From the NCBI GenBank assembly GCA_965657335.1, contig CBFHOH010000015.1, positions 6,436-70,435 on the forward strand: a DNA stretch of 64,000 bases, read 5' to 3'. The notes beneath the pieces are model-generated. The model worked only from the letters and a program-made list of their open reading frames with translations. It was not told where the DNA came from and searched no databases. The translations under genes and the position numbers were made by a program. Positions 1 through 64,000 of the stretch are shown here, in pieces (position 1 is the stretch's first letter; every line of letters begins with the position of its first letter). Source of the stretch: Candidatus Azotimanducaceae bacterium. Its GTDB lineage: Bacteria; Pseudomonadota; Gammaproteobacteria; Pseudomonadales; Azotimanducaceae.

Positions 1-265
1 CGGATAGCCATAAAGCGCCTGCAGCTATTATCGCGATCAATCCGATGGGATTAAAACGATACATTGCGTTGCTGACTTTGCTTCGGCTTTGGTACGTGAT
101 GAAAGCGGCAAGCATCAATGCGAGGAAGCCATGGCTATAAACGCCGACGCCTAACCATTCAAGCGAAATTTGATAAATTGTCGCTGAGTACGCCAGTGCT
201 AGTGTTATAAAAACAAAGCACGCAATACTGTAGCTACCAAGGATTTTTTGATTAGATTCGTGCAT
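1..265 (-). CDS. xrtA: Exosortase A (XrtA/EpsH family), 5' fragment; the gene continues past the window start
   Basis: Not in the ORF track. Hand translation of the minus strand from the ATG (complement of 263-265) gives MHESNQKILGSYSIACFVFITLALAYSATIYQISLEWLGVGVYSHGFLALMLAAFITYQSRSKV... The hydrophobic TM segments and the W..(n)..YSHGFL motif are typical of exosortase N-termini. It sits at the end of a PEP-CTERM operon. Confidence 0.7.
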   Translation of the reverse strand, partial: MHESNQKILGSYSIACFVFITLALAYSATIYQISLEWLGVGVYSHGFLALMLAAFITYQSRSKVSNAMYRFNPIGLIAIIAAGALWLS

Positions 266-355
266 GTGTGCTGTTAGCTATAAAAAATTTTACGTTTCGC
301 ACAGAAAGGTGTGCACCTTGTTTACACAAGGTTGTTTGATATTGCGCATTTAGAT

Positions 356-1453
356 TCACATTTGAAAATACCTGCCAGTGGGCCAAAGCCCAGCGCGAGA
401 AACAAACCACCCTAATAAATTCTTTCTAGTGGCAAATAAGCGTTTCCCAGGTCTCTTGATAGCACCAAAGCGTTGTTTATACTCACCTTCAAAAGCGAGG
501 AAATCATAAACTTTAATTTTGTCGGAAATGGCAGCCTTTATAGCCATATCTATGGTGGCTAAACCTGCGCCATTTTGAGATGGATCGAAGCCAGACTGTA
601 TTTCATACATGATGTTGTCGTAAGTGAAACCAAATCGGATCGCAATAGGTTTGCGTCCCTGGAAAAGACAAAAAGCAGCGATCTGGTCTAGCTTGCCTGC
701 TCTGGTGGTATACGCTTTTAGAAAATCTCTGAATTTTGGGTTTCTTTCGAAAGCGCCCGTCTCTCCTTTGGAAAGCCACCTCTTTGAGTGCAGGTTTTCA
801 AGTATAGAAAAAACTTCATCGGGTGACATTAGGTCACGTAGGTTTTCAAGTCTCAGATTATCTTTAACAGAGAGTTGCTTATGATAGCGTCGGATATTGT
901 TTCGCTGTTTTGCTTTTAACTTCGATTCGTATGTTTTTACATCATCGGGCAGCGGCAATCTGTAGAAAGCAATAGACCTTGAAGCAACATGATAGTCGGC
1001 TGCGGTCATTACCCTCTCGAGGCGTGCTGCGGCTCCCGTTGATTCGTCGGCAAAAGGTGCCCAAGCGGTCAGGCATTCTTTCGCGCAGTTTTTTATTACT
1101 GAGGCTATCTCCGTCAGGGCCTCTTCTTTGTGACCCTTGCGAATTATTAGATCTTGATACTCTGCCGAACTATATTGATCCCCCAGCACCCTGATAACCT
1201 GTGCGGGTATGATTTTTAGTATTTTTATAGGAGCTTTATAAAGTGGAGCAATAGCGATTAGTTGTCGCTCTTTGTGAATCAGAATAATAAACAACGTGCA
1301 GTCCGGAGAAAGAAAATCTAGCCAGCAATCTATCCATTCAAAAGTGAGAAATAGATTATTGTCATCGCTCTCTCGTATCAATAAGTCCCAAGCGGATTTT
1401 AATAGCTTGAATTCCCTGCGTGAACTGATGATCGAAGTCTGGCAAAATTTCAA
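356..1453 (-). CDS. FemAB/CelD-like GNAT-fold acyltransferase, PEP-CTERM-locus associated
   Basis: 365-aa ORF. The N-terminal FLTFEWIDCWLDF segment and overall layout resemble CelD/BcsL and FemAB-related proteins found just upstream of xrtA in such loci. It lies 4 nt from the upstream gene. Confidence 0.6.
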   Translation of the reverse strand: MKFCQTSIISSRREFKLLKSAWDLLIRESDDNNLFLTFEWIDCWLDFLSPDCTLFIILIHKERQLIAIAPLYKAPIKILKIIPAQVIRVLGDQYSSAEYQDLIIRKGHKEEALTEIASVIKNCAKECLTAWAPFADESTGAAARLERVMTAADYHVASRSIAFYRLPLPDDVKTYESKLKAKQRNNIRRYHKQLSVKDNLRLENLRDLMSPDEVFSILENLHSKRWLSKGETGAFERNPKFRDFLKAYTTRAGKLDQIAAFCLFQGRKPIAIRFGFTYDNIMYEIQSGFDPSQNGAGLATIDMAIKAAISDKIKVYDFLAFEGEYKQRFGAIKRPGKRLFATRKNLLGWFVSRAGLWPTGRYFQM

Positions 1454-1456
1454 GGC

Positions 1457-2119
1457 TTATTTTCCATTAAATACGATCCCGGCAACTTTGTCCGGTCCAA
1501 TCATTTCAACAGCTTGAGTGACCGTTGGCTCGTCTGCGGTGCCTGTGTCTAGCTGAAATACAACATTATCACTGACGTTTGCCAAAACCTGCACTTCACT
1601 TGAGAGCTTCATGTTCGGAGCGTTAATAAAAATGTATCTATCTGGGTAGCGCCTCTTTAATTCAGTGACTATTTCGCGCATGCGCATTGATTCGAGCGAC
1701 TCTGTGCGGGTTTCAATGACATTACCCGCTGGAATTATCCTGAGTCTTTCGATACCACTCTCTTGAATGAGGACAGAAACATCGTCGAGATCGTTATCGA
1801 TGAAATCAATAAGACCAGTGCCATTCTCCAGATCAGACAGCTGTTCGATTAAGCTGTGATTCGCATCACAGTCGATAACGATCGATGATCTCGACCTATC
1901 AAAAGCAAACACCGCGGCCAAGTTAATAGCTAATTTAGATGTGTTGCCATCTGGGGAGAGAGAGCTCAAAAGGCACACAAAGTTCTGGTAGTCAGAAATG
2001 CGCAGTAGTTTGTTTCTCAAATCTCTATAAATATTGAGGGTTTCGCGATCACGCATCCCGGGAAATATGATACCGAGCACCTCTTTTTTTTCGTCGGAGA
2101 GATGCGTGCTAGTTTGCAT
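1457..2119 (-). CDS. EpsG-like BY-kinase/MinD-fold P-loop protein with degenerate Walker motifs
   Basis: The ORF track begins at 2263, but that overlaps the upstream gene by 62 nt, so I chose the internal Met (MQTSTHL) at 2119. Fold markers are LSSLSPDGNTSKLAINLA (Walker A position), IVIDCD (Walker A') and YIFINAPN (Walker B position). Its position after the Wzz-like gene matches PEP-CTERM loci. Confidence 0.6.
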   Translation of the reverse strand: MQTSTHLSDEKKEVLGIIFPGMRDRETLNIYRDLRNKLLRISDYQNFVCLLSSLSPDGNTSKLAINLAAVFAFDRSRSSIVIDCDANHSLIEQLSDLENGTGLIDFIDNDLDDVSVLIQESGIERLRIIPAGNVIETRTESLESMRMREIVTELKRRYPDRYIFINAPNMKLSSEVQVLANVSDNVVFQLDTGTADEPTVTQAVEMIGPDKVAGIVFNGK

Positions 2120-2201
2120 ATCCCTAATGATATGCTGACGGGCGCGCCGTGATGCAATGTTGCTCGGAGGATTATTGTTCAATCGTGTGACACCGGGTGG
2201 G

Positions 2202-3716
2202 TTATGAAAGCAAATAACGAAAAGAGAAAGCAGTCCCGGTATAGCAAAGTACCGCTGCCGCAATAGATACAGAAACCAGCCGCCAGTTTTGGTACTTCAC
2301 TGCCTCCTCAGGCAGCACAGCCAGTACAATACCTGGAAACAAATCGTTAAGCTGATCTGCAAACTTTATTCTGTGGTCAAAAAATATAAGCGCGATCAAA
2401 ATAGCGAGAGGAATAATAGTCCCTAGTATCGGCCCTGCGACAACGAAATGGAAAAACCTTGCGCCGGTGGGCAGCACAGGGAAAATTGCGGGTTCCAAAA
2501 TTTTATAGGTTACGCCTTGTCCAGCCAGATCGAGCGTCATCGATATTCGCGCGCGTTCTTTCCTCTCAAGCAAGTCCTCGTATATGTTCTTGGTGACGCT
2601 ATAGTCCCTTGTTAGCTCTGAAAGGTCTGCCTGATTTGCAGCAACCCGGACTCTACGTTGGTATTGTTCTTGCAAACGGTTTTCGTTGGCTGCCAAACGA
2701 TGACGTTTTGTTTGAACAGTGACTTTAGCTTCGGAGAGCTGCCCACTTAAATCCTCGTAGATGGGATTGAGGTTTTGTTCACCTGTTAAATCAGAAGACC
2801 CTCCAATAGTGCTTTGGGAGGCGTTTTCGACTTCGATAATTGTCCTCTTCACGTCTTGAATTTGTAGCTGCATATCAACGACGTCTGGGTGTTCATCGCG
2901 GTAGTTTAATCTGAGCGTGTCAAGCTGCGACTCAAGTTGCGCGAGTCTGTCTCTATAGACTCGCGCATTGTAATCATTGTTTGAAAACCGGGACTCATTT
3001 GCTAGTTGTATTTCTAGTGCAGCAATCTTCACTTCCTCAGCTTCGATGTCGATGGCGATCTCTTCAATGGTTGTTCGCAAGCTTGAAATTGAGGAACTTA
3101 CTTGCGAATCGATCCCATCAACGTTTGCAGCTTCAAAAGCCTTGAGTCTGTTTTCAGCTTCTACGAGCTGGCTCTTATATGACTTTACCTGTTCGTCTAT
3201 GAATGTATACGCGCTCTTGCTCTCTGCGCGTTTATTCTGCGCGCTCTCCTCAATGAACAGGCTAGTGACCTTGTTGACGACCTTGAAACTCGTGTTGGGG
3301 CTTTTATCGTTATATGAAATGGTAATGTAATTGCTCGCTGGCGCAGTAAGTGTGATCGTTTTGCGCAACTCGGTCATGGCCTCTTCCATTTCATCGGTGC
3401 CAGTCACGATACGCTGATTGCCCATTGTTGCCTTTACTACTCGGTCAAGTAGGCGTGGTGCGAACATTGTTTCTTGAACGATCCGGATTCTCTCATTTTT
3501 AGGCACCGTGACGGCAGCCTGGCCCTCCAGTAGTGGCTTAATGACATTTTGGTTGTCAGCAAAAATTGTGACTGAGGTCTCATACTTTGGTTTGAAATTC
3601 ATGCCTATGATAAGAACCGAAAAGCTAATCAATGCGCCACCCGCAATCAACCATAGCATTCGGAGTTTTACCTGCTTCTGAACTTCGCGAAGGTACTGGA
3701 ATATGACAATATTCAT
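2202..3716 (-). CDS. Polysaccharide chain-length determinant (Wzz/EpsF-like)
   Basis: 504 aa. It has an N-terminal TM (LWLIAGGALISFSVLIIGM), a long coiled-coil periplasmic region and a C-terminal TM (FFHFVVAGPILGTIIPLAILIALIFF). This is the PCP topology, and the gene follows the exporter gene. Confidence 0.75.
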   Translation of the reverse strand: MNIVIFQYLREVQKQVKLRMLWLIAGGALISFSVLIIGMNFKPKYETSVTIFADNQNVIKPLLEGQAAVTVPKNERIRIVQETMFAPRLLDRVVKATMGNQRIVTGTDEMEEAMTELRKTITLTAPASNYITISYNDKSPNTSFKVVNKVTSLFIEESAQNKRAESKSAYTFIDEQVKSYKSQLVEAENRLKAFEAANVDGIDSQVSSSISSLRTTIEEIAIDIEAEEVKIAALEIQLANESRFSNNDYNARVYRDRLAQLESQLDTLRLNYRDEHPDVVDMQLQIQDVKRTIIEVENASQSTIGGSSDLTGEQNLNPIYEDLSGQLSEAKVTVQTKRHRLAANENRLQEQYQRRVRVAANQADLSELTRDYSVTKNIYEDLLERKERARISMTLDLAGQGVTYKILEPAIFPVLPTGARFFHFVVAGPILGTIIPLAILIALIFFDHRIKFADQLNDLFPGIVLAVLPEEAVKYQNWRLVSVSIAAAVLCYTGTAFSFRYLLS

Positions 3717-3718
3717 TT

Positions 3719-4405
3719 TTAGAAGCTATTTTCAGGAACGGTAATGATGTCTGATGGAAGCAGCGTGTAGTTTGTCTCAAGATTACCTTTAGCGAGAATG
3801 TCATCAAGCCTCACGGGATAAACTTTTAATTCTTCCCCTTCTTGACGATAAAGAAGTGCACGGTTGGCGTTCGCGAATGGTGTAAGTCCACCAGCCTGAA
3901 GGACAAAATCAAGTACGGTTAGGCCCCTACGGTAAGAGATTGAGAGTGGGGAGTTAATTGCACCTGTAATTCTCACCCGTTGCAGATATTCAGCGCTCAC
4001 AGCGCTTAGCACGGAGACTGTTACAGAAGGTTGTCTTACAAAACTGTTAAGTCCGTCGGAAATCCTAGCAGCAAGGGACTCGGTTGTTTCTCCGGCTGCC
4101 TTTATATCTCCAACTAAGGGTACTGAAATGTCCCCGCTAGGTAACACGATAACATTTGTAGAAAGGTCTGGGTTTCGCCAAACGCTTACTTTAAGCGAGT
4201 CGCCCACGCCGATTTTGTACTCTTCAAGCAAACTCGCGTTTGTTGGATCAAGCGTTTGCTTCGTGTCCATTTCGGATGTTGCTTGCTGGGGGGTTGTACA
4301 GCCTGCTGTACCCAATATCAGCATAAGTGCGAAAACGAAATTTGTAAGGGTGGAGCAACGTAATTGGATCGCTAAGTTTTTACGGGTAGAACTACGGTGA
4401 AGCAA
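3719..4405 (-). CDS. Polysaccharide export outer-membrane lipoprotein (Wza/EpsB-like)
   Basis: 228 aa. Lipobox LGTAGC; Poly_export-like YKIGVGDSLKVSVW and ISVPLVGDIKAAG; SLBB-like RITGAINSPL...GLTVLDFVLQAGGLT. Confidence 0.75.
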   Translation of the reverse strand: MLHRSSTRKNLAIQLRCSTLTNFVFALMLILGTAGCTTPQQATSEMDTKQTLDPTNASLLEEYKIGVGDSLKVSVWRNPDLSTNVIVLPSGDISVPLVGDIKAAGETTESLAARISDGLNSFVRQPSVTVSVLSAVSAEYLQRVRITGAINSPLSISYRRGLTVLDFVLQAGGLTPFANANRALLYRQEGEELKVYPVRLDDILAKGNLETNYTLLPSDIITVPENSF

Positions 4406-6396
4406 CTTCCTTCTCCTGGTTGACTTGTTACTGAAACTCGGCCGCCGAGCTTACTCAAAATTTGTTGGTACTGGTATGCTCCGATTCCCATGCCGAGTGT
4501 TTTCTTCGTTGAATCAAAAGGTTTGAATAGCCGTTGATCAATAAACGCTTGATCCATGCCTTTGCCGTTATCGGTGATTATGCAGGCTACCTCTGAGCCG
4601 CATATGTTTACTTCAATGGCGATTTGCCCATCGTCTTGAGTTGCTTCCTGCGCATTGCATAAGAGATGTGTAAAGGCCATCGTTAAGTTTTCAAAATCAG
4701 CGGCAACGAATATCTCTCCTACCGGTTCTATAATTTCGGGTATCGGTCTTTTTTGGCTGCACCTAGTAAGCGATGCATCGATCACCTCCGCCAGCGAAAC
4801 CCGCTCAAGTTCCCCTTTATCCAGATCAATGGCATTTTTTGAGCTTAACTTCAGTACCATTCCGTTCATCTTTTTAACCGAGTGTGCGATGGTCTCTATT
4901 GCATCTGCGACAAACTCCGGGTTGTGCATAAATCTGGAGGCGTTCTGGACGACGAGCGCCTGTTGTGCAATGAGGTTTTTCAAGTCGTGCATAACAAAGG
5001 TGGTAAATTGGTGATACGCGTCAAATTGTTGGGTAACCATTCGGTCGTTCATCAGCATTTGGTATTCGACGAAGTTGCTAATTTGTTTGCCCACGAGACG
5101 AAGCAATTGAAAGTCCTCCCAGTTGAAGGCGTCTGCGTGATGGGAGCCGCCCGAGCGGGGTGTGGTCTGATCATTTGCGACGATAATAAAACCAGTGATC
5201 TTGTCATCACCGCTTAGCGGTAAGATAAAGAGTACATCGTCACTCTCGCATAGATCCGGAGGAATCAGCTCGTTGTGTTTCGTCTTCGCAGCCTCCGTTG
5301 CTTGTGGCACGTATATCCAGTCTTCAGTAAACATTTTGTCAAAAAATTGCTGGTGCTGAGTAATATCGATCGGGCGGAGGTCTGCGTTCATGCCAACGGA
5401 AAAAGCATTGCGCGAGTAGCCATTGTCATTAACAAAGCAAGCACCGGATTTTGACTGAAAAACCGGTAAAAGGGCTTGCAGCGCGATAGCAGCATAGTCG
5501 TCGCTGTGCTTGCCAAGAGATAAACGCTCACTCAGCTTTCTCCATTCGTCGTAATAGTCGTATTTAGCCTGAAAAAAGTGTCTATCTACGAATACTCTCA
5601 TCTTTGCGCGGCGGGTAGATGAGGCAAGATTAAATCCGACGAGTAATACGCCGAGGAACAGAAAAAACGGTTGCGCGATCAAACTGATTTCACCGTCAAT
5701 CAACGCAACGAGATAGCTCATGGAGGCGACAGACAGCAGAATGCCGCCAGCGAGTACGAAGCTAGATGTAGTGAATGCAAAGGGCCGAGAAAACTCAACT
5801 TTTTTTCGCTGTGTGTCAGTTGGGAGTACGACCAGAGGTGCGACAAGCAGAATTAGACCGAGGGTTGTATGACCGAGTGCACGTGCTTGCAGAAGCTCTG
5901 GTGTTGCCGATCCATAAATCAGGACGTAGGAGTAGAGATACAGGTTGTATAAGAAGAACGTTCCGACAGAAAGTGCGGCAACCTTGGCTAGCCCATGCGT
6001 ATTTCTAACCAATTGTTCCGCGATCAGGAGTGTGCCGATGCAGCAGAACAGATAAAAGTAGAATTGCAATTGGGTTGGGCTTTCTGATCCATTTGCTGAT
6101 AAAAATACACCAAAAACCGCGAGTAGTGGTATTGCCCAGAAGATATGTGTTTTTGCGTCAAGCTCTACCTTGCCTGCGTTGCTCCTAAACTTGAGCAAAA
6201 AGCAGCTCGACCAAACCGCGATATGTATAAAGTCCATCGTATAGCTCTGCCACGAAGTAATACTCCAGATCGCTGAGAAGAGAAAACCGGGCAGGAAAAG
6301 ATAGCCACCTCGTCTTAGCACGAGAGAATATTCAATTGCGACAAGTGTGAAGAGTGCTGCGCCGGAAATTGCGCTAACGCCGACAATGCTTGTCAT
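4372..6396 (-). CDS. prsK: PEP-CTERM system sensor histidine kinase (PrsK-type)
   Basis: 674 aa. The N-terminal third is polytopic membrane, followed by a central GAF-like region, H-box FVMHDLKNLIAQ and HATPase motifs NAQEAT, ITDNGKGM, GMGIGAY. Size and architecture match PrsK, and the gene is embedded in the XrtA locus. Confidence 0.75.
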   Translation of the reverse strand: MTSIVGVSAISGAALFTLVAIEYSLVLRRGGYLFLPGFLFSAIWSITSWQSYTMDFIHIAVWSSCFLLKFRSNAGKVELDAKTHIFWAIPLLAVFGVFLSANGSESPTQLQFYFYLFCCIGTLLIAEQLVRNTHGLAKVAALSVGTFFLYNLYLYSYVLIYGSATPELLQARALGHTTLGLILLVAPLVVLPTDTQRKKVEFSRPFAFTTSSFVLAGGILLSVASMSYLVALIDGEISLIAQPFFLFLGVLLVGFNLASSTRRAKMRVFVDRHFFQAKYDYYDEWRKLSERLSLGKHSDDYAAIALQALLPVFQSKSGACFVNDNGYSRNAFSVGMNADLRPIDITQHQQFFDKMFTEDWIYVPQATEAAKTKHNELIPPDLCESDDVLFILPLSGDDKITGFIIVANDQTTPRSGGSHHADAFNWEDFQLLRLVGKQISNFVEYQMLMNDRMVTQQFDAYHQFTTFVMHDLKNLIAQQALVVQNASRFMHNPEFVADAIETIAHSVKKMNGMVLKLSSKNAIDLDKGELERVSLAEVIDASLTRCSQKRPIPEIIEPVGEIFVAADFENLTMAFTHLLCNAQEATQDDGQIAIEVNICGSEVACIITDNGKGMDQAFIDQRLFKPFDSTKKTLGMGIGAYQYQQILSKLGGRVSVTSQPGEGSCFTVVLPVKT

Positions 6397-6677
6397 AGAT
6401 GTCTCGTGGGTCGGTCGCCGGACCGTTTATCACCGAGGCTTTTGGAGCGACTATCAGCTAAAAGGCGCATTTTGAGGAAAGCTCCCAAGCCGATTTTGCA
6501 GGGTAAATCGCTTTTTATGTTCCCACGAGTGTATGTGACAGATTTCATGGCGTGATAATCGATCAAAAATGTCGTAAAATGCAAGAATTATTTTATAAGC
6601 GATTATTTACATAATTATTATTGATTAATTCTTTGATTATGCATTAAATCGCAAACCGCGACATCAAGAGGTTGAGC

Positions 6678-8195
6678 ATGAGTTTCCCATACGAGATTTT
6701 CCAGAATAGAAGTGATCCTGCCGAATCTCCCGAGGTTTGGGATACCCATGCAGTGCATCAATTGCTCAACAGCAAAGGCGAGAAAAAATCTCTCAGAAGC
6801 ACTGAAAGAGCCCTTTCGAGCAGCGGATTGTTGCCGGAAGCCGTTCAGGTAAACGAATTGCTCGACGAATATGGCAGGCCGCCCAGGTCGGGCGTTGTAT
6901 CGACCTTAGAGTCGGGTGCTAAGAAAAAGCGAGATCTTTCTCTTGTTGTACAGACTCATCAACACGCATCGACAGGGTTGGTGCTCTTCGCAAACGATGG
7001 GCGTGCGGGGCGCAGATGGCTATTTTTGGGAAAAGTGCCTGATAGCAATGAATTGGAATTGGCTTTAAGGGCGTTATCTGACGGAAGAGACGCGATATTT
7101 TGGCCTCATGGCGAGGTCACGGCGGCATTTCGCAAATTAGCGCAAGTAAAAAAAGCACACGAATTGGTTTCCGACCGAGGCAACAAGATAGTGCTAGGCG
7201 TAAGTGCCTACCAACCAGCGATTGTTGGTAACAGCAGCGAACAACAAACAATGATGACTATTTCAAACGAGGAACAAATAGTGAGCGAATCAAATCAGGG
7301 GCTTTCGCATCTGGACAGATTGGAAGCCGAGAGTATTCACATTATGCGTGAAGTGATGGCACAGGCCGAAAACCCTGTCATGCTTTACTCTGTGGGTAAA
7401 GATTCTTCAGTGATGCTTCATCTAGCCAAGAAAGCGTTTTATCCGAGCCCGCCGCCATTTCCGTTGATGCATGTTGATACCAGGTGGAAGTTTCAGGAAA
7501 TGTACCAGTTCCGCGATCAAGCCGTCGCCGAAAGTGGTATGGATTTGATCGTTCATATCAACCCGGAAGGTATTGAGAAAAACATTAATCCTTTCGATCA
7601 CGGAAGTGCTTTGCATACAGATGTGATGAAAACCGAAGGTCTTAAACAAGCGCTAGATAAATATGGTTTCGACGTGGCATTTGGTGGCGCCCGACGGGAT
7701 GAAGAAAAAAGTCGAGCAAAAGAACGGGTGTTTTCTTTCAGAACAAAAACACATCGTTGGGATCCGAAAAATCAACGCCCGGAATTGTGGAACCTCTATA
7801 ACGGTTACAAAACGAAAGGAGACAGTATTCGCGTATTTCCCCTGTCAAACTGGACCGAGCTAGACATCTGGCAATACATCTATCGAGAGAACATCCCCAT
7901 AGTGCCACTTTACTACGCAGCCGAAAGACCCATAGTAGAACGCGACGGGATGTTGATTATGGTCGATGACGATCGTATGAAGCTGCACAAAGACGAAAAA
8001 ATTAAAATCAAACAGGTCCGATTTCGAACGCTTGGCTGTTACCCGCTAACCGGTGCAGTTGCGTCCGATGCTGACGATCTTTCATCAATTGTGCTTGAAC
8101 TTTTGCAAAGTAGAACTAGTGAGCGTCAGGGAAGAGCGATTGATTCTGACTCGTCAGGCTCAATGGAAAAGAAGAAACAAGAGGGGTATTTCTAA
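6678..8195 (+). CDS. cysD: Sulfate adenylyltransferase subunit 2 (CysD) with a ~190-aa N-terminal extension
   Basis: The canonical CysD core starts near 7251 (MMTISNEE...[33 protein letters not shown], a PP-loop) and runs to [11 protein letters not shown]. The same frame stays open back to 6672. An AAGAGG SD at 6665-6670 precedes the ATG at 6678. Confidence 0.85.
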
Positions 8196-10132
8196 TGGCT
8201 GCATCCAAGAAGGCTAGAGCAGGTTCGCAAGACGTAGTTGAAGCATCGGCAATGAAAACGTCGGCAAAGACAATCCAACAGCGAGTTGATGAGTACATCG
8301 AAACGCAAAGTGGTCTTGATTTGCTGCGTTTTATTACCTGCGGCAGCGTCGACGATGGAAAGAGTACTCTGATAGGCCGCATGCTCTACGAAGCGCAAAT
8401 GATTTTCGAAGACCAAGTTACATCGTTACGCAGCGATTCCAAAAAAATGGGAACACAGGGTGGCGAAATAGATTTTGCACTGCTGGTGGATGGCCTTGCG
8501 GCAGAGCGAGAGCAAGGTATCACTATCGACGTTGCGTATCGCTTTTTTAATACGGATCACCGAAAGTTTATTGTGGCGGATACACCTGGTCACGAGCAAT
8601 ACACGCGAAATATGGTGACGGGCGCCTCGACTGCCGATGTTGCAGTGATACTACTAGACGCAACGCAAGGAGTGCTTACTCAAACTAGAAGGCACTCGTT
8701 TATCGCGTCTTTGTTGGGTATCAAGCACGTCGTGCTTGCTGTCAACAAAATGGATCTGGCGAATTTTGACAAAAAGACCTACGACGATATTGTCGAGGAA
8801 TACAGAGCGTTCTCAAGAGATCTAAACTTCGAGACGATTACCGAAATACCTATGTCAGCGTTGGAAGGCGATAACGTTATTCAACGATCCAGTAAAACGA
8901 CCTGGTATTCAGGACCGACTCTGCTTGGTTTCCTTGAGACGGTTGAAGTCGGTCACTCTCAACTTGACCATCCATTCCGGTTTCCCGTGCAGTGGGTCAA
9001 TCGTCCCAGTCATGAGTTTCGCGGCTACACCGGGACCGTCGTCGCGGGTCAGATTGAAAAAGGTCAGCCTGTTAGAGTCTTGCCCTCGGGTGAGATAGCA
9101 AACGTCGATGAAATCGTTCTCTACAAAACCAAACTTGACAAGGCGATAGCGGACCAGGCCGTTACAATTACCCTCGACCGGGAAGTCGATATATCTCGCG
9201 GTGATGTCATCGTTGCAGCCGACGAGCCTTGTGAAGCGTCGGACCAATTTGAGGTTACGTTAGTCTGGATGGATCAAGAGAAAGGTTTTATCGGCCGAAA
9301 CTACTGGATGATCGTAGGTACGACCCGGGTTAATGCAACAATCAGCGATATCAAATTTAAATATAACATCAATACCTTCGAGCACATTTCCAGTCAGTCT
9401 CTTGGCCTCAATGAAATCAGTGAGGTGACCTTGAGTCTTGATAAAGATGTGCCCTACGAGGCCTACCAAGCATGTAAGGCGATGGGCGCATTCGTACTTA
9501 TCGATAGATACTCGCACGCCACCGTTGGTGCGGGGATGATCAATTTTGCACTGCGTCGCGCTGAAAACGTTCATCGCCAGGCGTTAGAAATTGACAAGAA
9601 AGCGCGAGCAAAACTCAACGGCCATCCTGGACGTGCGCTTTGGTTTACCGGTTTAAGTGGCTCAGGAAAGTCTACGGTTGCAAATGCACTCGAGCAGGCG
9701 TTGCATGAGAAAGGTGTGCATACCTACATTCTTGATGGCGACAATGTGCGTCACGGGCTTAATCGTGATCTTGGCTTTACTGACGCGGACAGAATCGAAA
9801 ATGTGCGGCGAGTCGCTGAAGTAACGAAATTAATGGTCGACGCTGGGATTGTTGTTATCACCTCATTTATTTCGCCATTCCACTCAGAGCGACAGATGGC
9901 GAGAGAGTTGTTTGATGCGGGAGAGTTTGTTGAGGTTTATGTGAACGTGACGCTTGATCAGGCAGAAGAGCGTGATCCAAAAGGTTTGTATAGAAAAGCT
10001 AGAAGAGGAGAGCTGCCAAACTTCACGGGAATCGACAGCGCTTATGAGACGCCGGAAAACCCGGAGATTGAATTGAAGACAGGTGAGCGTTCAGTCGAAG
10101 AGTGCGTCGAACAGATTTTGAAGTACTTATAA
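8195..10132 (+). CDS. cysNC: Bifunctional sulfate adenylyltransferase subunit 1 / adenylylsulfate kinase (CysN-CysC fusion)
   Basis: GTPase motifs [17 protein letters not shown] and NKMD. The C-terminal APS kinase carries P-loop [11 protein letters not shown]. Its ATG overlaps the cysD stop (TAATG). Confidence 0.9.
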
Positions 10133-10428
10133 TGGGTTTTTCAAACACTGAAAGCGCTGGTAAAAATGAGCGCCTAACTGAAGCGCCTTACAAAGAAAGC
10201 CATCTTCGTAGTTTGCTAAAAGCGACCTCTTGGCGCGTGCTGGCGACGCTCACGACAACGATTATTGCCTATTTTATCACCGGCGAAGTGAAAACCGCGC
10301 TCACGATAGGCAGTATTGAATTTGTTCTCAAGTTTGTCATTTATTATCTACACGAAAGAGCCTGGCAACTGGTTCCGAGGGGCGGGATAAGAAGGCTGGT
10401 TTATCAGATTTTTCCGGCGTTAAAATAA
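10132..10428 (+). CDS. DUF2061-family small membrane protein
   Basis: SHLRSLLKATSWRVLATLTTTIIAYFITGE...FVLKFVIYYLHERAW is typical of DUF2061, which I recall as commonly adjacent to cysNC. The ATG at 10132 overlaps the cysNC stop. The ORF-track start at 10102 is probably too far upstream. Confidence 0.6.
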   Translation: MGFSNTESAGKNERLTEAPYKESHLRSLLKATSWRVLATLTTTIIAYFITGEVKTALTIGSIEFVLKFVIYYLHERAWQLVPRGGIRRLVYQIFPALK

Positions 10429-10503
10429 ATGTATTGCTATCTGCGCTATTTCCGAAGGGTTACGTCCTGCAGTGTAATTCGATTATTTTATTAGGAGTCT
10501 TGA

Positions 10504-13119
10504 ATGCCTTCGTTTCGTTGGATAGAGAATATCCTGCCGATTATTTACGCCGTGTTTTTTCTCAGTGCCTGTGGGGGTAAGACGGAAGGGCCAAAAGTCG
10601 ATATTAGTCCATTTCTAGCTAATTCAACTGAGTTCCTCGACGTTGGCCAATTTCAGGCGGCAATCATTGAATCACGCAATGCGATTCAATCTGCTCCTGA
10701 CGATCTACGCGGGTATATTGCCCTGGCGAATATATACATAGAAATTGGCCAGCCGAAAGAAGCGATAAAGTTATTGGAGCCCTTTGACGGATCGTCTGCT
10801 GACTTCTATCTCACCCAAGCGACAGCTTATTTGCGTTCCGGGAAGTTACGTTCGGCGGGTGACACCTTGGCTGCTGACGTTGCTGTATTTGCTGCCCGTC
10901 AGGTAGATTACGAATTGCTCAAAGCCGAACTCGAGTATGCCCGTGGTCGGCTTGATGAAGCAGAAAAGGCATTCGAAGTTGTCCTCGCAGGTGATAGACA
11001 AAACATAGATGCTGCTATCGGCATTGCGCGGATTGATGTTGCTCGACGAGATTTCGAAGCGGCAGAGATTAAACTCGAAGCGGCGCTAATACAAGCGCCG
11101 GCAAACCCGATAGCGCTGCTTTTTGCAAGCTCACTTCAGGCACGCAAAGGTAATTTGACTGAAGCTGAGGACCTCTTGATGGAAGCAGTTTCAGCGACAC
11201 CAAACACAGACATTATCACGCCGGTTCGTTTTTCGGTTTTAACTGCGTTACGTGACAACCTGACCCGACAGGGAAAAACCAGCGAGGCGATGATTTATTC
11301 GGAAATACTGGCTGAATCTTCGCCAGGAGCCAGAGAAGTTAATGCCCAGCTTCAGCAAGCCATGGAGGCGCTCGAGCAGAGTGATTTTGAGGGTGCCAAG
11401 TTAATGCTTGGAGATATTCAAGCAAAGGTGCCTAGTTCCGAGAGAGCTGGCACGATGCTAGGCGTTGTTGAGTTTTTGCAAGGCAACAACGCCGAAGCGG
11501 TAGAACAATTTGAGCAATTTGTCGATCCTGAAACAGCTTCCGCAACCGCGCTACAGATGTTTGCCATGGCTGAGCTCAAACTGAACCAGCCTCAAAAAGT
11601 CCTTGATCAGCTGAGCAAGGACATTGATAACAGTTCGGACGCGAAGCTAGTGGCGCTTTTTGGTATAGCTTCTGTCAGTGCAAATCTGCCTGAGCAGGGG
11701 GAAGGCTACCTCAAGAAAGCTATCGCGCTAGACCCGGACGATGGTCGTGTTAGGTTGGCGCTTTTGAGATTGTACAATGGACGGGGTGAGCTAGATAAGG
11801 GACTAGCGCAAGCCATGGCGGCATTCAAAAGTCGGCCGGAGGATGCTGTTGTTCAAGCTGCCTATGTCGAGCAATTGATGCTCTTGGAGCAGCAGGTAAA
11901 AGCGGCCGATGTCGTAAAAGGTATTCAATCAAGCTATCCAAACTCACAGGAAACGCAATTGTTAGTGGGTCGTTTCTATTTGAGTCAGGGTGATACAAAA
12001 AAAGCGACCCGCATTTTTGAGCAAGTATTGGCGCTGGGCGAGTCCCGATCTGCAAGACATCAAATAGCGCGCATACAACTTGCAAACCGAGATTTTCAGA
12101 AGGCGGAAGCCAGTTATCGAGGGTTGATTGAGCTAGACCCGGAAGACGACGTTGCTTACAAGGGACTGATGACCGTATTCGAGGTGCAGGATAAAAAAGA
12201 CGGCGGTATTAAAGAGCTTATGAGACTCTCGGAATCAAGCGACGCCGTGATGCCAAGATTAGTGTTGGTAGAATTCTACGGTAGAAACGGTAATTTCGAC
12301 GATGCTTTCGGTTTGCTCGCGCGGATTGACCCCCCGCTTCCGGCGGCTGGTGAGCGGTTGCAACAAACGCTTTATATTGCACTTGCTGAGCAGCAATTTA
12401 ATAACCAAAACGTTGCTGAGAGTCGGCAGACCATTCTTGAGGGTTTGTCTAATTCACCGGATAACCCTAGATTATTAGCCTTGTTGGTAAGTGTTGAATT
12501 GCGAGCTAAAAATCAGCAAGAGGCGGAGAAAGTTTATGCCGGGCTGACTGAAATTGTCCCTAACGCACCTATCTTGGCAATCTTAGCCGGAGATATTGCG
12601 GTCGCGAAAAATAATCTCGTGGAAGCGGCGATAAACTACAAACAAGCTTGGAACATGGCGCCCTCGGATCAGGTGGCGATCAAGTATTTCGCTGTTCTGA
12701 GTCGCCAAACGCCGATTGACAGTAAGGAAAGTCTACGTTTTCTGCTGGACTGGGAATCGAAGGCGCCCGACAGCATGCTGGCTAAGTTGAGTAAGGCGGG
12801 GCACTATCTTCAAACAGGTGAGACCAGTTTAGCGCAGCAGGGATATGAGTCCTTACTGTTGGCCAATGACGACATAGCAGTCGCACATAATAATCTTGCT
12901 TGGTTATATGGAGAAAAAGCACTGACCAGGGCCTTGGCAGCAGGAAAGAGAGCTTATGAGCTAGCGCCGCAAAATGGTGAAATAGTGGACACTTATGCTT
13001 GGTTTCTCTACAAAAGCGGCGAGTTGGTTATGGCAAAAGATTTGATGGCCAAAGCTGTCGAGCTTTCTCCCGATAATGAAGAGATTAGGCAACATTTTGA
13101 GGCGGTTTTTGAGCAATAA
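10504..13119 (+). CDS. prsT: PEP-CTERM system TPR-repeat lipoprotein (PrsT-type)
   Basis: 871 aa. Lipobox FFLSACGG, then TPR-like repeats along the whole length. The size matches PrsT (~900 aa) and the locus context fits. Confidence 0.7.
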   Translation: MPSFRWIENILPIIYAVFFLSACGGKTEGPKVDISPFLANSTEFLDVGQFQAAIIESRNAIQSAPDDLRGYIALANIYIEIGQPKEAIKLLEPFDGSSADFYLTQATAYLRSGKLRSAGDTLAADVAVFAARQVDYELLKAELEYARGRLDEAEKAFEVVLAGDRQNIDAAIGIARIDVARRDFEAAEIKLEAALIQAPANPIALLFASSLQARKGNLTEAEDLLMEAVSATPNTDIITPVRFSVLTALRDNLTRQGKTSEAMIYSEILAESSPGAREVNAQLQQAMEALEQSDFEGAKLMLGDIQAKVPSSERAGTMLGVVEFLQGNNAEAVEQFEQFVDPETASATALQMFAMAELKLNQPQKVLDQLSKDIDNSSDAKLVALFGIASVSANLPEQGEGYLKKAIALDPDDGRVRLALLRLYNGRGELDKGLAQAMAAFKSRPEDAVVQAAYVEQLMLLEQQVKAADVVKGIQSSYPNSQETQLLVGRFYLSQGDTKKATRIFEQVLALGESRSARHQIARIQLANRDFQKAEASYRGLIELDPEDDVAYKGLMTVFEVQDKKDGGIKELMRLSESSDAVMPRLVLVEFYGRNGNFDDAFGLLARIDPPLPAAGERLQQTLYIALAEQQFNNQNVAESRQTILEGLSNSPDNPRLLALLVSVELRAKNQQEAEKVYAGLTEIVPNAPILAILAGDIAVAKNNLVEAAINYKQAWNMAPSDQVAIKYFAVLSRQTPIDSKESLRFLLDWESKAPDSMLAKLSKAGHYLQTGETSLAQQGYESLLLANDDIAVAHNNLAWLYGEKALTRALAAGKRAYELAPQNGEIVDTYAWFLYKSGELVMAKDLMAKAVELSPDNEEIRQHFEAVFEQ

Positions 13120-13243
13120 ACGCGCTTTTTGACCAAACAATCCAATTAATTCCTCAAAACGTGACCTGGTTCAAATAAGTGATGCAATAAGTCAGCTTAT
13201 ACTGTTTACTTAGGTAAAATCTCGGTCGGGAAGGGGCAGTTTT

Positions 13244-14173
13244 TTGACTTCGTTGTTAAACCAAAACGCAATCGCTAACTCAGGAGAGCATGGACCTGAC
13301 GTGCTTCATTTTCCAGTCCGAAGTGCTTCAAGTGGGTTGGATGCGCCGGTTTCCCCGGAACTGAGAGAAAAGCCCACAACGCTTTACCATAAAATTAGCC
13401 GTTTTGAAGTCACAAAAGAAGATTTGGCTGCGGGTCAAACCGCGTTGCTGTACAGAGAGTATTTGGGTAACACCGATGTGCCTGATCGTGAAAATCTGTA
13501 CCTCGAGGTGCTCAACGATGTCGTACGAGGCGTCTCATCCTCGGCAAGCTTGCTGCCATTTATCGTTTACGAGCCAAATAGAAAGCTGGTTTCGAAAGCC
13601 GTCGGTGATTTTTTGTCGCACCGAAATTGTAACCTCGATGACGAGTTTGCTGGCGTCCATGAAGTCGTAGAGATCCTAGTGGGTAGCCACGCAGCGAATA
13701 AAGGCGCGATTCTGGCAGGACTTGTTGCTGTCGGGGATCGTCGAATAAACGCTGTTGCGCGCGCGGCTCGTCATTTGCTGACACCGGAAGATATTCGTAG
13801 TTTCTCTAGATACCATATCAATAGAATCCGATCTTCCTCTGTTGAGTTTTGTTTGGATTGGCTGATTGAACTCAATCAGGGAACCGACCGCTTAGTGGTC
13901 GCTGATATTGGATGCGCGCTGATGCTCATGGTCTTTCATGACGAGCTCGGTTTTGTAGAAGACCTATCCGAAATAAACTATGTTGGCTTCAAAAACACGA
14001 AGGTTTTGCAGACAAAGACGTTTGAGAATTATTACTCTGAAATTATGCCAATCTTGAAATATCTCAAGGGCTGCGAAGGCTTCGAAACAATTATCCAGAC
14101 AGTGATTGATGCTTGGCAGGACCACGAGTTTAAGGCTGCTGAGATGAGAGCTCAAGCCGAAGCTGAAGCCTAG
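13244..14173 (+). CDS. Hypothetical protein, paralog A of an unrecognised family
   Basis: 309-aa ORF with a TTG start preceded by GGGAAGGGG. I recognised no family. It is clearly homologous to the convergent neighbour at 14358-15407. A hairpin terminator follows. Confidence 0.6.
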   Translation: MTSLLNQNAIANSGEHGPDVLHFPVRSASSGLDAPVSPELREKPTTLYHKISRFEVTKEDLAAGQTALLYREYLGNTDVPDRENLYLEVLNDVVRGVSSSASLLPFIVYEPNRKLVSKAVGDFLSHRNCNLDDEFAGVHEVVEILVGSHAANKGAILAGLVAVGDRRINAVARAARHLLTPEDIRSFSRYHINRIRSSSVEFCLDWLIELNQGTDRLVVADIGCALMLMVFHDELGFVEDLSEINYVGFKNTKVLQTKTFENYYSEIMPILKYLKGCEGFETIIQTVIDAWQDHEFKAAEMRAQAEAEA

Positions 14174-14233
14174 CGCGGCGCCTATCCCCGCTGATCACCC
14201 CTGATCATCGAAATATGATAATACAAAGATTGT

Positions 14234-14262
14234 AGCCATCGATTGAGATGGCTGTTTTCGTT
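14234..14262 (+). terminator. Rho-independent terminator after paralog A
   Basis: Stem AGCCATC (14234-14240), loop GATTGA, stem GATGGCT (14247-14253), followed by GTTTTCGTT. Confidence 0.55.
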
Positions 14263-14357
14263 GACATTGTGGCGGAAGGCGCTGCTTGGAGAGTCGAGCT
14301 TGAGTGACCATGCCTCGAGGTGAAGAAGCCCACCTGTTTCTTGTCAAAGGTAGAAGT

Positions 14358-15407
14358 TTAACGGCGTTTCATTGTCCTTCGCGCGCTTTCACGGCGGCTT
14401 GACTGTCGGCGGTCGATGAGTGGCGTAAGGTTGACGATGCGCCGATCACTGGCGCGCCGGTCAGAATTTTTACGGCGGGTTGTGGCCCTTCTTCTTTGTT
14501 CAGCCTGATTGAAGGAATTGCTAGTTGGGTTCCTCAACAACTCAATCATCAGGTCGAGTGACGGTATGTGGGCCCTTGAGAGAGTTTCTATAATTGGCTG
14601 AAATTTTTCTAATGCCCGCTGCAATGTGACTGATGCATCAATATCTGCTGTTGGAAAACCATACGGACCAAAATTGTGATGCAGGTTTTTTACGCGTAAC
14701 CCCGGCTCGTTGGCGATGGTTGAAGAAATTGCAGATGCGATTTGAATAGCCACGCTAAACTTCTTTTTCGTAACAAGATCTACCAGCCAGGTTAGGCAGA
14801 ATTCAATTGTACACTCGTATAATTCAGGTATCGTCGCCGCGGCAAATGCCTTTGCTTCCATTGGCGATATTGAGCTTCTAAGTGGTCTCAGTGCGGTGCA
14901 AATCCGTCTGTCCCCGAAACATGCCATCGCGCTTATCACTGCACCGTGGTTGGCGACACGGCCAGCGTCAAGCAGACCAATAAGGTCTTCCGTGGCGCTT
15001 AAGGGTCGCTTGAAGCTGACTCTGCGATTCCTGATATATGCGTGAACCGCAGGGGTCGTGATGGTGTGCTTGGTCTCAAAGCGGATGACCGGAATCAAGG
15101 AAACTGCGTCCAATTCTGCGGCTTCAACTTGGTCTAATATGTATTGTAGAAGCTGTTGACGCTGACCCGCGGTGGTGTCCGTCAGCATTTGTGTGTAGAT
15201 GAACTTCAGGCTGTCAAACTGGAGCTTAGATGATTGGAGGGTCAATTGTTGGATATTAAACAGGAGACAATCAACGGCCAAAGGCATTTCATCGCTAAAA
15301 ATTTCTTGCAATAGGTTTCCGCTGCTCGAGCGCGGTCCATTTCTCAAATCTCGTGGTTGATCAGTAAGTCGCTTATTCATCGCGTTTACTGCCTGTTTCA
15401 TCGACAC
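14358..15407 (-). CDS. Hypothetical protein, paralog B, with an arginine-doublet-rich C-terminal tail
   Basis: 349-aa ORF with a GTG at 15407 or an ATG at 15401. The central region aligns with paralog A (GDRRI..., EFCL.WL..L). The last 49 aa contain 17 Arg, arranged as one RRR triplet and seven RR doublets. Confidence 0.6.
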   Translation of the reverse strand: MSMKQAVNAMNKRLTDQPRDLRNGPRSSSGNLLQEIFSDEMPLAVDCLLFNIQQLTLQSSKLQFDSLKFIYTQMLTDTTAGQRQQLLQYILDQVEAAELDAVSLIPVIRFETKHTITTPAVHAYIRNRRVSFKRPLSATEDLIGLLDAGRVANHGAVISAMACFGDRRICTALRPLRSSISPMEAKAFAAATIPELYECTIEFCLTWLVDLVTKKKFSVAIQIASAISSTIANEPGLRVKNLHHNFGPYGFPTADIDASVTLQRALEKFQPIIETLSRAHIPSLDLMIELLRNPTSNSFNQAEQRRRATTRRKNSDRRASDRRIVNLTPLIDRRQSSRRESARRTMKRR

Positions 15408-15567
15408 GAATGAGATGAATTTTCTTTACCTGCAGTGCGTTAAGTGTGCCGGAAGCACGCAATGAATCGTGTGTTGTAACTTTCGAGCTGTCAGGTCTGA
15501 TAAGTACATTCAGTGTTTTCGGTTCAAGATGTAGAATCATAAGTCTTGCTACTGCCTACCCCTAAGC

Positions 15568-15591
15568 GCAGAAACGCGGTTCTGCCTTTTT
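15568..15591 (+). terminator. Orphan terminator-like hairpin in an ORF-free region
   Basis: Stem GCAGAA (15568-15573), loop ACGCGG, stem TTCTGC (15580-15585), then CTTTTT. There is no plus-strand ORF upstream. The T-tract is present only on the plus strand. Confidence 0.3.
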
Positions 15592-16214
15592 AATATCTTA
15601 CGTTTGTGAACCCCTCTCCGAGGATTCCTAATAAGCCGTTGATGACATTAAGTGCCCCTGTAAATACTAGCAATAAGTGGGCCAGTATAAAAAACACAAT
15701 ATAAACAATGGCTTAAAGAATTTTTTGTCAAATTGGTTTTCTTTTGTAAGCTGTTTCGACATATCGGGTAATAATTAGGTCAAAGTGTTGAGTTTCGTGG
15801 CGGGAAACATCACCCGTTAGGGAATATCAACACGCTCTTGCCTGGTTTTGCCGCTTTTTTTCGTCACTGTTGCATTTTTCTGTAAATTTCATCGACAAAA
15901 ACACAGCGTTGCTAGAAAATTTAGCGATTCAGAACAGTGCACAGAGAACAGGTTTGATTACAAACGTCCGTGAAATTGGGATGTTTGCGGATACGCTATG
16001 ACTTGTCCTTGTTCAACGTTTGATGGTTCTATTCTGCGGGTCATTGCTTTCGGGCTGTTTAGTCGAGCTGTTAATGAGCAGTTTTTCATCGTCCTCCCCG
16101 AGCAGTCAGTCAATCATCCATCGCTTGTGTTCATATAGCGATAAAATCAGCGTGCCAAAATGTGTGAAAGCGAGTGGCACCGGGCGGTAGTTTTTGCTAG
16201 AACATCAAACGATG

Positions 16215-16234
16215 TAAAAAAGACGCGAGCGCGT
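16215..16234 (-). terminator. Putative short terminator directly after the 542-aa gene
   Basis: On the minus strand it reads TAA-CGCGCTCGCGTC-TTTTTT. This is a short GC palindrome (ACGC/GCGT, 4-nt loop) followed by T6 and overlapping the stop codon. Confidence 0.35.
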
Positions 16235-17862
16235 TAGTAACGGCCTTTTCTTCTGTTAGATAATCGGGGTGTCGCAGCAAGGTCTTTGGCTGGTTTGCCG
16301 CGTTTTTCCCAAATCATTTTGACGAATTCCCGTTTAATGCCATGAATCACCTCGGGTGTTTGAGCGCTGCGTAGTTGTTTCTCCAGTGCTAGCTGTTTTC
16401 TGGTAATGATAAGGTCAACCATATGTTCCTTATTCTTTACTAGCTCCTGCTCAAGGGAGCGATAGTCCACATCTGTCGTGATTTCAGCTTCAACTCTACG
16501 TGTGATTGAATGGATAAAATTCTCTACGTCTCGATGTTCTAGGTCGCTATTTCTACGTCTCGGATCCATCGAACGTTTTGATTTTATCGTAGATCTGAAA
16601 ACCCTGAGTTCGTGTTGCCATTCAGAACATTGTCTAAGGATCGGTCTTAGGGCATTAAACGCAGCAATGTCATCAAAATCGTTTTCGAATTGATGGTGAT
16701 TGCCTTCTCTCATGACGATGGAAAAATTCTGTTTAAAGTCGGCCCATTCAGTCAGGCGCGCCTTGTGATCATGAGTGAGCAGGGCTTCAATTGCTTGCTT
16801 CTGATCAGTTCGTTTCTTTTCTGTGTCTCTGGCCAACCGCGATTCAATTGACTTTATATGTTCCTGAAGTAACTGCGTTCGTTCGAGCGCAGGAATATTA
16901 TTTGCTTCCATATCGGCCAACTGTGCCTCAAAAGCCTCCATCTCCTGCTTAACCTCCTGAAACTTTTTCTTCTCACAGAAATCTTTGAGTTCATTAAATC
17001 GCCAGTAGTGAGAAAATCTGTTTTGCATTACAACGAGAAAATCGTTTTGCAACAGTCGAATGATCGACTCATTTTGACCTTCGTCCACATCGGTAACGCG
17101 ACTGTTTATCTCGCGAATCATATTCGCGTATTCAGCAAACCATTCCCGTGATCGACCAAGAAACTGATAGTCGTCTGCTACTTGTGACAATTGATCATCT
17201 ATCTCATCAAATGGTAGATCACCAATACGTTCGATATAGTCGTTAAATAGTTTGTATTGCTGTCGCTGGTAAGAGGAGAATTCTTCTCTAACTTTCCTCG
17301 TTTGAGGAAAAATGCGGGATGCGCGCTCGTTGTTGTCAAAAAGGCCCGATGGTTTGTACGCCTCAATCTCCTCTTTTTTGCGAACATATACTTTGTATTC
17401 GTTCTCAAAAAACTGTGCACGTTGTGAATTCGCAAATCTGCCTTTTACATAGTCCCAATCAAGCACCTTGGGTGTCTTTGCGGCAAAAACTCTGTCCCAC
17501 CAGCTGACCGGTAATTCTTCCATCATGCGCGACAAGAAATTTCTTTCCAGAAACGCCAGCATACTTGTGCGTTTTTGTTCTTGCTCTTCGATAGAAAACA
17601 GCTCGTCGCTAGGCGTTGAATCTTTTACATGCTTGAGACTTTTATTCAGATCTGTTCGATGAATGCTCCAGAGTTTGTCTAGATCAAGCGCTGACCATGA
17701 ATCTTCCAGTCCGGTAAGTGTATTGCGCCAGGCTTTGGATTCCTCTGCCGATTCCCCATGGGCTTCGAGTTCATCAGAGATTGATCGATCATTGGTCTGG
17801 TCCTCATTGAGCCCGTCATCAGCAGTATTGTGTTTTCTGCCAAATATGTGTTTCCAAAGCAT
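16234..17862 (-). CDS. Hypothetical 542-aa charged, helix-rich protein
   Basis: The long ORF has no antisense competitor of comparable size. I chose the Met at 17862 (MLWKHIFGRK), which is preceded by AGGAAC. The track start at 18018 adds an implausible N-terminus. No P-loop, TM segment or known motif was recognised. Confidence 0.6.
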   Translation of the reverse strand: MLWKHIFGRKHNTADDGLNEDQTNDRSISDELEAHGESAEESKAWRNTLTGLEDSWSALDLDKLWSIHRTDLNKSLKHVKDSTPSDELFSIEEQEQKRTSMLAFLERNFLSRMMEELPVSWWDRVFAAKTPKVLDWDYVKGRFANSQRAQFFENEYKVYVRKKEEIEAYKPSGLFDNNERASRIFPQTRKVREEFSSYQRQQYKLFNDYIERIGDLPFDEIDDQLSQVADDYQFLGRSREWFAEYANMIREINSRVTDVDEGQNESIIRLLQNDFLVVMQNRFSHYWRFNELKDFCEKKKFQEVKQEMEAFEAQLADMEANNIPALERTQLLQEHIKSIESRLARDTEKKRTDQKQAIEALLTHDHKARLTEWADFKQNFSIVMREGNHHQFENDFDDIAAFNALRPILRQCSEWQHELRVFRSTIKSKRSMDPRRRNSDLEHRDVENFIHSITRRVEAEITTDVDYRSLEQELVKNKEHMVDLIITRKQLALEKQLRSAQTPEVIHGIKREFVKMIWEKRGKPAKDLAATPRLSNRRKGRY

Positions 17863-18090
17863 GAGGTTCCTAGCGTTTTGAATGATGTATTGCTGATGCG
17901 CTGGAGAGCGTATCAATATTCCGATGATTCTTGAAGGGGTTAGCACCACTGTTAGGCGATCGCGACAAGGAGTGTCCGTAAATTCGACCCAAATAAATAG
18001 TGTCGAAAAACTTAACACTCTCAGGGTCGCTTCTGAAGCGCGTCAAATTCGCAGTTCTCATGTCATTGAAATTAATAGCAATAATAACTA

Positions 18091-18106
18091 TGGCACGGGG
18101 ATTGCT
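18091..18106 (+). promoter_or_regulatory. Sigma-54 (RpoN) -24/-12 promoter
   Basis: TGGCACGGGGATTGCT has GG at 18092-18093 and GC at 18104-18105, separated by exactly 10 nt, matching TGGCACG-N4-TTGCW. It lies 56 nt upstream of the PEP-CTERM gene ATG. Confidence 0.7.
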
Positions 18107-18161
18107 TAAAGTGTTTAAAAAGTAACAGCGAAAAATCAAGCTTTAATATGAATCGAATAGC

Positions 18162-18980
18162 ATGAAAAACTTGGTAGCAGTAGCGGCATTAGTGACAGTC
18201 TCGGGGTTGGCATCTGCGGGTCCCGTGACCATTACCGATGAATATTGGGGTGGCGATCGCCATAGCTACAGTGACGTCATCGGTGCGGCAGGAAAATTCG
18301 ATATCGTTAGTATGGAAGCAAATATCGATGTGCTGACAAAAATTATGACGGTTGATATCGCAACAAATTTTGGTGCTGCCAGCGGTGGATTAGGATCTTT
18401 TCCCCAGTACACTCAATCATCTTTGAGTAAAGTTTCTGGTATCGCCCAGGGCATTGGGTTTGGCGACTTGTTCCTGTCGTCAACTGGTTGGAATCCCAAT
18501 ACAACCGGCTCTATGTACGAAAATGACAATCACTCGACGGGCACTAAATGGGATTATGCTGTTTCTCTTCATGATCGCTGGAATGGTGCTGGTTCTGCCG
18601 CAACACTTTACAAGCTCAACGGTGCGACAAACGACGACAATGTTTACCTGAGTGATGATTTCCTGAGCGGAGGTACTTTTCGAAACGGCCAAGAAGTGGC
18701 TGTCGATATCACAAGCAATACGGTTCTCGCACTCGCTAACTCAGCGTCAATGAATGCGAGTAACAATGGTCATGTTGTTTTTACCCTTGATCTCGACGGT
18801 ACCGATCTCGAAAATATCGCGCATTACGGTATTCACTGGAATATGACCTGTGGAAACGACACGATTGAAGGGCAGTATAATCACGCGGTGCCAGAGCCTA
18901 GCTCACTATTTATTATGCTATTGGGGCTGGCCTGCATAGGTGGCGCTAGCTTTCAACGCAAAAAGACACAGACAACTTAA
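18162..18980 (+). CDS. PEP-CTERM sorting-domain secreted protein (exosortase substrate)
   Basis: Signal peptide MKNLVAVAALVTVSGLASA. The C-terminus VPEPSSLFIMLLGLACIGGASFQRKK has the PEP motif, a TM helix and a basic cluster. Confidence 0.85.
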   Translation: MKNLVAVAALVTVSGLASAGPVTITDEYWGGDRHSYSDVIGAAGKFDIVSMEANIDVLTKIMTVDIATNFGAASGGLGSFPQYTQSSLSKVSGIAQGIGFGDLFLSSTGWNPNTTGSMYENDNHSTGTKWDYAVSLHDRWNGAGSAATLYKLNGATNDDNVYLSDDFLSGGTFRNGQEVAVDITSNTVLALANSASMNASNNGHVVFTLDLDGTDLENIAHYGIHWNMTCGNDTIEGQYNHAVPEPSSLFIMLLGLACIGGASFQRKKTQTT

Positions 18981-19309
18981 CAGCTTGCTGTGTTTGCTTT
19001 TCGGAAAAGATCAAGCTTCAAGTTCAGGTAAATCTGCGCATTAGCGACTTCGCAGTCAAGCAGTCCGCGCGCTTTTCGATTCTTACCAGGTTGCGCTTAC
19101 AGGCCTGTATAGGTGATATGTTTTTGTTTGTAACGTGTTCGTCGACGTCAGCGATATTAACCATACGCGGGAAATTTAATGCGTTCTATCAAGTGAAGCG
19201 AGCTTCTCACTGCAGCGGAAGGAACAGCAATGTCAATTATCGCTCTGCACGATAAACACGGATTAACTAGCGATAACTAGCTTTTGAGGTGTGTGAGCTC
19301 TCAGCAAGG

Positions 19310-20098
19310 TTAGCGAGGCACGAGTCCTTCAACCTGCAATCGGTGAATTCTGCGCGGTTCATTATCCGCGTGGTCGTGCACGGCGAAATGTAAAACCGAT
19401 CGATTGTCCCACATGACAAGATCACCGTCTTGCCAGTGGTGGCGTGTTTGAAATTCAGGACGAACGCTATGCTCGAATAAAAATGAAAGTAGGGACTGAC
19501 TTTCTTTTGTGCTCCAACCGTGAAATTTGGTGGTGAAGGCTCGACAGACAAAGAGGGCTTTTTCACGAGTCTCGTCATGCTCTCGAACAACCGGATGGAC
19601 AGCGCTTGGTGCCTTTTCAGATGCCTGTTTATATTGCGTTGCTAGGTTGACCGCCGAGTGTTCCGCGCTAAGGTCGAGCAGCATAGACTTAAGACCTTCG
19701 GAAAGTGTGTTGAATGCTAACACTTGATTAGAAAAGGCCGTATCCCCGCCAATTGATGGTGTTTCTCGCGCGTAGAGCATCGTGAACTTCGGGGGCGCGC
19801 GGTTGTAAGTCATATCCGAATGCCAGTGCTGATTAATGTCTCTTTGCTTGCCAACATTACGCAATTCGATAATTTCGGGATAGTTTTCCATCCCAGCATA
19901 GGGATGTTTGACTAAATTCCCCCAGCGTTTGGCGAAGTCGATATGGTCGTTTTCAGTCAGATGCTGATCTGGCAATACAATGACCTTGTGATCAAGAAAA
20001 TGCTGGTTGATCTCCAGCCACTGACTTTCCGTCACAGCCCGAACGTCTATCCCTTCAATTCGGGCTCCAAGTGGTGCGGCTATTCGCGTTACTTTCAT
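19310..20098 (-). CDS. TauD/TfdA-family Fe(II)/2-oxoglutarate dioxygenase
   Basis: 262 aa. HWHSDMTY (HxD), GGDTAF and WDNRSVLHFAVHD are all typical of the TauD family. Confidence 0.8.
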   Translation of the reverse strand: MKVTRIAAPLGARIEGIDVRAVTESQWLEINQHFLDHKVIVLPDQHLTENDHIDFAKRWGNLVKHPYAGMENYPEIIELRNVGKQRDINQHWHSDMTYNRAPPKFTMLYARETPSIGGDTAFSNQVLAFNTLSEGLKSMLLDLSAEHSAVNLATQYKQASEKAPSAVHPVVREHDETREKALFVCRAFTTKFHGWSTKESQSLLSFLFEHSVRPEFQTRHHWQDGDLVMWDNRSVLHFAVHDHADNEPRRIHRLQVEGLVPR

Positions 20099-20307
20099 CT
20101 AGTTCGTCCTCTTTGCTCGGTGTTGGCAATACGTAATCGTATGAAAAGTGTGTTCTCGGGTGATCGTGATCTGCTAAAATTTACGACGGTTGGTTTTAAG
20201 TTACGAACCGATAGCGTCGGTTTAAGAGTAGTAGATGCGACGTTTTTATTTTTTATTCGCTGCAATTGAAGTTTAATATCTGCAATTCAGAAGGAGCCTT
20301 AATAAGT

Positions 20308-20634
20308 ATGTACGAAAGTTGGAAATCTTTAGGAGTGTTGCGAAACATGCTGCACCTCGTTGCTTTGCTTCTTATTCTTGTCTTGCCTTTTGCTGACCCT
20401 ATGTGGCATCCGGAAACAGTGTATGAATTATTCATGGGGGCGATAATTCCCGCCACTGCGCCTATTGTGTTTGTCGTCATAATGTTCGATGTCTTGATGT
20501 CTAGTGTGATGAAATCAGGCTATGAGTCTGATGAGACCCTATACTTCGGCCGCGTCATCAGGTGGCATTTAGCGGTTGGTTTTACACTTTTGGCGATGTG
20601 GTTGTTTTCGTTTACAGACGCTTTGTTTCTGTAG
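20308..20634 (+). CDS. Small hydrophobic membrane protein, unknown function
   Basis: Three hydrophobic segments. AAGGAG at 20291-20296 lies upstream of the ATG at 20308. No family was recognised. Confidence 0.4.
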   Translation: MYESWKSLGVLRNMLHLVALLLILVLPFADPMWHPETVYELFMGAIIPATAPIVFVVIMFDVLMSSVMKSGYESDETLYFGRVIRWHLAVGFTLLAMWLFSFTDALFL

Positions 20635-21175
20635 TTGTCCCGACGGCACCCAACAAGCCGTTTAGTGTTGCATCGCCGAGATTGATAGATCGAGCAATCT
20701 TAAGCGCCTCAGCTTTTGTCATACCCTGATGTTTAATTAGGAACGCGGCCCAAATTTGGCTGGCTCTTTTTGCACTTCGGCAATGCAGCAGAATTTTACC
20801 CTCGTGTTCGTCATAGGCCGCGATAAATTCATTCAGCGCACTAGTCGAGTAGCCTTTTTTCCCGTTCAGAGGTATGTGAACGTAGTCCAGCCCGAGTGAA
20901 TTGGCAAGCTCGGCCTCATCAAAGGGCACCTGTTCTTTATCTATCATCTCTGCTGTGGTTCTAAGGTTGACTACAGCTGTAACGTTTTGCTGTCTAAGTT
21001 GTCTGATAGCCGCTTCGCTAGGTTGACCCGCGATGTAGCTGTCGCCGCTCTTAAAATAGTACTTTTGGTATTCGATCGGGGGCAAAGCTTGCGGGCTACT
21101 ATGTTGTGTCTCGGCAGCAGCAGCTGTTGTTAATAAAGCACAAATAGCAAACATACAGAAAACAAAATCTCTCAT
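20612..21175 (-). CDS. Secreted PTP-fold phosphatase-like protein (DUF442/TIGR01244-like)
   Basis: Signal peptide MRDFVFCMFAICALLTTAAA. Its HCRSAKRAS active-site-like loop compares with the HCxxGxRS of the DUF442 family. Confidence 0.55.
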   Translation of the reverse strand: MRDFVFCMFAICALLTTAAAAETQHSSPQALPPIEYQKYYFKSGDSYIAGQPSEAAIRQLRQQNVTAVVNLRTTAEMIDKEQVPFDEAELANSLGLDYVHIPLNGKKGYSTSALNEFIAAYDEHEGKILLHCRSAKRASQIWAAFLIKHQGMTKAEALKIARSINLGDATLNGLLGAVGTTTETKRL

Positions 21176-21295
21176 TGTGTAACGCTCGCAATGGTAATGG
21201 TGGGAGACATTTTAGTATGAAAAAGCACAGTGTTGCCAAGCCAAAAAATCGTTGTTAAATTGAATTTGCGATTATTAGCCCGGGAGACGCCAGCG

Positions 21296-21784
21296 ATGGA
21301 GGTGCTTGATCACGAGCAGATTAAACAAGCGTTTTTACACGAAAAACGCCCCCCCATTGTGCCAAATTTGGCCAAAGTGGACTGGGGTGTGCTTGATTAT
21401 TTTGGCTGGATTCATCCGGCAGGCCATCAGGGTTATATTGTTGTGCCACTTGCGAACGATGAAATACGCGGGCTAGTGCTCAGGCGCTCAATGGCGAGTG
21501 TGCGTAAACCGAGGTTTGAAATGTGTTCCTGGTGTAATCATGTTCACAACTCAAGTGGAACGGCCATGTTCAGCACGATCGTCAGAGGGTCAGATGAGAG
21601 AAAAACAGTGGGCAATCTCATGTGCAGAAATCTGGATTGCAGCCTGAGGATTCGAAATTTGAGCTCGGATCCGCCAAGTTATATGGGTGAGACAATAGAT
21701 TTGGGCAACAAGGTTTCCAGGCTGCAAAACGCATTGTATCGATTTCTACATCGATCGAACTCACTATACGCGACCGAATCCTAA
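21296..21784 (+). CDS. FBP-type (treble-clef zinc-finger C-terminal) domain protein
   Basis: CSWCNHVH...GTAMFS...CRNLDCSLRIRN resembles the FBP C-terminal zinc-finger pattern. The start is uncertain (GTG at 21230 or ATG at 21296). Confidence 0.45.
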   Translation: MEVLDHEQIKQAFLHEKRPPIVPNLAKVDWGVLDYFGWIHPAGHQGYIVVPLANDEIRGLVLRRSMASVRKPRFEMCSWCNHVHNSSGTAMFSTIVRGSDERKTVGNLMCRNLDCSLRIRNLSSDPPSYMGETIDLGNKVSRLQNALYRFLHRSNSLYATES

Positions 21785-21799
21785 GGCCATTCCTGCATG

Positions 21800-22192
21800 T
21801 TAGTGTCTGGTTTTTATCTCTTTCAGAAACAAATCGATTCTTGACTGCCAGGCCTGGTCATAGGCTTCATTCCAGTCTGATTCCAGAGATTCGGCAATCA
21901 CTTCCTTTAGCGCAGCGAGCAAATTACCGTACATTTCTGGCGTCACGCTGTAGGCAAGTCGGTGGTTTTTCACCTCGAAATTCAGATAGCTTTCTTCATC
22001 ACGGAAGTCCGTATTCATCATCAGGCGGTAAACCTCGTCAAGCATGCGTCCTCTGACAATATCATCAATATGAGCCATTAACGCCTCTGAACCGGGACAC
22101 CTCGCAAAATAATTTTTGTATACCGCGGGGGATATATCACCTGCTTTCTCAGCAACGATTTCAAATGATGCATAAACCAGATCTTCAGCCAT
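21800..22192 (-). CDS. Globin-like small protein (tentative)
   Basis: 130 aa, all-helical. YKNYFARCPGSEALM and NHRLAYSVTPEMYGNLLAAL...AWQSRIDLF resemble the globin-coupled or protoglobin pattern. The call rests on pattern recognition only. Confidence 0.4.
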   Translation of the reverse strand: MAEDLVYASFEIVAEKAGDISPAVYKNYFARCPGSEALMAHIDDIVRGRMLDEVYRLMMNTDFRDEESYLNFEVKNHRLAYSVTPEMYGNLLAALKEVIAESLESDWNEAYDQAWQSRIDLFLKEIKTRH

Positions 22193-22318
22193 CGGAACCT
22201 CTCTCTGTTGTGATTGCCAAGTATACGTTTGTCGGTAGCGGCTGCCTCATCAAATTTTGCGCGGAAATTGATCCCGCGCAAGGAAATTGGACAAAGTTTT
22301 CAGCAAAAAGCTCTCCAA

Positions 22319-23641
22319 CTACGCGACTGTCATGGATTGCGCGGTTTCCAGATCTTTCTTCAAATGTTTTGAGGCAAAGAAATAGTTGATGAAAGACACG
22401 AAGTAGACACAGGTACATATCATTAAGGCAATGCGGAGCGATTCAACATCGGTCATACCCAAAGTGTTCTGGAACACGTCACTTAGTATTCCGACAGTCG
22501 TTGGCCCAAATACGAGGCCAATGATGTTGATGATAAAGAGTAGCAGGGCAGAGGCTGCTGCGCGCATCGCCAGCGGTGCTAGCGATTGCGTCATGCCGAA
22601 GGTCGGACCTGTGTACAAATTCGAAAGCAGTGCTGGCATCACGTAGAGCGCAAGCGCGATATACAAACTATCAAAAAGGTAAACTGCGATAGAGAAGGGC
22701 GCAGCGATGAGAAATCCGTATGCCGGAATCCACATGTAATACCGTACATCTTTTGCGCCGAAGCGATCAGCAAGGACACCACCGAAAAATGTGCCGATAC
22801 CGCCTGCGATGCCAATGATCAATCCAAGCGCCGTGCCGACTTCACCTGTTGTCATTCCGTGAGTACGTATGAGAAAAGAAGGCATCCAAGCGATGGCACC
22901 ATAGCCGACGAATGCCTGAGTCGCAGCACCCAGAGAAAGATGCCGAAACGATTTGAAGCTCCACATGGTCTTGAGCACAGTGGTAAAAGGAATCTGTTCA
23001 ACAGTGGGTTTACGTCCCTCTGAATAACCGCGAGGAGGTTCTTTCACCGTTAATTTTAATAAAACTGCAAGCGCAATACCCGGAATGCCAACAACGAGAA
23101 ATGCATTCCTCCAGCCAAAATATTGATCTATCCACCCGCCAGCGAGGTTGCCGAACAATATGCCCACAGGAATTCCCAGTGCATAAACTCCAAGTGCGCT
23201 GGCGCGAGCGTCGGTTGGAAAGTAGTCCGCGATCAGTGAATGTGACGGTGGACTGCCCCCCGCTTCGCCGACGCCAACACCAATTCGTGCAATCAATAAC
23301 TGTACGAAGTTTGTCGCCTGGCCAGACAAAGCCGTCATGGCACTCCAAATCGCTAGGCAAACAGAAATGATGGTGACTCGAGAGTGTTTGTCTGCAAGCC
23401 GTGCAATGGGAATGCCCAGCGTTGCGTAAAATATACCGAACGCAACGCCGCTTAGTGCGCCAATTTGCGTGTCAGATAAATCGAGATCTGTCTTTATTGA
23501 TTGCGCGAGAATGGCAAGAATCTGTCTGTCGACGAAATTAAATACATAGACCACCGTCAAAACGCCGAGCACATATCTGGTATACCCTTTGGTAAAAAGT
23601 GGTTGCTGAGTGGGTATCGTTTGTTTTGACTGCTCGGTCAT
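22319..23641 (-). CDS. MFS transporter
   Basis: 440 aa with about 12 TM segments. VDRQILAILAQSIKTDLDLSDTQIGALSG and IARLADKHSRV are typical MFS N-terminal motifs. Confidence 0.85.
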   Translation of the reverse strand: MTEQSKQTIPTQQPLFTKGYTRYVLGVLTVVYVFNFVDRQILAILAQSIKTDLDLSDTQIGALSGVAFGIFYATLGIPIARLADKHSRVTIISVCLAIWSAMTALSGQATNFVQLLIARIGVGVGEAGGSPPSHSLIADYFPTDARASALGVYALGIPVGILFGNLAGGWIDQYFGWRNAFLVVGIPGIALAVLLKLTVKEPPRGYSEGRKPTVEQIPFTTVLKTMWSFKSFRHLSLGAATQAFVGYGAIAWMPSFLIRTHGMTTGEVGTALGLIIGIAGGIGTFFGGVLADRFGAKDVRYYMWIPAYGFLIAAPFSIAVYLFDSLYIALALYVMPALLSNLYTGPTFGMTQSLAPLAMRAAASALLLFIINIIGLVFGPTTVGILSDVFQNTLGMTDVESLRIALMICTCVYFVSFINYFFASKHLKKDLETAQSMTVA

Positions 23642-23744
23642 GAGTTCTCCGTTGGGTTTTAATTTGCTGCACAGGTCGTCGCTGCAATGCTAGCTTGCAG
23701 CGATAGTCGTAGCTTCGTGCTGGGGCTGTTTTGGCGCGCTCTAT

Positions 23745-24401
23745 TCAGGTGACAACCTTGATGAAGGTTGACTGGGGTTCTCGCTCGGAGATAAGTCTAT
23801 TGACGGGTGCCTCGGTGTCTTCATAACCGATTGCCATGCCGCAAAATATGCCCAGCTCGGGCGGTGCCCCAACAAACTCTGCAACCGTTTGTGGTCGGGT
23901 AGCCCAAATTTCCTGAGCACAGGTTGCTAACCCGGCTTCGGTCGCCAACAACATAAACGTTTGTAGAAACATGCCAAGGTCAGACCATTGCGGCTTGCCC
24001 ATTTGATGATCAACAAAGCAAAAGAATGCGCTGGGCGCGCCGAAAAATTGATAGTTCTCCATCAATCGTCTTATTCGTCCGCCGCGATCTTCTCTGGGAA
24101 TGCCGAGGAGTGCGTACATGTCCTCGCCAACTTTGAAGCGTGAGCTTCGATAAGGTTCAGATAATGGTGCGGGATAAACATCGTAAGCAGGATCTTCCTG
24201 TTCGGTTCGGCTTTCAAGGAACGTTTGAAAACGATTAAAAGACTCATCGTTAATCAGGAAAATGCGCCAGGGTTGCAGGTTTCCGCCGGAAGGTGCGCGA
24301 GCCGCCTTTTCTAGCAGGGAAAGAATCAGGCTCGTTTCGACCGGCTGGTCAGTAAAGGCTCTGACCGATTTTCGGCTGGAGACCGCGTCACTTACATTCA
24401 T
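23745..24401 (-). CDS. Nitroreductase-family protein
   Basis: SRKSVRAFTDQPV and PSGGNLQPW motifs. The Met at 24401 is preceded by AGGAAA. Confidence 0.8.
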   Translation of the reverse strand: MNVSDAVSSRKSVRAFTDQPVETSLILSLLEKAARAPSGGNLQPWRIFLINDESFNRFQTFLESRTEQEDPAYDVYPAPLSEPYRSSRFKVGEDMYALLGIPREDRGGRIRRLMENYQFFGAPSAFFCFVDHQMGKPQWSDLGMFLQTFMLLATEAGLATCAQEIWATRPQTVAEFVGAPPELGIFCGMAIGYEDTEAPVNRLISEREPQSTFIKVVT

Positions 24402-24829
24402 CGATATTTTCCTGTGTATCACTGTTGGGTAATTTGTGAATTAAGTCACGATGACTCAACCGGGTCAATGCCCTAGCTCAGAACTAACGGGTGATGATGA
24501 TTTTTCGTCTGATGATGTGTGCCGGTGCGTATTTTGTGAAACCATGCTTGATGAGAACGGTCGATTAACCCGTCTGAGAAAACCGCATATGGGGGGCTTA
24601 TTCGTCTCGAGTTAAATGGCTCGGTTGGTTAGGATTGATGTCCTTGCTTGGTATCGTCGCGAAGAGCTCGCTGCGGCTAATCCGTTGTGCTGACCGCGCT
24701 AACTGTCCTCTCCGGTGTTGCATCCGGAAGCGCTTAGCCGCACCATGTGCAAGTTGACACGATCATTAACAACTCGAACTTACCCTCGTTCAATATATCT
24801 TGAAAGCAGCGAGTACACAGGAGAACAAT

Positions 24830-25873
24830 ATGAAGACTTCAATTTCCATCGGCAGTGCTTACTACAACGGCGAAGATTGGGATGATCTCGTTGAATATAC
24901 CGTCGAGGCTGAAAAGGCTGGAGTAGATTCTGCGTGGTCCGCTGAAGCATGGGGTATGGATGCGATTGTTCCATTAGCTTTTATCGCCGCAAAAACAAAG
25001 AAGATTAAATTGGGTACGGGGATTATGCAGATTTCCTCTCGCGTCCCGTCGATGATTGCGATGACTGCTCAAAGTTTAGATACGGTCTCACATGGGCGCT
25101 TCCTTTTAGGCTTGGGCGTGAGTGGGCCTCAGGTAGTCGAAGGATTGCATGGCGCAAATTTTGCGCAACCTCTGAGCAGGCTGAAAGAGTGCATCGCGGT
25201 AATAAAAAAGGGGTTGAAAGGCGACCGGGTTGAGTACGATGGAAAACATTATCTGTTACCGAGACCGGGAGGTGAGGGTAAACCCATCCGCTTATCTCAA
25301 CCGCCAAGACCCAACTTGCCACTATACCTCGCGACGCTCGGGCCGAAGTCTTTGGAGCTGACTGGAGAAGTTGCTAATGGTTGGTTAGGCACTTCTTTCA
25401 TTCCCGAGCATGCAGACATTTTTCTTGAACCGATGGCGAAAGGAGCAGCAAAGAGCGGTCGCACACTGGCAGATATTGATATACAAATCGGTGCCAGTTT
25501 CGAGTTGGGTGATCATGTTGAGGAGATGATAGAAGCGAGGCGACCAGCCCTCGCGTTTACGCTTGGTGCGATGGGCTCGGCGCAGACAAACTTCTATAAC
25601 GATGCATTTAAGCGTGCGGGTTATGAAGAGGCCGCCATTGAAGTGCAGAAGCTCTGGGTGGAAGGCAATAAACCTGAAGCGATAAAGCGCGTGCCTGATG
25701 AGATGGTACTCAAAACAAATCTCATCGGCACAAAGGAAATGATTCGCGAAAGGTTGAATGTGTATAAGAGTGTCGGAGTATCGACCCTCAGTCTGCGCAC
25801 CGGCGGAAATTCATGGAAAGAAAAGCTCGACGCTTTGTGTGAGGCGGTTGATTTCGTGAAGGGAGAAGACTGA
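24830..25873 (+). CDS. Luciferase-like (LLM class) flavin/F420-dependent oxidoreductase
   Basis: The length and the motifs AEKAGVDSAWSAEAWG and FLLGLGVSGPQVVEGLHG fit the LLM class. AGGAGA precedes the ATG at 24830. Confidence 0.8.
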   Translation: MKTSISIGSAYYNGEDWDDLVEYTVEAEKAGVDSAWSAEAWGMDAIVPLAFIAAKTKKIKLGTGIMQISSRVPSMIAMTAQSLDTVSHGRFLLGLGVSGPQVVEGLHGANFAQPLSRLKECIAVIKKGLKGDRVEYDGKHYLLPRPGGEGKPIRLSQPPRPNLPLYLATLGPKSLELTGEVANGWLGTSFIPEHADIFLEPMAKGAAKSGRTLADIDIQIGASFELGDHVEEMIEARRPALAFTLGAMGSAQTNFYNDAFKRAGYEEAAIEVQKLWVEGNKPEAIKRVPDEMVLKTNLIGTKEMIRERLNVYKSVGVSTLSLRTGGNSWKEKLDALCEAVDFVKGED

Positions 25874-25888
25874 TTGCTATCGTGAGGG

Positions 25889-26695
25889 GTGTTTAAGGTG
25901 TGGATTCGTGCTTCGACAGAATTTCAATTCGAAGTTAAATCGCCGACGCCGTTAATTTTTATGCTGCGACCGCGAAGCGGTGCTCAGCAATGGGTCGCCA
26001 GTGAGTCTTATACACTCACGCCGAATGTGCCTGTTGTCGAGGTTACGGATAAATACGGTAATCTTTGCCAGCGTATTGTGGCACCAACAGGTGACTTCGG
26101 CATTAGTACTGTGGCCTTGGTCGAGACGGCAGACGAATACGATCAAAACCGTGAGGCTCGTTTCATTGATATACCGAGACTGCCCGAGTCTGTACTTGAA
26201 TACCTTCTCCCTAGTCGTTATTGCGAGTCAGATCGATTCGGAAAAATGACGCTGGACCTCGTAAAGCACGTTGAACCGGGGTATCAACAGGTTGAATGTG
26301 TCGTTAATTGGGTAAAGGAAAATATCAGGTTCAAACCACTGAGTAGCACCTATCCTGTCTCGGCAACAGAAGTGAATAAGCGACGCGAGGGTGTGTGCCG
26401 CGACCTGGCGCAGATATCAATGGCGATGTGCCGAAGTATCTGTATTCCAACCCGCTTGGTCGTCGGGTATTTGCATGGATTGGAACCGATGGATATTCAT
26501 GCTTGGTTCGAAGCATATATCGGCGATCGTTGGTATGTGTTTGATCCAACACAAAACGACCTTAAAGGGGGGCGAATTGCCATTGCCTATGGTAGAGATG
26601 CTGCTGACGTTGCAATCTATAATCAATATGGTCCGCTTTTGTTACCAAAAAAAATGCTTGTCTCAGTGGAAGCTACCGAGGGCGTCTTTAGCTAA
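25889..26695 (+). CDS. Transglutaminase-like cysteine peptidase-fold protein
   Basis: Cys-His-Asp core GVCRDLAQ...HAWFEAYIGDRWYVFDPT, with a Bact_transglu_N-like N-terminal half. Confidence 0.85.
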   Translation: MFKVWIRASTEFQFEVKSPTPLIFMLRPRSGAQQWVASESYTLTPNVPVVEVTDKYGNLCQRIVAPTGDFGISTVALVETADEYDQNREARFIDIPRLPESVLEYLLPSRYCESDRFGKMTLDLVKHVEPGYQQVECVVNWVKENIRFKPLSSTYPVSATEVNKRREGVCRDLAQISMAMCRSICIPTRLVVGYLHGLEPMDIHAWFEAYIGDRWYVFDPTQNDLKGGRIAIAYGRDAADVAIYNQYGPLLLPKKMLVSVEATEGVFS

Positions 26696-27791
26696 ACCTT
26701 GCATCGCGTATGATGTCATGCACGTAGTGCAATTTTTCGATAACCGGACGAGACAGCACAAACGGGTACAGATCACGTTGGCCGCTGCTTCTGTTAATAC
26801 TATTGAGAGCATAAGTGAGCGGTAACCATTTCTCTAGCAGTTCGTCGAAAGAGGTTGCCCAGTAGCTATCGATGGGGGAGAAGGATTGACCTGACTGGTT
26901 GTTTGCAATGATGACGCCGTGATCGGTTGCCGTCTCCAAAGAATCAACAATGTTTAGATAGTGCGCCCAAGTTTCAGCCCAATCCTCCCAAGAATGAGAG
27001 CTGGCGTAGGCTGTCACATGTTTTTCACGCCAGTCTGGGGTTGCACCAACTTGATAATAGTTAGCCATCGCTTTGTCGTAGTTTTCGCGCTCGTCTCCGA
27101 ATAGTGCTCGGTATCCTTCTAGCTTGTCTGTCTCTGCAATTAAGTGCTCCCAGTAGTAATGACCACTTTCATGCCTAAAGTGACCCAGCACAGAACGGTA
27201 AACTTCGTTCATATTAAGTCTGCGTTTTTCCCTTTCGGCATCGTCAGCCTCCGCTAAATTTAGGGTGATTAGGCCTGCGGAGTGCCCTGTCATCACTCTT
27301 TGAGTTTCCTGAAAGTCATCTTTGAGATCTTTCAGGAAATCAAAGGCAAGTCCGTGTCTTTGATCTACGCCTTTGCCGACAACTGGCAAACCGAGTCTTA
27401 AAAGGCTGTAAAGTAGCCTACGTTTGCCCTGTTCAAGTTTAATCCAAAGGGGGATGTTCTCGCTGACAGAGAGGTCAGGAATGATGTTATTGAGCGTGCA
27501 GGATCGACAGTAGATATCGGAACTTGTGGCAGGAATCAGCCAGTTGCACGCGTGCCAATCGGTCGTGTTTTTACATTTTTTGAATGTGAGGCCTCTCGGG
27601 TGCCCGTCCACTGGTTGCCATAGCGCCTCCTCGTTCTTATCAAGCGTGGCAAGATTATGGTCTTCGGGTATGTACCCTAGGTCATGCTGACAACGAACGC
27701 AGGACAGATTCTCAAAAAAAGTGAGTTGGTCGCAGACCTGGCATTTAAAAGACTTCATTTGTGGGTTTGTACTTTGGACATCGAGCGTCAT
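26688..27791 (-). CDS. Zinc-ribbon plus HExxH putative zinc metallopeptidase
   Basis: N-terminal CxxC...CxxC (FKCQVCDQ...CVRCQH) and HESGHYYWEH (HExxH). It overlaps the end of the convergent transglutaminase gene by 8 nt. Confidence 0.7.
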   Translation of the reverse strand: MTLDVQSTNPQMKSFKCQVCDQLTFFENLSCVRCQHDLGYIPEDHNLATLDKNEEALWQPVDGHPRGLTFKKCKNTTDWHACNWLIPATSSDIYCRSCTLNNIIPDLSVSENIPLWIKLEQGKRRLLYSLLRLGLPVVGKGVDQRHGLAFDFLKDLKDDFQETQRVMTGHSAGLITLNLAEADDAEREKRRLNMNEVYRSVLGHFRHESGHYYWEHLIAETDKLEGYRALFGDERENYDKAMANYYQVGATPDWREKHVTAYASSHSWEDWAETWAHYLNIVDSLETATDHGVIIANNQSGQSFSPIDSYWATSFDELLEKWLPLTYALNSINRSSGQRDLYPFVLSRPVIEKLHYVHDIIRDARFS

Positions 27792-28046
27792 GGTAGCTGC
27801 AATGCTAGGTGTAAAACAAGAAAATCTGTGAGACTGATGGCGTGGAATAGGCTACTATTTTGACGCCAAACTGAAACCTGTAAAAAGACCTAAGTTGCTG
27901 TTTTTTAATCCTTTAAGCGGAAATGTTCTTCAACGTCGACATATGGTTTTTTACATTGATTTAACGCTGCAGGAATTCACGCACGTGCGACGCACCACAC
28001 CCTTTGTAACTTGCTTGAATTAGCTTGTCAGCGCTACCCACATCTT

Positions 28047-28313
28047 TCACGCCGCAGATTGGCTGAGGCGGCTAGAGGTGATGTCGGGCACACAATCGTC
28101 AGCGACCACCTTGATGATAGGTTGGGATTGCTCGGAGGCTGTTGCCTCAGTCGGTGTGCTTCGCGAGCATGTCGATATCGATTTTATCTCAGATTCTTGG
28201 GACGCGGTGGCCTGGGTCGTTGGTCTTGGGCTAACTTGGGCTGCGAACAGATTATTTCTCTTGGCCCGCATTCCGAATAGAGAATAGTGTGAACTGACAT
28301 GTAAGTTTTTCAT
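28047..28313 (-). CDS. Hypothetical low-complexity (S/T/Q/A-rich) protein
   Basis: The ATG at 28313 overlaps the TGA stop of the upstream 4-TM gene (ATGA coupling). No family was recognised, and both plus-strand frames are also open here. Confidence 0.25.
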   Translation of the reverse strand: MKNLHVSSHYSLFGMRAKRNNLFAAQVSPRPTTQATASQESEIKSISTCSRSTPTEATASEQSQPIIKVVADDCVPDITSSRLSQSAA

Positions 28314-28645
28314 CAGAATATCCAAGATAACAGCGTGTCTGACAACGTGATGACAATTGCAGCGATAAATGTGGTGCCCATGTCCTCAATCTCAAAATCC
28401 TCCAGGATCGCATCAGTCAAATAGAGAAGGAACGTATTAATAATAATTAAGAAGAAACCAACTGTGATGATGACGAAGGGTATGCTCAAAAATTTCAAAA
28501 CAGTGCCCAGGGTCACGTTTATCAGGGAGTAAACAATGGCGACAATGATGGCCGTGCCATAGCCGCCAACCCTGATCCCCGGTAATGACTCCGCGAGAAG
28601 AAAAATCACACCGCCTAAAAAGAGTATGTGAAGTAGCAAGTCCAT
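28313..28645 (-). CDS. YvlD/holin-superfamily-IV-like 4-TM membrane protein
   Basis: 110 aa. LLAESLPGIRVGGYGTAIIVAIVYSLINVTLG...ITVGFFLIIINTFLLYL resembles the PF04020 pattern. Confidence 0.6.
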   Translation of the reverse strand: MDLLLHILFLGGVIFLLAESLPGIRVGGYGTAIIVAIVYSLINVTLGTVLKFLSIPFVIITVGFFLIIINTFLLYLTDAILEDFEIEDMGTTFIAAIVITLSDTLLSWIF

Positions 28646-28932
28646 TTTTGTTCCTGTTTTTTAAAATTTTGTGTTTGTCACAATACAGGATACACGATCC
28701 GTGCCAAATCTTTAACTGATTGATTAATAACAATAATATTATCTTTCGAGATGTGGCTTTAGTCTTTTAGACCAACTTTCTGACTAAATTGACCATGAGT
28801 TGAGGTTGAGTGAAATACTGCGCGTGCGTTTCACTACAGCGATAACAATGGCACACTTAGTGTACTGTTGAGTGCACTGACGACCTGCTCTCTTCATCAG
28901 AACGTTCATTAGTATTTTAAAGGCACGCGCAC

Positions 28933-29673
28933 ATGCTCGATTTACATTACTGGCCTACCCCAAATGGCAAAAAAGTCACCATCCAACTTGAGGAATGCGG
29001 CATTCCCTATAATCTCATCCAGTGCAATATAGGAAAAGGCGACCAGTTTGCTGATGGTTTTCTGAATATTTGCCCTAATAACAGAATGCCAGCCTTAGTT
29101 GATCATGAACCAGAGGATGGCGGAGAGCCGATATCTGTTTTCGAGTCTGGTGCAATTATGCTTTATATTGCAGAAAAGACAGGCCAGTTTATGCCGTCAG
29201 ATATCAGAGGTAGATATGAAGTGACACAGTGGCTCATCTGGCAGATGGCCAATCAAGGACCAAAGACGGGTGAATGCGGCCACTTCAGGAGGTTGGACGA
29301 TAGCCAAGGTGATCAGTCGTATGCTGTGACCAGGTTCACAGATGAGGTAAACCGGTTCTATGGTGTGCTGAACAATCAACTATACAACCAACGATATATT
29401 TGCGGAGATGAGTACACCATCGCCGATATGATTTGCTACCCGTGGACTGTTAACTGGGCAGGTCAGGGTCAGGATATCAATGAGTTTAAATACTTTAAGC
29501 GCTGGTTTGATGAGCTTAGTGAGCGCCCGGGCGTGCAAAAAGGCATGGCAGTGGGAAGCGAATTTGCCAACGATTATTCCAAAATGTCTGAAGATGAATT
29601 GGTGGCTCTGCGCAATATGCTCTACAACCAGAGAGCCAGGCCAGCGCCCGACACAGGTGGTTTGTTAGGTTGA
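28933..29673 (+). CDS. Nu-class glutathione S-transferase (YfcG/YghU-like)
   Basis: MLDLHYWPTPNGKKVTIQLEE...GKGDQF...PNNRMPALVDH..DGGEPISVFESGAIMLYIAEKTG closely follows E. coli YfcG. Confidence 0.85.
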   Translation: MLDLHYWPTPNGKKVTIQLEECGIPYNLIQCNIGKGDQFADGFLNICPNNRMPALVDHEPEDGGEPISVFESGAIMLYIAEKTGQFMPSDIRGRYEVTQWLIWQMANQGPKTGECGHFRRLDDSQGDQSYAVTRFTDEVNRFYGVLNNQLYNQRYICGDEYTIADMICYPWTVNWAGQGQDINEFKYFKRWFDELSERPGVQKGMAVGSEFANDYSKMSEDELVALRNMLYNQRARPAPDTGGLLG

Positions 29674-30434
29674 GTACTCGTTCCACATGGCTAGTGATTC
29701 CCTGCTTTAATGAAGTCGCAAGACTGAGTAGGCAGGGTATCAGCGAGTTGGTGGCAAATGATGACGTTGGTGTTGTTCTCGTCGATGATGGCTCCGACGA
29801 CGGCACAAGAGAATTATTGTTCGATATCCAGCATTTGGGCTCGGGTGTTGACGTGCTTGTTCTACAGCAAAATGTCGGAAAGGCTGAAGCGGTGCGTCAG
29901 GGCATGGAGCATGCGCTGACGCTAGATGCAAAAATCGTTGGCTACCTTGATGCGGACTTTGCTACACCGGCCAAGGACATGTTAGCGCTGGTTCGTATGC
30001 TGGAAACCAGTCATGTAAAAGTTTGCCTTGGTTCCAGATGGCTTCATTTGGGAGCAAAAATAGATCGGACCTCATTCCGCCACTACGGCGGTCGCGTATT
30101 TGCCACGATAGCCTCCATGGTCCTAAGATTAAGTATCTACGACACACAATGTGGCGCGAAGGCGTTTCGTGTAAGTCATGCGTTAGTGAAATCACTATCT
30201 GAACCATTCCTCTCTCGTTGGGCCTTTGATGTGGAACTCATTGGCCGGTTGCTTAACGACGCCTCTGAAGATGCTAGGTACACGGAGCAGGATTTTATCG
30301 AGATTCCATTGCAGACTTGGCAAGACATCAGGGGGTCGAAGATTCGTTTTGTTGATATGGTGATTGCTACATTCGAGCTTTTGCTCATCAACAGTGCCCT
30401 AAAGCGATGGGCCCAACGAACATCGTCAACGTAA
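29670..30434 (+). CDS. Family 2 glycosyltransferase (dolichyl-phosphate glucosyltransferase-like)
   Basis: IPCFNE, VLVDDGSDDGT and YLDADF motifs. The TTG start overlaps the GST stop. Confidence 0.8.
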   Translation: MSTRSTWLVIPCFNEVARLSRQGISELVANDDVGVVLVDDGSDDGTRELLFDIQHLGSGVDVLVLQQNVGKAEAVRQGMEHALTLDAKIVGYLDADFATPAKDMLALVRMLETSHVKVCLGSRWLHLGAKIDRTSFRHYGGRVFATIASMVLRLSIYDTQCGAKAFRVSHALVKSLSEPFLSRWAFDVELIGRLLNDASEDARYTEQDFIEIPLQTWQDIRGSKIRFVDMVIATFELLLINSALKRWAQRTSST

Positions 30435-30452
30435 GCAAAGCCGGAGCGGTAA

Positions 30453-31748
30453 ATGGTAGGCGTAAAACCATCGATTGATAAATTACTAGCCCTGATCGAG
30501 CAGAAGCAAGATGAACTGGTTTCGTTGACCCGGTCGCTCGTGCAAATTCCAACGATAAACCCGCCGGGAGACTATTACGCCGATTGTGTTGAGTTGCTGA
30601 ATTCGAGGCTTTTGATGCGCGGGTTTGAAACCGAGATCATTCGCGCCGAAGGAACACCGGGAGATACAAAGCGCTATCCTCGTATGAATCTAATTGCGAG
30701 AAAAGAAGGGTCGAGGCCTGGCCCCTGCGTTCACTTTAATTCGCACATCGATGTCGTCCCACCCGGCCAGGGCTGGGACGACGATCCGTTTGCTGCGGTC
30801 GTGCGCGATGGGAAAATCTATGGTCGAGGTACGTGCGATATGAAAGGCGGGCTTGCGGCCTCTATTATCGCGGTTGAAGCGCTACTTGAGTGGATGCCTG
30901 ATTTTCCCGGAGCGATAGAAATCTCTGGTACTGCTGACGAAGAGACTGGTGGCTACGGTGGTGTTGCTTATCTCGCGCAAAAAGGCTGGATGGCGGTGCC
31001 TCGAATCGATCATGTGATTATTCCCGAACCGCTAAACAAAGATAGAATTTGCCTTGGGCATCGGGGTGTTTGGTGGTCAGAGTTGGAAACCTTTGGTTCG
31101 GTTGCTCATGGCTCAATGCCGTTCCTTGGTGATAGCGCGATCCGGCACATGACAGCGGTACTGAATGAATTTGAAACAACGCTTTATCCTCTGCTGGAAC
31201 AAAAAGTAACGGCGATGCCCGTTGTGCCTGATGGCGCAAAACAATCTACTTTGAACATCAATTCTGTTCATGGCGGATTGGCTGAGGGTTTCTCTGGACT
31301 GCCAGCCCCCATGGTCGCAGACTCGTGTCGCCTTGTATTAGATAGAAGGTTTTTGATCGAAGAGAAGCTCTCCGAGGTTAAGCAAGAGGTGCGAGAAATA
31401 CTCGAGAAACTGACCCAGTCCAGGGACAACTTTTCATACGAGTTGAGGGACCTGTTTGAGGTGATTCCTTCGATGACTGACAGCAATGCAGCAGTCGTGC
31501 AATCGGTAGACCATGCGATCAGCCGGGTGTTCGGTCGAGCGCCGGAATACGTCGTATCTCCCGGGACTTATGATCAAAAGCATATCGATCGGATCGGCAA
31601 ATTAAAAAATTGTATCGCGTACGGCCCGGGCATCCTCGATCTTGCGCATCAGGCAAATGAATACGTTGGCATCGAAGATATGGTCGAGTCGGCTAAGGTC
31701 ATGGCGCTGGCAACCCATGAGCTATTGACGGGAGTACAGACAAGTTGA
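30453..31748 (+). CDS. M20-family metallopeptidase/deacylase (ArgE/DapE-like)
   Basis: HFNSHIDVVP, GRGTCDMKGG and TADEETGG metal-ligand motifs. Confidence 0.85.
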   Translation: MVGVKPSIDKLLALIEQKQDELVSLTRSLVQIPTINPPGDYYADCVELLNSRLLMRGFETEIIRAEGTPGDTKRYPRMNLIARKEGSRPGPCVHFNSHIDVVPPGQGWDDDPFAAVVRDGKIYGRGTCDMKGGLAASIIAVEALLEWMPDFPGAIEISGTADEETGGYGGVAYLAQKGWMAVPRIDHVIIPEPLNKDRICLGHRGVWWSELETFGSVAHGSMPFLGDSAIRHMTAVLNEFETTLYPLLEQKVTAMPVVPDGAKQSTLNINSVHGGLAEGFSGLPAPMVADSCRLVLDRRFLIEEKLSEVKQEVREILEKLTQSRDNFSYELRDLFEVIPSMTDSNAAVVQSVDHAISRVFGRAPEYVVSPGTYDQKHIDRIGKLKNCIAYGPGILDLAHQANEYVGIEDMVESAKVMALATHELLTGVQTS

Positions 31749-32494
31749 AATTACAGCACAAGAACGTTGTTGTTACTGGTGGTGCATCTGGATTTGGCGC
31801 CGGCATTGTCTCAAGGTTTCTCGATGAGGGCGCAAACGTAACAATCGTTGATTTTGACGAAACGGCGGCGATGGCCTACATCCAATCGCTTAAGTCTGAC
31901 CGCGTGTTTTTTGAGTATGCAAATCTAGCTGAAGGAGAAAGCGTTAAAGACCTTTTTGGTCGTTTGCGTCGCCGCTGGAAGCAACTTGATATTCTTATTA
32001 ACAATGCCGGTACAACGCACCTGCCGGCGCTCATGGAAGATGTGTCAGAAGAGGACTTCGATAAGGTGCTTGCTGTTAATGCGAAGAGTGTTTACTACAC
32101 CAGTAAACATGCCGTGCCGTGGATGAAACAAAAAGCCACCGGGGCAATAATAAACATCGCTTCCACCGCAGCTTTGAGTCCGAGGCCAAAACTGACTTGG
32201 TATAACGCGTCTAAAGGCTGGTTGGTGACGGCAACAAAATCAATGGCAATTGAACTTGCTCCTGATGGCATCAGGGTCAATGCAATATGCCCTGTGGCGG
32301 GTGAGACGCCGCTGCTAACATCGTTTATGGGTGGCGATACGCCGGAAACCAGAGAAAAGTTTCTTACCTCGATTCCGCTAGGGCGGTTTTCAACCCCTGC
32401 AGACATCGCTGCCACAGCGCTTTATTTATCGAGCGATGAAGCAGCGATGATTACCGGTGTTGCCCTAGAAGTAGACGGTGGTCGATGTATCTGA
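31745..32494 (+). CDS. SDR-family oxidoreductase
   Basis: TGGASGFGAG, NNAG and YNASKGW motifs. It overlaps the upstream gene by 4 nt. Confidence 0.85.
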   Translation: MKLQHKNVVVTGGASGFGAGIVSRFLDEGANVTIVDFDETAAMAYIQSLKSDRVFFEYANLAEGESVKDLFGRLRRRWKQLDILINNAGTTHLPALMEDVSEEDFDKVLAVNAKSVYYTSKHAVPWMKQKATGAIINIASTAALSPRPKLTWYNASKGWLVTATKSMAIELAPDGIRVNAICPVAGETPLLTSFMGGDTPETREKFLTSIPLGRFSTPADIAATALYLSSDEAAMITGVALEVDGGRCI

Positions 32495-32530
32495 GTTGCT
32501 CAAGCAGCAACGCGCATGACTAAAACATTG

Positions 32531-33400
32531 TTATTCGAATTCACGATGTTCCCACCAGGGGAAAAAATCTGGCATCTCGGTGCTGACCTTGCCGGGAAAT
32601 GACGCTGGTCGTTTTTCAAGAAATGACGCAACACCTTCCTTTGCATCTGCGGACTTGCCCATTGCGTTGACGCCTCGGGAATCTAGATTGTGAGCGACCA
32701 CAGGATGATCCGCGCCTAGCATTTTCCACATCATATTTCTGATCAGTGCGATAGAAAGAGAAGAAGTTTGGTCTGCAAATTCGAGCGCCAGTTTTCTTGC
32801 TGCGGGTAAGAGATCCTCAGGCTCATGGACACTCCTCAGTAAGCCCTTGTCTAGCGCCTCTTCTGCGCTGAAAACGCGTCCAGAGTAAGCCCACTCTAGC
32901 GCCTGACTAATACCAACCAGTCTAGGTAAAAACCAACTGGAGCACGCCTCTGGCACGATACCGCGCTTGGAGAAAACAAAGCCGTATTTAGCGGAAGTAG
33001 AAGCCAGTCTGATGTCCATTGCACATTGCATGGTAGCGCCGACGCCGACTGCAGGGCCATTACACGCTGATATGATTGGTTTCATGCAATCAAAAATGCG
33101 AAGGGTAAGAAGTCCTCCGCCATCCGCGATAGATTTTTTTTCTTCCCGTGTTGCTTCCACAGCGGCAGCGTCTGCATCAAAGGTGTTTGCGCCACTTGAA
33201 AGGTCTGCACCTGCACAGAAACCTCTGCCTGCGCCCGTCACGATAATGGCTTTGACGTTGTCATCGGCATCGGCTCGATCCAACGCGTCGATCATTTCGG
33301 TCATCATTTGCCCTGTAAATGCGTTTAGTTTGTCGGGTCTGTTCAATGTAAGAGTTAATATGCCCTCATCTACATCGTAAATTATTTGTTGGTAATCCAT
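32531..33400 (-). CDS. Enoyl-CoA hydratase/isomerase (crotonase) family
   Basis: VTGAGRGFCAGADL oxyanion-hole motif, in a crotonase-length protein. Confidence 0.85.
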   Translation of the reverse strand: MDYQQIIYDVDEGILTLTLNRPDKLNAFTGQMMTEMIDALDRADADDNVKAIIVTGAGRGFCAGADLSSGANTFDADAAAVEATREEKKSIADGGGLLTLRIFDCMKPIISACNGPAVGVGATMQCAMDIRLASTSAKYGFVFSKRGIVPEACSSWFLPRLVGISQALEWAYSGRVFSAEEALDKGLLRSVHEPEDLLPAARKLALEFADQTSSLSIALIRNMMWKMLGADHPVVAHNLDSRGVNAMGKSADAKEGVASFLEKRPASFPGKVSTEMPDFFPWWEHREFE

Positions 33401-33491
33401 ATTGTTACTCGCTGTTGTTTTAAAACCTATATGAAAAGATGTGCTTGGATAAGTTTGGTTGTCTCATTTCGAACAAGTTGCAATGTCGACC

Positions 33492-34094
33492 CTACTGTCC
33501 GAATCTTTTTGCACTTTGGAGATATGCTAGTTCCTGATCTGTGCTCGCTCGGCCGAGAGCCCTATTTCTGTGTGGGAAACGCCCGAAACGGGTGATAATT
33601 TGTTGGTGCCCGATAGCGTGTTCCAAAAAACTCTGTATTTGACGATGCCATTTCGGATCAGCTTCACTTTTTAGTATGCGAAATAGTTCGACCGATTGTT
33701 TTTGAAATGTCGCTGACTCAGCATGCTCGAATGGCATATATAGAAATGCCTGCTCTACTGGCTTCAGTAATTTATGTTGTCCGTTATCGATCAGTTGACG
33801 CGAGATAGCCAAAGCAGCGTCGTCGTTGGTAAACGCCCGTGCCTCGCCTCGATAAAGGTTTCTCGAAAACTGATCCAGTAAAATAACAAGTGCAAGACTT
33901 CCATAGGCACTTTCTTCCCATTCTGTTAACAAGCCTTGCTCGGCTGCCTGTAACAACTTGGCGAAATGACAGCGTATTGTTTCGTCTGCGTCGGGTGAAC
34001 TCATAAACCATAGTTTGTTTTTAGATGCAGCAATACCAGCATCATCAGCCGCTGCTCCTATCCAGAAGTTCAATACGCGAACTATATCGCTCAC
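33492..34094 (-). CDS. DUF924-family protein
   Basis: VLNFWIG...WFMSSPDADETIRCHF...LLDQFSRNLYRG...RFGRFPHRN is the DUF924 pattern. Confidence 0.65.
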   Translation of the reverse strand: MSDIVRVLNFWIGAAADDAGIAASKNKLWFMSSPDADETIRCHFAKLLQAAEQGLLTEWEESAYGSLALVILLDQFSRNLYRGEARAFTNDDAALAISRQLIDNGQHKLLKPVEQAFLYMPFEHAESATFQKQSVELFRILKSEADPKWHRQIQSFLEHAIGHQQIITRFGRFPHRNRALGRASTDQELAYLQSAKRFGQ

Positions 34095-34109
34095 CTACGG
34101 TGCCACTCT

Positions 34110-34913
34110 TTACCGGGCATGGGCTAACAGTTCTTCGTCGGTCAGTTCCAGATATTTCTTAAGATAGTGTACGCCGAAGTAGAAAGGCAAGGTGTCTGCG
34201 AGTGCGATCAGTAGCTTAAGCACGTAGTTACTACCCATCAACATAAATAGAGTGCCTGCTGTCATCGCGCCCGCGAGAAACTGAGCGCCAAATGTCACGG
34301 CGACGACCATAAAAGAATCGACACCCTGACTTACCACGGTGCTGCCATTGTTTCTTAACCACAAGTGTTTGCCGTTAGTGAGGTTCTTCCAGAAATGAAA
34401 CATATAGACATCGCAATATTGTGCAGCAATATAAGCCATCATTGAAGCGGTTACCGCGCCCGTAGTTGTTGCATAGAGAAGAGAGTACATTTCTACCGAT
34501 CCGCTAACAGTATCCCCGTTTGGCAAGCTGACGCTGCCCGCTAATGGTATGAGCTGCCATGGTGGCTGAAGTTCCGGGCTAACCGAAGGCATCATATTGC
34601 CTACCCACATGGTAATGACTATAAATACATTGAGTCCCAGTCCAACTGTGACGAGAAAGTTTGCTCGGGCACGGCCATAGAGTTCGCTGACTAAATCCGT
34701 GCACAAAAATGTAATCGGGTAGGGCAGCACACCAACCGCAACGGCCAAAGGGCCTATCTCAATAAATCGAGTGATACCTATCAGATTCAGCATCGTCATG
34801 GCGCTAAGAAATGTGCCAGCGAGAATCAGAAACACCCGTTCGCGTTTTTCATGCAACTCAGGCGAGATCATTCGATCAGCAACGGGTAGATCTGTATCTT
34901 GAAGAGATGTCAT
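34110..34913 (-). CDS. YhhQ/VUT-family queuosine-precursor transporter
   Basis: Polytopic membrane protein. PYPITFLCTDLVSELYG is the YhhQ signature region. Confidence 0.7.
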   Translation of the reverse strand: MTSLQDTDLPVADRMISPELHEKRERVFLILAGTFLSAMTMLNLIGITRFIEIGPLAVAVGVLPYPITFLCTDLVSELYGRARANFLVTVGLGLNVFIVITMWVGNMMPSVSPELQPPWQLIPLAGSVSLPNGDTVSGSVEMYSLLYATTTGAVTASMMAYIAAQYCDVYMFHFWKNLTNGKHLWLRNNGSTVVSQGVDSFMVVAVTFGAQFLAGAMTAGTLFMLMGSNYVLKLLIALADTLPFYFGVHYLKKYLELTDEELLAHAR

Positions 34914-34963
34914 GTTTCTATTTTTCCTCAGGGCTTCAAAACTTACTCAGAATAAATTCAGCG

Positions 34964-35662
34964 CTATCGCTCGACTTGTCCAAGGTTTGCGTGAATCACA
35001 GCGCCATTGATAACGGGATTCTCTGCAGCAAACATGATGGTGTTAGCGATTTCCTCTGGCGTCACAAGACGGCCAAAAGTGCTGAGTGTCGAGAGACTTC
35101 CAATAATTTCTGCATCCCCTCCAACATGGGCTCGAAGCATTTCCGTGTCTGTAAACCCAGGACAAACGCATGCGGTATGTATACCCGTGTTTGCAAGATC
35201 CTGACAGGTGGAGCGCATCATGCCGATGAGCGCATGTTTGCTCACGACGTAGCTGTATGTGTTTGCGACAGCCTTTTCTGAAAGTGTGGAGCCAACATAT
35301 ATGATGCCAGAACCTGGTTTCATTTTGGGAATCAAGACTTGATTTAAAATATGTGGCGCCACGACATTTAATTCGAGCGTATGTCGAAAGTCGGCAGTAT
35401 CCGTGTTGGCTGCTGAGTCGCTCCTAAGTTCTGCCGCATTGTGAACGAGGACGATTTCTTCATCGAGTTGAAGTTTCTCCACCAGCAGAGTGAACTTGTC
35501 GGCAGCATCAGATTCGGCAAGGTCAATATTGTGATTTTCGATGCCGGGATGAGCTGCATCCGACCGTGAGATATTGATAACACGGTAACTTTTCTCGGCT
35601 GCCATTTTTGCAACCTGAAAACCAATTCCCTTGCTGGCGCCGGTGATGATAAGTGTTTTCAA
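34964..35662 (-). CDS. SDR-family oxidoreductase (sepiapterin-reductase-like context)
   Basis: ITGASKGIG and YVVSKHA motifs. It overlaps the upstream PTPS-like gene by 4 nt. Confidence 0.8.
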   Translation of the reverse strand: MKTLIITGASKGIGFQVAKMAAEKSYRVINISRSDAAHPGIENHNIDLAESDAADKFTLLVEKLQLDEEIVLVHNAAELRSDSAANTDTADFRHTLELNVVAPHILNQVLIPKMKPGSGIIYVGSTLSEKAVANTYSYVVSKHALIGMMRSTCQDLANTGIHTACVCPGFTDTEMLRAHVGGDAEIIGSLSTLSTFGRLVTPEEIANTIMFAAENPVINGAVIHANLGQVER

Positions 35663-36195
35663 TTTTTACTCCAATGAGCTGAGGCGCCCTGCCCAGGGCT
35701 GGATAATATCTTGATAGTGAGATCAACAATGCCGGCATCCGCCAGCTCCGGATGATTTAACACGCGGTTCAAGAAGTAGTGGGAAAGCTCTTCAACCGTG
35801 CTATTGGCAATAGGTAGAATCATAAGATCCCTTGGCAAAAAAGGTATCCTTTCGCCGTTGAAGACACCATATGTGTAATCGTTACCATGTTCGATTTCAA
35901 GATACGGTGATTCAGAAGGTAATATCATTTTTTCATCAACCTCGTCACAGACAGCCCGTAGCATGCGTTTCAAGATGGCATAGTCGAAAAGTAAGCCGTT
36001 GTTAGACACAGGGGCGGTAGCCTTGCACTCCAGTTGGTAATTATGGCCGTGCAGATCTTCGCGATCAGTTGCATTAAAGATCGTAAAATGTGCGATAGAG
36101 AAGTTAAACGCTTCTTTATTGAGTTCAATGGTACTAAGCCGCGGCGCTGAATTTGCCAAGGGTTTGTTTGCCGGTTCTTTCAATTGAGTTCCCAA
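35659..36195 (-). CDS. 6-pyruvoyl-tetrahydropterin synthase (PTPS/QueD) superfamily protein, atypical
   Basis: FSIAHFTIF...DLHGHNY retains the His triad. I saw no Cys in the usual position before HGH. TTG start. Confidence 0.65.
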   Translation of the reverse strand: MGTQLKEPANKPLANSAPRLSTIELNKEAFNFSIAHFTIFNATDREDLHGHNYQLECKATAPVSNNGLLFDYAILKRMLRAVCDEVDEKMILPSESPYLEIEHGNDYTYGVFNGERIPFLPRDLMILPIANSTVEELSHYFLNRVLNHPELADAGIVDLTIKILSSPGQGASAHWSKN

Positions 36196-36341
36196 ATAGT
36201 TAGTGACATTAATATGTTACATGATGGTAACCCATTTGCGTCAATCAAGGGAGATAGTGCACACTCAGATGTGGTTGTTTTTAACACGGTTATTTAATGC
36301 CAGTAGAAATGAATCCAGATTTTGATTCGGAGGAAGATTAA

Positions 36342-37118
36342 GTGAGACTGACAAAGCTAAGTCGATCAGTGAAAGGGAAAATTGTTATTGTCACGGGTGC
36401 TGCCAGTGGTATGGGCAAAGCAACTGCAGAGTTATTTGCGGATGAGGGCGCTCAGGTTGCGGCAATCGATCTAACTGAAAGTGCGCTAAATGACGTCGTG
36501 GCAGGCATCAACGCGGCAGGTAATAGTGCAAAAGGATGGGTGCTCGACCTAGCGGATGCTGAGGCGATTAAGACTGTTTTTGATGACATCGCTGCGCATT
36601 TTGGCGGTATCGATATCCTGGTGAACAATGCGGGTATATCGCTTGGCACTGCGATCGACGCTGAAGACTATCCTGCGCTTTGGCATAAAAGTATTGCCGT
36701 GCTGCTAACCGCACATACCCTGACGATTCGCGCATCGCTGCCTTACTTGCGTCTGTCTGAACACCCACGAATAATCAATATCGCCTCAACAGAGGCGCTT
36801 GGCGCCACTAAATTCGGCAGCCCTTATACCGCCGCAAAATCAGGCGTGACGGGATTAACGCGGTCGCTTGCGGTCGAGTTGGGTGACGAAGCTATCACGG
36901 TCAACTGTGTCTGCCCAGGACCCATAAATACTGGCATGACCGCGGCAATTCCTGATGAAAATAAAGCGATATTTGCTCGCCGCCGAACGGCACTTAAACG
37001 CTACGCCGACCCGGAAGAGGTTGCCCACGCGACACTGAATTTTGCATTACCTGCCTCCCAGTATATGACAGGCGTGACCCTGCCAGTGGATGGTGGTTTA
37101 ACGATACGTAATGCATAG
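36342..37118 (+). CDS. SDR-family oxidoreductase
   Basis: VTGAASGMGKA, NNAG and YTAAKSG motifs. GTG start. Confidence 0.85.
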   Translation: MRLTKLSRSVKGKIVIVTGAASGMGKATAELFADEGAQVAAIDLTESALNDVVAGINAAGNSAKGWVLDLADAEAIKTVFDDIAAHFGGIDILVNNAGISLGTAIDAEDYPALWHKSIAVLLTAHTLTIRASLPYLRLSEHPRIINIASTEALGATKFGSPYTAAKSGVTGLTRSLAVELGDEAITVNCVCPGPINTGMTAAIPDENKAIFARRRTALKRYADPEEVAHATLNFALPASQYMTGVTLPVDGGLTIRNA

Positions 37119-37419
37119 CAGGAGCCAGTTTTTTTGTTGGTAGGCATTTGTTTTTGGTTTGCCGTGGCTCCGCGGGGCGCGCATAAACTGACTTGCTCAT
37201 TCACGTGGCTGGTTTTCGCGTATTTACTTCTGTGAATCCCCCAAGGTTGCGTAAAGCTGCCGAGTAGCCAGAAAACAAAGCGACGAAAGCCGACGGGCTG
37301 AGTGCGCCTAACTGAAAACAATGATTGTATTCCCTTCGCAGGTGAGTAAACTTGCGCCGCTGTGCTGCTCCCCTGTTTACGCTTGTTATTAATGCATATT
37401 TCTCTCCCAGGTGCCCCCA
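37119..37419 (+). promoter_or_regulatory. Long leader/promoter region of deaD
   Basis: About 300 nt without a credible ORF. The 149-aa antisense ORF looks spurious. It contains long-range complementary segments (GGAGCCA...TGGCTCC; TGGCT...AGCCA). Cold-shock helicase genes are known to carry long structured 5' UTRs. Confidence 0.35.
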
Positions 37420-39246
37420 ATGTCCGATACAGAAGCTCCCGCGATCTCATTTGATGAATTAGGGCTTACGAGCGATGTGCTCGCGGCCGTTAATGAAGTG
37501 GGTTACGAGAACCCATCGCCCATTCAAGCTAAAACGATCCCCTATCTCATCAAGGGTATGGACCTACTGGGTCATGCACCGACAGGAACTGGAAAAACCG
37601 CGGCATTCGCGCTACCCCTGTTGTCTAGACTCGATGTGAAATCAAAGAACGTGCAAGTCATGGTACTCGCACCTACCAGAGAACTTGCAATTCAGGTTGC
37701 TGAAGCATTCCAGCGTTACGCCTCAAAAATCAGGGGGTTTCATGTGCTGCCCGTCTACGGCGGACAACCTTATCTGGGCCAAATCAAAGCGTTAAAGCGC
37801 GGTGTACAGGTTGTGGTAGGCACGCCGGGTAGGGTGATGGACCATATGCGTAAAGGTACGCTCAAGCTCGATAACCTGCAGGCTTTGGTGCTCGATGAGG
37901 CCGACGAAATGCTAAATATGGGCTTTCTTGAAGATGTTGAGTGGGTGTTGGAGCAAACACCGCAAGACAGACAAATCGCATTGTTCTCCGCGACAATGCC
38001 AAAGGAAATCAAGCGAATTGCTGACAAGCACCTGAATAACCCGCAGGAAATTAGGATCAAGACCAAAACGGCGACCGCCGATACGATTCGGCAGCGTTAC
38101 TGGCAAGTCAGCAACATGCATAAACTTGATGCGCTTACACGCATACTTGAAGTCGAAACCTTTGATGCGATGCTGATGTTTGTCAGGACCAAAGTACAAA
38201 CCGTTGAGCTTGCTGAGAAACTTGAAGCGCGCGGATACTCAGCTGCAGCACTTAATGGCGACATGATGCAGAAAACCCGAGAACAAATGGTTGATCGCCT
38301 AAAGAAGGGGTCCTTGGATATTCTTGTAGCGACAGACGTTGCGGCGAGAGGGCTAGATGTTGATCGGATTACCCACGTGGTCAACTACGACATTCCTTAC
38401 GACACTGAAGCATATATACATCGGATAGGTCGGACCGGGCGTGCGGGTAGAAGCGGCGATGCGATCTTGTTTGTCTCGCCAAGAGAGCAACGCATGCTGA
38501 AGGCGATTGAGCGTGCGACGAAGAAACAAATCGAACCGCTTGAACTGCCAACAACCGAGATGGTCAACAACAAACGGATCGCGGATTTTAAACAAAGCAT
38601 TAGCGATACCCTTGCGGGCGGTCGGTTAGAGTTCATGCAAGGTATTCTCGAGCAATTCGAACAAGAGCACGATGTGCCAGCGCTGGAAATAGCCGCGGCA
38701 TTGGCAAAGATGTCGTTGGGAGATCGCTCGCTGTTGTTGGTTGAGAAAAAAGCACGCAAAGCGAAAGAACGTCATGTTGACGAAACAACTAGAAAGCCGC
38801 GTCGCGATGAGCGTCGGCAGGAACGTAGTTCGCGTCAATCCGGCGGCAAGGAAACAAATAGAGCAAACCGTAAAAAAGATCAGGGTCCTCCGGAGGGTAT
38901 GGAAAGGTTCAGGGTTGCAGTCGGTCATGCGCATGATGTTCAACCGGGCAATATTGTCGGTGCTATAGCCAACGAAGCCGGACTTGATGCCGAGCACATA
39001 GGTCACATCAATATTCAGGAAGACCACAGTCTGGTCGATCTGCCGATGGGTATGCCAAAAGATATCTTCAGAGATCTTAAAAAGACTTGGGTTTGTGGTC
39101 GTAAACTTGACATTGTGCGCTTAAAAGAAGGCGCAGATGAAAAGCCGCCGAAGGCAAAACGATCTGCCAGTGCGAAGGGCAAAAAATCTGGCGCACAAGA
39201 CAGAAAGCCGCGTAAAGCGAGGAAATCAAATAGTACCGATGATTAG
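37420..39246 (+). CDS. deaD: DEAD-box ATP-dependent RNA helicase DeaD/CsdA
   Basis: Motifs GYENPSPIQ, APTGTGKT, DEAD, SAT and HRIGRTGRAG. It also has a DbpA-like C-terminal domain and a basic tail. Confidence 0.9.
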   Translation: MSDTEAPAISFDELGLTSDVLAAVNEVGYENPSPIQAKTIPYLIKGMDLLGHAPTGTGKTAAFALPLLSRLDVKSKNVQVMVLAPTRELAIQVAEAFQRYASKIRGFHVLPVYGGQPYLGQIKALKRGVQVVVGTPGRVMDHMRKGTLKLDNLQALVLDEADEMLNMGFLEDVEWVLEQTPQDRQIALFSATMPKEIKRIADKHLNNPQEIRIKTKTATADTIRQRYWQVSNMHKLDALTRILEVETFDAMLMFVRTKVQTVELAEKLEARGYSAAALNGDMMQKTREQMVDRLKKGSLDILVATDVAARGLDVDRITHVVNYDIPYDTEAYIHRIGRTGRAGRSGDAILFVSPREQRMLKAIERATKKQIEPLELPTTEMVNNKRIADFKQSISDTLAGGRLEFMQGILEQFEQEHDVPALEIAAALAKMSLGDRSLLLVEKKARKAKERHVDETTRKPRRDERRQERSSRQSGGKETNRANRKKDQGPPEGMERFRVAVGHAHDVQPGNIVGAIANEAGLDAEHIGHINIQEDHSLVDLPMGMPKDIFRDLKKTWVCGRKLDIVRLKEGADEKPPKAKRSASAKGKKSGAQDRKPRKARKSNSTDD

Positions 39247-39422
39247 CGCTCGACGCGTTGACGGGTAAACGTTATCCCGATTCAACCATGTGTAGGTGGG
39301 AGTGGAACACGCAGTCGCGAACCCAATGCGTGATAGGCAACTCATCTTTTAGGTCGCGATGCGGGCAAACATCGGCAACAGCAATCGCGTCTGCTTTTGT
39401 TCACATATCTGTTACGTACGCC

Positions 39423-39448
39423 AAGTCCCTGTCTGTTTGGGGACTTTT
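39423..39448 (+). terminator. Rho-independent terminator downstream of deaD
   Basis: AAGTCCC (39423-39429), loop, GGGGACTT (39439-39446), followed by TT. Confidence 0.5.
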
Positions 39449-39484
39449 AACCTCAGTAATTAAAACTTCGGTAAGTGGGTATTT

Positions 39485-40972
39485 TCAGCCGTTTGTCTGT
39501 TTCGTGCTTCGTGTTCGCTTCTTGTAGAATTTCTTAATGTTGTGATTCGTATGATTGTCGAGAATGTGATCAAGTGTGCGACCAATTTTAGTCGATATAC
39601 GAATACGCTCTATTTGTGGCCAAGTAGAACGCTCTCCTTCAGAAACAAGTTCTTCGATTTCTTTGGCCGACAATTGCGCGAGGAGTTTTTGTGGGTCGAC
39701 GAAATTGAAACTTGGTGCGATGTTTATGTCGCCAGTATAGTCCTGCGCCATGACCGAGTAGAACATGCTCATTGCCTGTCCCGCACTTGGGATCTGACGA
39801 AGATATTTCCTACTGAATTGTTCGCTCGTCTTGAGCATTTCTCGCGTGGCGTGACGCATGACCGATTTTGTGCCACTCGGTAAAGGAACAAATTTGTCTG
39901 TGCTTAATAGTGCCAATGAAAGTGGGTTTGCTTGGCTCACGATGTAGTGGTTGACGGCGTAAAGCCTCGATAACCGTTTCGCCGGCAAGTCATCTGTCAC
40001 GGCACCGTCAACCCAGCGCCTGTTAGGCAGGTAAGGTTGTGGTTCGCCGTAGACATTTTTAGCCATCAACATCACTGGAGGAAAAACGCCGGGGACGGCG
40101 CACGATGCCATCACTGCGCTTCTGATATAGACGTTGGGAGACGTCACCGCGTTCATCAGTCGAGAGGTCTGGTGCTCTTCGTGTGGTGCAATCGTGACAC
40201 TGATCGAGCGACCTGTTTTTTCGTAAGCTTCCTGAAACGTCATGTCCGGTATAAACCTTTCCAGCATCAATTTAAGCTGATCGGGGTCGACCTGTGGACG
40301 AATCAATCCCCAAGGTTGTTGTCTGGGCTGTTCATCAAATGGTGACCGAAACAGGTCTGTTTCAAAAAGCGCTAGCAATTCTTCGGTGGTGTGTGTGCCA
40401 AGTAATGAAGCAAAAACCGATCCTGCACTGGAGCCTGAAATTACGTCCGGTAATAGATCCTGTTCGATGAGCGTTTTTCCTACACCGTGATGAAAATGAC
40501 CTAGAGAGCCGGCACCGCTCATCATCAGCGCCGAGCGACCAAAGCACAGACGTGCGCGATGAAAGAAATCTATTTTGTCTTCTTGGTTAAGTTCCTCCGT
40601 TTCAGGCAGACCCTCTATGTGGTGTAGTGCGTCAACGACTTCATCGACATAATCGGTAATAAGCTTTTTCGTACCAATTTTTGCCTTCTCGTACATGGCT
40701 GCATTGCCGATACCACCCTGATTGCCGTGAATGCCCTCGTTTAAGGCGAATAGCAGTCCCACATCGTCACGATTTGCTCGTAGCTTTCTGAGTTCATCAA
40801 CCCGGTACTGAATGTTGGCGTAGTCATACTCGTTGGAGGTGGGTTCGAGCTTCCATTTATCCATCCCCGTTGCTTCATCGTGAGCGAGAGCGGAAGCTTT
40901 CCACGCGTCATAGCTCGCCGCGCGACGTAGATCCCTGTCTAGCCGAGAGGGGCTGGTTCCGAGTGACAACAT
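39485..40972 (-). CDS. Patatin-like phospholipase (DUF3336-patatin type)
   Basis: GAGSLGHFHHG, GSSAGS (GxSxG) and VDGAVTDDLP (catalytic Asp). I chose the Met at 40972 (MLSLGTSPSRLD). Confidence 0.8.
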   Translation of the reverse strand: MLSLGTSPSRLDRDLRRAASYDAWKASALAHDEATGMDKWKLEPTSNEYDYANIQYRVDELRKLRANRDDVGLLFALNEGIHGNQGGIGNAAMYEKAKIGTKKLITDYVDEVVDALHHIEGLPETEELNQEDKIDFFHRARLCFGRSALMMSGAGSLGHFHHGVGKTLIEQDLLPDVISGSSAGSVFASLLGTHTTEELLALFETDLFRSPFDEQPRQQPWGLIRPQVDPDQLKLMLERFIPDMTFQEAYEKTGRSISVTIAPHEEHQTSRLMNAVTSPNVYIRSAVMASCAVPGVFPPVMLMAKNVYGEPQPYLPNRRWVDGAVTDDLPAKRLSRLYAVNHYIVSQANPLSLALLSTDKFVPLPSGTKSVMRHATREMLKTSEQFSRKYLRQIPSAGQAMSMFYSVMAQDYTGDINIAPSFNFVDPQKLLAQLSAKEIEELVSEGERSTWPQIERIRISTKIGRTLDHILDNHTNHNIKKFYKKRTRSTKQTNG

Positions 40973-41243
40973 GTAAACTCCAATCGCAAAACGTACTATG
41001 TTGCAGTGCAGTATAGAGCCAATTAACTTTGTGGTCACTAATGAATTAACCGTTTTTCTCTCTAGCGACGAAGTTTTGGCTCTCCATTGGAGAAACAGCA
41101 GCTGATTCGATGCATCGGGCAGGTTTGGGACACCGTTTTACCTGTTGTGGCGCGCTTTCAAGGGTACCGGACTTTTTTGCGGGACCGCTGGACTGAATAT
41201 CCGGTGGGTGTGGTTCGACGTCCTCGAATATTATGTAGCGGTG

Positions 41244-41507
41244 TTATTGTCGGGTGATCACCATGTCTGATTCGACCATATTATCCATATCGTATTCGAT
41301 ATAACTTTCCAGATCTCTCCTTGACCTCGTTTCATTTAACACTCTGAGAACTTGGCTAAGTATAGCCAGTGCCATGGAGTCAGAACTCATCGAACTTGAC
41401 GCGTCCGCCTCCGTTATCGCCTGATCGATGAGTTCTTTCGCTCGGGTATTTTCTCCACTCACTTCGTCCACCTCATTATTTAAATGTGGCATGATGCCCG
41501 TGAACAA
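41244..41507 (-). CDS. Small acidic hypothetical protein
   Basis: 87-aa ORF divergent from the NUDIX gene. No family was recognised. Confidence 0.35.
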   Translation of the reverse strand: MFTGIMPHLNNEVDEVSGENTRAKELIDQAITEADASSSMSSDSMALAILSQVLRVLNETRSRRDLESYIEYDMDNMVESDMVITRQ

Positions 41508-41581
41508 AACGTAACACCTTGCGCCAGATCAAAAGTGCTGGAACAAGCTGCGGACGCACCTCAACAGATCAGGGAAAAATT

Positions 41582-41992
41582 GTGGAAGTAACAAGAATTG
41601 GGGCTTACGGCATCCTCATGGATGAAAACCGGGTGCTGCTCTGCCGGCTCTCGAGCCAAGTGTCAGGGTTTGTCGGCAACTGGACTCTGCCGGGTGGCGG
41701 CATCGAGTTTGGTGAGCAGCCTGCAGACGCCATGGTCAGGGAAGTTGAAGAGGAGACCGGATTACATGTCATACCAAGAGACATTGTTGACGCGCATTCA
41801 CTGCAGCGAGAGATTGGTGGGCGCAACATGCATTCGATACGCATTGTATATCGGGCGCAGGTGACCGGGGGACAATTGAGGTTTGAACAGGATGGCACAA
41901 CAGATCGTTGTGAATGGTTTACTGAAGAGGAAGCACGCGCGTTGCCGCTGGTAGAACTTGGCAAAGAAGGCATCGAGTTGGCTTTTAGGTAA
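41582..41992 (+). CDS. NUDIX hydrolase
   Basis: Nudix box LPGGGIEFGEQPADAMVREVEEETGL. The GTG at 41582 is preceded by AGGGA. The track start at 41519 is probably too early. Confidence 0.85.
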   Translation: MEVTRIGAYGILMDENRVLLCRLSSQVSGFVGNWTLPGGGIEFGEQPADAMVREVEEETGLHVIPRDIVDAHSLQREIGGRNMHSIRIVYRAQVTGGQLRFEQDGTTDRCEWFTEEEARALPLVELGKEGIELAFR

Positions 41993-42024
41993 CGTAGACC
42001 ATCGGCAACCCAGGAGCAGGTGAA

Positions 42025-42804
42025 ATGACCGAAGGCGTGTGGCGAGAAGCGACAACCGGATTCCAGTTTTCGCCGGAAAAGATCGTTGTAACGGAAGAGT
42101 TGCAGAAAGAGAAATTACGTCACTGTGGTCTCGATAGTGATGTATTGCATGGTCATGTAGATGCTTCTTTTTTTATCAGCATCGGTATTCACGTTGGGGT
42201 AAAACACGGCATTAGTGCTGAGGGCAATGTAAACATGCTAACGGGCCTGACTCAGTACCGCCCGGTGCGCCTTGGTGAGGTGCTCATTGCACATGGCATG
42301 ATAACGGACGTGCAAGACGTGCCGAGGGGACAAGCGATAGAAACAGATGTTTGGTTTGAGGACGTAAATGGTAAGCGCGTTGTGAGCGCCCCAAGAAAGT
42401 CTCTAAGACCTGATCCTGAGAAAGCCGACCAGCGGGGCGCAGGTGAGCGGCCTGACCCGGTGATCAAAGATGTGAAACAGCTCGAAACCGTGGGCACCTA
42501 TTCGCTGACCCCTGAGGCAGTAAAGGCGTATTCATCAGACGGCAATAGCATTCACTATGACATGGTCTCTGCCAACAAAGCCGGTTTTAGAGCACCCATC
42601 ATAGGCGGGGGGATGGGTGTACATTATCTGGTCCATACGTTGTGGCAGCAGCGCTTGGCTGAAGCCTTTGATATGTCTATTTATTTTCGTCGACCTATAT
42701 TCTGGGACGACACTTTTACCGTTGCAGTTTCTCCATGGAAAAGTGTCGGGCTAATACGGGAAGGTAAGGTGCTAACCGAAGCGCGTCTGACGCTTTCGAA
42801 ATAG
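42025..42804 (+). CDS. MaoC-like (hotdog-fold) dehydratase domain protein
   Basis: C-terminal NSIHYDMVSANKAGFRAPIIGGGMG matches the MaoC pattern NPIHxDxxxAxxxGF. Confidence 0.55.
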   Translation: MTEGVWREATTGFQFSPEKIVVTEELQKEKLRHCGLDSDVLHGHVDASFFISIGIHVGVKHGISAEGNVNMLTGLTQYRPVRLGEVLIAHGMITDVQDVPRGQAIETDVWFEDVNGKRVVSAPRKSLRPDPEKADQRGAGERPDPVIKDVKQLETVGTYSLTPEAVKAYSSDGNSIHYDMVSANKAGFRAPIIGGGMGVHYLVHTLWQQRLAEAFDMSIYFRRPIFWDDTFTVAVSPWKSVGLIREGKVLTEARLTLSK

Positions 42805-42865
42805 CCGTTTGCGAAAACCATCTCTGGTAAACTGAAAAATCGAAGCAACGAAGGAATCAGATACT

Positions 42866-44065
42866 ATGCCTCAAGCGTTTGAAGGGATTCGCATTATCGA
42901 CTTTTCTCAGGTTCTTGCTGCACCATTCGCAGTCATGCAGTTGGCATTGCTAGGTGCAGAGGTGATTAAGGTAGAGCAACCGGAGGGCGGCGATCAAACT
43001 CGAGGGCTGATGAATCTTGGCGAAGATCTTGGATTGTCACCCTCATTTTTGGGTATGAACTTGAATAAGCAAAGCCTGACGCTCAACCTTAAAGCACCGG
43101 AAGCGGTAGAGATTGTTAAGCAGTTGGTCGCTAATGCCGATGTCGTTGTGGAGAATTTCAAAGCAGGCACCATGGAGCGCATGGGACTTGGTTTCGATGT
43201 GCTAAAGGCAATCAAGCCTGACCTGATTTACTGTTCAGTCACAGGCTACGGGCAAAACGGACCTAAGGCCGGTGAGGCTGCCTATGACGGTGCCGTGCAA
43301 GCGGCTTCGGGCATGATGTCGCAAAATGGGCATGCTGAAACAGGTCCAACAAGAGCAGGTTATATGCCGGTAGATATGTCGACAGCCTTAAATACCGCTT
43401 TCTCTATATCAGCGAGTTTGCATAGAAAGGCGAAAACCGGTTTGGGCCAGCGCATCGATGTTGCAATGATGGACACTGCGATCGTGATGCAGGCCTCGCA
43501 GTATAGCAACTACCTTAACCAGGGTAGCCTTGTTGGTTTAAGAGGAAATTCATCCCCCACTCGACAACCGACAGCGAATGTATTCGCAACCAGCGACAGT
43601 TATATTCAAATTACCGCACTGAGACAGCCGCAGGTAGAAAAATTATTCGAAGCTATCGGAGAAGAAGAGAAATTGGCCCTGAAGACATTTGCAACGCCTG
43701 AATCTCGTATCGAAAACGGCGAGGTCGTGGGGGCGCTCGTTGCTGCTGCTATACAAAAACAAACAACGAGTCATTGGCTGGATAAGCTTGCAGCTTTGGG
43801 CATTCCAACTGCAGAAATTAGAGGTTTGCCGGAAGTGATGCAAGATTCTCAGTTCGAGCACAGAGAGGTGTTCGAGACGCTGTCACACCCGGCCGACCCG
43901 GAAAAGACCTTCACCGTTGTCAAAGCTGGTTACATGCTGGATCAAGATGGACCCTCAGTGAGGAAATCTCCGCCATTGTTGGGGCAGGATACGCAAGAAA
44001 TACTTGAGTCGTTAGGCTACGACGCTGAACGGTTCGCAGAACTAAAGCAAAATGGAATCTGCTAG
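42866..44065 (+). CDS. Family III CoA-transferase (CaiB/BaiF)
   Basis: IRIIDFSQVLAAPFAVMQLALLGAEVIKVE, VENFKAGTMERMG and the length all fit the family. Confidence 0.9.
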   Translation: MPQAFEGIRIIDFSQVLAAPFAVMQLALLGAEVIKVEQPEGGDQTRGLMNLGEDLGLSPSFLGMNLNKQSLTLNLKAPEAVEIVKQLVANADVVVENFKAGTMERMGLGFDVLKAIKPDLIYCSVTGYGQNGPKAGEAAYDGAVQAASGMMSQNGHAETGPTRAGYMPVDMSTALNTAFSISASLHRKAKTGLGQRIDVAMMDTAIVMQASQYSNYLNQGSLVGLRGNSSPTRQPTANVFATSDSYIQITALRQPQVEKLFEAIGEEEKLALKTFATPESRIENGEVVGALVAAAIQKQTTSHWLDKLAALGIPTAEIRGLPEVMQDSQFEHREVFETLSHPADPEKTFTVVKAGYMLDQDGPSVRKSPPLLGQDTQEILESLGYDAERFAELKQNGIC

Positions 44066-44086
44066 TCCTACCAGCTAAGTTGCACG

Positions 44087-44578
44087 CTAATGGTGATGCT
44101 CAGCACCATCAATTCCGTGGGTGTGGCCATGGGAGATTTCTCCGGGGGTCGCTTCTCGCACTTTTAAGATATCGATTTCGAAAGTGACGGTTTTTCCCGC
44201 CAGAGGGTGGTTGGTGTCGACGTCTACGTTAAATCGTCCAACTTTTGTGATGACCACATCCTGCGCGCCCTGCTTGGTATTTACTTTCACCGCCATGCCT
44301 GGCTTGTATTTCTTGTGTTTGGTAAGCAGGTGCTTGATCGGCACGCGTTGGCTGGCATTTTCTTTAACCAAACCATAGGCGCGCTCAGGTGGAAGAGTGA
44401 CACTGAGCGTGTCGCCCATCTGTTTACCTGCTAACGCTTCTTCAACGCCAGCCATCATGTTTCGATGGCCGTGGAGGTATACCATTGGGTCCTCGGACGT
44501 ACTTCTTTCGAGTTCGTTATTGTTGTCATCGTTAAGCACATAACTAAATGCCACAACTTTGTTTTTATCAATGATCAT
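44087..44578 (-). CDS. slyD: FKBP-type peptidyl-prolyl isomerase SlyD
   Basis: FKBP plus IF-domain layout (VVAFSYVL...MVYLHG...LAGKTVTFEIDILKV) with a His-rich tail HGHTHGIDGAEHHH. Confidence 0.85.
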   Translation of the reverse strand: MIIDKNKVVAFSYVLNDDNNNELERSTSEDPMVYLHGHRNMMAGVEEALAGKQMGDTLSVTLPPERAYGLVKENASQRVPIKHLLTKHKKYKPGMAVKVNTKQGAQDVVITKVGRFNVDVDTNHPLAGKTVTFEIDILKVREATPGEISHGHTHGIDGAEHHH

Positions 44579-44626
44579 TTTTGAGTTTCTTCCCATGTTT
44601 TTTCAAGATGTGTCGTAGCTGCACTT

Positions 44627-45436
44627 TTACCCGAGCTTAATGCCTTTATCAGTAATCAGAAATTGTCGTTCTGGATTGTCTTGCGGCACCTGTTGATCAC
44701 CGTTGGTATACATAAGAGAACCGTCGTGGCTGTACTGTAATATATAGGACTTCCGTTCCCCGGCGGTCTGATTTGATCCGGTTCGGTGAGGTGTTAAAGA
44801 CGAAAATACAACAACATCGCCTGCTTCGGCTTCCACCGGCACGGCATCCACCATACCAGTCAAACACTGCCAACCTAAATCAGTCTGCCAATGCTCAAGT
44901 GTGCCGGTTTTATGTATGCCCGGCATAACCCAAGGGCAGCCATTTTCTATGGTCGCGTCAACCAGCGGCACCCAACAAGTAAGATAGTCTTGGGGGCTAA
45001 CAAAGTTGTAGCCGTTGTCCTGATGCCAGGGAAATTCCTCCGGACAATAGGCCTTCTTGTAAACAGCCTGGTCCCAGTATAGACGCGAAGTTGGACCGAG
45101 TAGATCGAGACATAAACCAGCAAACACAGGGTGCATTGAAAATTTTCTTACCACATCGCTCTTCAGGACAGGATGAAGGGCGAATGTAATTTCATCCGCT
45201 CGGGCAATGTATTTTCGCTTGTCTTCAATGGTACGAAGAAACGCATTGGTTTTTGCCTCGAGCGGATCAATAGCCTCTGTGACCGCGGTCAGCAGTTCAG
45301 CCGGTAGTACATTTTTTAATAAGAAAAAGCCGTCTTCGTTCCACTGTTGTGCGTGCTGCTCGGAAATCAAATCAAAAGGAGCGTTGGCATTTTGCCAGGT
45401 AAAGCCCTTGTTCTGAGGATGTTTTTTCAGCGCCAT
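44627..45436 (-). CDS. Phytanoyl-CoA dioxygenase (PhyH) family Fe(II)/2OG oxygenase
   Basis: WHQDNGY (HxD), LTPHRTGSN and the length fit PhyH. Confidence 0.8.
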   Translation of the reverse strand: MALKKHPQNKGFTWQNANAPFDLISEQHAQQWNEDGFFLLKNVLPAELLTAVTEAIDPLEAKTNAFLRTIEDKRKYIARADEITFALHPVLKSDVVRKFSMHPVFAGLCLDLLGPTSRLYWDQAVYKKAYCPEEFPWHQDNGYNFVSPQDYLTCWVPLVDATIENGCPWVMPGIHKTGTLEHWQTDLGWQCLTGMVDAVPVEAEAGDVVVFSSLTPHRTGSNQTAGERKSYILQYSHDGSLMYTNGDQQVPQDNPERQFLITDKGIKLG

Positions 45437-45666
45437 CGGTTCGAATATCCCATGTCGAAATTGAAGTGTGAGCCGGTTTCTAAAAGCTTGAGTGAGATCC
45501 TAACAGATTTGCAGATTTCTTACGCACCGAAATGCAGCGCGTGCGCCTTGCAGTGTTGCGGAATATCGGGTCTTATGGGAAAGAGAGCACAGCCGTTACA
45601 TGCACTTATTTACAGCAATCAATACGGTTATTTATAAACACAGACGAACTGAAAGGTGGGAATAAA

Positions 45667-46110
45667 GTGATTCATAAGTTGATGAAAAATTGGCATCTGC
45701 ATTTGCAAGGAGAGTTTCCCGGAGGTTTGGACGAGCTGCTCGCGGACGACGTCGAGTTTCACTCACCAATTGTATTCACTCCTCAGAAGGGCAAAGCAAT
45801 TACCAAGATGTATTTAGGTGCGGCGGGTAATACCTTCAGCGATAACGCTGATCCTTCCGAGAAAAAGCTACAGGATCTCGAGTCAAGCTCCTCTAAATTT
45901 AAATATGTCAAAGAGGTGCTTGCAGGAAATCACGCAGTGTTGGAATTTGAGGCCGAAGTCGATGGCAAATATGTCAACGGAGTAGACATTATTACCTGCA
46001 ACGACGAAGGCAAAATTACTGAATTCAAAGTGATGGTGCGACCGCTTCAGGGTGTAAACGTCATGCACGAGCAGATGAAAGCCATGTTGGAGAAGATGCA
46101 GAAAAGATAA
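45667..46110 (+). CDS. NTF2/SnoaL-like small protein
   Basis: About 148 aa from the GTG at 45667, which is preceded by AAAGGTGGG. The pattern LADDVEFHSPIVFTP...GVDIITCNDEGKITEFKVMVRP fits. The upstream part of the track ORF is unlikely to be coding. Confidence 0.5.
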   Translation: MIHKLMKNWHLHLQGEFPGGLDELLADDVEFHSPIVFTPQKGKAITKMYLGAAGNTFSDNADPSEKKLQDLESSSSKFKYVKEVLAGNHAVLEFEAEVDGKYVNGVDIITCNDEGKITEFKVMVRPLQGVNVMHEQMKAMLEKMQKR

Positions 46111-46149
46111 TTCGCCTCTGCAATGTGCTCGTTTATATTATTTGCTGTG

Positions 46150-46992
46150 TTAGTCCCATAGGGGTGATGAGCTTTTCATCAGTCGGTCCATTTTTAACAT
46201 TCGCGCAACCGGCTTATCCGTCATCAGTACAGAGTCGCGCCAGAGTATTTCCGTTTGTGGGCTGTCGGATAGTCCGACGATGCGGCCGCTGCCCTTGTAT
46301 TCCGTTTCCGCGAAAACTGGACCGTTGATAAACTCAATCTCAATCGCGCCATACAAACCTACAAAGGGCTTTGCAACTTGGGAGATTAACGCAACCTCTG
46401 GCGTGTCAAAAGCTCTGACTATCTGAGTGACAGGAAGTACCCTGCTGCCGAATTCATCGGAAGTTTTGTAGCATGTCAAAGGTTCTGTAATGACGCTAAG
46501 CTGCGCGTCTAAAAATGGTGTTTCAACGAAACAGCGTTGATCCTCACACTGCGCGCCGACCTCTAGATGCTTCAATATGCGCAACTCCGAGACGGGTCGA
46601 ATAGACTCGAGCTTTTTACGTAGCTCTGATTCTCCATCGTGACCACCGCACGAGGCGGTGCCGGACGCAACGATAGTACCGTCCTCTTTTTCCATCCAAA
46701 CACTTGCTCGACGGATGGCGCCGACTTGCTCGGGCGCTGTTGCCAGACATCTGACGGGCTCTTGGTCGACTGTTGCGTTTCTGAAATACATTGAAAGGGT
46801 GCCCGTGTGCCAAAAATCGACACCGAACATTGCAAGCAGTAGGGGTGGAAATTGTTCCATATGTATCGCGCCGGCAACTGTGCCTCCTCTGAAGCCCAGA
46901 TCAGTTGCTGTCGCGTCGTCGTGAATGCCGCCTTTTTGGTGCGCAGCGGTGTTTACCGGTCTGCGCCATTCCCCTGTCATTGCTGCCTGCAT
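46150..46992 (-). CDS. Hotdog-fold (MaoC-like) protein, tentative
   Basis: GGIHDDATATDLGFRGGTVAGAIH resembles the MaoC motif. AGGAG precedes the ATG at 46992. Confidence 0.45.
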   Translation of the reverse strand: MQAAMTGEWRRPVNTAAHQKGGIHDDATATDLGFRGGTVAGAIHMEQFPPLLLAMFGVDFWHTGTLSMYFRNATVDQEPVRCLATAPEQVGAIRRASVWMEKEDGTIVASGTASCGGHDGESELRKKLESIRPVSELRILKHLEVGAQCEDQRCFVETPFLDAQLSVITEPLTCYKTSDEFGSRVLPVTQIVRAFDTPEVALISQVAKPFVGLYGAIEIEFINGPVFAETEYKGSGRIVGLSDSPQTEILWRDSVLMTDKPVARMLKMDRLMKSSSPLWD

Positions 46993-47098
46993 GCGGTGTA
47001 CTCCTGTTTTTTTGCCCCTCAAGATTCAATCACTATCGGTTGGGCATGGCAACTATTGCGTATTTTCCGTTGTTGCGTGAACTAAGCTACAGTCAATA

Positions 47099-48124
47099 CT
47101 ATTTCGTTGCCTCGGCAGTGTTTCCAACCATCATCGCGATAAGTTGTTCAAGCCGCTCGGATGAGCCTGATCTATCAGCCTGATAAATGACATGGTCGTT
47201 TGGACCGGCATTTGGGTTGAGAATAATGCCCCATAGCGGATCGATTTGATTGGGTAGCATTGAGTATCTAACGTCGATGATGTGTAGTGGGTTGTCGGGG
47301 TCGATACCCAGATAATCGTTTGAGAACCAGTTAAACCTTTTAAGATCATCACTCTGTTGGGTTTTTGCTTTTAACCAGGGCAGGTCTCTGACTACATTGA
47401 GTTTTCTGATAGTGTCGCCCTCGAAGAGTTGCGGCTCGATGCCCATTCTATATCCATCTACATAAAATCGGTCCGGCGTCTCATAAACGACTTTCCATAG
47501 GAGCAAATTTCCAAAGCCAGGTTTTGCCTCTAATCTTGTGGGTGTGTGCCCGCGGCTTTGCGCGAGTTCCCAACCCTGCACTTCGGCGCGTTCCCGCTGC
47601 ATGACTCCGATAAGCAAATAGCTGACGCCCCAAACCAAAGCGAATTTTGAAAAGATCGGGTTGGCTTTTCTGACACTCAAGATCACCAATACAATCAAGG
47701 GCACCGTAAATAGCGGGTCGACGACCGAGACGTTGTTCCACGCAATCCGCAAATCAGAGAAGGGCCACAGCAAGAGAGTGCCGTAGGTTGTGCATGCATC
47801 AAGCAGGGCGTGCGTTGAGTACCCGAGCAGACAGACCAAATACCCCTGCTTGAATGTCAGTGATTGTTTGTACAATCGATAAAAAAGCAGCGAGCAGATG
47901 AGTGCGCCGATTGGTACAAAAATAAGCGAGTGAGTGAATTGGCGATGGTACTCGAGAAACAGAATGGGATCCGTAGGAGATTGGATGAGAACATCGATAT
48001 CCGGCGCCATCCCAGCGATGCAACCTAGCCATGCCACGGTTTTTAATTGTTTACTTTTTACGACGTGCTTGTTGCTCGCTATCGGCAGCGACGCACCCAG
48101 CACACCTTGGCTTATCGGATCCAT
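47099..48124 (-). CDS. Membrane-bound metal-dependent hydrolase (YdjM/DUF457-like)
   Basis: MDPISQGVLGA N-terminus, FTHSL and STHALLD His motifs, and several TM segments. Confidence 0.65.
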   Translation of the reverse strand: MDPISQGVLGASLPIASNKHVVKSKQLKTVAWLGCIAGMAPDIDVLIQSPTDPILFLEYHRQFTHSLIFVPIGALICSLLFYRLYKQSLTFKQGYLVCLLGYSTHALLDACTTYGTLLLWPFSDLRIAWNNVSVVDPLFTVPLIVLVILSVRKANPIFSKFALVWGVSYLLIGVMQRERAEVQGWELAQSRGHTPTRLEAKPGFGNLLLWKVVYETPDRFYVDGYRMGIEPQLFEGDTIRKLNVVRDLPWLKAKTQQSDDLKRFNWFSNDYLGIDPDNPLHIIDVRYSMLPNQIDPLWGIILNPNAGPNDHVIYQADRSGSSERLEQLIAMMVGNTAEATK

Positions 48125-48185
48125 AGATGTATCTTCTCGATGAATTGTTTTCGTTCAGTAAAAACTGGTGTCTGCTTGTTAAGGA

Positions 48186-49643
48186 TTAGGTGGTTGTCGG
48201 TTGCTTAATTGCCAAATTTCCCAACAGGCCGAGTCCAAGCGCAGCCATTGAAACAGATACAACAGGTGTGAGGTAGTTAAAAAAGGCGTAGGGGAGATAA
48301 TCAAGCACAGGCACGCCAAGCGTCGCGGCGTAAAAAGCACCGGCCGTGGTCCAAGGAATAAGTCCGGTAGTCACTGTCGAACCTTCCTCGACGCTCCGGG
48401 ACAACAGACTTGAGTCAAGCTTCATTGCGTCGAACGAACCCCTGAACAACTGGCAGTTCAGAATGATGCTGATATATGCCTCACCCATTGCAATGTTGCC
48501 AACAAAGCCTGACGCAATGGTCAGCGCGATGAGCGATGTTGTGCGTTTAATCTGATTTATCATGCCGGAAAGTAACACCGCTAAAAATCCCCCGCCGAAT
48601 AATACGCCGCCGAGGGCCAAAGCCATCAGCGAAAGTAGCAGCGTCCAGCTCATGCTTGTGATGCCCCCACGACCCAGCAAATTATCGATAGACTCAATAC
48701 CAGTAGTACCCGGAGTGTTCGACCAGAGTGCATTGGCCACAGCGATAGAAGACGATTGTTGATACGCGATAGCAATGATCGTTGCGGTAACGATGCTTGC
48801 GGTCATGCTCACTTGAGGAGAATATCGCTTAAGGCTCATGACTAACATGACCAAAAGTGGTAACAAGGTGATCACAGGGTTGAGCTTGTAAGTTTGATCT
48901 AGCGCGTCTCTGATCTCAGCAATGTTGGCGCTTGGTAAACGATTGTCGGCGTAGGATGCGCCTATAACGAGTAAAATGACGGAGACAATCAGTAAGGTTG
49001 GAACTGTCGTGATTAACATCGTTCTAATGTGAGTATAGAGGTTCGTTTCTGCACTCATCGCGGCAAGATTCGTCGTATCCGAGACGGGAGACATTTTATC
49101 GCCAAATGTCGCGCCGGAGACGATCATGCCGGCTACAATGGGTAGTGGTATTTGCAGCGCCTCACCAATGCCGATGAACACAACACCTAGTGTGCCCACC
49201 GTACCCCACGAGGTGCCTGTAGCAACAGACATCAGGCAGCAAAGTATGAGCCCGCTGAAAAGGAAAAACGAAGGCTCGAGTATTCCTAAACCATAATAAA
49301 TCAACATGGCAATGGTGCCACTCTGCATGAAACTTGCGATGACCATGCCGATAAGGATGAAGATATAAATTGCCGGTAACGCCCGGGTGATCGCTCGGCT
49401 CATCATGTCCTGAATATCTGCATAGCTGTATCGAAGCATCGCTGTGTTGGTGACAGCCCAGATCAGACAGGCAAAGATTATCGTGTGAAGACTGATGCCA
49501 AACACGAATAAGCCAAGCGAAATAAATCCGACAATTGGTAGAAAGCAAAACAATGCATGAAACAGACTCGGTTGCCTTGCGTCGGGAGATGTTCTGGCTT
49601 GAGTGTCGGGCGTTTGCAATGCTGCGGAGTCAGATTTGGGCAT
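48186..49643 (-). CDS. NhaC-family Na+/H+ antiporter
   Basis: GTSWGTVGTLGVVFIGIGEALQIPLPIVAGMIVSGATFGDKMSPVSDTTNLAA is the NhaC signature region. Confidence 0.8.
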   Translation of the reverse strand: MPKSDSAALQTPDTQARTSPDARQPSLFHALFCFLPIVGFISLGLFVFGISLHTIIFACLIWAVTNTAMLRYSYADIQDMMSRAITRALPAIYIFILIGMVIASFMQSGTIAMLIYYGLGILEPSFFLFSGLILCCLMSVATGTSWGTVGTLGVVFIGIGEALQIPLPIVAGMIVSGATFGDKMSPVSDTTNLAAMSAETNLYTHIRTMLITTVPTLLIVSVILLVIGASYADNRLPSANIAEIRDALDQTYKLNPVITLLPLLVMLVMSLKRYSPQVSMTASIVTATIIAIAYQQSSSIAVANALWSNTPGTTGIESIDNLLGRGGITSMSWTLLLSLMALALGGVLFGGGFLAVLLSGMINQIKRTTSLIALTIASGFVGNIAMGEAYISIILNCQLFRGSFDAMKLDSSLLSRSVEEGSTVTTGLIPWTTAGAFYAATLGVPVLDYLPYAFFNYLTPVVSVSMAALGLGLLGNLAIKQPTTT

Positions 49644-49851
49644 CAGGGTTGAGTCCTTAACGGGTTGAATGATGAGTCGCCAGCGGTTTCAACACAGGGT
49701 ATCAATGGTAATTGACGACCGCAATTCATCTGCCTGGCCGTTTTTAATCTGCGAATTGTACCCGTCTGTCGGTAGAATTCCTGACTTCATTTGTTTTTGC
49801 CATTACGATAGAGGTGTGATCGCACGCTTAGGTCATACAGGCTGGCTGCAA

Positions 49852-50457
49852 ATGCGTAAAAAGTCTATGAACTCACAAAGTGTCAAAGGTGTAACTATGA
49901 TTCGATTTCTGATTGCGGCGGTATCAATTCTATCGTTTGGCGGGCTCCTGAGCGGGTGTGTGCAGGGTGCCGGTGGTGCCGGTGATTCGACCGCGAATAT
50001 GGCATCGATAAGTGATGGCAAGTACAAACGTCCGTCAGACGCCGAAATCAAGTCAATGCTGACGCCCTTGCAATATGATGTTACCCAGCATGAAGGCACT
50101 GAGCGCCCCTACAGCAATGATTATTGGGAGCAAAAAGATGAGGGTATCTATGTTGATATTGTCAGCGGTGAGCCCTTATTTAGCTCTACGCACAAATATG
50201 ACTCGAAGACAGGATGGCCGAGCTTCTACCGCGCGATCGATGATCGTTTCATAGTCGAGAAAAAAGACTATAAAATGATACTGCCTCGCACCGAGATTCG
50301 TAGCGCGATCGGTGATTCGCATCTGGGCCACGTGTTTAACGACGGTCCCAGACCTACTGGTTTGCGCTATTGCATGAACTCGGCGTCGTTAAGGTTTATT
50401 CCTCGGGCCGCATTAGCCGAAGAGGGCTATGGCGATTACGCCACGCTATTCAAGTAA
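49852..50457 (+). CDS. msrB: Peptide-methionine (R)-S-oxide reductase MsrB, lipoprotein form
   Basis: [15 protein letters not shown] and RYCMNS motifs. Lipobox LLSGC. The start is uncertain (49852, 49867 or 49897). The track start at 49669 is implausible. Confidence 0.85.
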
Positions 50458-50489
50458 ACCGTGTCAAGCGGTTCGACGCAGATAGCGTG

Positions 50490-51809
50490 TCACTTTGACG
50501 AGATATCTGCCAATGCCTTTTCAAGGGCGTTGGCTATGAGGTCTATCTCCGTTTCACCGATAATGTACGGGGCACCGATACATAAAATATCTCTGTACTC
50601 TCCCGTGCCGCCTGGATAAAAAAACACGCCCGCTTCGATCGCCGCTGACATCATCCTACTGGTGATATCCTCGCTCTCTGCAAACGGTTCTAGGGTGTCC
50701 CGATTTTTGACTACTTCGATACCAATGAGCATGCCTTGTCCCCTGATCTCAGCAACCAGAGGATGCTGAGAAAACTGATCCTGAAGACGGTTGAGCAAAG
50801 CGGCGCCGGTCGACCTGCACTTTTCAAGTAGTGATTCCCGTCTTAGAATCTCCAGCACGCAAGTTGCTGCGGCACAGGATTGGGGTAATGCACCGAAAGT
50901 GTGGAACATGACCTGCAGACCGCTGGCACTTATTGAATCGGAGATCTCTTCTCTGCCATAAACACCGGCAATCGCGGCGTAACCACCGGCCATGCCCTTA
51001 CCAGCAACCATCAAATCGGCTTCGATACCGAAGGTTTCGCAACCAAACTTATCGCCGGTGCGTCCGAAACCGGTCATAACCTCATCCATAATCAGCAGAA
51101 TGCCATTATCTTTTAGAATTTTTTGTGCCTGTTCCCAATAGCCTGGCGGCGCCATGATTGCGCCGCCACTTGAGCCATTCATCGGTTCGGCTATGAGCGC
51201 AGCGATATTTTCAGGCCCGACCGATGCAATCGTCTGTTTCAAATCATCAATATAATAGTCTGTTGCATCCTCGTGGTATCGACCGAGTGGACACCTAAGT
51301 GGGTTCGGGGTTTTGATTTGGTGATATGTGTCGAGGATGGACTCAAGGCCTTTTTTGCGACTTGCATGACCGGAAATCGCGGCGGTGGTGATCGTTGTGC
51401 CATGGTAAGAAAGACTGCGCGACAATATCTTGTTGCGTTTCGGGTTACCTTGGCTAGCGTGATACTGAATTGCTATTTTAACGGCAGCCTCATTGGCCTC
51501 TGAGCCGCCTGAGGCTAGATGAATGCGATTGAGATGTGGGGGTAGCCAATGTTCTGTCAGTTCTTTGATTAAATTCTCTCGTTCGGGTGTGAGCCAGAGC
51601 GGAATGACAAAAGAGGCGTTAACCAGAGCATCTCTGACCGCATTGGCCACCTCCTGTCGGCCATGGCCAATGTTTGCAACGACGGCGCCACCGGCAGCAT
51701 CGAGAATTTTTTTACCATCTTTGCGGTATAAATATGCGCCCTCTGCATGGGTGATTTCGATGGGAGTTTGGGCCGGTAAAAACGGCCATTTAACATTTTG
51801 CTCGGACAT
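50490..51809 (-). CDS. Class III (omega) aminotransferase
   Basis: LIMDEVMTGFGRTG and MVAGKGMAGGY (PLP lysine region). Confidence 0.85.
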   Translation of the reverse strand: MSEQNVKWPFLPAQTPIEITHAEGAYLYRKDGKKILDAAGGAVVANIGHGRQEVANAVRDALVNASFVIPLWLTPERENLIKELTEHWLPPHLNRIHLASGGSEANEAAVKIAIQYHASQGNPKRNKILSRSLSYHGTTITTAAISGHASRKKGLESILDTYHQIKTPNPLRCPLGRYHEDATDYYIDDLKQTIASVGPENIAALIAEPMNGSSGGAIMAPPGYWEQAQKILKDNGILLIMDEVMTGFGRTGDKFGCETFGIEADLMVAGKGMAGGYAAIAGVYGREEISDSISASGLQVMFHTFGALPQSCAAATCVLEILRRESLLEKCRSTGAALLNRLQDQFSQHPLVAEIRGQGMLIGIEVVKNRDTLEPFAESEDITSRMMSAAIEAGVFFYPGGTGEYRDILCIGAPYIIGETEIDLIANALEKALADISSK

Positions 51810-52016
51810 GCTTTGTTTTGCCTTCGTTTTTAAACCGGGATGAGATTTCGCGGAGCTTCAGCGGCTAGAAAGAATAATGCACTCAATTGCAATATTAGGA
51901 AACTGTAATCAAGGTTATATCAATTGTTGTGTCATGCACGTCCGGTGTATAGTTTTAAATCGCTTCGATAGAATGTAAGCAAATTTCAAATATTTTTAAC
52001 GAATAGGAAACCAACC

Positions 52017-53288
52017 ATGGATCATGATATTCCGGCTGACCTTCAGGCTTACTTGGCTGAACTTGATGAATTTATCGAGAACGAAATTATTCCGTTGGAA
52101 CAAAAAGATGACAATATTCGCTTCTTTGATCACCGACGCGAGGACGCCAGAACTGATTGGGAACGTGGTGGATTGCCCAATGATGAGTGGGAGGCCTTGC
52201 TTGAAACAGCCAAAGCTACGGCTGACGCCGCGGGTCACTTCAGGTATGCATTGTCCTCTGAATACGGCGGCAAGAATGGTAACAACCTCGACATGGCGAT
52301 TATTCGCGAGCACTTAGCAACGCGAGGGCTTGGTTTACATAACGATCTACAAAACGAACATTCTATCGTCGGTAATAGTGTAGGGCTGTTGTTGATGCTT
52401 AATTATGGCACGCCCGAACAACAAGCAGAGTGGGTACCTGAAATGCTTGAGCGAAAGCGGGGCTTTGCATTTGGTATCACTGAACCAGACCATGGGTCCG
52501 ATGCAACGCATATGGAAACGACGGCGGTCCGTGATGGTGATGGATGGCGGATTAATGGTGCAAAAACATGGAATACCGGTATTCACAAAGCGCCTTATGA
52601 CATGATCATGGCAAGAACCAGTGGCAAAGCCGGCGATGGCATGGGTATCACAGCGTTTTTGGTGCCTATGAATTCTGAAGGTCTTAAGATTGAGGAAATG
52701 CTCTGGACCTTCAATATGCCGACTGATCACGGCACGGTGTCGTTAAATGAAGTTTATGTGGATAACAATGCCATCTTTGGCGGCGAGGGACGCGGCTTGC
52801 AGGTCGTTCAGCATTTCTTTAATGAGAACAGAATCAGACAGGCAGCCTCGAGTCTTGGTGCCGCACAATTTTGTATCAACGAGTCGGTTAAATATGCTCA
52901 GGAGCGTAAGCCTTTTGGAAAGCCATTGGCTGTCAACCAAGGTGTACAGTTTCCTTTAGTCGAGCTCCAGTCGCAGGCGGAAATGCTACGGGCGCTGATT
53001 CACAAGACGGCATGGCAGATGGATAAATACGGCAATTTTGAAGTCTCCGATAAGGTATCTATGTGTAACTATATTGCTAACCGGTTGTGCTGTGACGCAG
53101 CTGACCGAGCAATGCAAACCCATGGCGGGCTAGGTTATTCCAGGCACAAGCCGTTCGAACATATATATCGCCATCACCGTCGATATAGAATCACCGAAGG
53201 CGCAGAAGAAATTCAAATGCGTCGGATCGCTGGATATATGTTTGGCTTCATGAATCAACAGAAACCCAAGGGTGTGACGGACGATTAG
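52017..53288 (+). CDS. Acyl-CoA dehydrogenase
   Basis: GITEPDHGSDA, TWNTG, QTHGGLGYS and RITEGAEEIQ motifs. Confidence 0.9.
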   Translation: MDHDIPADLQAYLAELDEFIENEIIPLEQKDDNIRFFDHRREDARTDWERGGLPNDEWEALLETAKATADAAGHFRYALSSEYGGKNGNNLDMAIIREHLATRGLGLHNDLQNEHSIVGNSVGLLLMLNYGTPEQQAEWVPEMLERKRGFAFGITEPDHGSDATHMETTAVRDGDGWRINGAKTWNTGIHKAPYDMIMARTSGKAGDGMGITAFLVPMNSEGLKIEEMLWTFNMPTDHGTVSLNEVYVDNNAIFGGEGRGLQVVQHFFNENRIRQAASSLGAAQFCINESVKYAQERKPFGKPLAVNQGVQFPLVELQSQAEMLRALIHKTAWQMDKYGNFEVSDKVSMCNYIANRLCCDAADRAMQTHGGLGYSRHKPFEHIYRHHRRYRITEGAEEIQMRRIAGYMFGFMNQQKPKGVTDD

Positions 53289-53289
53289 T

Positions 53290-54720
53290 ATGCCGAACGC
53301 TGATGTTGATAAAAAAGATCTTGATCTGGCGATTGGCCAGGTTCTCGATCGGCATGTGGCTGCGTGCCGGAGGCTCATCGGTGTAGAAAGATTATCCGGC
53401 GGGGCAAGCCAGGAGACTTACCGAATCACAATCGAAACCGATGATGGAGAGCAACTACTGGCGATGCGAAGAGCCGCGGGTGGTGTCAAAGTTGAACCCG
53501 TGCCTGGCCATCCCGGGCTTGATGTTGAGGCCCTGTTGATGCAATGCGCGCACGCTGCCTCGGTGCCAGTACCAGAAGTCTATTATGTTCTTCAAGATGA
53601 AGACGGGTTGGGTGATGGTTTCATTATGTCTTGGCTGGAAGGTGAAGCGTTAGGCGCAAGAATCAACCGAGCGCCGCAGTATAGTGCTGTCAGAGAATCA
53701 TTGGCGTATGAATGTGGTAAAAACCTAGCGCGCATCCATCAGATCGACGTCGTAGCGACTGGTCTTGATAAAAAGCTTGCTGAGATTTCCCCTAGGGAGT
53801 TTGTCGAGCAAACCTGGAACAGATATATCGAGTTCAATTCTCCGTGGCCGATGATTGACTACACCGCGCAATGGCTGCTAGAGAATGTGCCGACCGATGA
53901 AGGGTTCTGTCTGGTCCATAACGATTTTCGAAACGGCAATTTCATGATCAACGAGGAAGGCATCATTGCTGTGCTTGACTGGGAATTAGCCCATATTGGT
54001 GACCCAATGCGTGACTTGGGGTGGATCTGCGTAAATTCTTGGCGTTTTGGTAGTGCGGGACCTGTCGGTGGCTTTGGTGAATATGAAGATCTCTTTCGTG
54101 GTTATGAAGAAGTTACTGGTACCAGCATTGACAAGGATCGCGTCAAGTATTGGGAAGTTTTTGGATCTTTCTGGTGGGCCGTCGGGTGTCTTGGCATGGC
54201 GGAACATTACCGAACAGGACCTGACAAAACAGTTGAGCGGCCCGGTATCGGTCGTCGCTCCTCGGAGTGTCAAATCGACTGCGTGAACTTGCTGATACCA
54301 GGAGAGGTTCATGTAATTGCACCTGACTCCGGGTACGACAATCTTGATATGCCGCGAACTGACGAACTGATCAGCAGTGTAAGGGACTTTTTGCGAACAG
54401 AAGTCATGGCGGAAACGGCAGGTAGAACAAACTTTATGGCAAGGGTGGCCTCCAATTCACTTGATATTGTCCTGCGTGAACTCGAACTGGGCGCGCAGGC
54501 AAAACAACAGGAACTCGAAGGTCTTAGGTTGCTTTTGGGTGAACAGGATGACACGGTTGGCTTGGGAGCATTACGGTGGCAATTAACCCGTAAGCTTCGT
54601 AGTGGTGAACAGCCGTTGCAGGACGCGCAGTTGCAGCATCATTTAAGGCAAACGGTGACAAACCAGATCGCGATTGATCAGCCGAGATATTCAGGCTTGA
54701 AAACAGCCTTGGGCAACTAA
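53290..54720 (+). CDS. APH-family phosphotransferase (ACAD-associated kinase)
   Basis: LVHNDFRNGNFMI (HxDxxxxN) and VLDWELAHIGDPMRDLG. It starts 2 nt after the ACAD stop. Confidence 0.8.
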   Translation: MPNADVDKKDLDLAIGQVLDRHVAACRRLIGVERLSGGASQETYRITIETDDGEQLLAMRRAAGGVKVEPVPGHPGLDVEALLMQCAHAASVPVPEVYYVLQDEDGLGDGFIMSWLEGEALGARINRAPQYSAVRESLAYECGKNLARIHQIDVVATGLDKKLAEISPREFVEQTWNRYIEFNSPWPMIDYTAQWLLENVPTDEGFCLVHNDFRNGNFMINEEGIIAVLDWELAHIGDPMRDLGWICVNSWRFGSAGPVGGFGEYEDLFRGYEEVTGTSIDKDRVKYWEVFGSFWWAVGCLGMAEHYRTGPDKTVERPGIGRRSSECQIDCVNLLIPGEVHVIAPDSGYDNLDMPRTDELISSVRDFLRTEVMAETAGRTNFMARVASNSLDIVLRELELGAQAKQQELEGLRLLLGEQDDTVGLGALRWQLTRKLRSGEQPLQDAQLQHHLRQTVTNQIAIDQPRYSGLKTALGN

Positions 54721-54726
54721 GGTGAG

Positions 54727-56046
54727 TTAAAGGCAGCCGTCGGCGCAGACTGCTTGAAGGTGAGCCGCGAGTTCGGATACAGAATGAATCCCTAGTCCCG
54801 CAAGCCCGCCGACAACGGTGCCGTTAATCCTGATAAATTGGAGATCTTTACCAATCTGGATTTCAATTCGTTCCGATGTTGATGTCGGGTCCCAACTCTC
54901 AATAGTTTGGCTGATCAGATTAGCAACTTCATGGCCATAGCTGTCGAGCAGATAGCGGGCGCTGTCTTCGGCCCAACCGTTGATTTTTTCTGCCAGCTTA
55001 TCGTCAGCAAGAATAGATCGACCAAATTTTTCGACGGCTTCCTGAATGGCTTTTTTAAGCTCTGCGTCGGGCGTCTCGCTTTGTTCGAGTAATGCCCTTT
55101 TGATGTCGCTCCACAGTGAACCGGTGAAATCGCGAACGGCGACCTGCTGCAACAGATCCTCTTTTATCGAAATCTCTTTTTCCTTGATGTCGTCAGAATA
55201 TTTCAGATCTTCCATAAACTCATTGCTCATTTGAACGAGTCGAACACGCATTGGATGGAATATGTCGACTTGCATCTCGTAGAGCGCCTTGCTCGTAGAT
55301 TTCATGATCTTTCGATAAACGGCTTTGTCGAGTGAGTTAGGGAACCACCACGGTGTTTCCTGTTGTATTTTTTCTCGCAGTTGATCATCTGAATCTTCCA
55401 GCACACCAAGTGCAATTTTTACGCCTGCGTCAAAAGCGGCCTGCTGCCTTCTGCCTGAAGTAAGAAAAGTAAGTACGTCGCCGATAAGCGGTGCGAATGA
55501 TGTTTCGCGAATTTTGTTTTCGAGCTTGCGCTCGATCATCGCTTGAATATCCTTGTCGTTCATCACCCTGACTACGCCCGCAATACCATCAGTGATTTGT
55601 TCGGCAACAGCGCTTGAATTCGCTGGCTCGATAATCCATGCAGCAACGCGTCGACTCAGATCCATCGACCGAATTTTGCCCGTAATGACTTCCTCGGATA
55701 GAAAGTTTTGCTGCACGAATATGCCGAATTGATCGGCGATCGTGTTCTTCCTGTTTGGGATGATTGCCGTATGGGGTATTTTGAGGCCCATGGGGTAACG
55801 GAAAAGCGCGGTGACAGCAAACCAGTCAGCGAGTGCGCCCACCATGGCAGCCTCTGAGGTAGCCTGAATATAGGGCATGACTGCATGCAGATGCGAGAAC
55901 ACGCTGGAAACAATGTAAATTATTGTCACAAGCAGAAACAAGCCTGAGGCGAGGCGCTTCATCTTGTGTAGTTCGGCCTGTTTTTCCAATTCGAGTTCTG
56001 TAAAGTTTTCCAAAAACATAACGCGGTAGGACCATCGGAGAGGCAA
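54727..56046 (-). CDS. DUF445-family membrane-associated protein
   Basis: ALADWFAVTALFRYPMGLKIPHTAIIPNRK is the DUF445 signature. An alternative Met lies at 56019. Confidence 0.65.
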   Translation of the reverse strand: MPLRWSYRVMFLENFTELELEKQAELHKMKRLASGLFLLVTIIYIVSSVFSHLHAVMPYIQATSEAAMVGALADWFAVTALFRYPMGLKIPHTAIIPNRKNTIADQFGIFVQQNFLSEEVITGKIRSMDLSRRVAAWIIEPANSSAVAEQITDGIAGVVRVMNDKDIQAMIERKLENKIRETSFAPLIGDVLTFLTSGRRQQAAFDAGVKIALGVLEDSDDQLREKIQQETPWWFPNSLDKAVYRKIMKSTSKALYEMQVDIFHPMRVRLVQMSNEFMEDLKYSDDIKEKEISIKEDLLQQVAVRDFTGSLWSDIKRALLEQSETPDAELKKAIQEAVEKFGRSILADDKLAEKINGWAEDSARYLLDSYGHEVANLISQTIESWDPTSTSERIEIQIGKDLQFIRINGTVVGGLAGLGIHSVSELAAHLQAVCADGCL

Positions 56047-56173
56047 TGGGGATCAGCGTGTATTTTAGAGCAATCTGATGCGTTAATGTAGTCGACTTGG
56101 CGCGTCAATGGTTGCAACCATCGCAGTAGCTGTGGTCCCATTGGGACATTAAATTCTCAAGACGGAGTATTAG

Positions 56174-56944
56174 GTGGACGTATTTTCAATGCAGGGCAAG
56201 ACAGTGCTTATCACGGGAGCGTCATCGGGTTTTGGTTCTCACTTTGCTGGCGTGCTCGCTGCAGCTGGAGCAAACGTCGTGCTCGGCGCGAGAAGAGTAG
56301 AAAAAATTGCCGATAGGGTGGCCGAAATTAGAGAAGAAGGGGGTGAGGCGTGTGGTTTTTCCCTTGACGTGCTTGACCGTCAGAGTTGCCTTTCATTTCT
56401 TGAACAGGCGCAAGCCAAGTACGGCAGCCTTGATGTCCTGGTAAACAACGCCGGCGTGGAATCTGGTGCAAAGACCTACTCAATGATCGATGAAGATGAT
56501 TGGGATCATGTGCTCGATACCAATCTGAAGTCTGTTTGGCGCCTCTCAAAAATGTACACAGAAAAAGTGATAGCCAGTGGCAAGAAGGCAGGAAATATTG
56601 TCAATATCGCGTCCATTACCGCCTACAGAACCATCAAGGGGCAATTCCCTTACGCTGTTTCGAAAGCCGCCTTGGTGAAGGCCACCGAGATTATGGCGCT
56701 CGAGGGGGCTCGCTACGGCATTCGGGTGAATGCGCTGGCACCAGGTTACATCCTGACCGATGTCTCGCGGATCCTGCTCGAAGGCGACCGGTCTGACACA
56801 TTTCGAAATCGCATCCCAATGCGTCGTTATGGTGAGTTCGAGGATCTCGACGGGCCGCTGCTGCTTCTTTGCTCAGATGCCTCGAGTTATATGACGGGTT
56901 CAACAACCGTCATCGACGGTGGGCATATTTGCGCAGAACTCTGA
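56174..56944 (+). CDS. SDR-family oxidoreductase
   Basis: ITGASSGFG, NNAG and YAVSKAA motifs. Confidence 0.85.
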   Translation: MDVFSMQGKTVLITGASSGFGSHFAGVLAAAGANVVLGARRVEKIADRVAEIREEGGEACGFSLDVLDRQSCLSFLEQAQAKYGSLDVLVNNAGVESGAKTYSMIDEDDWDHVLDTNLKSVWRLSKMYTEKVIASGKKAGNIVNIASITAYRTIKGQFPYAVSKAALVKATEIMALEGARYGIRVNALAPGYILTDVSRILLEGDRSDTFRNRIPMRRYGEFEDLDGPLLLLCSDASSYMTGSTTVIDGGHICAEL

Positions 56945-57020
56945 GTGTGGGTTGCCGTGGCTTATTGTTGTGTCTCGGGAGCGAAAAGAGCGCACGCAAA
57001 GGATTGCAACAGTCGCGCTC

Positions 57021-57039
57021 ATGAATGATAATGATTCTC
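57021..57039. promoter_or_regulatory. Fur box upstream of feoA
   Basis: ATGAATGATAATGATTCTC matches the consensus GATAATGATAATCATTATC at 14 of 19 positions. It lies 25 nt upstream of the feoA ATG. Confidence 0.6.
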
Positions 57040-57063
57040 AACTAGACAAGTGCCATTTCCAAC

Positions 57064-57291
57064 ATGAACCTCGCTGAACTGAGTGAAAAAATGACCTGTC
57101 GCGTAGTAGATGCGGCGCAAACGAATAGCGAATTGCAAAGCAGACTCTATGCGCTTGGCTTGTATCCCGGTGTGAGAGTCGATGTGCTGCGCTTTGCGCC
57201 TGCCGGTGACCCGATGCAAGTGCGCGTCGGCGGCACTCTGCTCAGCATACGAAAAGCAGAAGCAAACCTCATTTCTGTAGAGACTATCTAA
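57064..57291 (+). CDS. feoA: Ferrous iron transport protein A
   Basis: 75 aa, SH3-like. RLYALGLYPGVRVDVLRFAPAGDPMQVRVGG is the FeoA pattern. Confidence 0.85.
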   Translation: MNLAELSEKMTCRVVDAAQTNSELQSRLYALGLYPGVRVDVLRFAPAGDPMQVRVGGTLLSIRKAEANLISVETI

Positions 57292-59427
57292 GTGTCTGAT
57301 CTGACGATTGCGCTTGTCGGTAACCCTAATTGCGGTAAGACGACGTTGTTCAATGCGCTTACTGGTGCGCATCAGAAAGTCGGCAACTGGCCGGGTGTTA
57401 CTGTTGAAAAAAAGACAGGGCGACTCTCCCTTGATGGTGAAACAGTAGAACTGGTTGACCTGCCCGGCATTTACTCTCTTGAGCAGGAATACCTTGGGTT
57501 GGATGAGTTGGTCGCGCGGGAGTTTTTGCAAAGCGACGCAGTTGATGTGGTGGTCAACATCATTGACGCAACCAACCTCGAACGAAATTTGGTTCTGACG
57601 CAACAAGTGCTGGAGCAATCCAGTAAGGTTGTTGTTGTTTTAAATATGACCGATGTCGCGAAGCAGCATGGTATTAGCATATCGGCTGAAACACTCTCCG
57701 AACGATTGGGTGTCGAAGTAATTCCCATTGTTGCATCTCGCGGGGATGGACTTGAGACGCTCAAAGGGGTCCTTGCAAATTCTCTCGTGAATGGACCGGC
57801 GGCGCATATTCAATCCGAGGCACCCACTGCTTTCGATGATCAAGATGCGAATGAAAAACTACTTAAGCGATATCATCGGGCGCGCACTCTCGTAGATGGT
57901 GTGGTGCTTATGACGCCAGTCGAGGACAACCTTACCGAGCGGTTGGACAGATGGGTGTTGAACAAATGGTTGGGTATACCATTTTTCCTCATGATGATGT
58001 ATTTGATGTTTACTGTCGCCATTAACATGGGTGCTGTATTCATCGACTTTTTCGATATTTTGTTCGGTGCTGTTTTTGTCGACAGTGTTCGTTGGCTGCT
58101 TGAGCAGGCGTCTCTCCCCGAGTGGTTGATCGTACTGACCGCTGACGGTTTGGGCGGAGGTATTCAGCTGGTGGCAACATTTATTCCGGTGATCGGATTT
58201 TTGTTTTTATGCCTATCGGTGCTTGAGAGCTCTGGATACATGTCCCGGGCCGCTTTTGTGGTGGATCGTCTCATGAGTCAATTGGGATTGCCTGGCAGTG
58301 CATTTGTACCGCTGATTGTTGGATTCGGTTGCAATGTTCCCTCGGTGATGGCGACCCGAACCCTTGGTCGAGAAAGTGACAGGTTATTGACGATAGCGAT
58401 GGCGCCTTTTATGTCCTGCGGCGCTCGGCTTACCGTTTACGCCTTGTTTGCTGCAGCTTTTTTTCCTGACAATGGCCAAAATATCGTTTTCCTCCTCTAT
58501 CTCCTCGGTGTCTCAATGGCAGTGCTGACGGGTTTTATTTTTCGCAAGGAAATTTTTGCGGAGGAAGTGACGCCCTCGTTCCAAGAGATGCCTTCGTATC
58601 ACCTGCCGGTATTAAAAAATATCCTGATCACCACGTGGTTCAGGTTGAAAGCCTTTGTGTTCAGAGCGGGAAAGACGATTGTGTTGGTCGTTGTGGGTTT
58701 GAGTTTTTTGAACTCAATCAGCACAGACGGGAGCTTCGGCAACAATGACACAGAGTCATCTCTACTTTCGGTGGTAGGCAAGAAAATTACCCCCGTTTTT
58801 TTGCCTATTGGGCTAACCGAAGACAATTGGCCGGCAACAGTTGGGCTTTTTACCGGTTTGTTCGCGAAAGAAGCGGTCGTGGGTACGCTTGATGCGCTGT
58901 ATACCAATGACGTCGAGACAGACGCAGATGAAGTACCAGACCTCACGGGTGCAGTTGCTGAGGCCTTTGGGTCAATTAAGGCGAACGGTGCAGACTTGAT
59001 TGGTGGGCTAGGAGATCCGCTCGGACTGTCGATTGGTGACGTTACTGACGCCGCTGCGGTTGCTGAAAACCAGGGTGTTAACCAGTCGACATTAACTAAC
59101 ATGTCAACTTTATTCGTTAGCTCATTTTCGGCATTTTGCTACTTGGTCTTTATACTGTTGTACGCGCCCTGTGTCGCTGTATTAGGGGCGGTAGCCAAGG
59201 AAGCTGGCATGCGCTGGACCTTACTGATTTTTTGTTGGACAACCGGTCTGGCCTATATTACCGCGACCTGTCTCTATCAGCTTGGCACGCTATCAGACCA
59301 CCCGCGTTTCTCAATTCTCTGGCTACTTGGTTCGGCTGTGATCATGTTTGTCACTATCAAAAATTTGAAGCTGATTGGTAAAAAAGCGCTGCCCGACAAT
59401 TTGATACCCGTCGTTGCAACTCAATAG
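57292..59427 (+). CDS. feoB: Ferrous iron transporter FeoB
   Basis: N-terminal G-domain GNPNCGKTTLFNALTG, DLPG and NMTD, followed by a polytopic permease domain. The GTG start directly follows the feoA stop. Confidence 0.95.
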   Translation: MSDLTIALVGNPNCGKTTLFNALTGAHQKVGNWPGVTVEKKTGRLSLDGETVELVDLPGIYSLEQEYLGLDELVAREFLQSDAVDVVVNIIDATNLERNLVLTQQVLEQSSKVVVVLNMTDVAKQHGISISAETLSERLGVEVIPIVASRGDGLETLKGVLANSLVNGPAAHIQSEAPTAFDDQDANEKLLKRYHRARTLVDGVVLMTPVEDNLTERLDRWVLNKWLGIPFFLMMMYLMFTVAINMGAVFIDFFDILFGAVFVDSVRWLLEQASLPEWLIVLTADGLGGGIQLVATFIPVIGFLFLCLSVLESSGYMSRAAFVVDRLMSQLGLPGSAFVPLIVGFGCNVPSVMATRTLGRESDRLLTIAMAPFMSCGARLTVYALFAAAFFPDNGQNIVFLLYLLGVSMAVLTGFIFRKEIFAEEVTPSFQEMPSYHLPVLKNILITTWFRLKAFVFRAGKTIVLVVVGLSFLNSISTDGSFGNNDTESSLLSVVGKKITPVFLPIGLTEDNWPATVGLFTGLFAKEAVVGTLDALYTNDVETDADEVPDLTGAVAEAFGSIKANGADLIGGLGDPLGLSIGDVTDAAAVAENQGVNQSTLTNMSTLFVSSFSAFCYLVFILLYAPCVAVLGAVAKEAGMRWTLLIFCWTTGLAYITATCLYQLGTLSDHPRFSILWLLGSAVIMFVTIKNLKLIGKKALPDNLIPVVATQ

Positions 59428-59807
59428 CGTTGATCCGGTCAGCAGCGTAAATGTCTAGAATTTGTTGTCCGTACCACGTGGTGATTCTCCGCGAGTACAA
59501 GTTTCCAAAACCTGCCTTAATGCGCTATCTTCCGCCCAGTGTTAGTACGCAGGCGAAAAAAACCTGCTAAGTAGCGTCTCCATCTCCCAATAAGCGACTC
59601 GCCTGTAGTTTCGTATAATTTTTGTCCATCATCAGTTACTATTATCGGCCGAAGAATTTAAGGCCGTTCCTTTGCGTTTTTTTCAGGCGCAACCAATGCG
59701 TTTTGACCTTGAAGGTATTTGATCGACCGCAAGTCGACTATTACCGATATTGATACGGCAATCGATTCGAGTGCTTACTCGAGTGTAAGGAGTACAGAGA
59801 GATATGG

Positions 59808-60908
59808 ATGGATATTAGAACCAGACTCGCGTTATCGCTTGTGTCCGTTGCCCTGCTTAGCATGGCGTTGCTCGGTGCATTTGCATATTACACTGCTGAG
59901 GGGTTGCTGCAGGAAATCACTGTGCGTCAGCTTGATGCGTTGGCCGAAGGCAAGAAAAGAGACCTTGAGAAGATTCAGGAAGGTTGGCAAGACCGCGTTG
60001 AATTAATGAAGCAACGCGTCATATCTTCCGCCGGACAAGACGATACTTTGCCAAATGATTTATCCCCCAACCTTGATCGTATTCTCGCCAGTGTCGATAA
60101 CGTTAGCGCTCTGCGTGTACTGGATTCAACGGGGCAGTCAATCGGTAAAGCCGGTGAGTTTCCCGAGGGTTACGTATCTCCAAAGGCAATAAGCACTGAT
60201 CCAGTAAAATATCTGGGCACTTTCTTCAGTGCTCGCACAGGTATACAGGTCATATATTCAGTCGACATGATGCTCGAATCTAGTGGGGCTGTGATGATGG
60301 AAGTCGTTGTTGATGGCACTTCATTGCAATCGGTGACGAATGATTACACGGGTCTCGGTGAGACGGGTGAATCAATGATTTTTAAAGTTGGAACAGATGG
60401 CCATATTCTCGTGCTGAATGAAGTAAGACATGCCGTTGATCAAAAACCGTCTGTACACATTCCTCATGCGGAAGCGCCGGTTTTCATGACTGAAACCCTT
60501 GCGCGAAGATCGGGCGTTTTTATTGAAGGAGCAGAAGATTATCGAGGCGTTGAGGTGTGGGTTGCGTCGAGGTTCGTTGAGAATTTAGCCTGGGGCATTA
60601 TTGTAAAGGTTGATGCCGTAGAAGAAAGACAACGCTCGCTGCAGCTTCGCAGTGACATGATGGATATTGGCATCGCACTCTCTGCATTCGCCATTATTGG
60701 CGGTACGCTTTTGGGGTTGTACTTGGCGCGCCCGATTCACAATCTGGCCGAATTGGTCCAGCGAATCCGCCTCGGAGAAAGCGACTTGCGTGCTGAAGTA
60801 AATGGCGATGACGAAATTGCTTATCTCTCCGAGTCATTGAACGAACTGCTAGAGCATGTGCAGAAAAACGCACCGCTACCGCCCCCTTCATCGGAGCCGC
60901 GCGACTGA
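59808..60908 (+). CDS. Cache-like periplasmic sensor plus HAMP protein with no output domain
   Basis: TM1 LALSLVSVALLSMALLGAFAYY. Cache-like GLGETGESMIF...DYRGVEVWVASRFVENLAWGIIVKVD. TM2 and HAMP (LARPIHNLAELVQRIRLGESDLRAEV...EIAYLSESLNELLEHV). The ORF then ends. Confidence 0.65.
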   Translation: MDIRTRLALSLVSVALLSMALLGAFAYYTAEGLLQEITVRQLDALAEGKKRDLEKIQEGWQDRVELMKQRVISSAGQDDTLPNDLSPNLDRILASVDNVSALRVLDSTGQSIGKAGEFPEGYVSPKAISTDPVKYLGTFFSARTGIQVIYSVDMMLESSGAVMMEVVVDGTSLQSVTNDYTGLGETGESMIFKVGTDGHILVLNEVRHAVDQKPSVHIPHAEAPVFMTETLARRSGVFIEGAEDYRGVEVWVASRFVENLAWGIIVKVDAVEERQRSLQLRSDMMDIGIALSAFAIIGGTLLGLYLARPIHNLAELVQRIRLGESDLRAEVNGDDEIAYLSESLNELLEHVQKNAPLPPPSSEPRD

Positions 60909-60909
60909 C

Positions 60910-61860
60910 ATGATGACGGAGACACTAGATTTTCTGAAGTTATTTGGTGGATTTGTCTACTTGCTAATGGGTGGTGATCTCTTGGTCAGAGGGGCACTTG
61001 GACTGGCGAGAGAGAGCAAAATACCTCCCATGATTGTTGGCCTGACAGTCGTTGCGATGGGTACTTCTGCACCCGAGCTAATGGTTTCGACCATGTCTGC
61101 GTTGTCTGGTTTTCCCGGCATTGCCGTGGGTAATGTCGTGGGTAGTAATGTCGCTAATGTGCTGCTGGTACTCGGGGTTCCCGTCTTAATTCACCCGATT
61201 GTTTGTGATCAGGAAGGTCTCGGAAAACAGGCGAGCTTGCTCGTTGGCGTGTCTGTGCTGTTCCTGCTGATGTGTGCTTTTGGTAGCATCACGTTTACAG
61301 GTGGTGTGCTTTTAGTTTCTCTTCTTGTCTGTTTCCTAATACTGGCAACGCGTGGCACTGCGCTATTGCCTATGGATGATGCAGAGGAAGAGCTTGAACG
61401 TGTGCTCGGTCTACCTAGCTATAAAAGTACGATTAGTCTTTTCATTGTGCTCGGTGCTGTCATGCTGCCCTTGGGCGCTGACTTGGTGGTAGATGGTGCC
61501 GCTGGTCTAGCAGCAGGGTGGGGCGTGTCAGAAGCTGTCATTGGTCTGAGTTTGATTGCGCTGGGAACATCTTTGCCCGAGTTGAGCACGACGGTGATTG
61601 CCGCACTCCACAAAAGCTCCGATGTCGCGATAGGCAACGTCATCGGCAGCAACATGTTTAATATTCTTGCCATTTTGGGTATCACAGCCCTTTTGACGGA
61701 AATTCCCGTCGACCCGATGTTCTTACGTTTTGACCTGTGGGTTATGTTCGCTTGCACGGTGATGTTGTGGATTTTTATATTGACCAAAACAACCATTCGC
61801 AAGCCAGCAGGTGTGCTGTTTCTCGCGGGTTATCTGGGTTACATGTACACGATTTATTGA
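60910..61860 (+). CDS. CaCA-family cation/Ca2+ antiporter (YrbG-like)
   Basis: Two alpha-repeats, AMGTSAPELMVS and ALGTSLPELSTT. The ATG at 60910 lies 2 nt after the upstream stop. Confidence 0.8.
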   Translation: MMTETLDFLKLFGGFVYLLMGGDLLVRGALGLARESKIPPMIVGLTVVAMGTSAPELMVSTMSALSGFPGIAVGNVVGSNVANVLLVLGVPVLIHPIVCDQEGLGKQASLLVGVSVLFLLMCAFGSITFTGGVLLVSLLVCFLILATRGTALLPMDDAEEELERVLGLPSYKSTISLFIVLGAVMLPLGADLVVDGAAGLAAGWGVSEAVIGLSLIALGTSLPELSTTVIAALHKSSDVAIGNVIGSNMFNILAILGITALLTEIPVDPMFLRFDLWVMFACTVMLWIFILTKTTIRKPAGVLFLAGYLGYMYTIY

Positions 61861-61936
61861 TTGTGAGCTGAAACAACGATGGATATTAGGGCTCGCCGTA
61901 GCCTTTTTCCCCATTCAGCGCGTATTGTCAGTTGTT

Positions 61937-61965
61937 GAAAAAGCCCTGAACCTCAGGGCTTTTTT
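61937..61965. terminator. Bidirectional Rho-independent terminator
   Basis: AAAAA-AGCCCTGA-ACC-TCAGGGCT-TTTTT is an 8-bp stem flanked by A and T tracts. It sits between the convergent antiporter and TonB-receptor genes. Confidence 0.75.
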
Positions 61966-62006
61966 GTTGGCTAAATGTCTTGAGTGATATGGGTAATATC
62001 GGCTCG

Positions 62007-63968
62007 TTAAAGCTGAAAGCTGATACCTAAATGGCCAGCCAAGCCGGGCGCACTGTAGCCGAAAACCTCTTCATATTGTTCGTCTAAAGTGTTCTCGAGC
62101 CGCGTAGTTAATTGAACAGCGTCGTTCAAATTGTAACGGTAAGAGAGCGATACGAGTGTGTAACTACCCAAGGTTACAACCTCCTGCGGCGTAGGAAAGG
62201 GTGGAAAGTAGTCGTCGAGTTGGCTGCCGTTGTAGCTAATGTTGAGGTTCAAATTCGACTTGCCAAAAATGTAGTTGGCATTAACCGATCCAGTATTCCC
62301 CGGACGTCTAATCTCGTCTCGTTGAACACCTGGTTGCGTCTCCTCTGTTGCGTCGAGCCAGGTATAGTTTGCCTGCAAATCGAGATTCTCAGATGCCCGC
62401 CACGTGAAAGAGGTTTCAAGCCCCTTACGGTATGACTTGCCCTGTCGGTTATCTGCGGTGAACAAGAATGTGGTTGAGTCAAACACAAAGCCGTTTATCT
62501 CATTCTCCAGCGTCGCGTCAAACCAAGACGCCGAAAGCTGAATGTTGTCTGTCAACTGCGAACGAAGGCCCAGTTCCCAACTCAAGGACTGTTCAGGCTT
62601 CAGGTTAGGGTTTCCCTGAAAGTTGGTAAAAAAGCCAAAGCGCTCACTGAAGGTCGGGTTGGTGTTGGCCTCGCCTATCGAGCCAAATAATGTCGCCGTA
62701 TCGTTGGCGTGCCAGGCTGTAGTGATTCGCCAGCTGACCGCATCGTCAAAATCACTGTTGTTATCGAGCCGTGAGCTGGCAGAAAAATCGACCTTATCGC
62801 CGTTGTACCGGTATTCAGAGGCAAAGCTCGTTGTGTCGGTACTTTCGTCGCGATTCGGGTCACCGAATACTACAGCGCCTCGCTGGGTGAAGTCCTCTTC
62901 TTCAAATTCCGCAATGAGAGAAAATGTATGCTCGGACGAGAAGAAGTCGGTCTGTGCTCTGAACCCCGTTCTCACGCCGCTGGTAAGATCGTTGACCGGG
63001 CTGGATGTTTGATTCTCATTGTCTGTTTCTACACGAGAGGCGATAAATTTTTGAGAAATTTTACCGTCGAGTAGCGTTAACTTGAGGTTTGCTCCGAGGT
63101 AACTTTGCTCACTGTCGGTTTTTGAATCGGCATCGATCGGCAGACCGGTAATGACAAAATCGGTGGCATCAAACTCTGTTTCTGAAGTCGTCTGTCGATA
63201 ATTTATGCCGGCTGAAATCGAATCACTGAAAAAAGTAGAGCCTGAAAGATGAAAGGTTGTGTTCTTATAACCATCGGATTCGTTTCCCTGTCTTGAAATA
63301 TTTGTACCGTCTGTTTCCGTACCATGAAGTCCCAGTTTAATCAGGCTGCTGCCGCTGGCGTTTTCGAGGTTTAAACCCCAGCGATTGGTGCCGTACGATC
63401 CAAGTTCCAACTGTCCCTCGATATTGCGATTGTCCTGTTGGCTTCGGTCCGGGCGTTCGCTGCTTGTGATGATGTTAACCACGCCCGACATTGCGTGGGC
63501 GCCCCAGAGTGCGCTTTGTGGGCCCCGAATGATTTCGATTTGTTCAACGCCTTGAGTGGTCATGTGCGCAAAATTAAATTGCCCCCCCTGCGACAGGTCG
63601 TTCGCGTTTATACCGTCAATAAGAACCATGACGTGGTTCGCTTCTGCACCACGCACACGTAGCTGAGTAAGAGCACCTCTTGAACCTTGTTGGTTGACGG
63701 CGAAGCCGGGCACATTGCGCAAAAGTTCTGAAAGACTCGCGGCGTTCCTTCGATCGATTTCCTCTTTTGTAATGAGCGTAATAGCGCTAGCTGTATCTCG
63801 AATAGAGACAGGCGTGTGGGAGGCTGTAACTGTGACAGACTCAAGGCTGTCCACGAAGTAGTCTGTGTCTGTAGTTAAAGAAGTTTGTGCCCCGTAGCTT
63901 GAGGCGATCATGCCATGTAACGAAAGGTAAAAAATTGTTGGTGTGGTAATTCTTATTGGTAGTTTCAT
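62007..63968 (-). CDS. TonB-dependent outer-membrane receptor (BtuB-like)
   Basis: Signal peptide. Plug-domain motifs ESVTVTAS (TonB-box-like), LRVRGAEANHVMVLIDGI, IEIIRGPQSALWG and GVVNIIT. Beta-barrel length protein. I chose the Met at 63968. Confidence 0.9.
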   Translation of the reverse strand: MKLPIRITTPTIFYLSLHGMIASSYGAQTSLTTDTDYFVDSLESVTVTASHTPVSIRDTASAITLITKEEIDRRNAASLSELLRNVPGFAVNQQGSRGALTQLRVRGAEANHVMVLIDGINANDLSQGGQFNFAHMTTQGVEQIEIIRGPQSALWGAHAMSGVVNIITSSERPDRSQQDNRNIEGQLELGSYGTNRWGLNLENASGSSLIKLGLHGTETDGTNISRQGNESDGYKNTTFHLSGSTFFSDSISAGINYRQTTSETEFDATDFVITGLPIDADSKTDSEQSYLGANLKLTLLDGKISQKFIASRVETDNENQTSSPVNDLTSGVRTGFRAQTDFFSSEHTFSLIAEFEEEDFTQRGAVVFGDPNRDESTDTTSFASEYRYNGDKVDFSASSRLDNNSDFDDAVSWRITTAWHANDTATLFGSIGEANTNPTFSERFGFFTNFQGNPNLKPEQSLSWELGLRSQLTDNIQLSASWFDATLENEINGFVFDSTTFLFTADNRQGKSYRKGLETSFTWRASENLDLQANYTWLDATEETQPGVQRDEIRRPGNTGSVNANYIFGKSNLNLNISYNGSQLDDYFPPFPTPQEVVTLGSYTLVSLSYRYNLNDAVQLTTRLENTLDEQYEEVFGYSAPGLAGHLGISFQL

Positions 63969-64000
63969 TTTTTCTCCGCACTCCACCCGAGTGTTATTAT

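Follow-up and report, generated by a model that had tools for sequence, protein, structure and literature searches.

We found that two convergent paralogous genes, here called A and B, most likely encode cytoplasmic proteins that serve the PrsK/PrsR/PrsT circuit in an accessory role and have not been described before, and that B is most likely induced together with the PEP-CTERM cargo. Both genes lie in a 64-kb stretch of DNA that we refer to as the window (Table 1). Three features lead to this assignment: a PEP-CTERM box upstream of B, the Prs-linked neighborhoods of the homologs, and the charge pattern of the two proteins. We are fairly confident that A and B form a module of the Prs system, with B belonging to the PrsR/sigma-54 regulon, and on balance we favor the explanation as a whole, in which the pair is an accessory module of the circuit through which PrsK, PrsR, and PrsT regulate the XrtA/PEP-CTERM exopolysaccharide system. 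The first-pass annotation had proposed an accessory or regulatory module of the exosortase system, and both the neighborhoods and the box at B support that proposal; the box narrows it to a PrsR/sigma-54 regulon member that sits beside the regulators.

The two genes face each other across a 184-bp spacer (14174–14357) that contains a terminator-like hairpin, and the coordinates and product lengths first assigned to them were reproduced. The database copy of B is 340 residues long and starts nine codons later, and the A N-terminus (MTSLLNQ) is kept in the aligned homologs. A and B are true paralogs, as had been suspected, and align by BLASTP at E = 3e-22 with 22% identity over 257 residues and one gap. 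The gapless segment previously judged by eye to be one-third identical spans 60 residues at A residue 151 and B residue 152 (21/60 identical), and the SLLPFIVYE/SLIPVIRFE match upstream of it is identical at 5/9 positions. The absence of a recognizable TM segment or signal peptide was likewise borne out. The highest 19-residue Kyte–Doolittle value of A, 1.63, occurs at residue 217 within a helix inside the AlphaFold2 solenoid, and that of B is 1.21, with no hydrophobic segment in the protein. TM and secreted readings of the pair were rejected because a convincing hydrophobic segment is absent from both. We also rejected PEP-CTERM cargo, as A and B match neither PF07589 nor TIGR02595, unlike the gene at 18162, and a defense system, as A, B, and the neighboring gene C have no match among the PADLOC anti-phage defense profiles.

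Table 1 Features of the A/B locus, in window coordinates
Feature	Position	Strand	Description and basis
prsK, XrtA/PEP-CTERM histidine kinase	4372..6396	-	TIGR02916, 412.8 bits (cut-off 300)
prsT, PEP-CTERM TPR lipoprotein, directly upstream of A	10504..13119	+	TIGR02917, 347.5 bits (cut-off 312.2)
Gene A	13244..14173	+	ORF, TTG start, 309 aa, acidic (pI 5.2)
Terminator-like hairpin in the A/B spacer	14232..14255	+	9-bp stem, then T-run
Gene B	14358..15407	-	ORF, GTG start, 349 aa, paralog of A
Arginine-rich C-terminal tail of B	14361..14522	-	aa 296-349, net charge +13.5; alignments, charge count
Sigma-54 -24/-12 element, motif 2 of the PEP-CTERM box of B	15669..15684	-	TGGCCCACTTATTGCT; motif scan
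Proximal enhancer motif 1 of B	15745..15761	-	TGTCGAAACAGCTTACA; match to the Haft 17-nt motif; predicted PrsR site
Distal second motif-1 copy of B	15881..15897	-	TGTCGATGAAATTTACA; motif match
Gene C, conserved unknown protein	16234..18018	-	ORF, 594 aa; likely start near M53
PEP-CTERM box of the cargo gene	18001..18106	+	Motif 1 TGTCGAAAAACTTAACA, 73-nt spacer, then TGGCACGGGGATTGCT
PEP-CTERM cargo protein	18162..18980	+	272 aa; PF07589 and TIGR02595

AlphaFold2 predicts the same confident all-helical solenoid with one β-hairpin for A (pLDDT 84.7, pTM 0.80) and for B (pLDDT 85.4), and the helices of B follow the order in A, with a hairpin in addition. The impression that neither protein has a recognizable domain was confirmed by profile scans, in which Pfam and NCBIfam gave zero matches at E ≤ 0.1, and the family profile found no match among PDB sequences. 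Foldseek searches with both models against the PDB, and with A against BFVD, returned nothing at E ≤ 1e-3 and only generic helical repeats, the best neighbors being ARM, TOG, and importin-α proteins with E values no better than 0.013 (about 0.01) and TM scores of at most 0.40. Hence none of these searches, PADLOC included, assigned the pair to a characterized family. The Pfam models HEAT, HEAT_2, HEAT_PBS, and Arm match neither A nor B nor any of 10 distant family members (E ≤ 0.1). Among 10 long fused members, Pfam places Sel1, HEAT_2, and TPR in the extra regions only, and the HEAT_2 and Sel1 matches are confined to such regions of P0076, P0135, and P0144. The family has a signature of its own (Y70, R82, N152, G164-D165-x-R167, F202, and W206). 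A and B are most likely soluble cytoplasmic α-solenoid proteins of an unannotated family.

The two types of protein differ in charge. The A-type proteins are acidic; the B-type proteins have an acidic solenoid core followed by a C-terminal tail that is conserved, rich in arginine, about 45 residues long, and charged about +11. The consensus of this tail is RRxxxxRRxxxDRRASDRRIVxIxPxIERRxxxRRxxxRRxxxRR, with RRxxx repeats and invariant arginines across about 24 B-type clusters. AlphaFold2 models the tail as two helices with low confidence. A profile of the tail alone, run against 5.8 billion proteins, did not find it as a module on other proteins, and the tail profile has no match among PDB sequences.

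The PEP-CTERM box was defined for cargo genes as a 17-nt motif ending in TTTACA followed by a -24 GG/-12 GC element, with a spacer of 32–92 nt (mean 63) between the two motifs and a mean leader of 71 nt (Haft et al. 2006, PMC1569441). We found this arrangement upstream of B: motif 1 ends in (T/C)TTACA and occurs in two copies, the proximal copy is separated by 60 nt, within the published range, from a sigma-54 element with the -24 GG and -12 GC, and the first base of that element (15684) lies 277 nt from the start codon. B further resembles the genes of the 2006 study in its large intergenic region and in having PrsK and PrsT encoded nearby. It differs from them in its product, a predicted cytoplasmic helical-repeat protein without a signal peptide, a PEP motif, or a C-terminal TM helix, and in its leader, which is longer than their mean. 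RpoN dependence has been demonstrated experimentally in Aquincola for the PEP-CTERM gene pepA, not for prsT (PMC9850573).

All three motif-1 matches in the window fall in the promoter regions of B and of the cargo gene, the latter with a perfect TGGCAC-N5-TTGC element at 18091–18105. The composite pattern GTCG-N6-YTWACA-N45-75-TGGC-N7-TTGC occurs exactly twice on the two strands of the window, once before B and once before the PEP-CTERM gene, against 0.00 expected from 100 shuffles. The composite box is likewise found before B in another seven distinct loci (L001, L004, L005, L007, L008, L009, and L018), at B identities of 36–69%, and in further metagenome contigs. When the regions upstream of B are aligned, the two box motifs stand out as the conserved islands, and in seven of nine loci an equivalent sigma-54 element is located 143–277 nt upstream of B. 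B of the prsK-A-B lineage (L002) has no recognizable box, and B of L019 is preceded by CRP-type sites in its place. We considered a short upstream ORF within the leader of B (MILHL...) and set it aside, its frame being conserved in the closest relatives only. There is no PEP-CTERM box before A, C, or prsT in the window, and neither a box nor a sigma-54 element upstream of A in any of 12 loci. No terminator-like site was found between prsT and A, and A may be co-transcribed with prsT.

The identification of the gene upstream of A as prsT was upheld by TIGR02917 (Table 1). The pair had also been placed between prsT and a sigma-54-driven PEP-CTERM cargo gene; the identities of both flanking genes stand, but the 594-residue ORF of gene C intervenes between B and the cargo gene. 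C has no match in Pfam, NCBIfam, or PADLOC, and it often travels with A and B, with homologs in the seven box-bearing loci listed above and in L019. We did not find prsR among the scanned ORFs, a subset of all those in the window; the further ORFs searched for it at 22–56 kb either belong to metabolism or transport or match no family.

We examined the neighborhoods of close homologs in 15 loci with enough flanking DNA, near-identical contigs being collapsed to one. In 12 of these the pair, or A alone, adjoins prsK, prsT, or prsR. Homologs close in sequence thus show a strong link to the Prs/PEP-CTERM system, and the lack of enrichment near XrtA/PEP-CTERM loci that would have refuted the proposal was not seen. 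Three gene orders occur. The order prsK-(cysDN)-prsT-A-B is found in the window, the same seven loci, and L022; prsK-A-B without prsT in L002/L012/L030; and A-prsR-C-B in L019, where PrsR scores 651 bits with TIGR02915 (cut-off 502.6). A homolog of a third branch is box-driven in L035. The L024 lineage has retained A and lost B, C, and D, which implies that A can function without B. The wider superfamily comprises 469 clusters at 50% identity. Close homologs occur as singletons in metabolic neighborhoods (L013 and L014), whereas distant ones lie in a mobile or defense island in L016 and in surroundings of no distinct character in L017; such homologs outside Prs loci indicate that the fold is not specific to the Prs system.

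If A and B are accessory proteins of the circuit, phosphorylated PrsR would induce B together with the cargo, and A would be produced with prsT independently of sigma-54. Both would bind other proteins in the manner of helical-repeat scaffolds. The induced B could then pair with A or compete with it for a common partner, for which the cytoplasmic part of PrsK and PrsR are the most plausible candidates, and the basic tail of B might dock on a polyanion or on an acidic groove belonging either to A or to B. Pairing or competition of this kind would create a feedback loop of the anti-activator/anti-anti-activator type. We propose a specific feedback or partner-switch mechanism only tentatively. 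One version, which we regard as rather unlikely in its particulars, is that constitutive A holds PrsK or PrsR in one state until PrsR-induced B displaces or sequesters A, B using the same solenoid surface as A together with the arginine-rich tail and so closing the feedback loop.

In an unlikely alternative, the least so of four, A and B would serve as escorts or assembly factors in the cytoplasm and would hold PEP-CTERM precursors, or an exopolysaccharide export component, before export. Co-induction of B with the cargo would then reflect a demand for B that scales with the cargo. The promoter design common to B and the cargo gene fits such a role, as does the α-solenoid fold, and so do two individual loci: in L026 a box-driven PEP-CTERM gene sits between A and B, and in L006, one locus beyond the 12, A lies directly 3' of a PEP-CTERM gene. 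However, the genes conserved beside the pair are prsK, prsR, and prsT, with neither xrtA nor any particular cargo gene among them, and the L008/L022/L023 lineage keeps B and its box although the adjacent cargo gene has been lost. Escort function also leaves the arginine-rich tail of B unexplained.

That tail is the starting point for a second alternative, which we consider quite improbable as a whole: B would be a nucleic-acid-binding regulator whose tail binds DNA or RNA (the long leaders of mRNAs under box control being one example) and whose solenoid either confers specificity or brings in A, which lacks the tail, as an antagonist. The charge of the tail, its RRxxx repeats, and its invariant arginines are in keeping with this, as is what we take to be a resemblance to arginine-rich RNA-binding peptides, and the B leader is both long (143–277 nt) and marked by conserved islands. 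The tail nevertheless matches no nucleic-acid-binding family, and the strongly acidic solenoid cores disfavor nucleic-acid binding by the protein body. An Rfam scan of 13000–18300, which would have covered a riboswitch in the long B leader, found nothing.

It is very unlikely that A and B have a function unrelated to exosortase biology and that their adjacency to prs genes is merely synteny inherited in one marine lineage. The Prs-linked loci do all come from one group, related uncultured marine Gammaproteobacteria (Pseudomonadales, Azotimanducaceae), so part of the synteny is inherited and not independently selected, and the superfamily is present elsewhere too. Yet the link persists through three rearrangements (prsK with prsT, prsK alone, and prsR), and neutral synteny gives no account of why the system's own box is found before B down to about 36% protein identity. 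Finally, it is most improbable that B acts as a receptor for a second messenger such as c-di-GMP, coupling biofilm signaling to the Prs circuit through its tandem RRxxxR tail: the locus does make exopolysaccharide, a classic c-di-GMP target, and the several RRxxxR units presumably resemble the first PilZ motif, but such units are expected from composition alone in so arginine-rich a segment, and we rejected a PilZ receptor for lack of a PilZ match, of a β-barrel in the model, and of the second PilZ motif ((D/N)xSxxG).

Environmental and floc-forming bacteria widely carry the XrtA/PEP-CTERM system, and to our knowledge almost nothing has been described of how it is regulated apart from the naming of PrsK, PrsR, and PrsT, the signal that PrsK senses and the role of PrsT included. 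The locus described here provides testable candidates, namely B, a non-cargo gene with the system's own enhancer and sigma-54 promoter, its tail-less paralog A beside the regulators, and the often co-travelling conserved protein C. The superfamily to which A and B belong is sizeable and absent from Pfam, NCBIfam, and the PDB, and it is marked by a clear sequence signature and by a fold predicted with confidence. The Prs-linked finding is purely computational and so far concerns uncultured marine Gammaproteobacteria only. Should the partner-switch mechanism prove true, A and B would be helical-repeat proteins of a new class that modulates a sigma-54 enhancer-binding system and, with C, would make up the missing cytoplasmic layer of exosortase regulation.

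The predicted paired-helix stack of A and B resembles the HEAT, ARM, and TOG α-solenoids, such as importin-α, designed armadillo proteins, and the SPIRAL2 TOG domain. ARM proteins bind extended basic peptides, and the acidic solenoid and basic tail of the present family offer a parallel. A and B differ from these proteins in having no significant structural match and no Pfam repeat match to them, an inserted conserved β-hairpin, and a family signature of their own. The CpcE/CpcF-type phycobilin lyases are paralogous HEAT-like repeat proteins that work as a heterodimer. A and B are likewise paralogs built of helical repeats and encoded by adjacent genes, but they match neither HEAT_PBS nor HEAT_2 of Pfam, belong to a different biological context, are encoded by convergent genes with different promoters, and show no sign of catalysis. 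Several sigma-54 activators are modulated by dedicated regulators: HrpV/HrpG act on HrpS, PspA on PspF, and NifL on NifA. A and B are related to these regulators in neither sequence nor fold and, unlike them, are paralogs of each other. By analogy, however, they too appear to be small cytoplasmic proteins whose genes lie next to that of a sigma-54 enhancer-binding protein or belong to its regulon, and in both cases one partner would be induced by the activator, as we propose for B, giving feedback.

By computational analysis we found that A and B are paralogous and apparently cytoplasmic proteins with a predicted helical-repeat fold; they are probably previously undescribed components, from an unannotated family, of the known PEP-CTERM/Prs circuit. 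Among the papers retrieved on PrsK, PrsR, RpoN and the regulon with PEP-CTERM, none describes accessory proteins of this kind. The ORFs converge across a 184-bp spacer, as the first-pass annotation had placed them, and the homology it read by eye is real and far beyond chance, since BLASTP aligns A with B at E=3e-22 (22% identity across 257 residues, one gap) and the segments it quoted are identical at 21 of 60 residues, ungapped, and at 5 of 9 in the 9-mers. Its flanking genes, prsT and a sigma-54-driven cargo gene encoding a PEP-CTERM protein, were correctly assigned, but it overlooked ORF C between B and the cargo gene. C has no match in Pfam, NCBIfam or PADLOC and probably belongs to the module as its third member; it accompanies the pair in eight other loci (L001, L004, L005, L007, L008, L009, L018 and L019), in L019 lying between prsR and the B-type gene. 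prsR was not found among the window ORFs scanned. The cysD, cysNC and DUF2061 genes inserted between prsK and prsT, an insertion shared with L004, L009 and L022, suggest that PAPS is supplied locally, and a sulfated exopolysaccharide may be what it serves.

Features of the window, and of related contigs where named
Feature	Position	Strand	Detail
365-aa ORF	356..1453	-	Edge of exopolysaccharide cluster; no NCBIfam match
XrtA-associated tyrosine kinase, chain-length determinant and export protein genes	1457..4405	-	
PrsK gene	4372..6396	-	
cysD, cysNC, DUF2061 gene	6672..10428	+	
PrsT gene	10504..13119		TIGR02917, 347.5 bits, exceeds cut-off
ORF A	13244..14173	+	TTG start, 309 aa
ORF B	14358..15407	-	GTG start, 349 aa
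Island in B leader, ATGATTCTACA...	~15530..15545	-	Alignment A4
Sigma-54 element of B, TGGCCCACTTATTGCT	15684..15669	-	
Proximal motif 1 of B, TGTCGAAACAGCTTACA	15761..15745	-	Then 60-nt spacer
Distal motif 1 of B, TGTCGATGAAATTTACA	15897..15881	-	136 bp upstream of proximal copy
Gene C	16234..18018	-	594-aa ORF, likely start near M53
Cargo-gene motif 1, TGTCGAAAAACTTAACA	18001-18017		73-nt spacer, then TGGCACGGGGATTGCT
Perfect TGGCAC-N5-TTGC	18091-18105		Upstream of cargo gene
PEP-CTERM protein (cargo) gene	18162..18980		
TauD-like dioxygenase gene	19310..20098	-	After cargo gene
TGGC-N7-TTGC[AT]	51675..51690	-	Inside aminotransferase gene 50490..51809
TGGC-N7-TTGC[AT]	54922..54937	-	Inside unassigned 439-aa ORF 54727..56046
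L016, region holding a distant member	1..14871		Island
L019, two perfect CRP-type palindromes, TGTGAnnnnnnTCACA	~4630..4710		Upstream of B-type gene
L024, prsT-A then tauD	1..3416		
L026, PEP-CTERM gene	3128..3935		Box-driven, 223 aa
L035, third-branch homolog	362..1378		281 aa

The cis-element of proteobacterial PEP-CTERM genes was defined by Haft et al. (2006) as a 17-nt motif 1 with a TTTACA end, at times repeated, which they assigned to PrsR, followed, after a spacer that averages 63 nt (range 32-92), by motif 2, the sigma-54 -24/-12 element (PMC1569441). We searched both strands of the window for the composite GTCG-N6-YTWACA-N45-75-TGGC-N7-TTGC and found exactly two copies, upstream of B and of the cargo gene, and none in 100 shuffles. 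Motif 1 by itself has three matches across the 64-kb window, every one within these two promoter regions; the two further TGGC-N7-TTGC[AT] matches, which lack motif 1, are probably chance. The composite also precedes B in L001, L004, L005, L007, L008, L009 and L018, whose B proteins are 36-69% identical to that of the window, and in further metagenome contigs, and both motifs stand out as conserved islands when the B upstream regions are aligned. The PEP-CTERM genes of the same loci carry the box too, so the pattern is valid for this clade. B thus has each sequence-level feature of a box gene: motif 1, spacer, motif 2, an intergenic site, and PrsK and PrsT present. Considered as a PEP-CTERM protein itself, B failed on every defining feature.

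Upstream of A, C and prsT, neither a box nor a sigma-54 element was seen in any locus examined, and no terminator-like site was found between prsT and A. This matches Aquincola, where pepA was shown experimentally to depend on RpoN and prsT was not (PMC9850573). With a box before B and none before A, the pair is predicted to be asymmetrically regulated, B as a PrsR/sigma-54 target and A not. The L002 lineage has no recognisable box upstream of B. In L019 the CRP-type palindromes replace the box, and a crp-family gene lies immediately downstream. The L035 homolog, about 36% identical to A, has a complete box and no arginine tail. The long 5' leader of B holds a short conserved island; a 55-aa upstream ORF beginning there was rejected, its conservation stopping at the closest relatives, and Rfam gave no match on the leader.

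With near-identical contigs counted once, the close clade has 15 informative loci, and 12 of them adjoin a gene for a Prs regulator; this adjacency persists through three different rearrangements, and all the linked loci come from related uncultured marine bacteria. The order prsK-(cysDN)-prsT-A-B is found in the window, L001, L004, L005, L007, L008/L022/L023 and L009, and mirrored in L018, a 4.7-Mb contig. In L002/L012/L030, prsK (280.8 bits on TIGR02916, from a partial sequence) diverges from A, then B, without prsT; L019 reads A-prsR-C-B (PrsR 651 bits, cut-off 502.6). In L026 a box-driven PEP-CTERM gene sits between A, which follows prsT, and B, so tail-to-tail convergence is not obligatory. 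L024 has lost B, C and the cargo gene, and the L008, L022 and L023 lineage has lost the cargo gene and kept A, C and a box-bearing B. A stands alone directly after a PEP-CTERM gene in L006/L011, and L013/L031 and L014/L036 are singletons in metabolic contexts.

As first reported, neither protein has a recognised domain (Pfam, NCBIfam, PADLOC and PDB sequences gave no match), and no convincing signal peptide or TM segment was seen in either. In a word-seeded search A matched 36 clusters and B matched 10; each is 'hypothetical' and comes from an uncultured marine genome of the Pseudomonadales, Azotimanducaceae or OM182. By exhaustive profile search the family is much larger, with 469 clusters (50% identity) at E<=1e-3 and 246 at E<=1e-10. 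Most members have about 290 residues, a few being fused to Sel1, HEAT or TPR repeats, and 10 distant representatives had no Pfam match or informative name. A signature of Y70, R82, A119, N152, G164-D165-x-R167, F202 and W206 (A numbering) is kept at 86-99% per position in 148 representatives. Members of the wider superfamily also occur beyond the Prs/PEP-CTERM system: the neighbours of a distant one in L016 are integrases, a transposase, GmrSD and a HEPN-HSP70 fusion, which shows that the fold also serves loci other than those of exosortases, mobile or defence islands possibly among them; another, in L017, lies in a nondescript region.

The AlphaFold2 models, confident for both proteins (A, pLDDT 84.7, pTM 0.80; B, 85.4 and 0.78), place about 13 stacked helices in the same order, with one beta-hairpin and disordered N-termini. 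Foldseek found nothing in PDB or BFVD at E<=1e-3, the closest neighbours being generic armadillo, TOG and importin-alpha solenoids (TM<=0.40). Given these helical stacks and generic neighbours, we describe the modelled fold as a HEAT/ARM-type alpha-solenoid and claim no family membership; A and B gave no match to HEAT/ARM, PilZ or defence-family profiles, and neither profiles nor Foldseek revealed a characterised unrelated family.

What sets B-type proteins apart from A-type ones is a tail of about 45 residues, conserved and rich in arginine (RRxxxxRRxxxDRRASDRRIVxIxPxIERRxxxRRxxxRRxxxRR). Across about 24 B-type clusters the median charge is +11 for the tail and -12 for the core; for A-type proteins it is -10.6, and in the window A carries -13.6 and the B tail +13.5. 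B thus joins a strongly basic tail to what reads as the system's own enhancer and sigma-54 promoter, and A is acidic, boxless and located after prsT or prsR, or beside prsK. The box and the prs linkage support the proposed accessory or regulatory role in the exosortase system, and we consider it probable that A and B serve the Prs system as an accessory module, B belonging to the PrsR regulon. More tentatively, the pair may work by feedback or partner switching: phosphorylated PrsR would induce B together with the cargo, both proteins would act through partner binding, and B would pair with A, or compete with it for a common partner, feeding back on PrsK/PrsR. The partner would most likely be the cytoplasmic half of PrsK or PrsR, because prsK and prsR stay adjacent to the pair.

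An escort for the cargo or the exopolysaccharide machinery would suit the box shared by B and the cargo gene, and the recurrent neighbours of the pair are regulators; we hold this unlikely. A nucleic-acid-binding role for the basic tail seems less likely still. Neutral synteny, with an unrelated function for A and B, might be expected among related bacteria and is very improbable given three rearrangements that keep a prs gene alongside. A c-di-GMP receptor, with the PilZ profile negative, is the least credible reading.

In the preferred accessory module, the B tail, whose conserved hydrophobic core IVxIxPxI lies between RR pairs, resembles a peptide that docks into an acidic groove. The likeness of the modelled A and B structures to HEAT/ARM-type solenoids is generic only; armadillo proteins bind basic peptides, and a basic tail facing an acidic groove is reminiscent of that by analogy.
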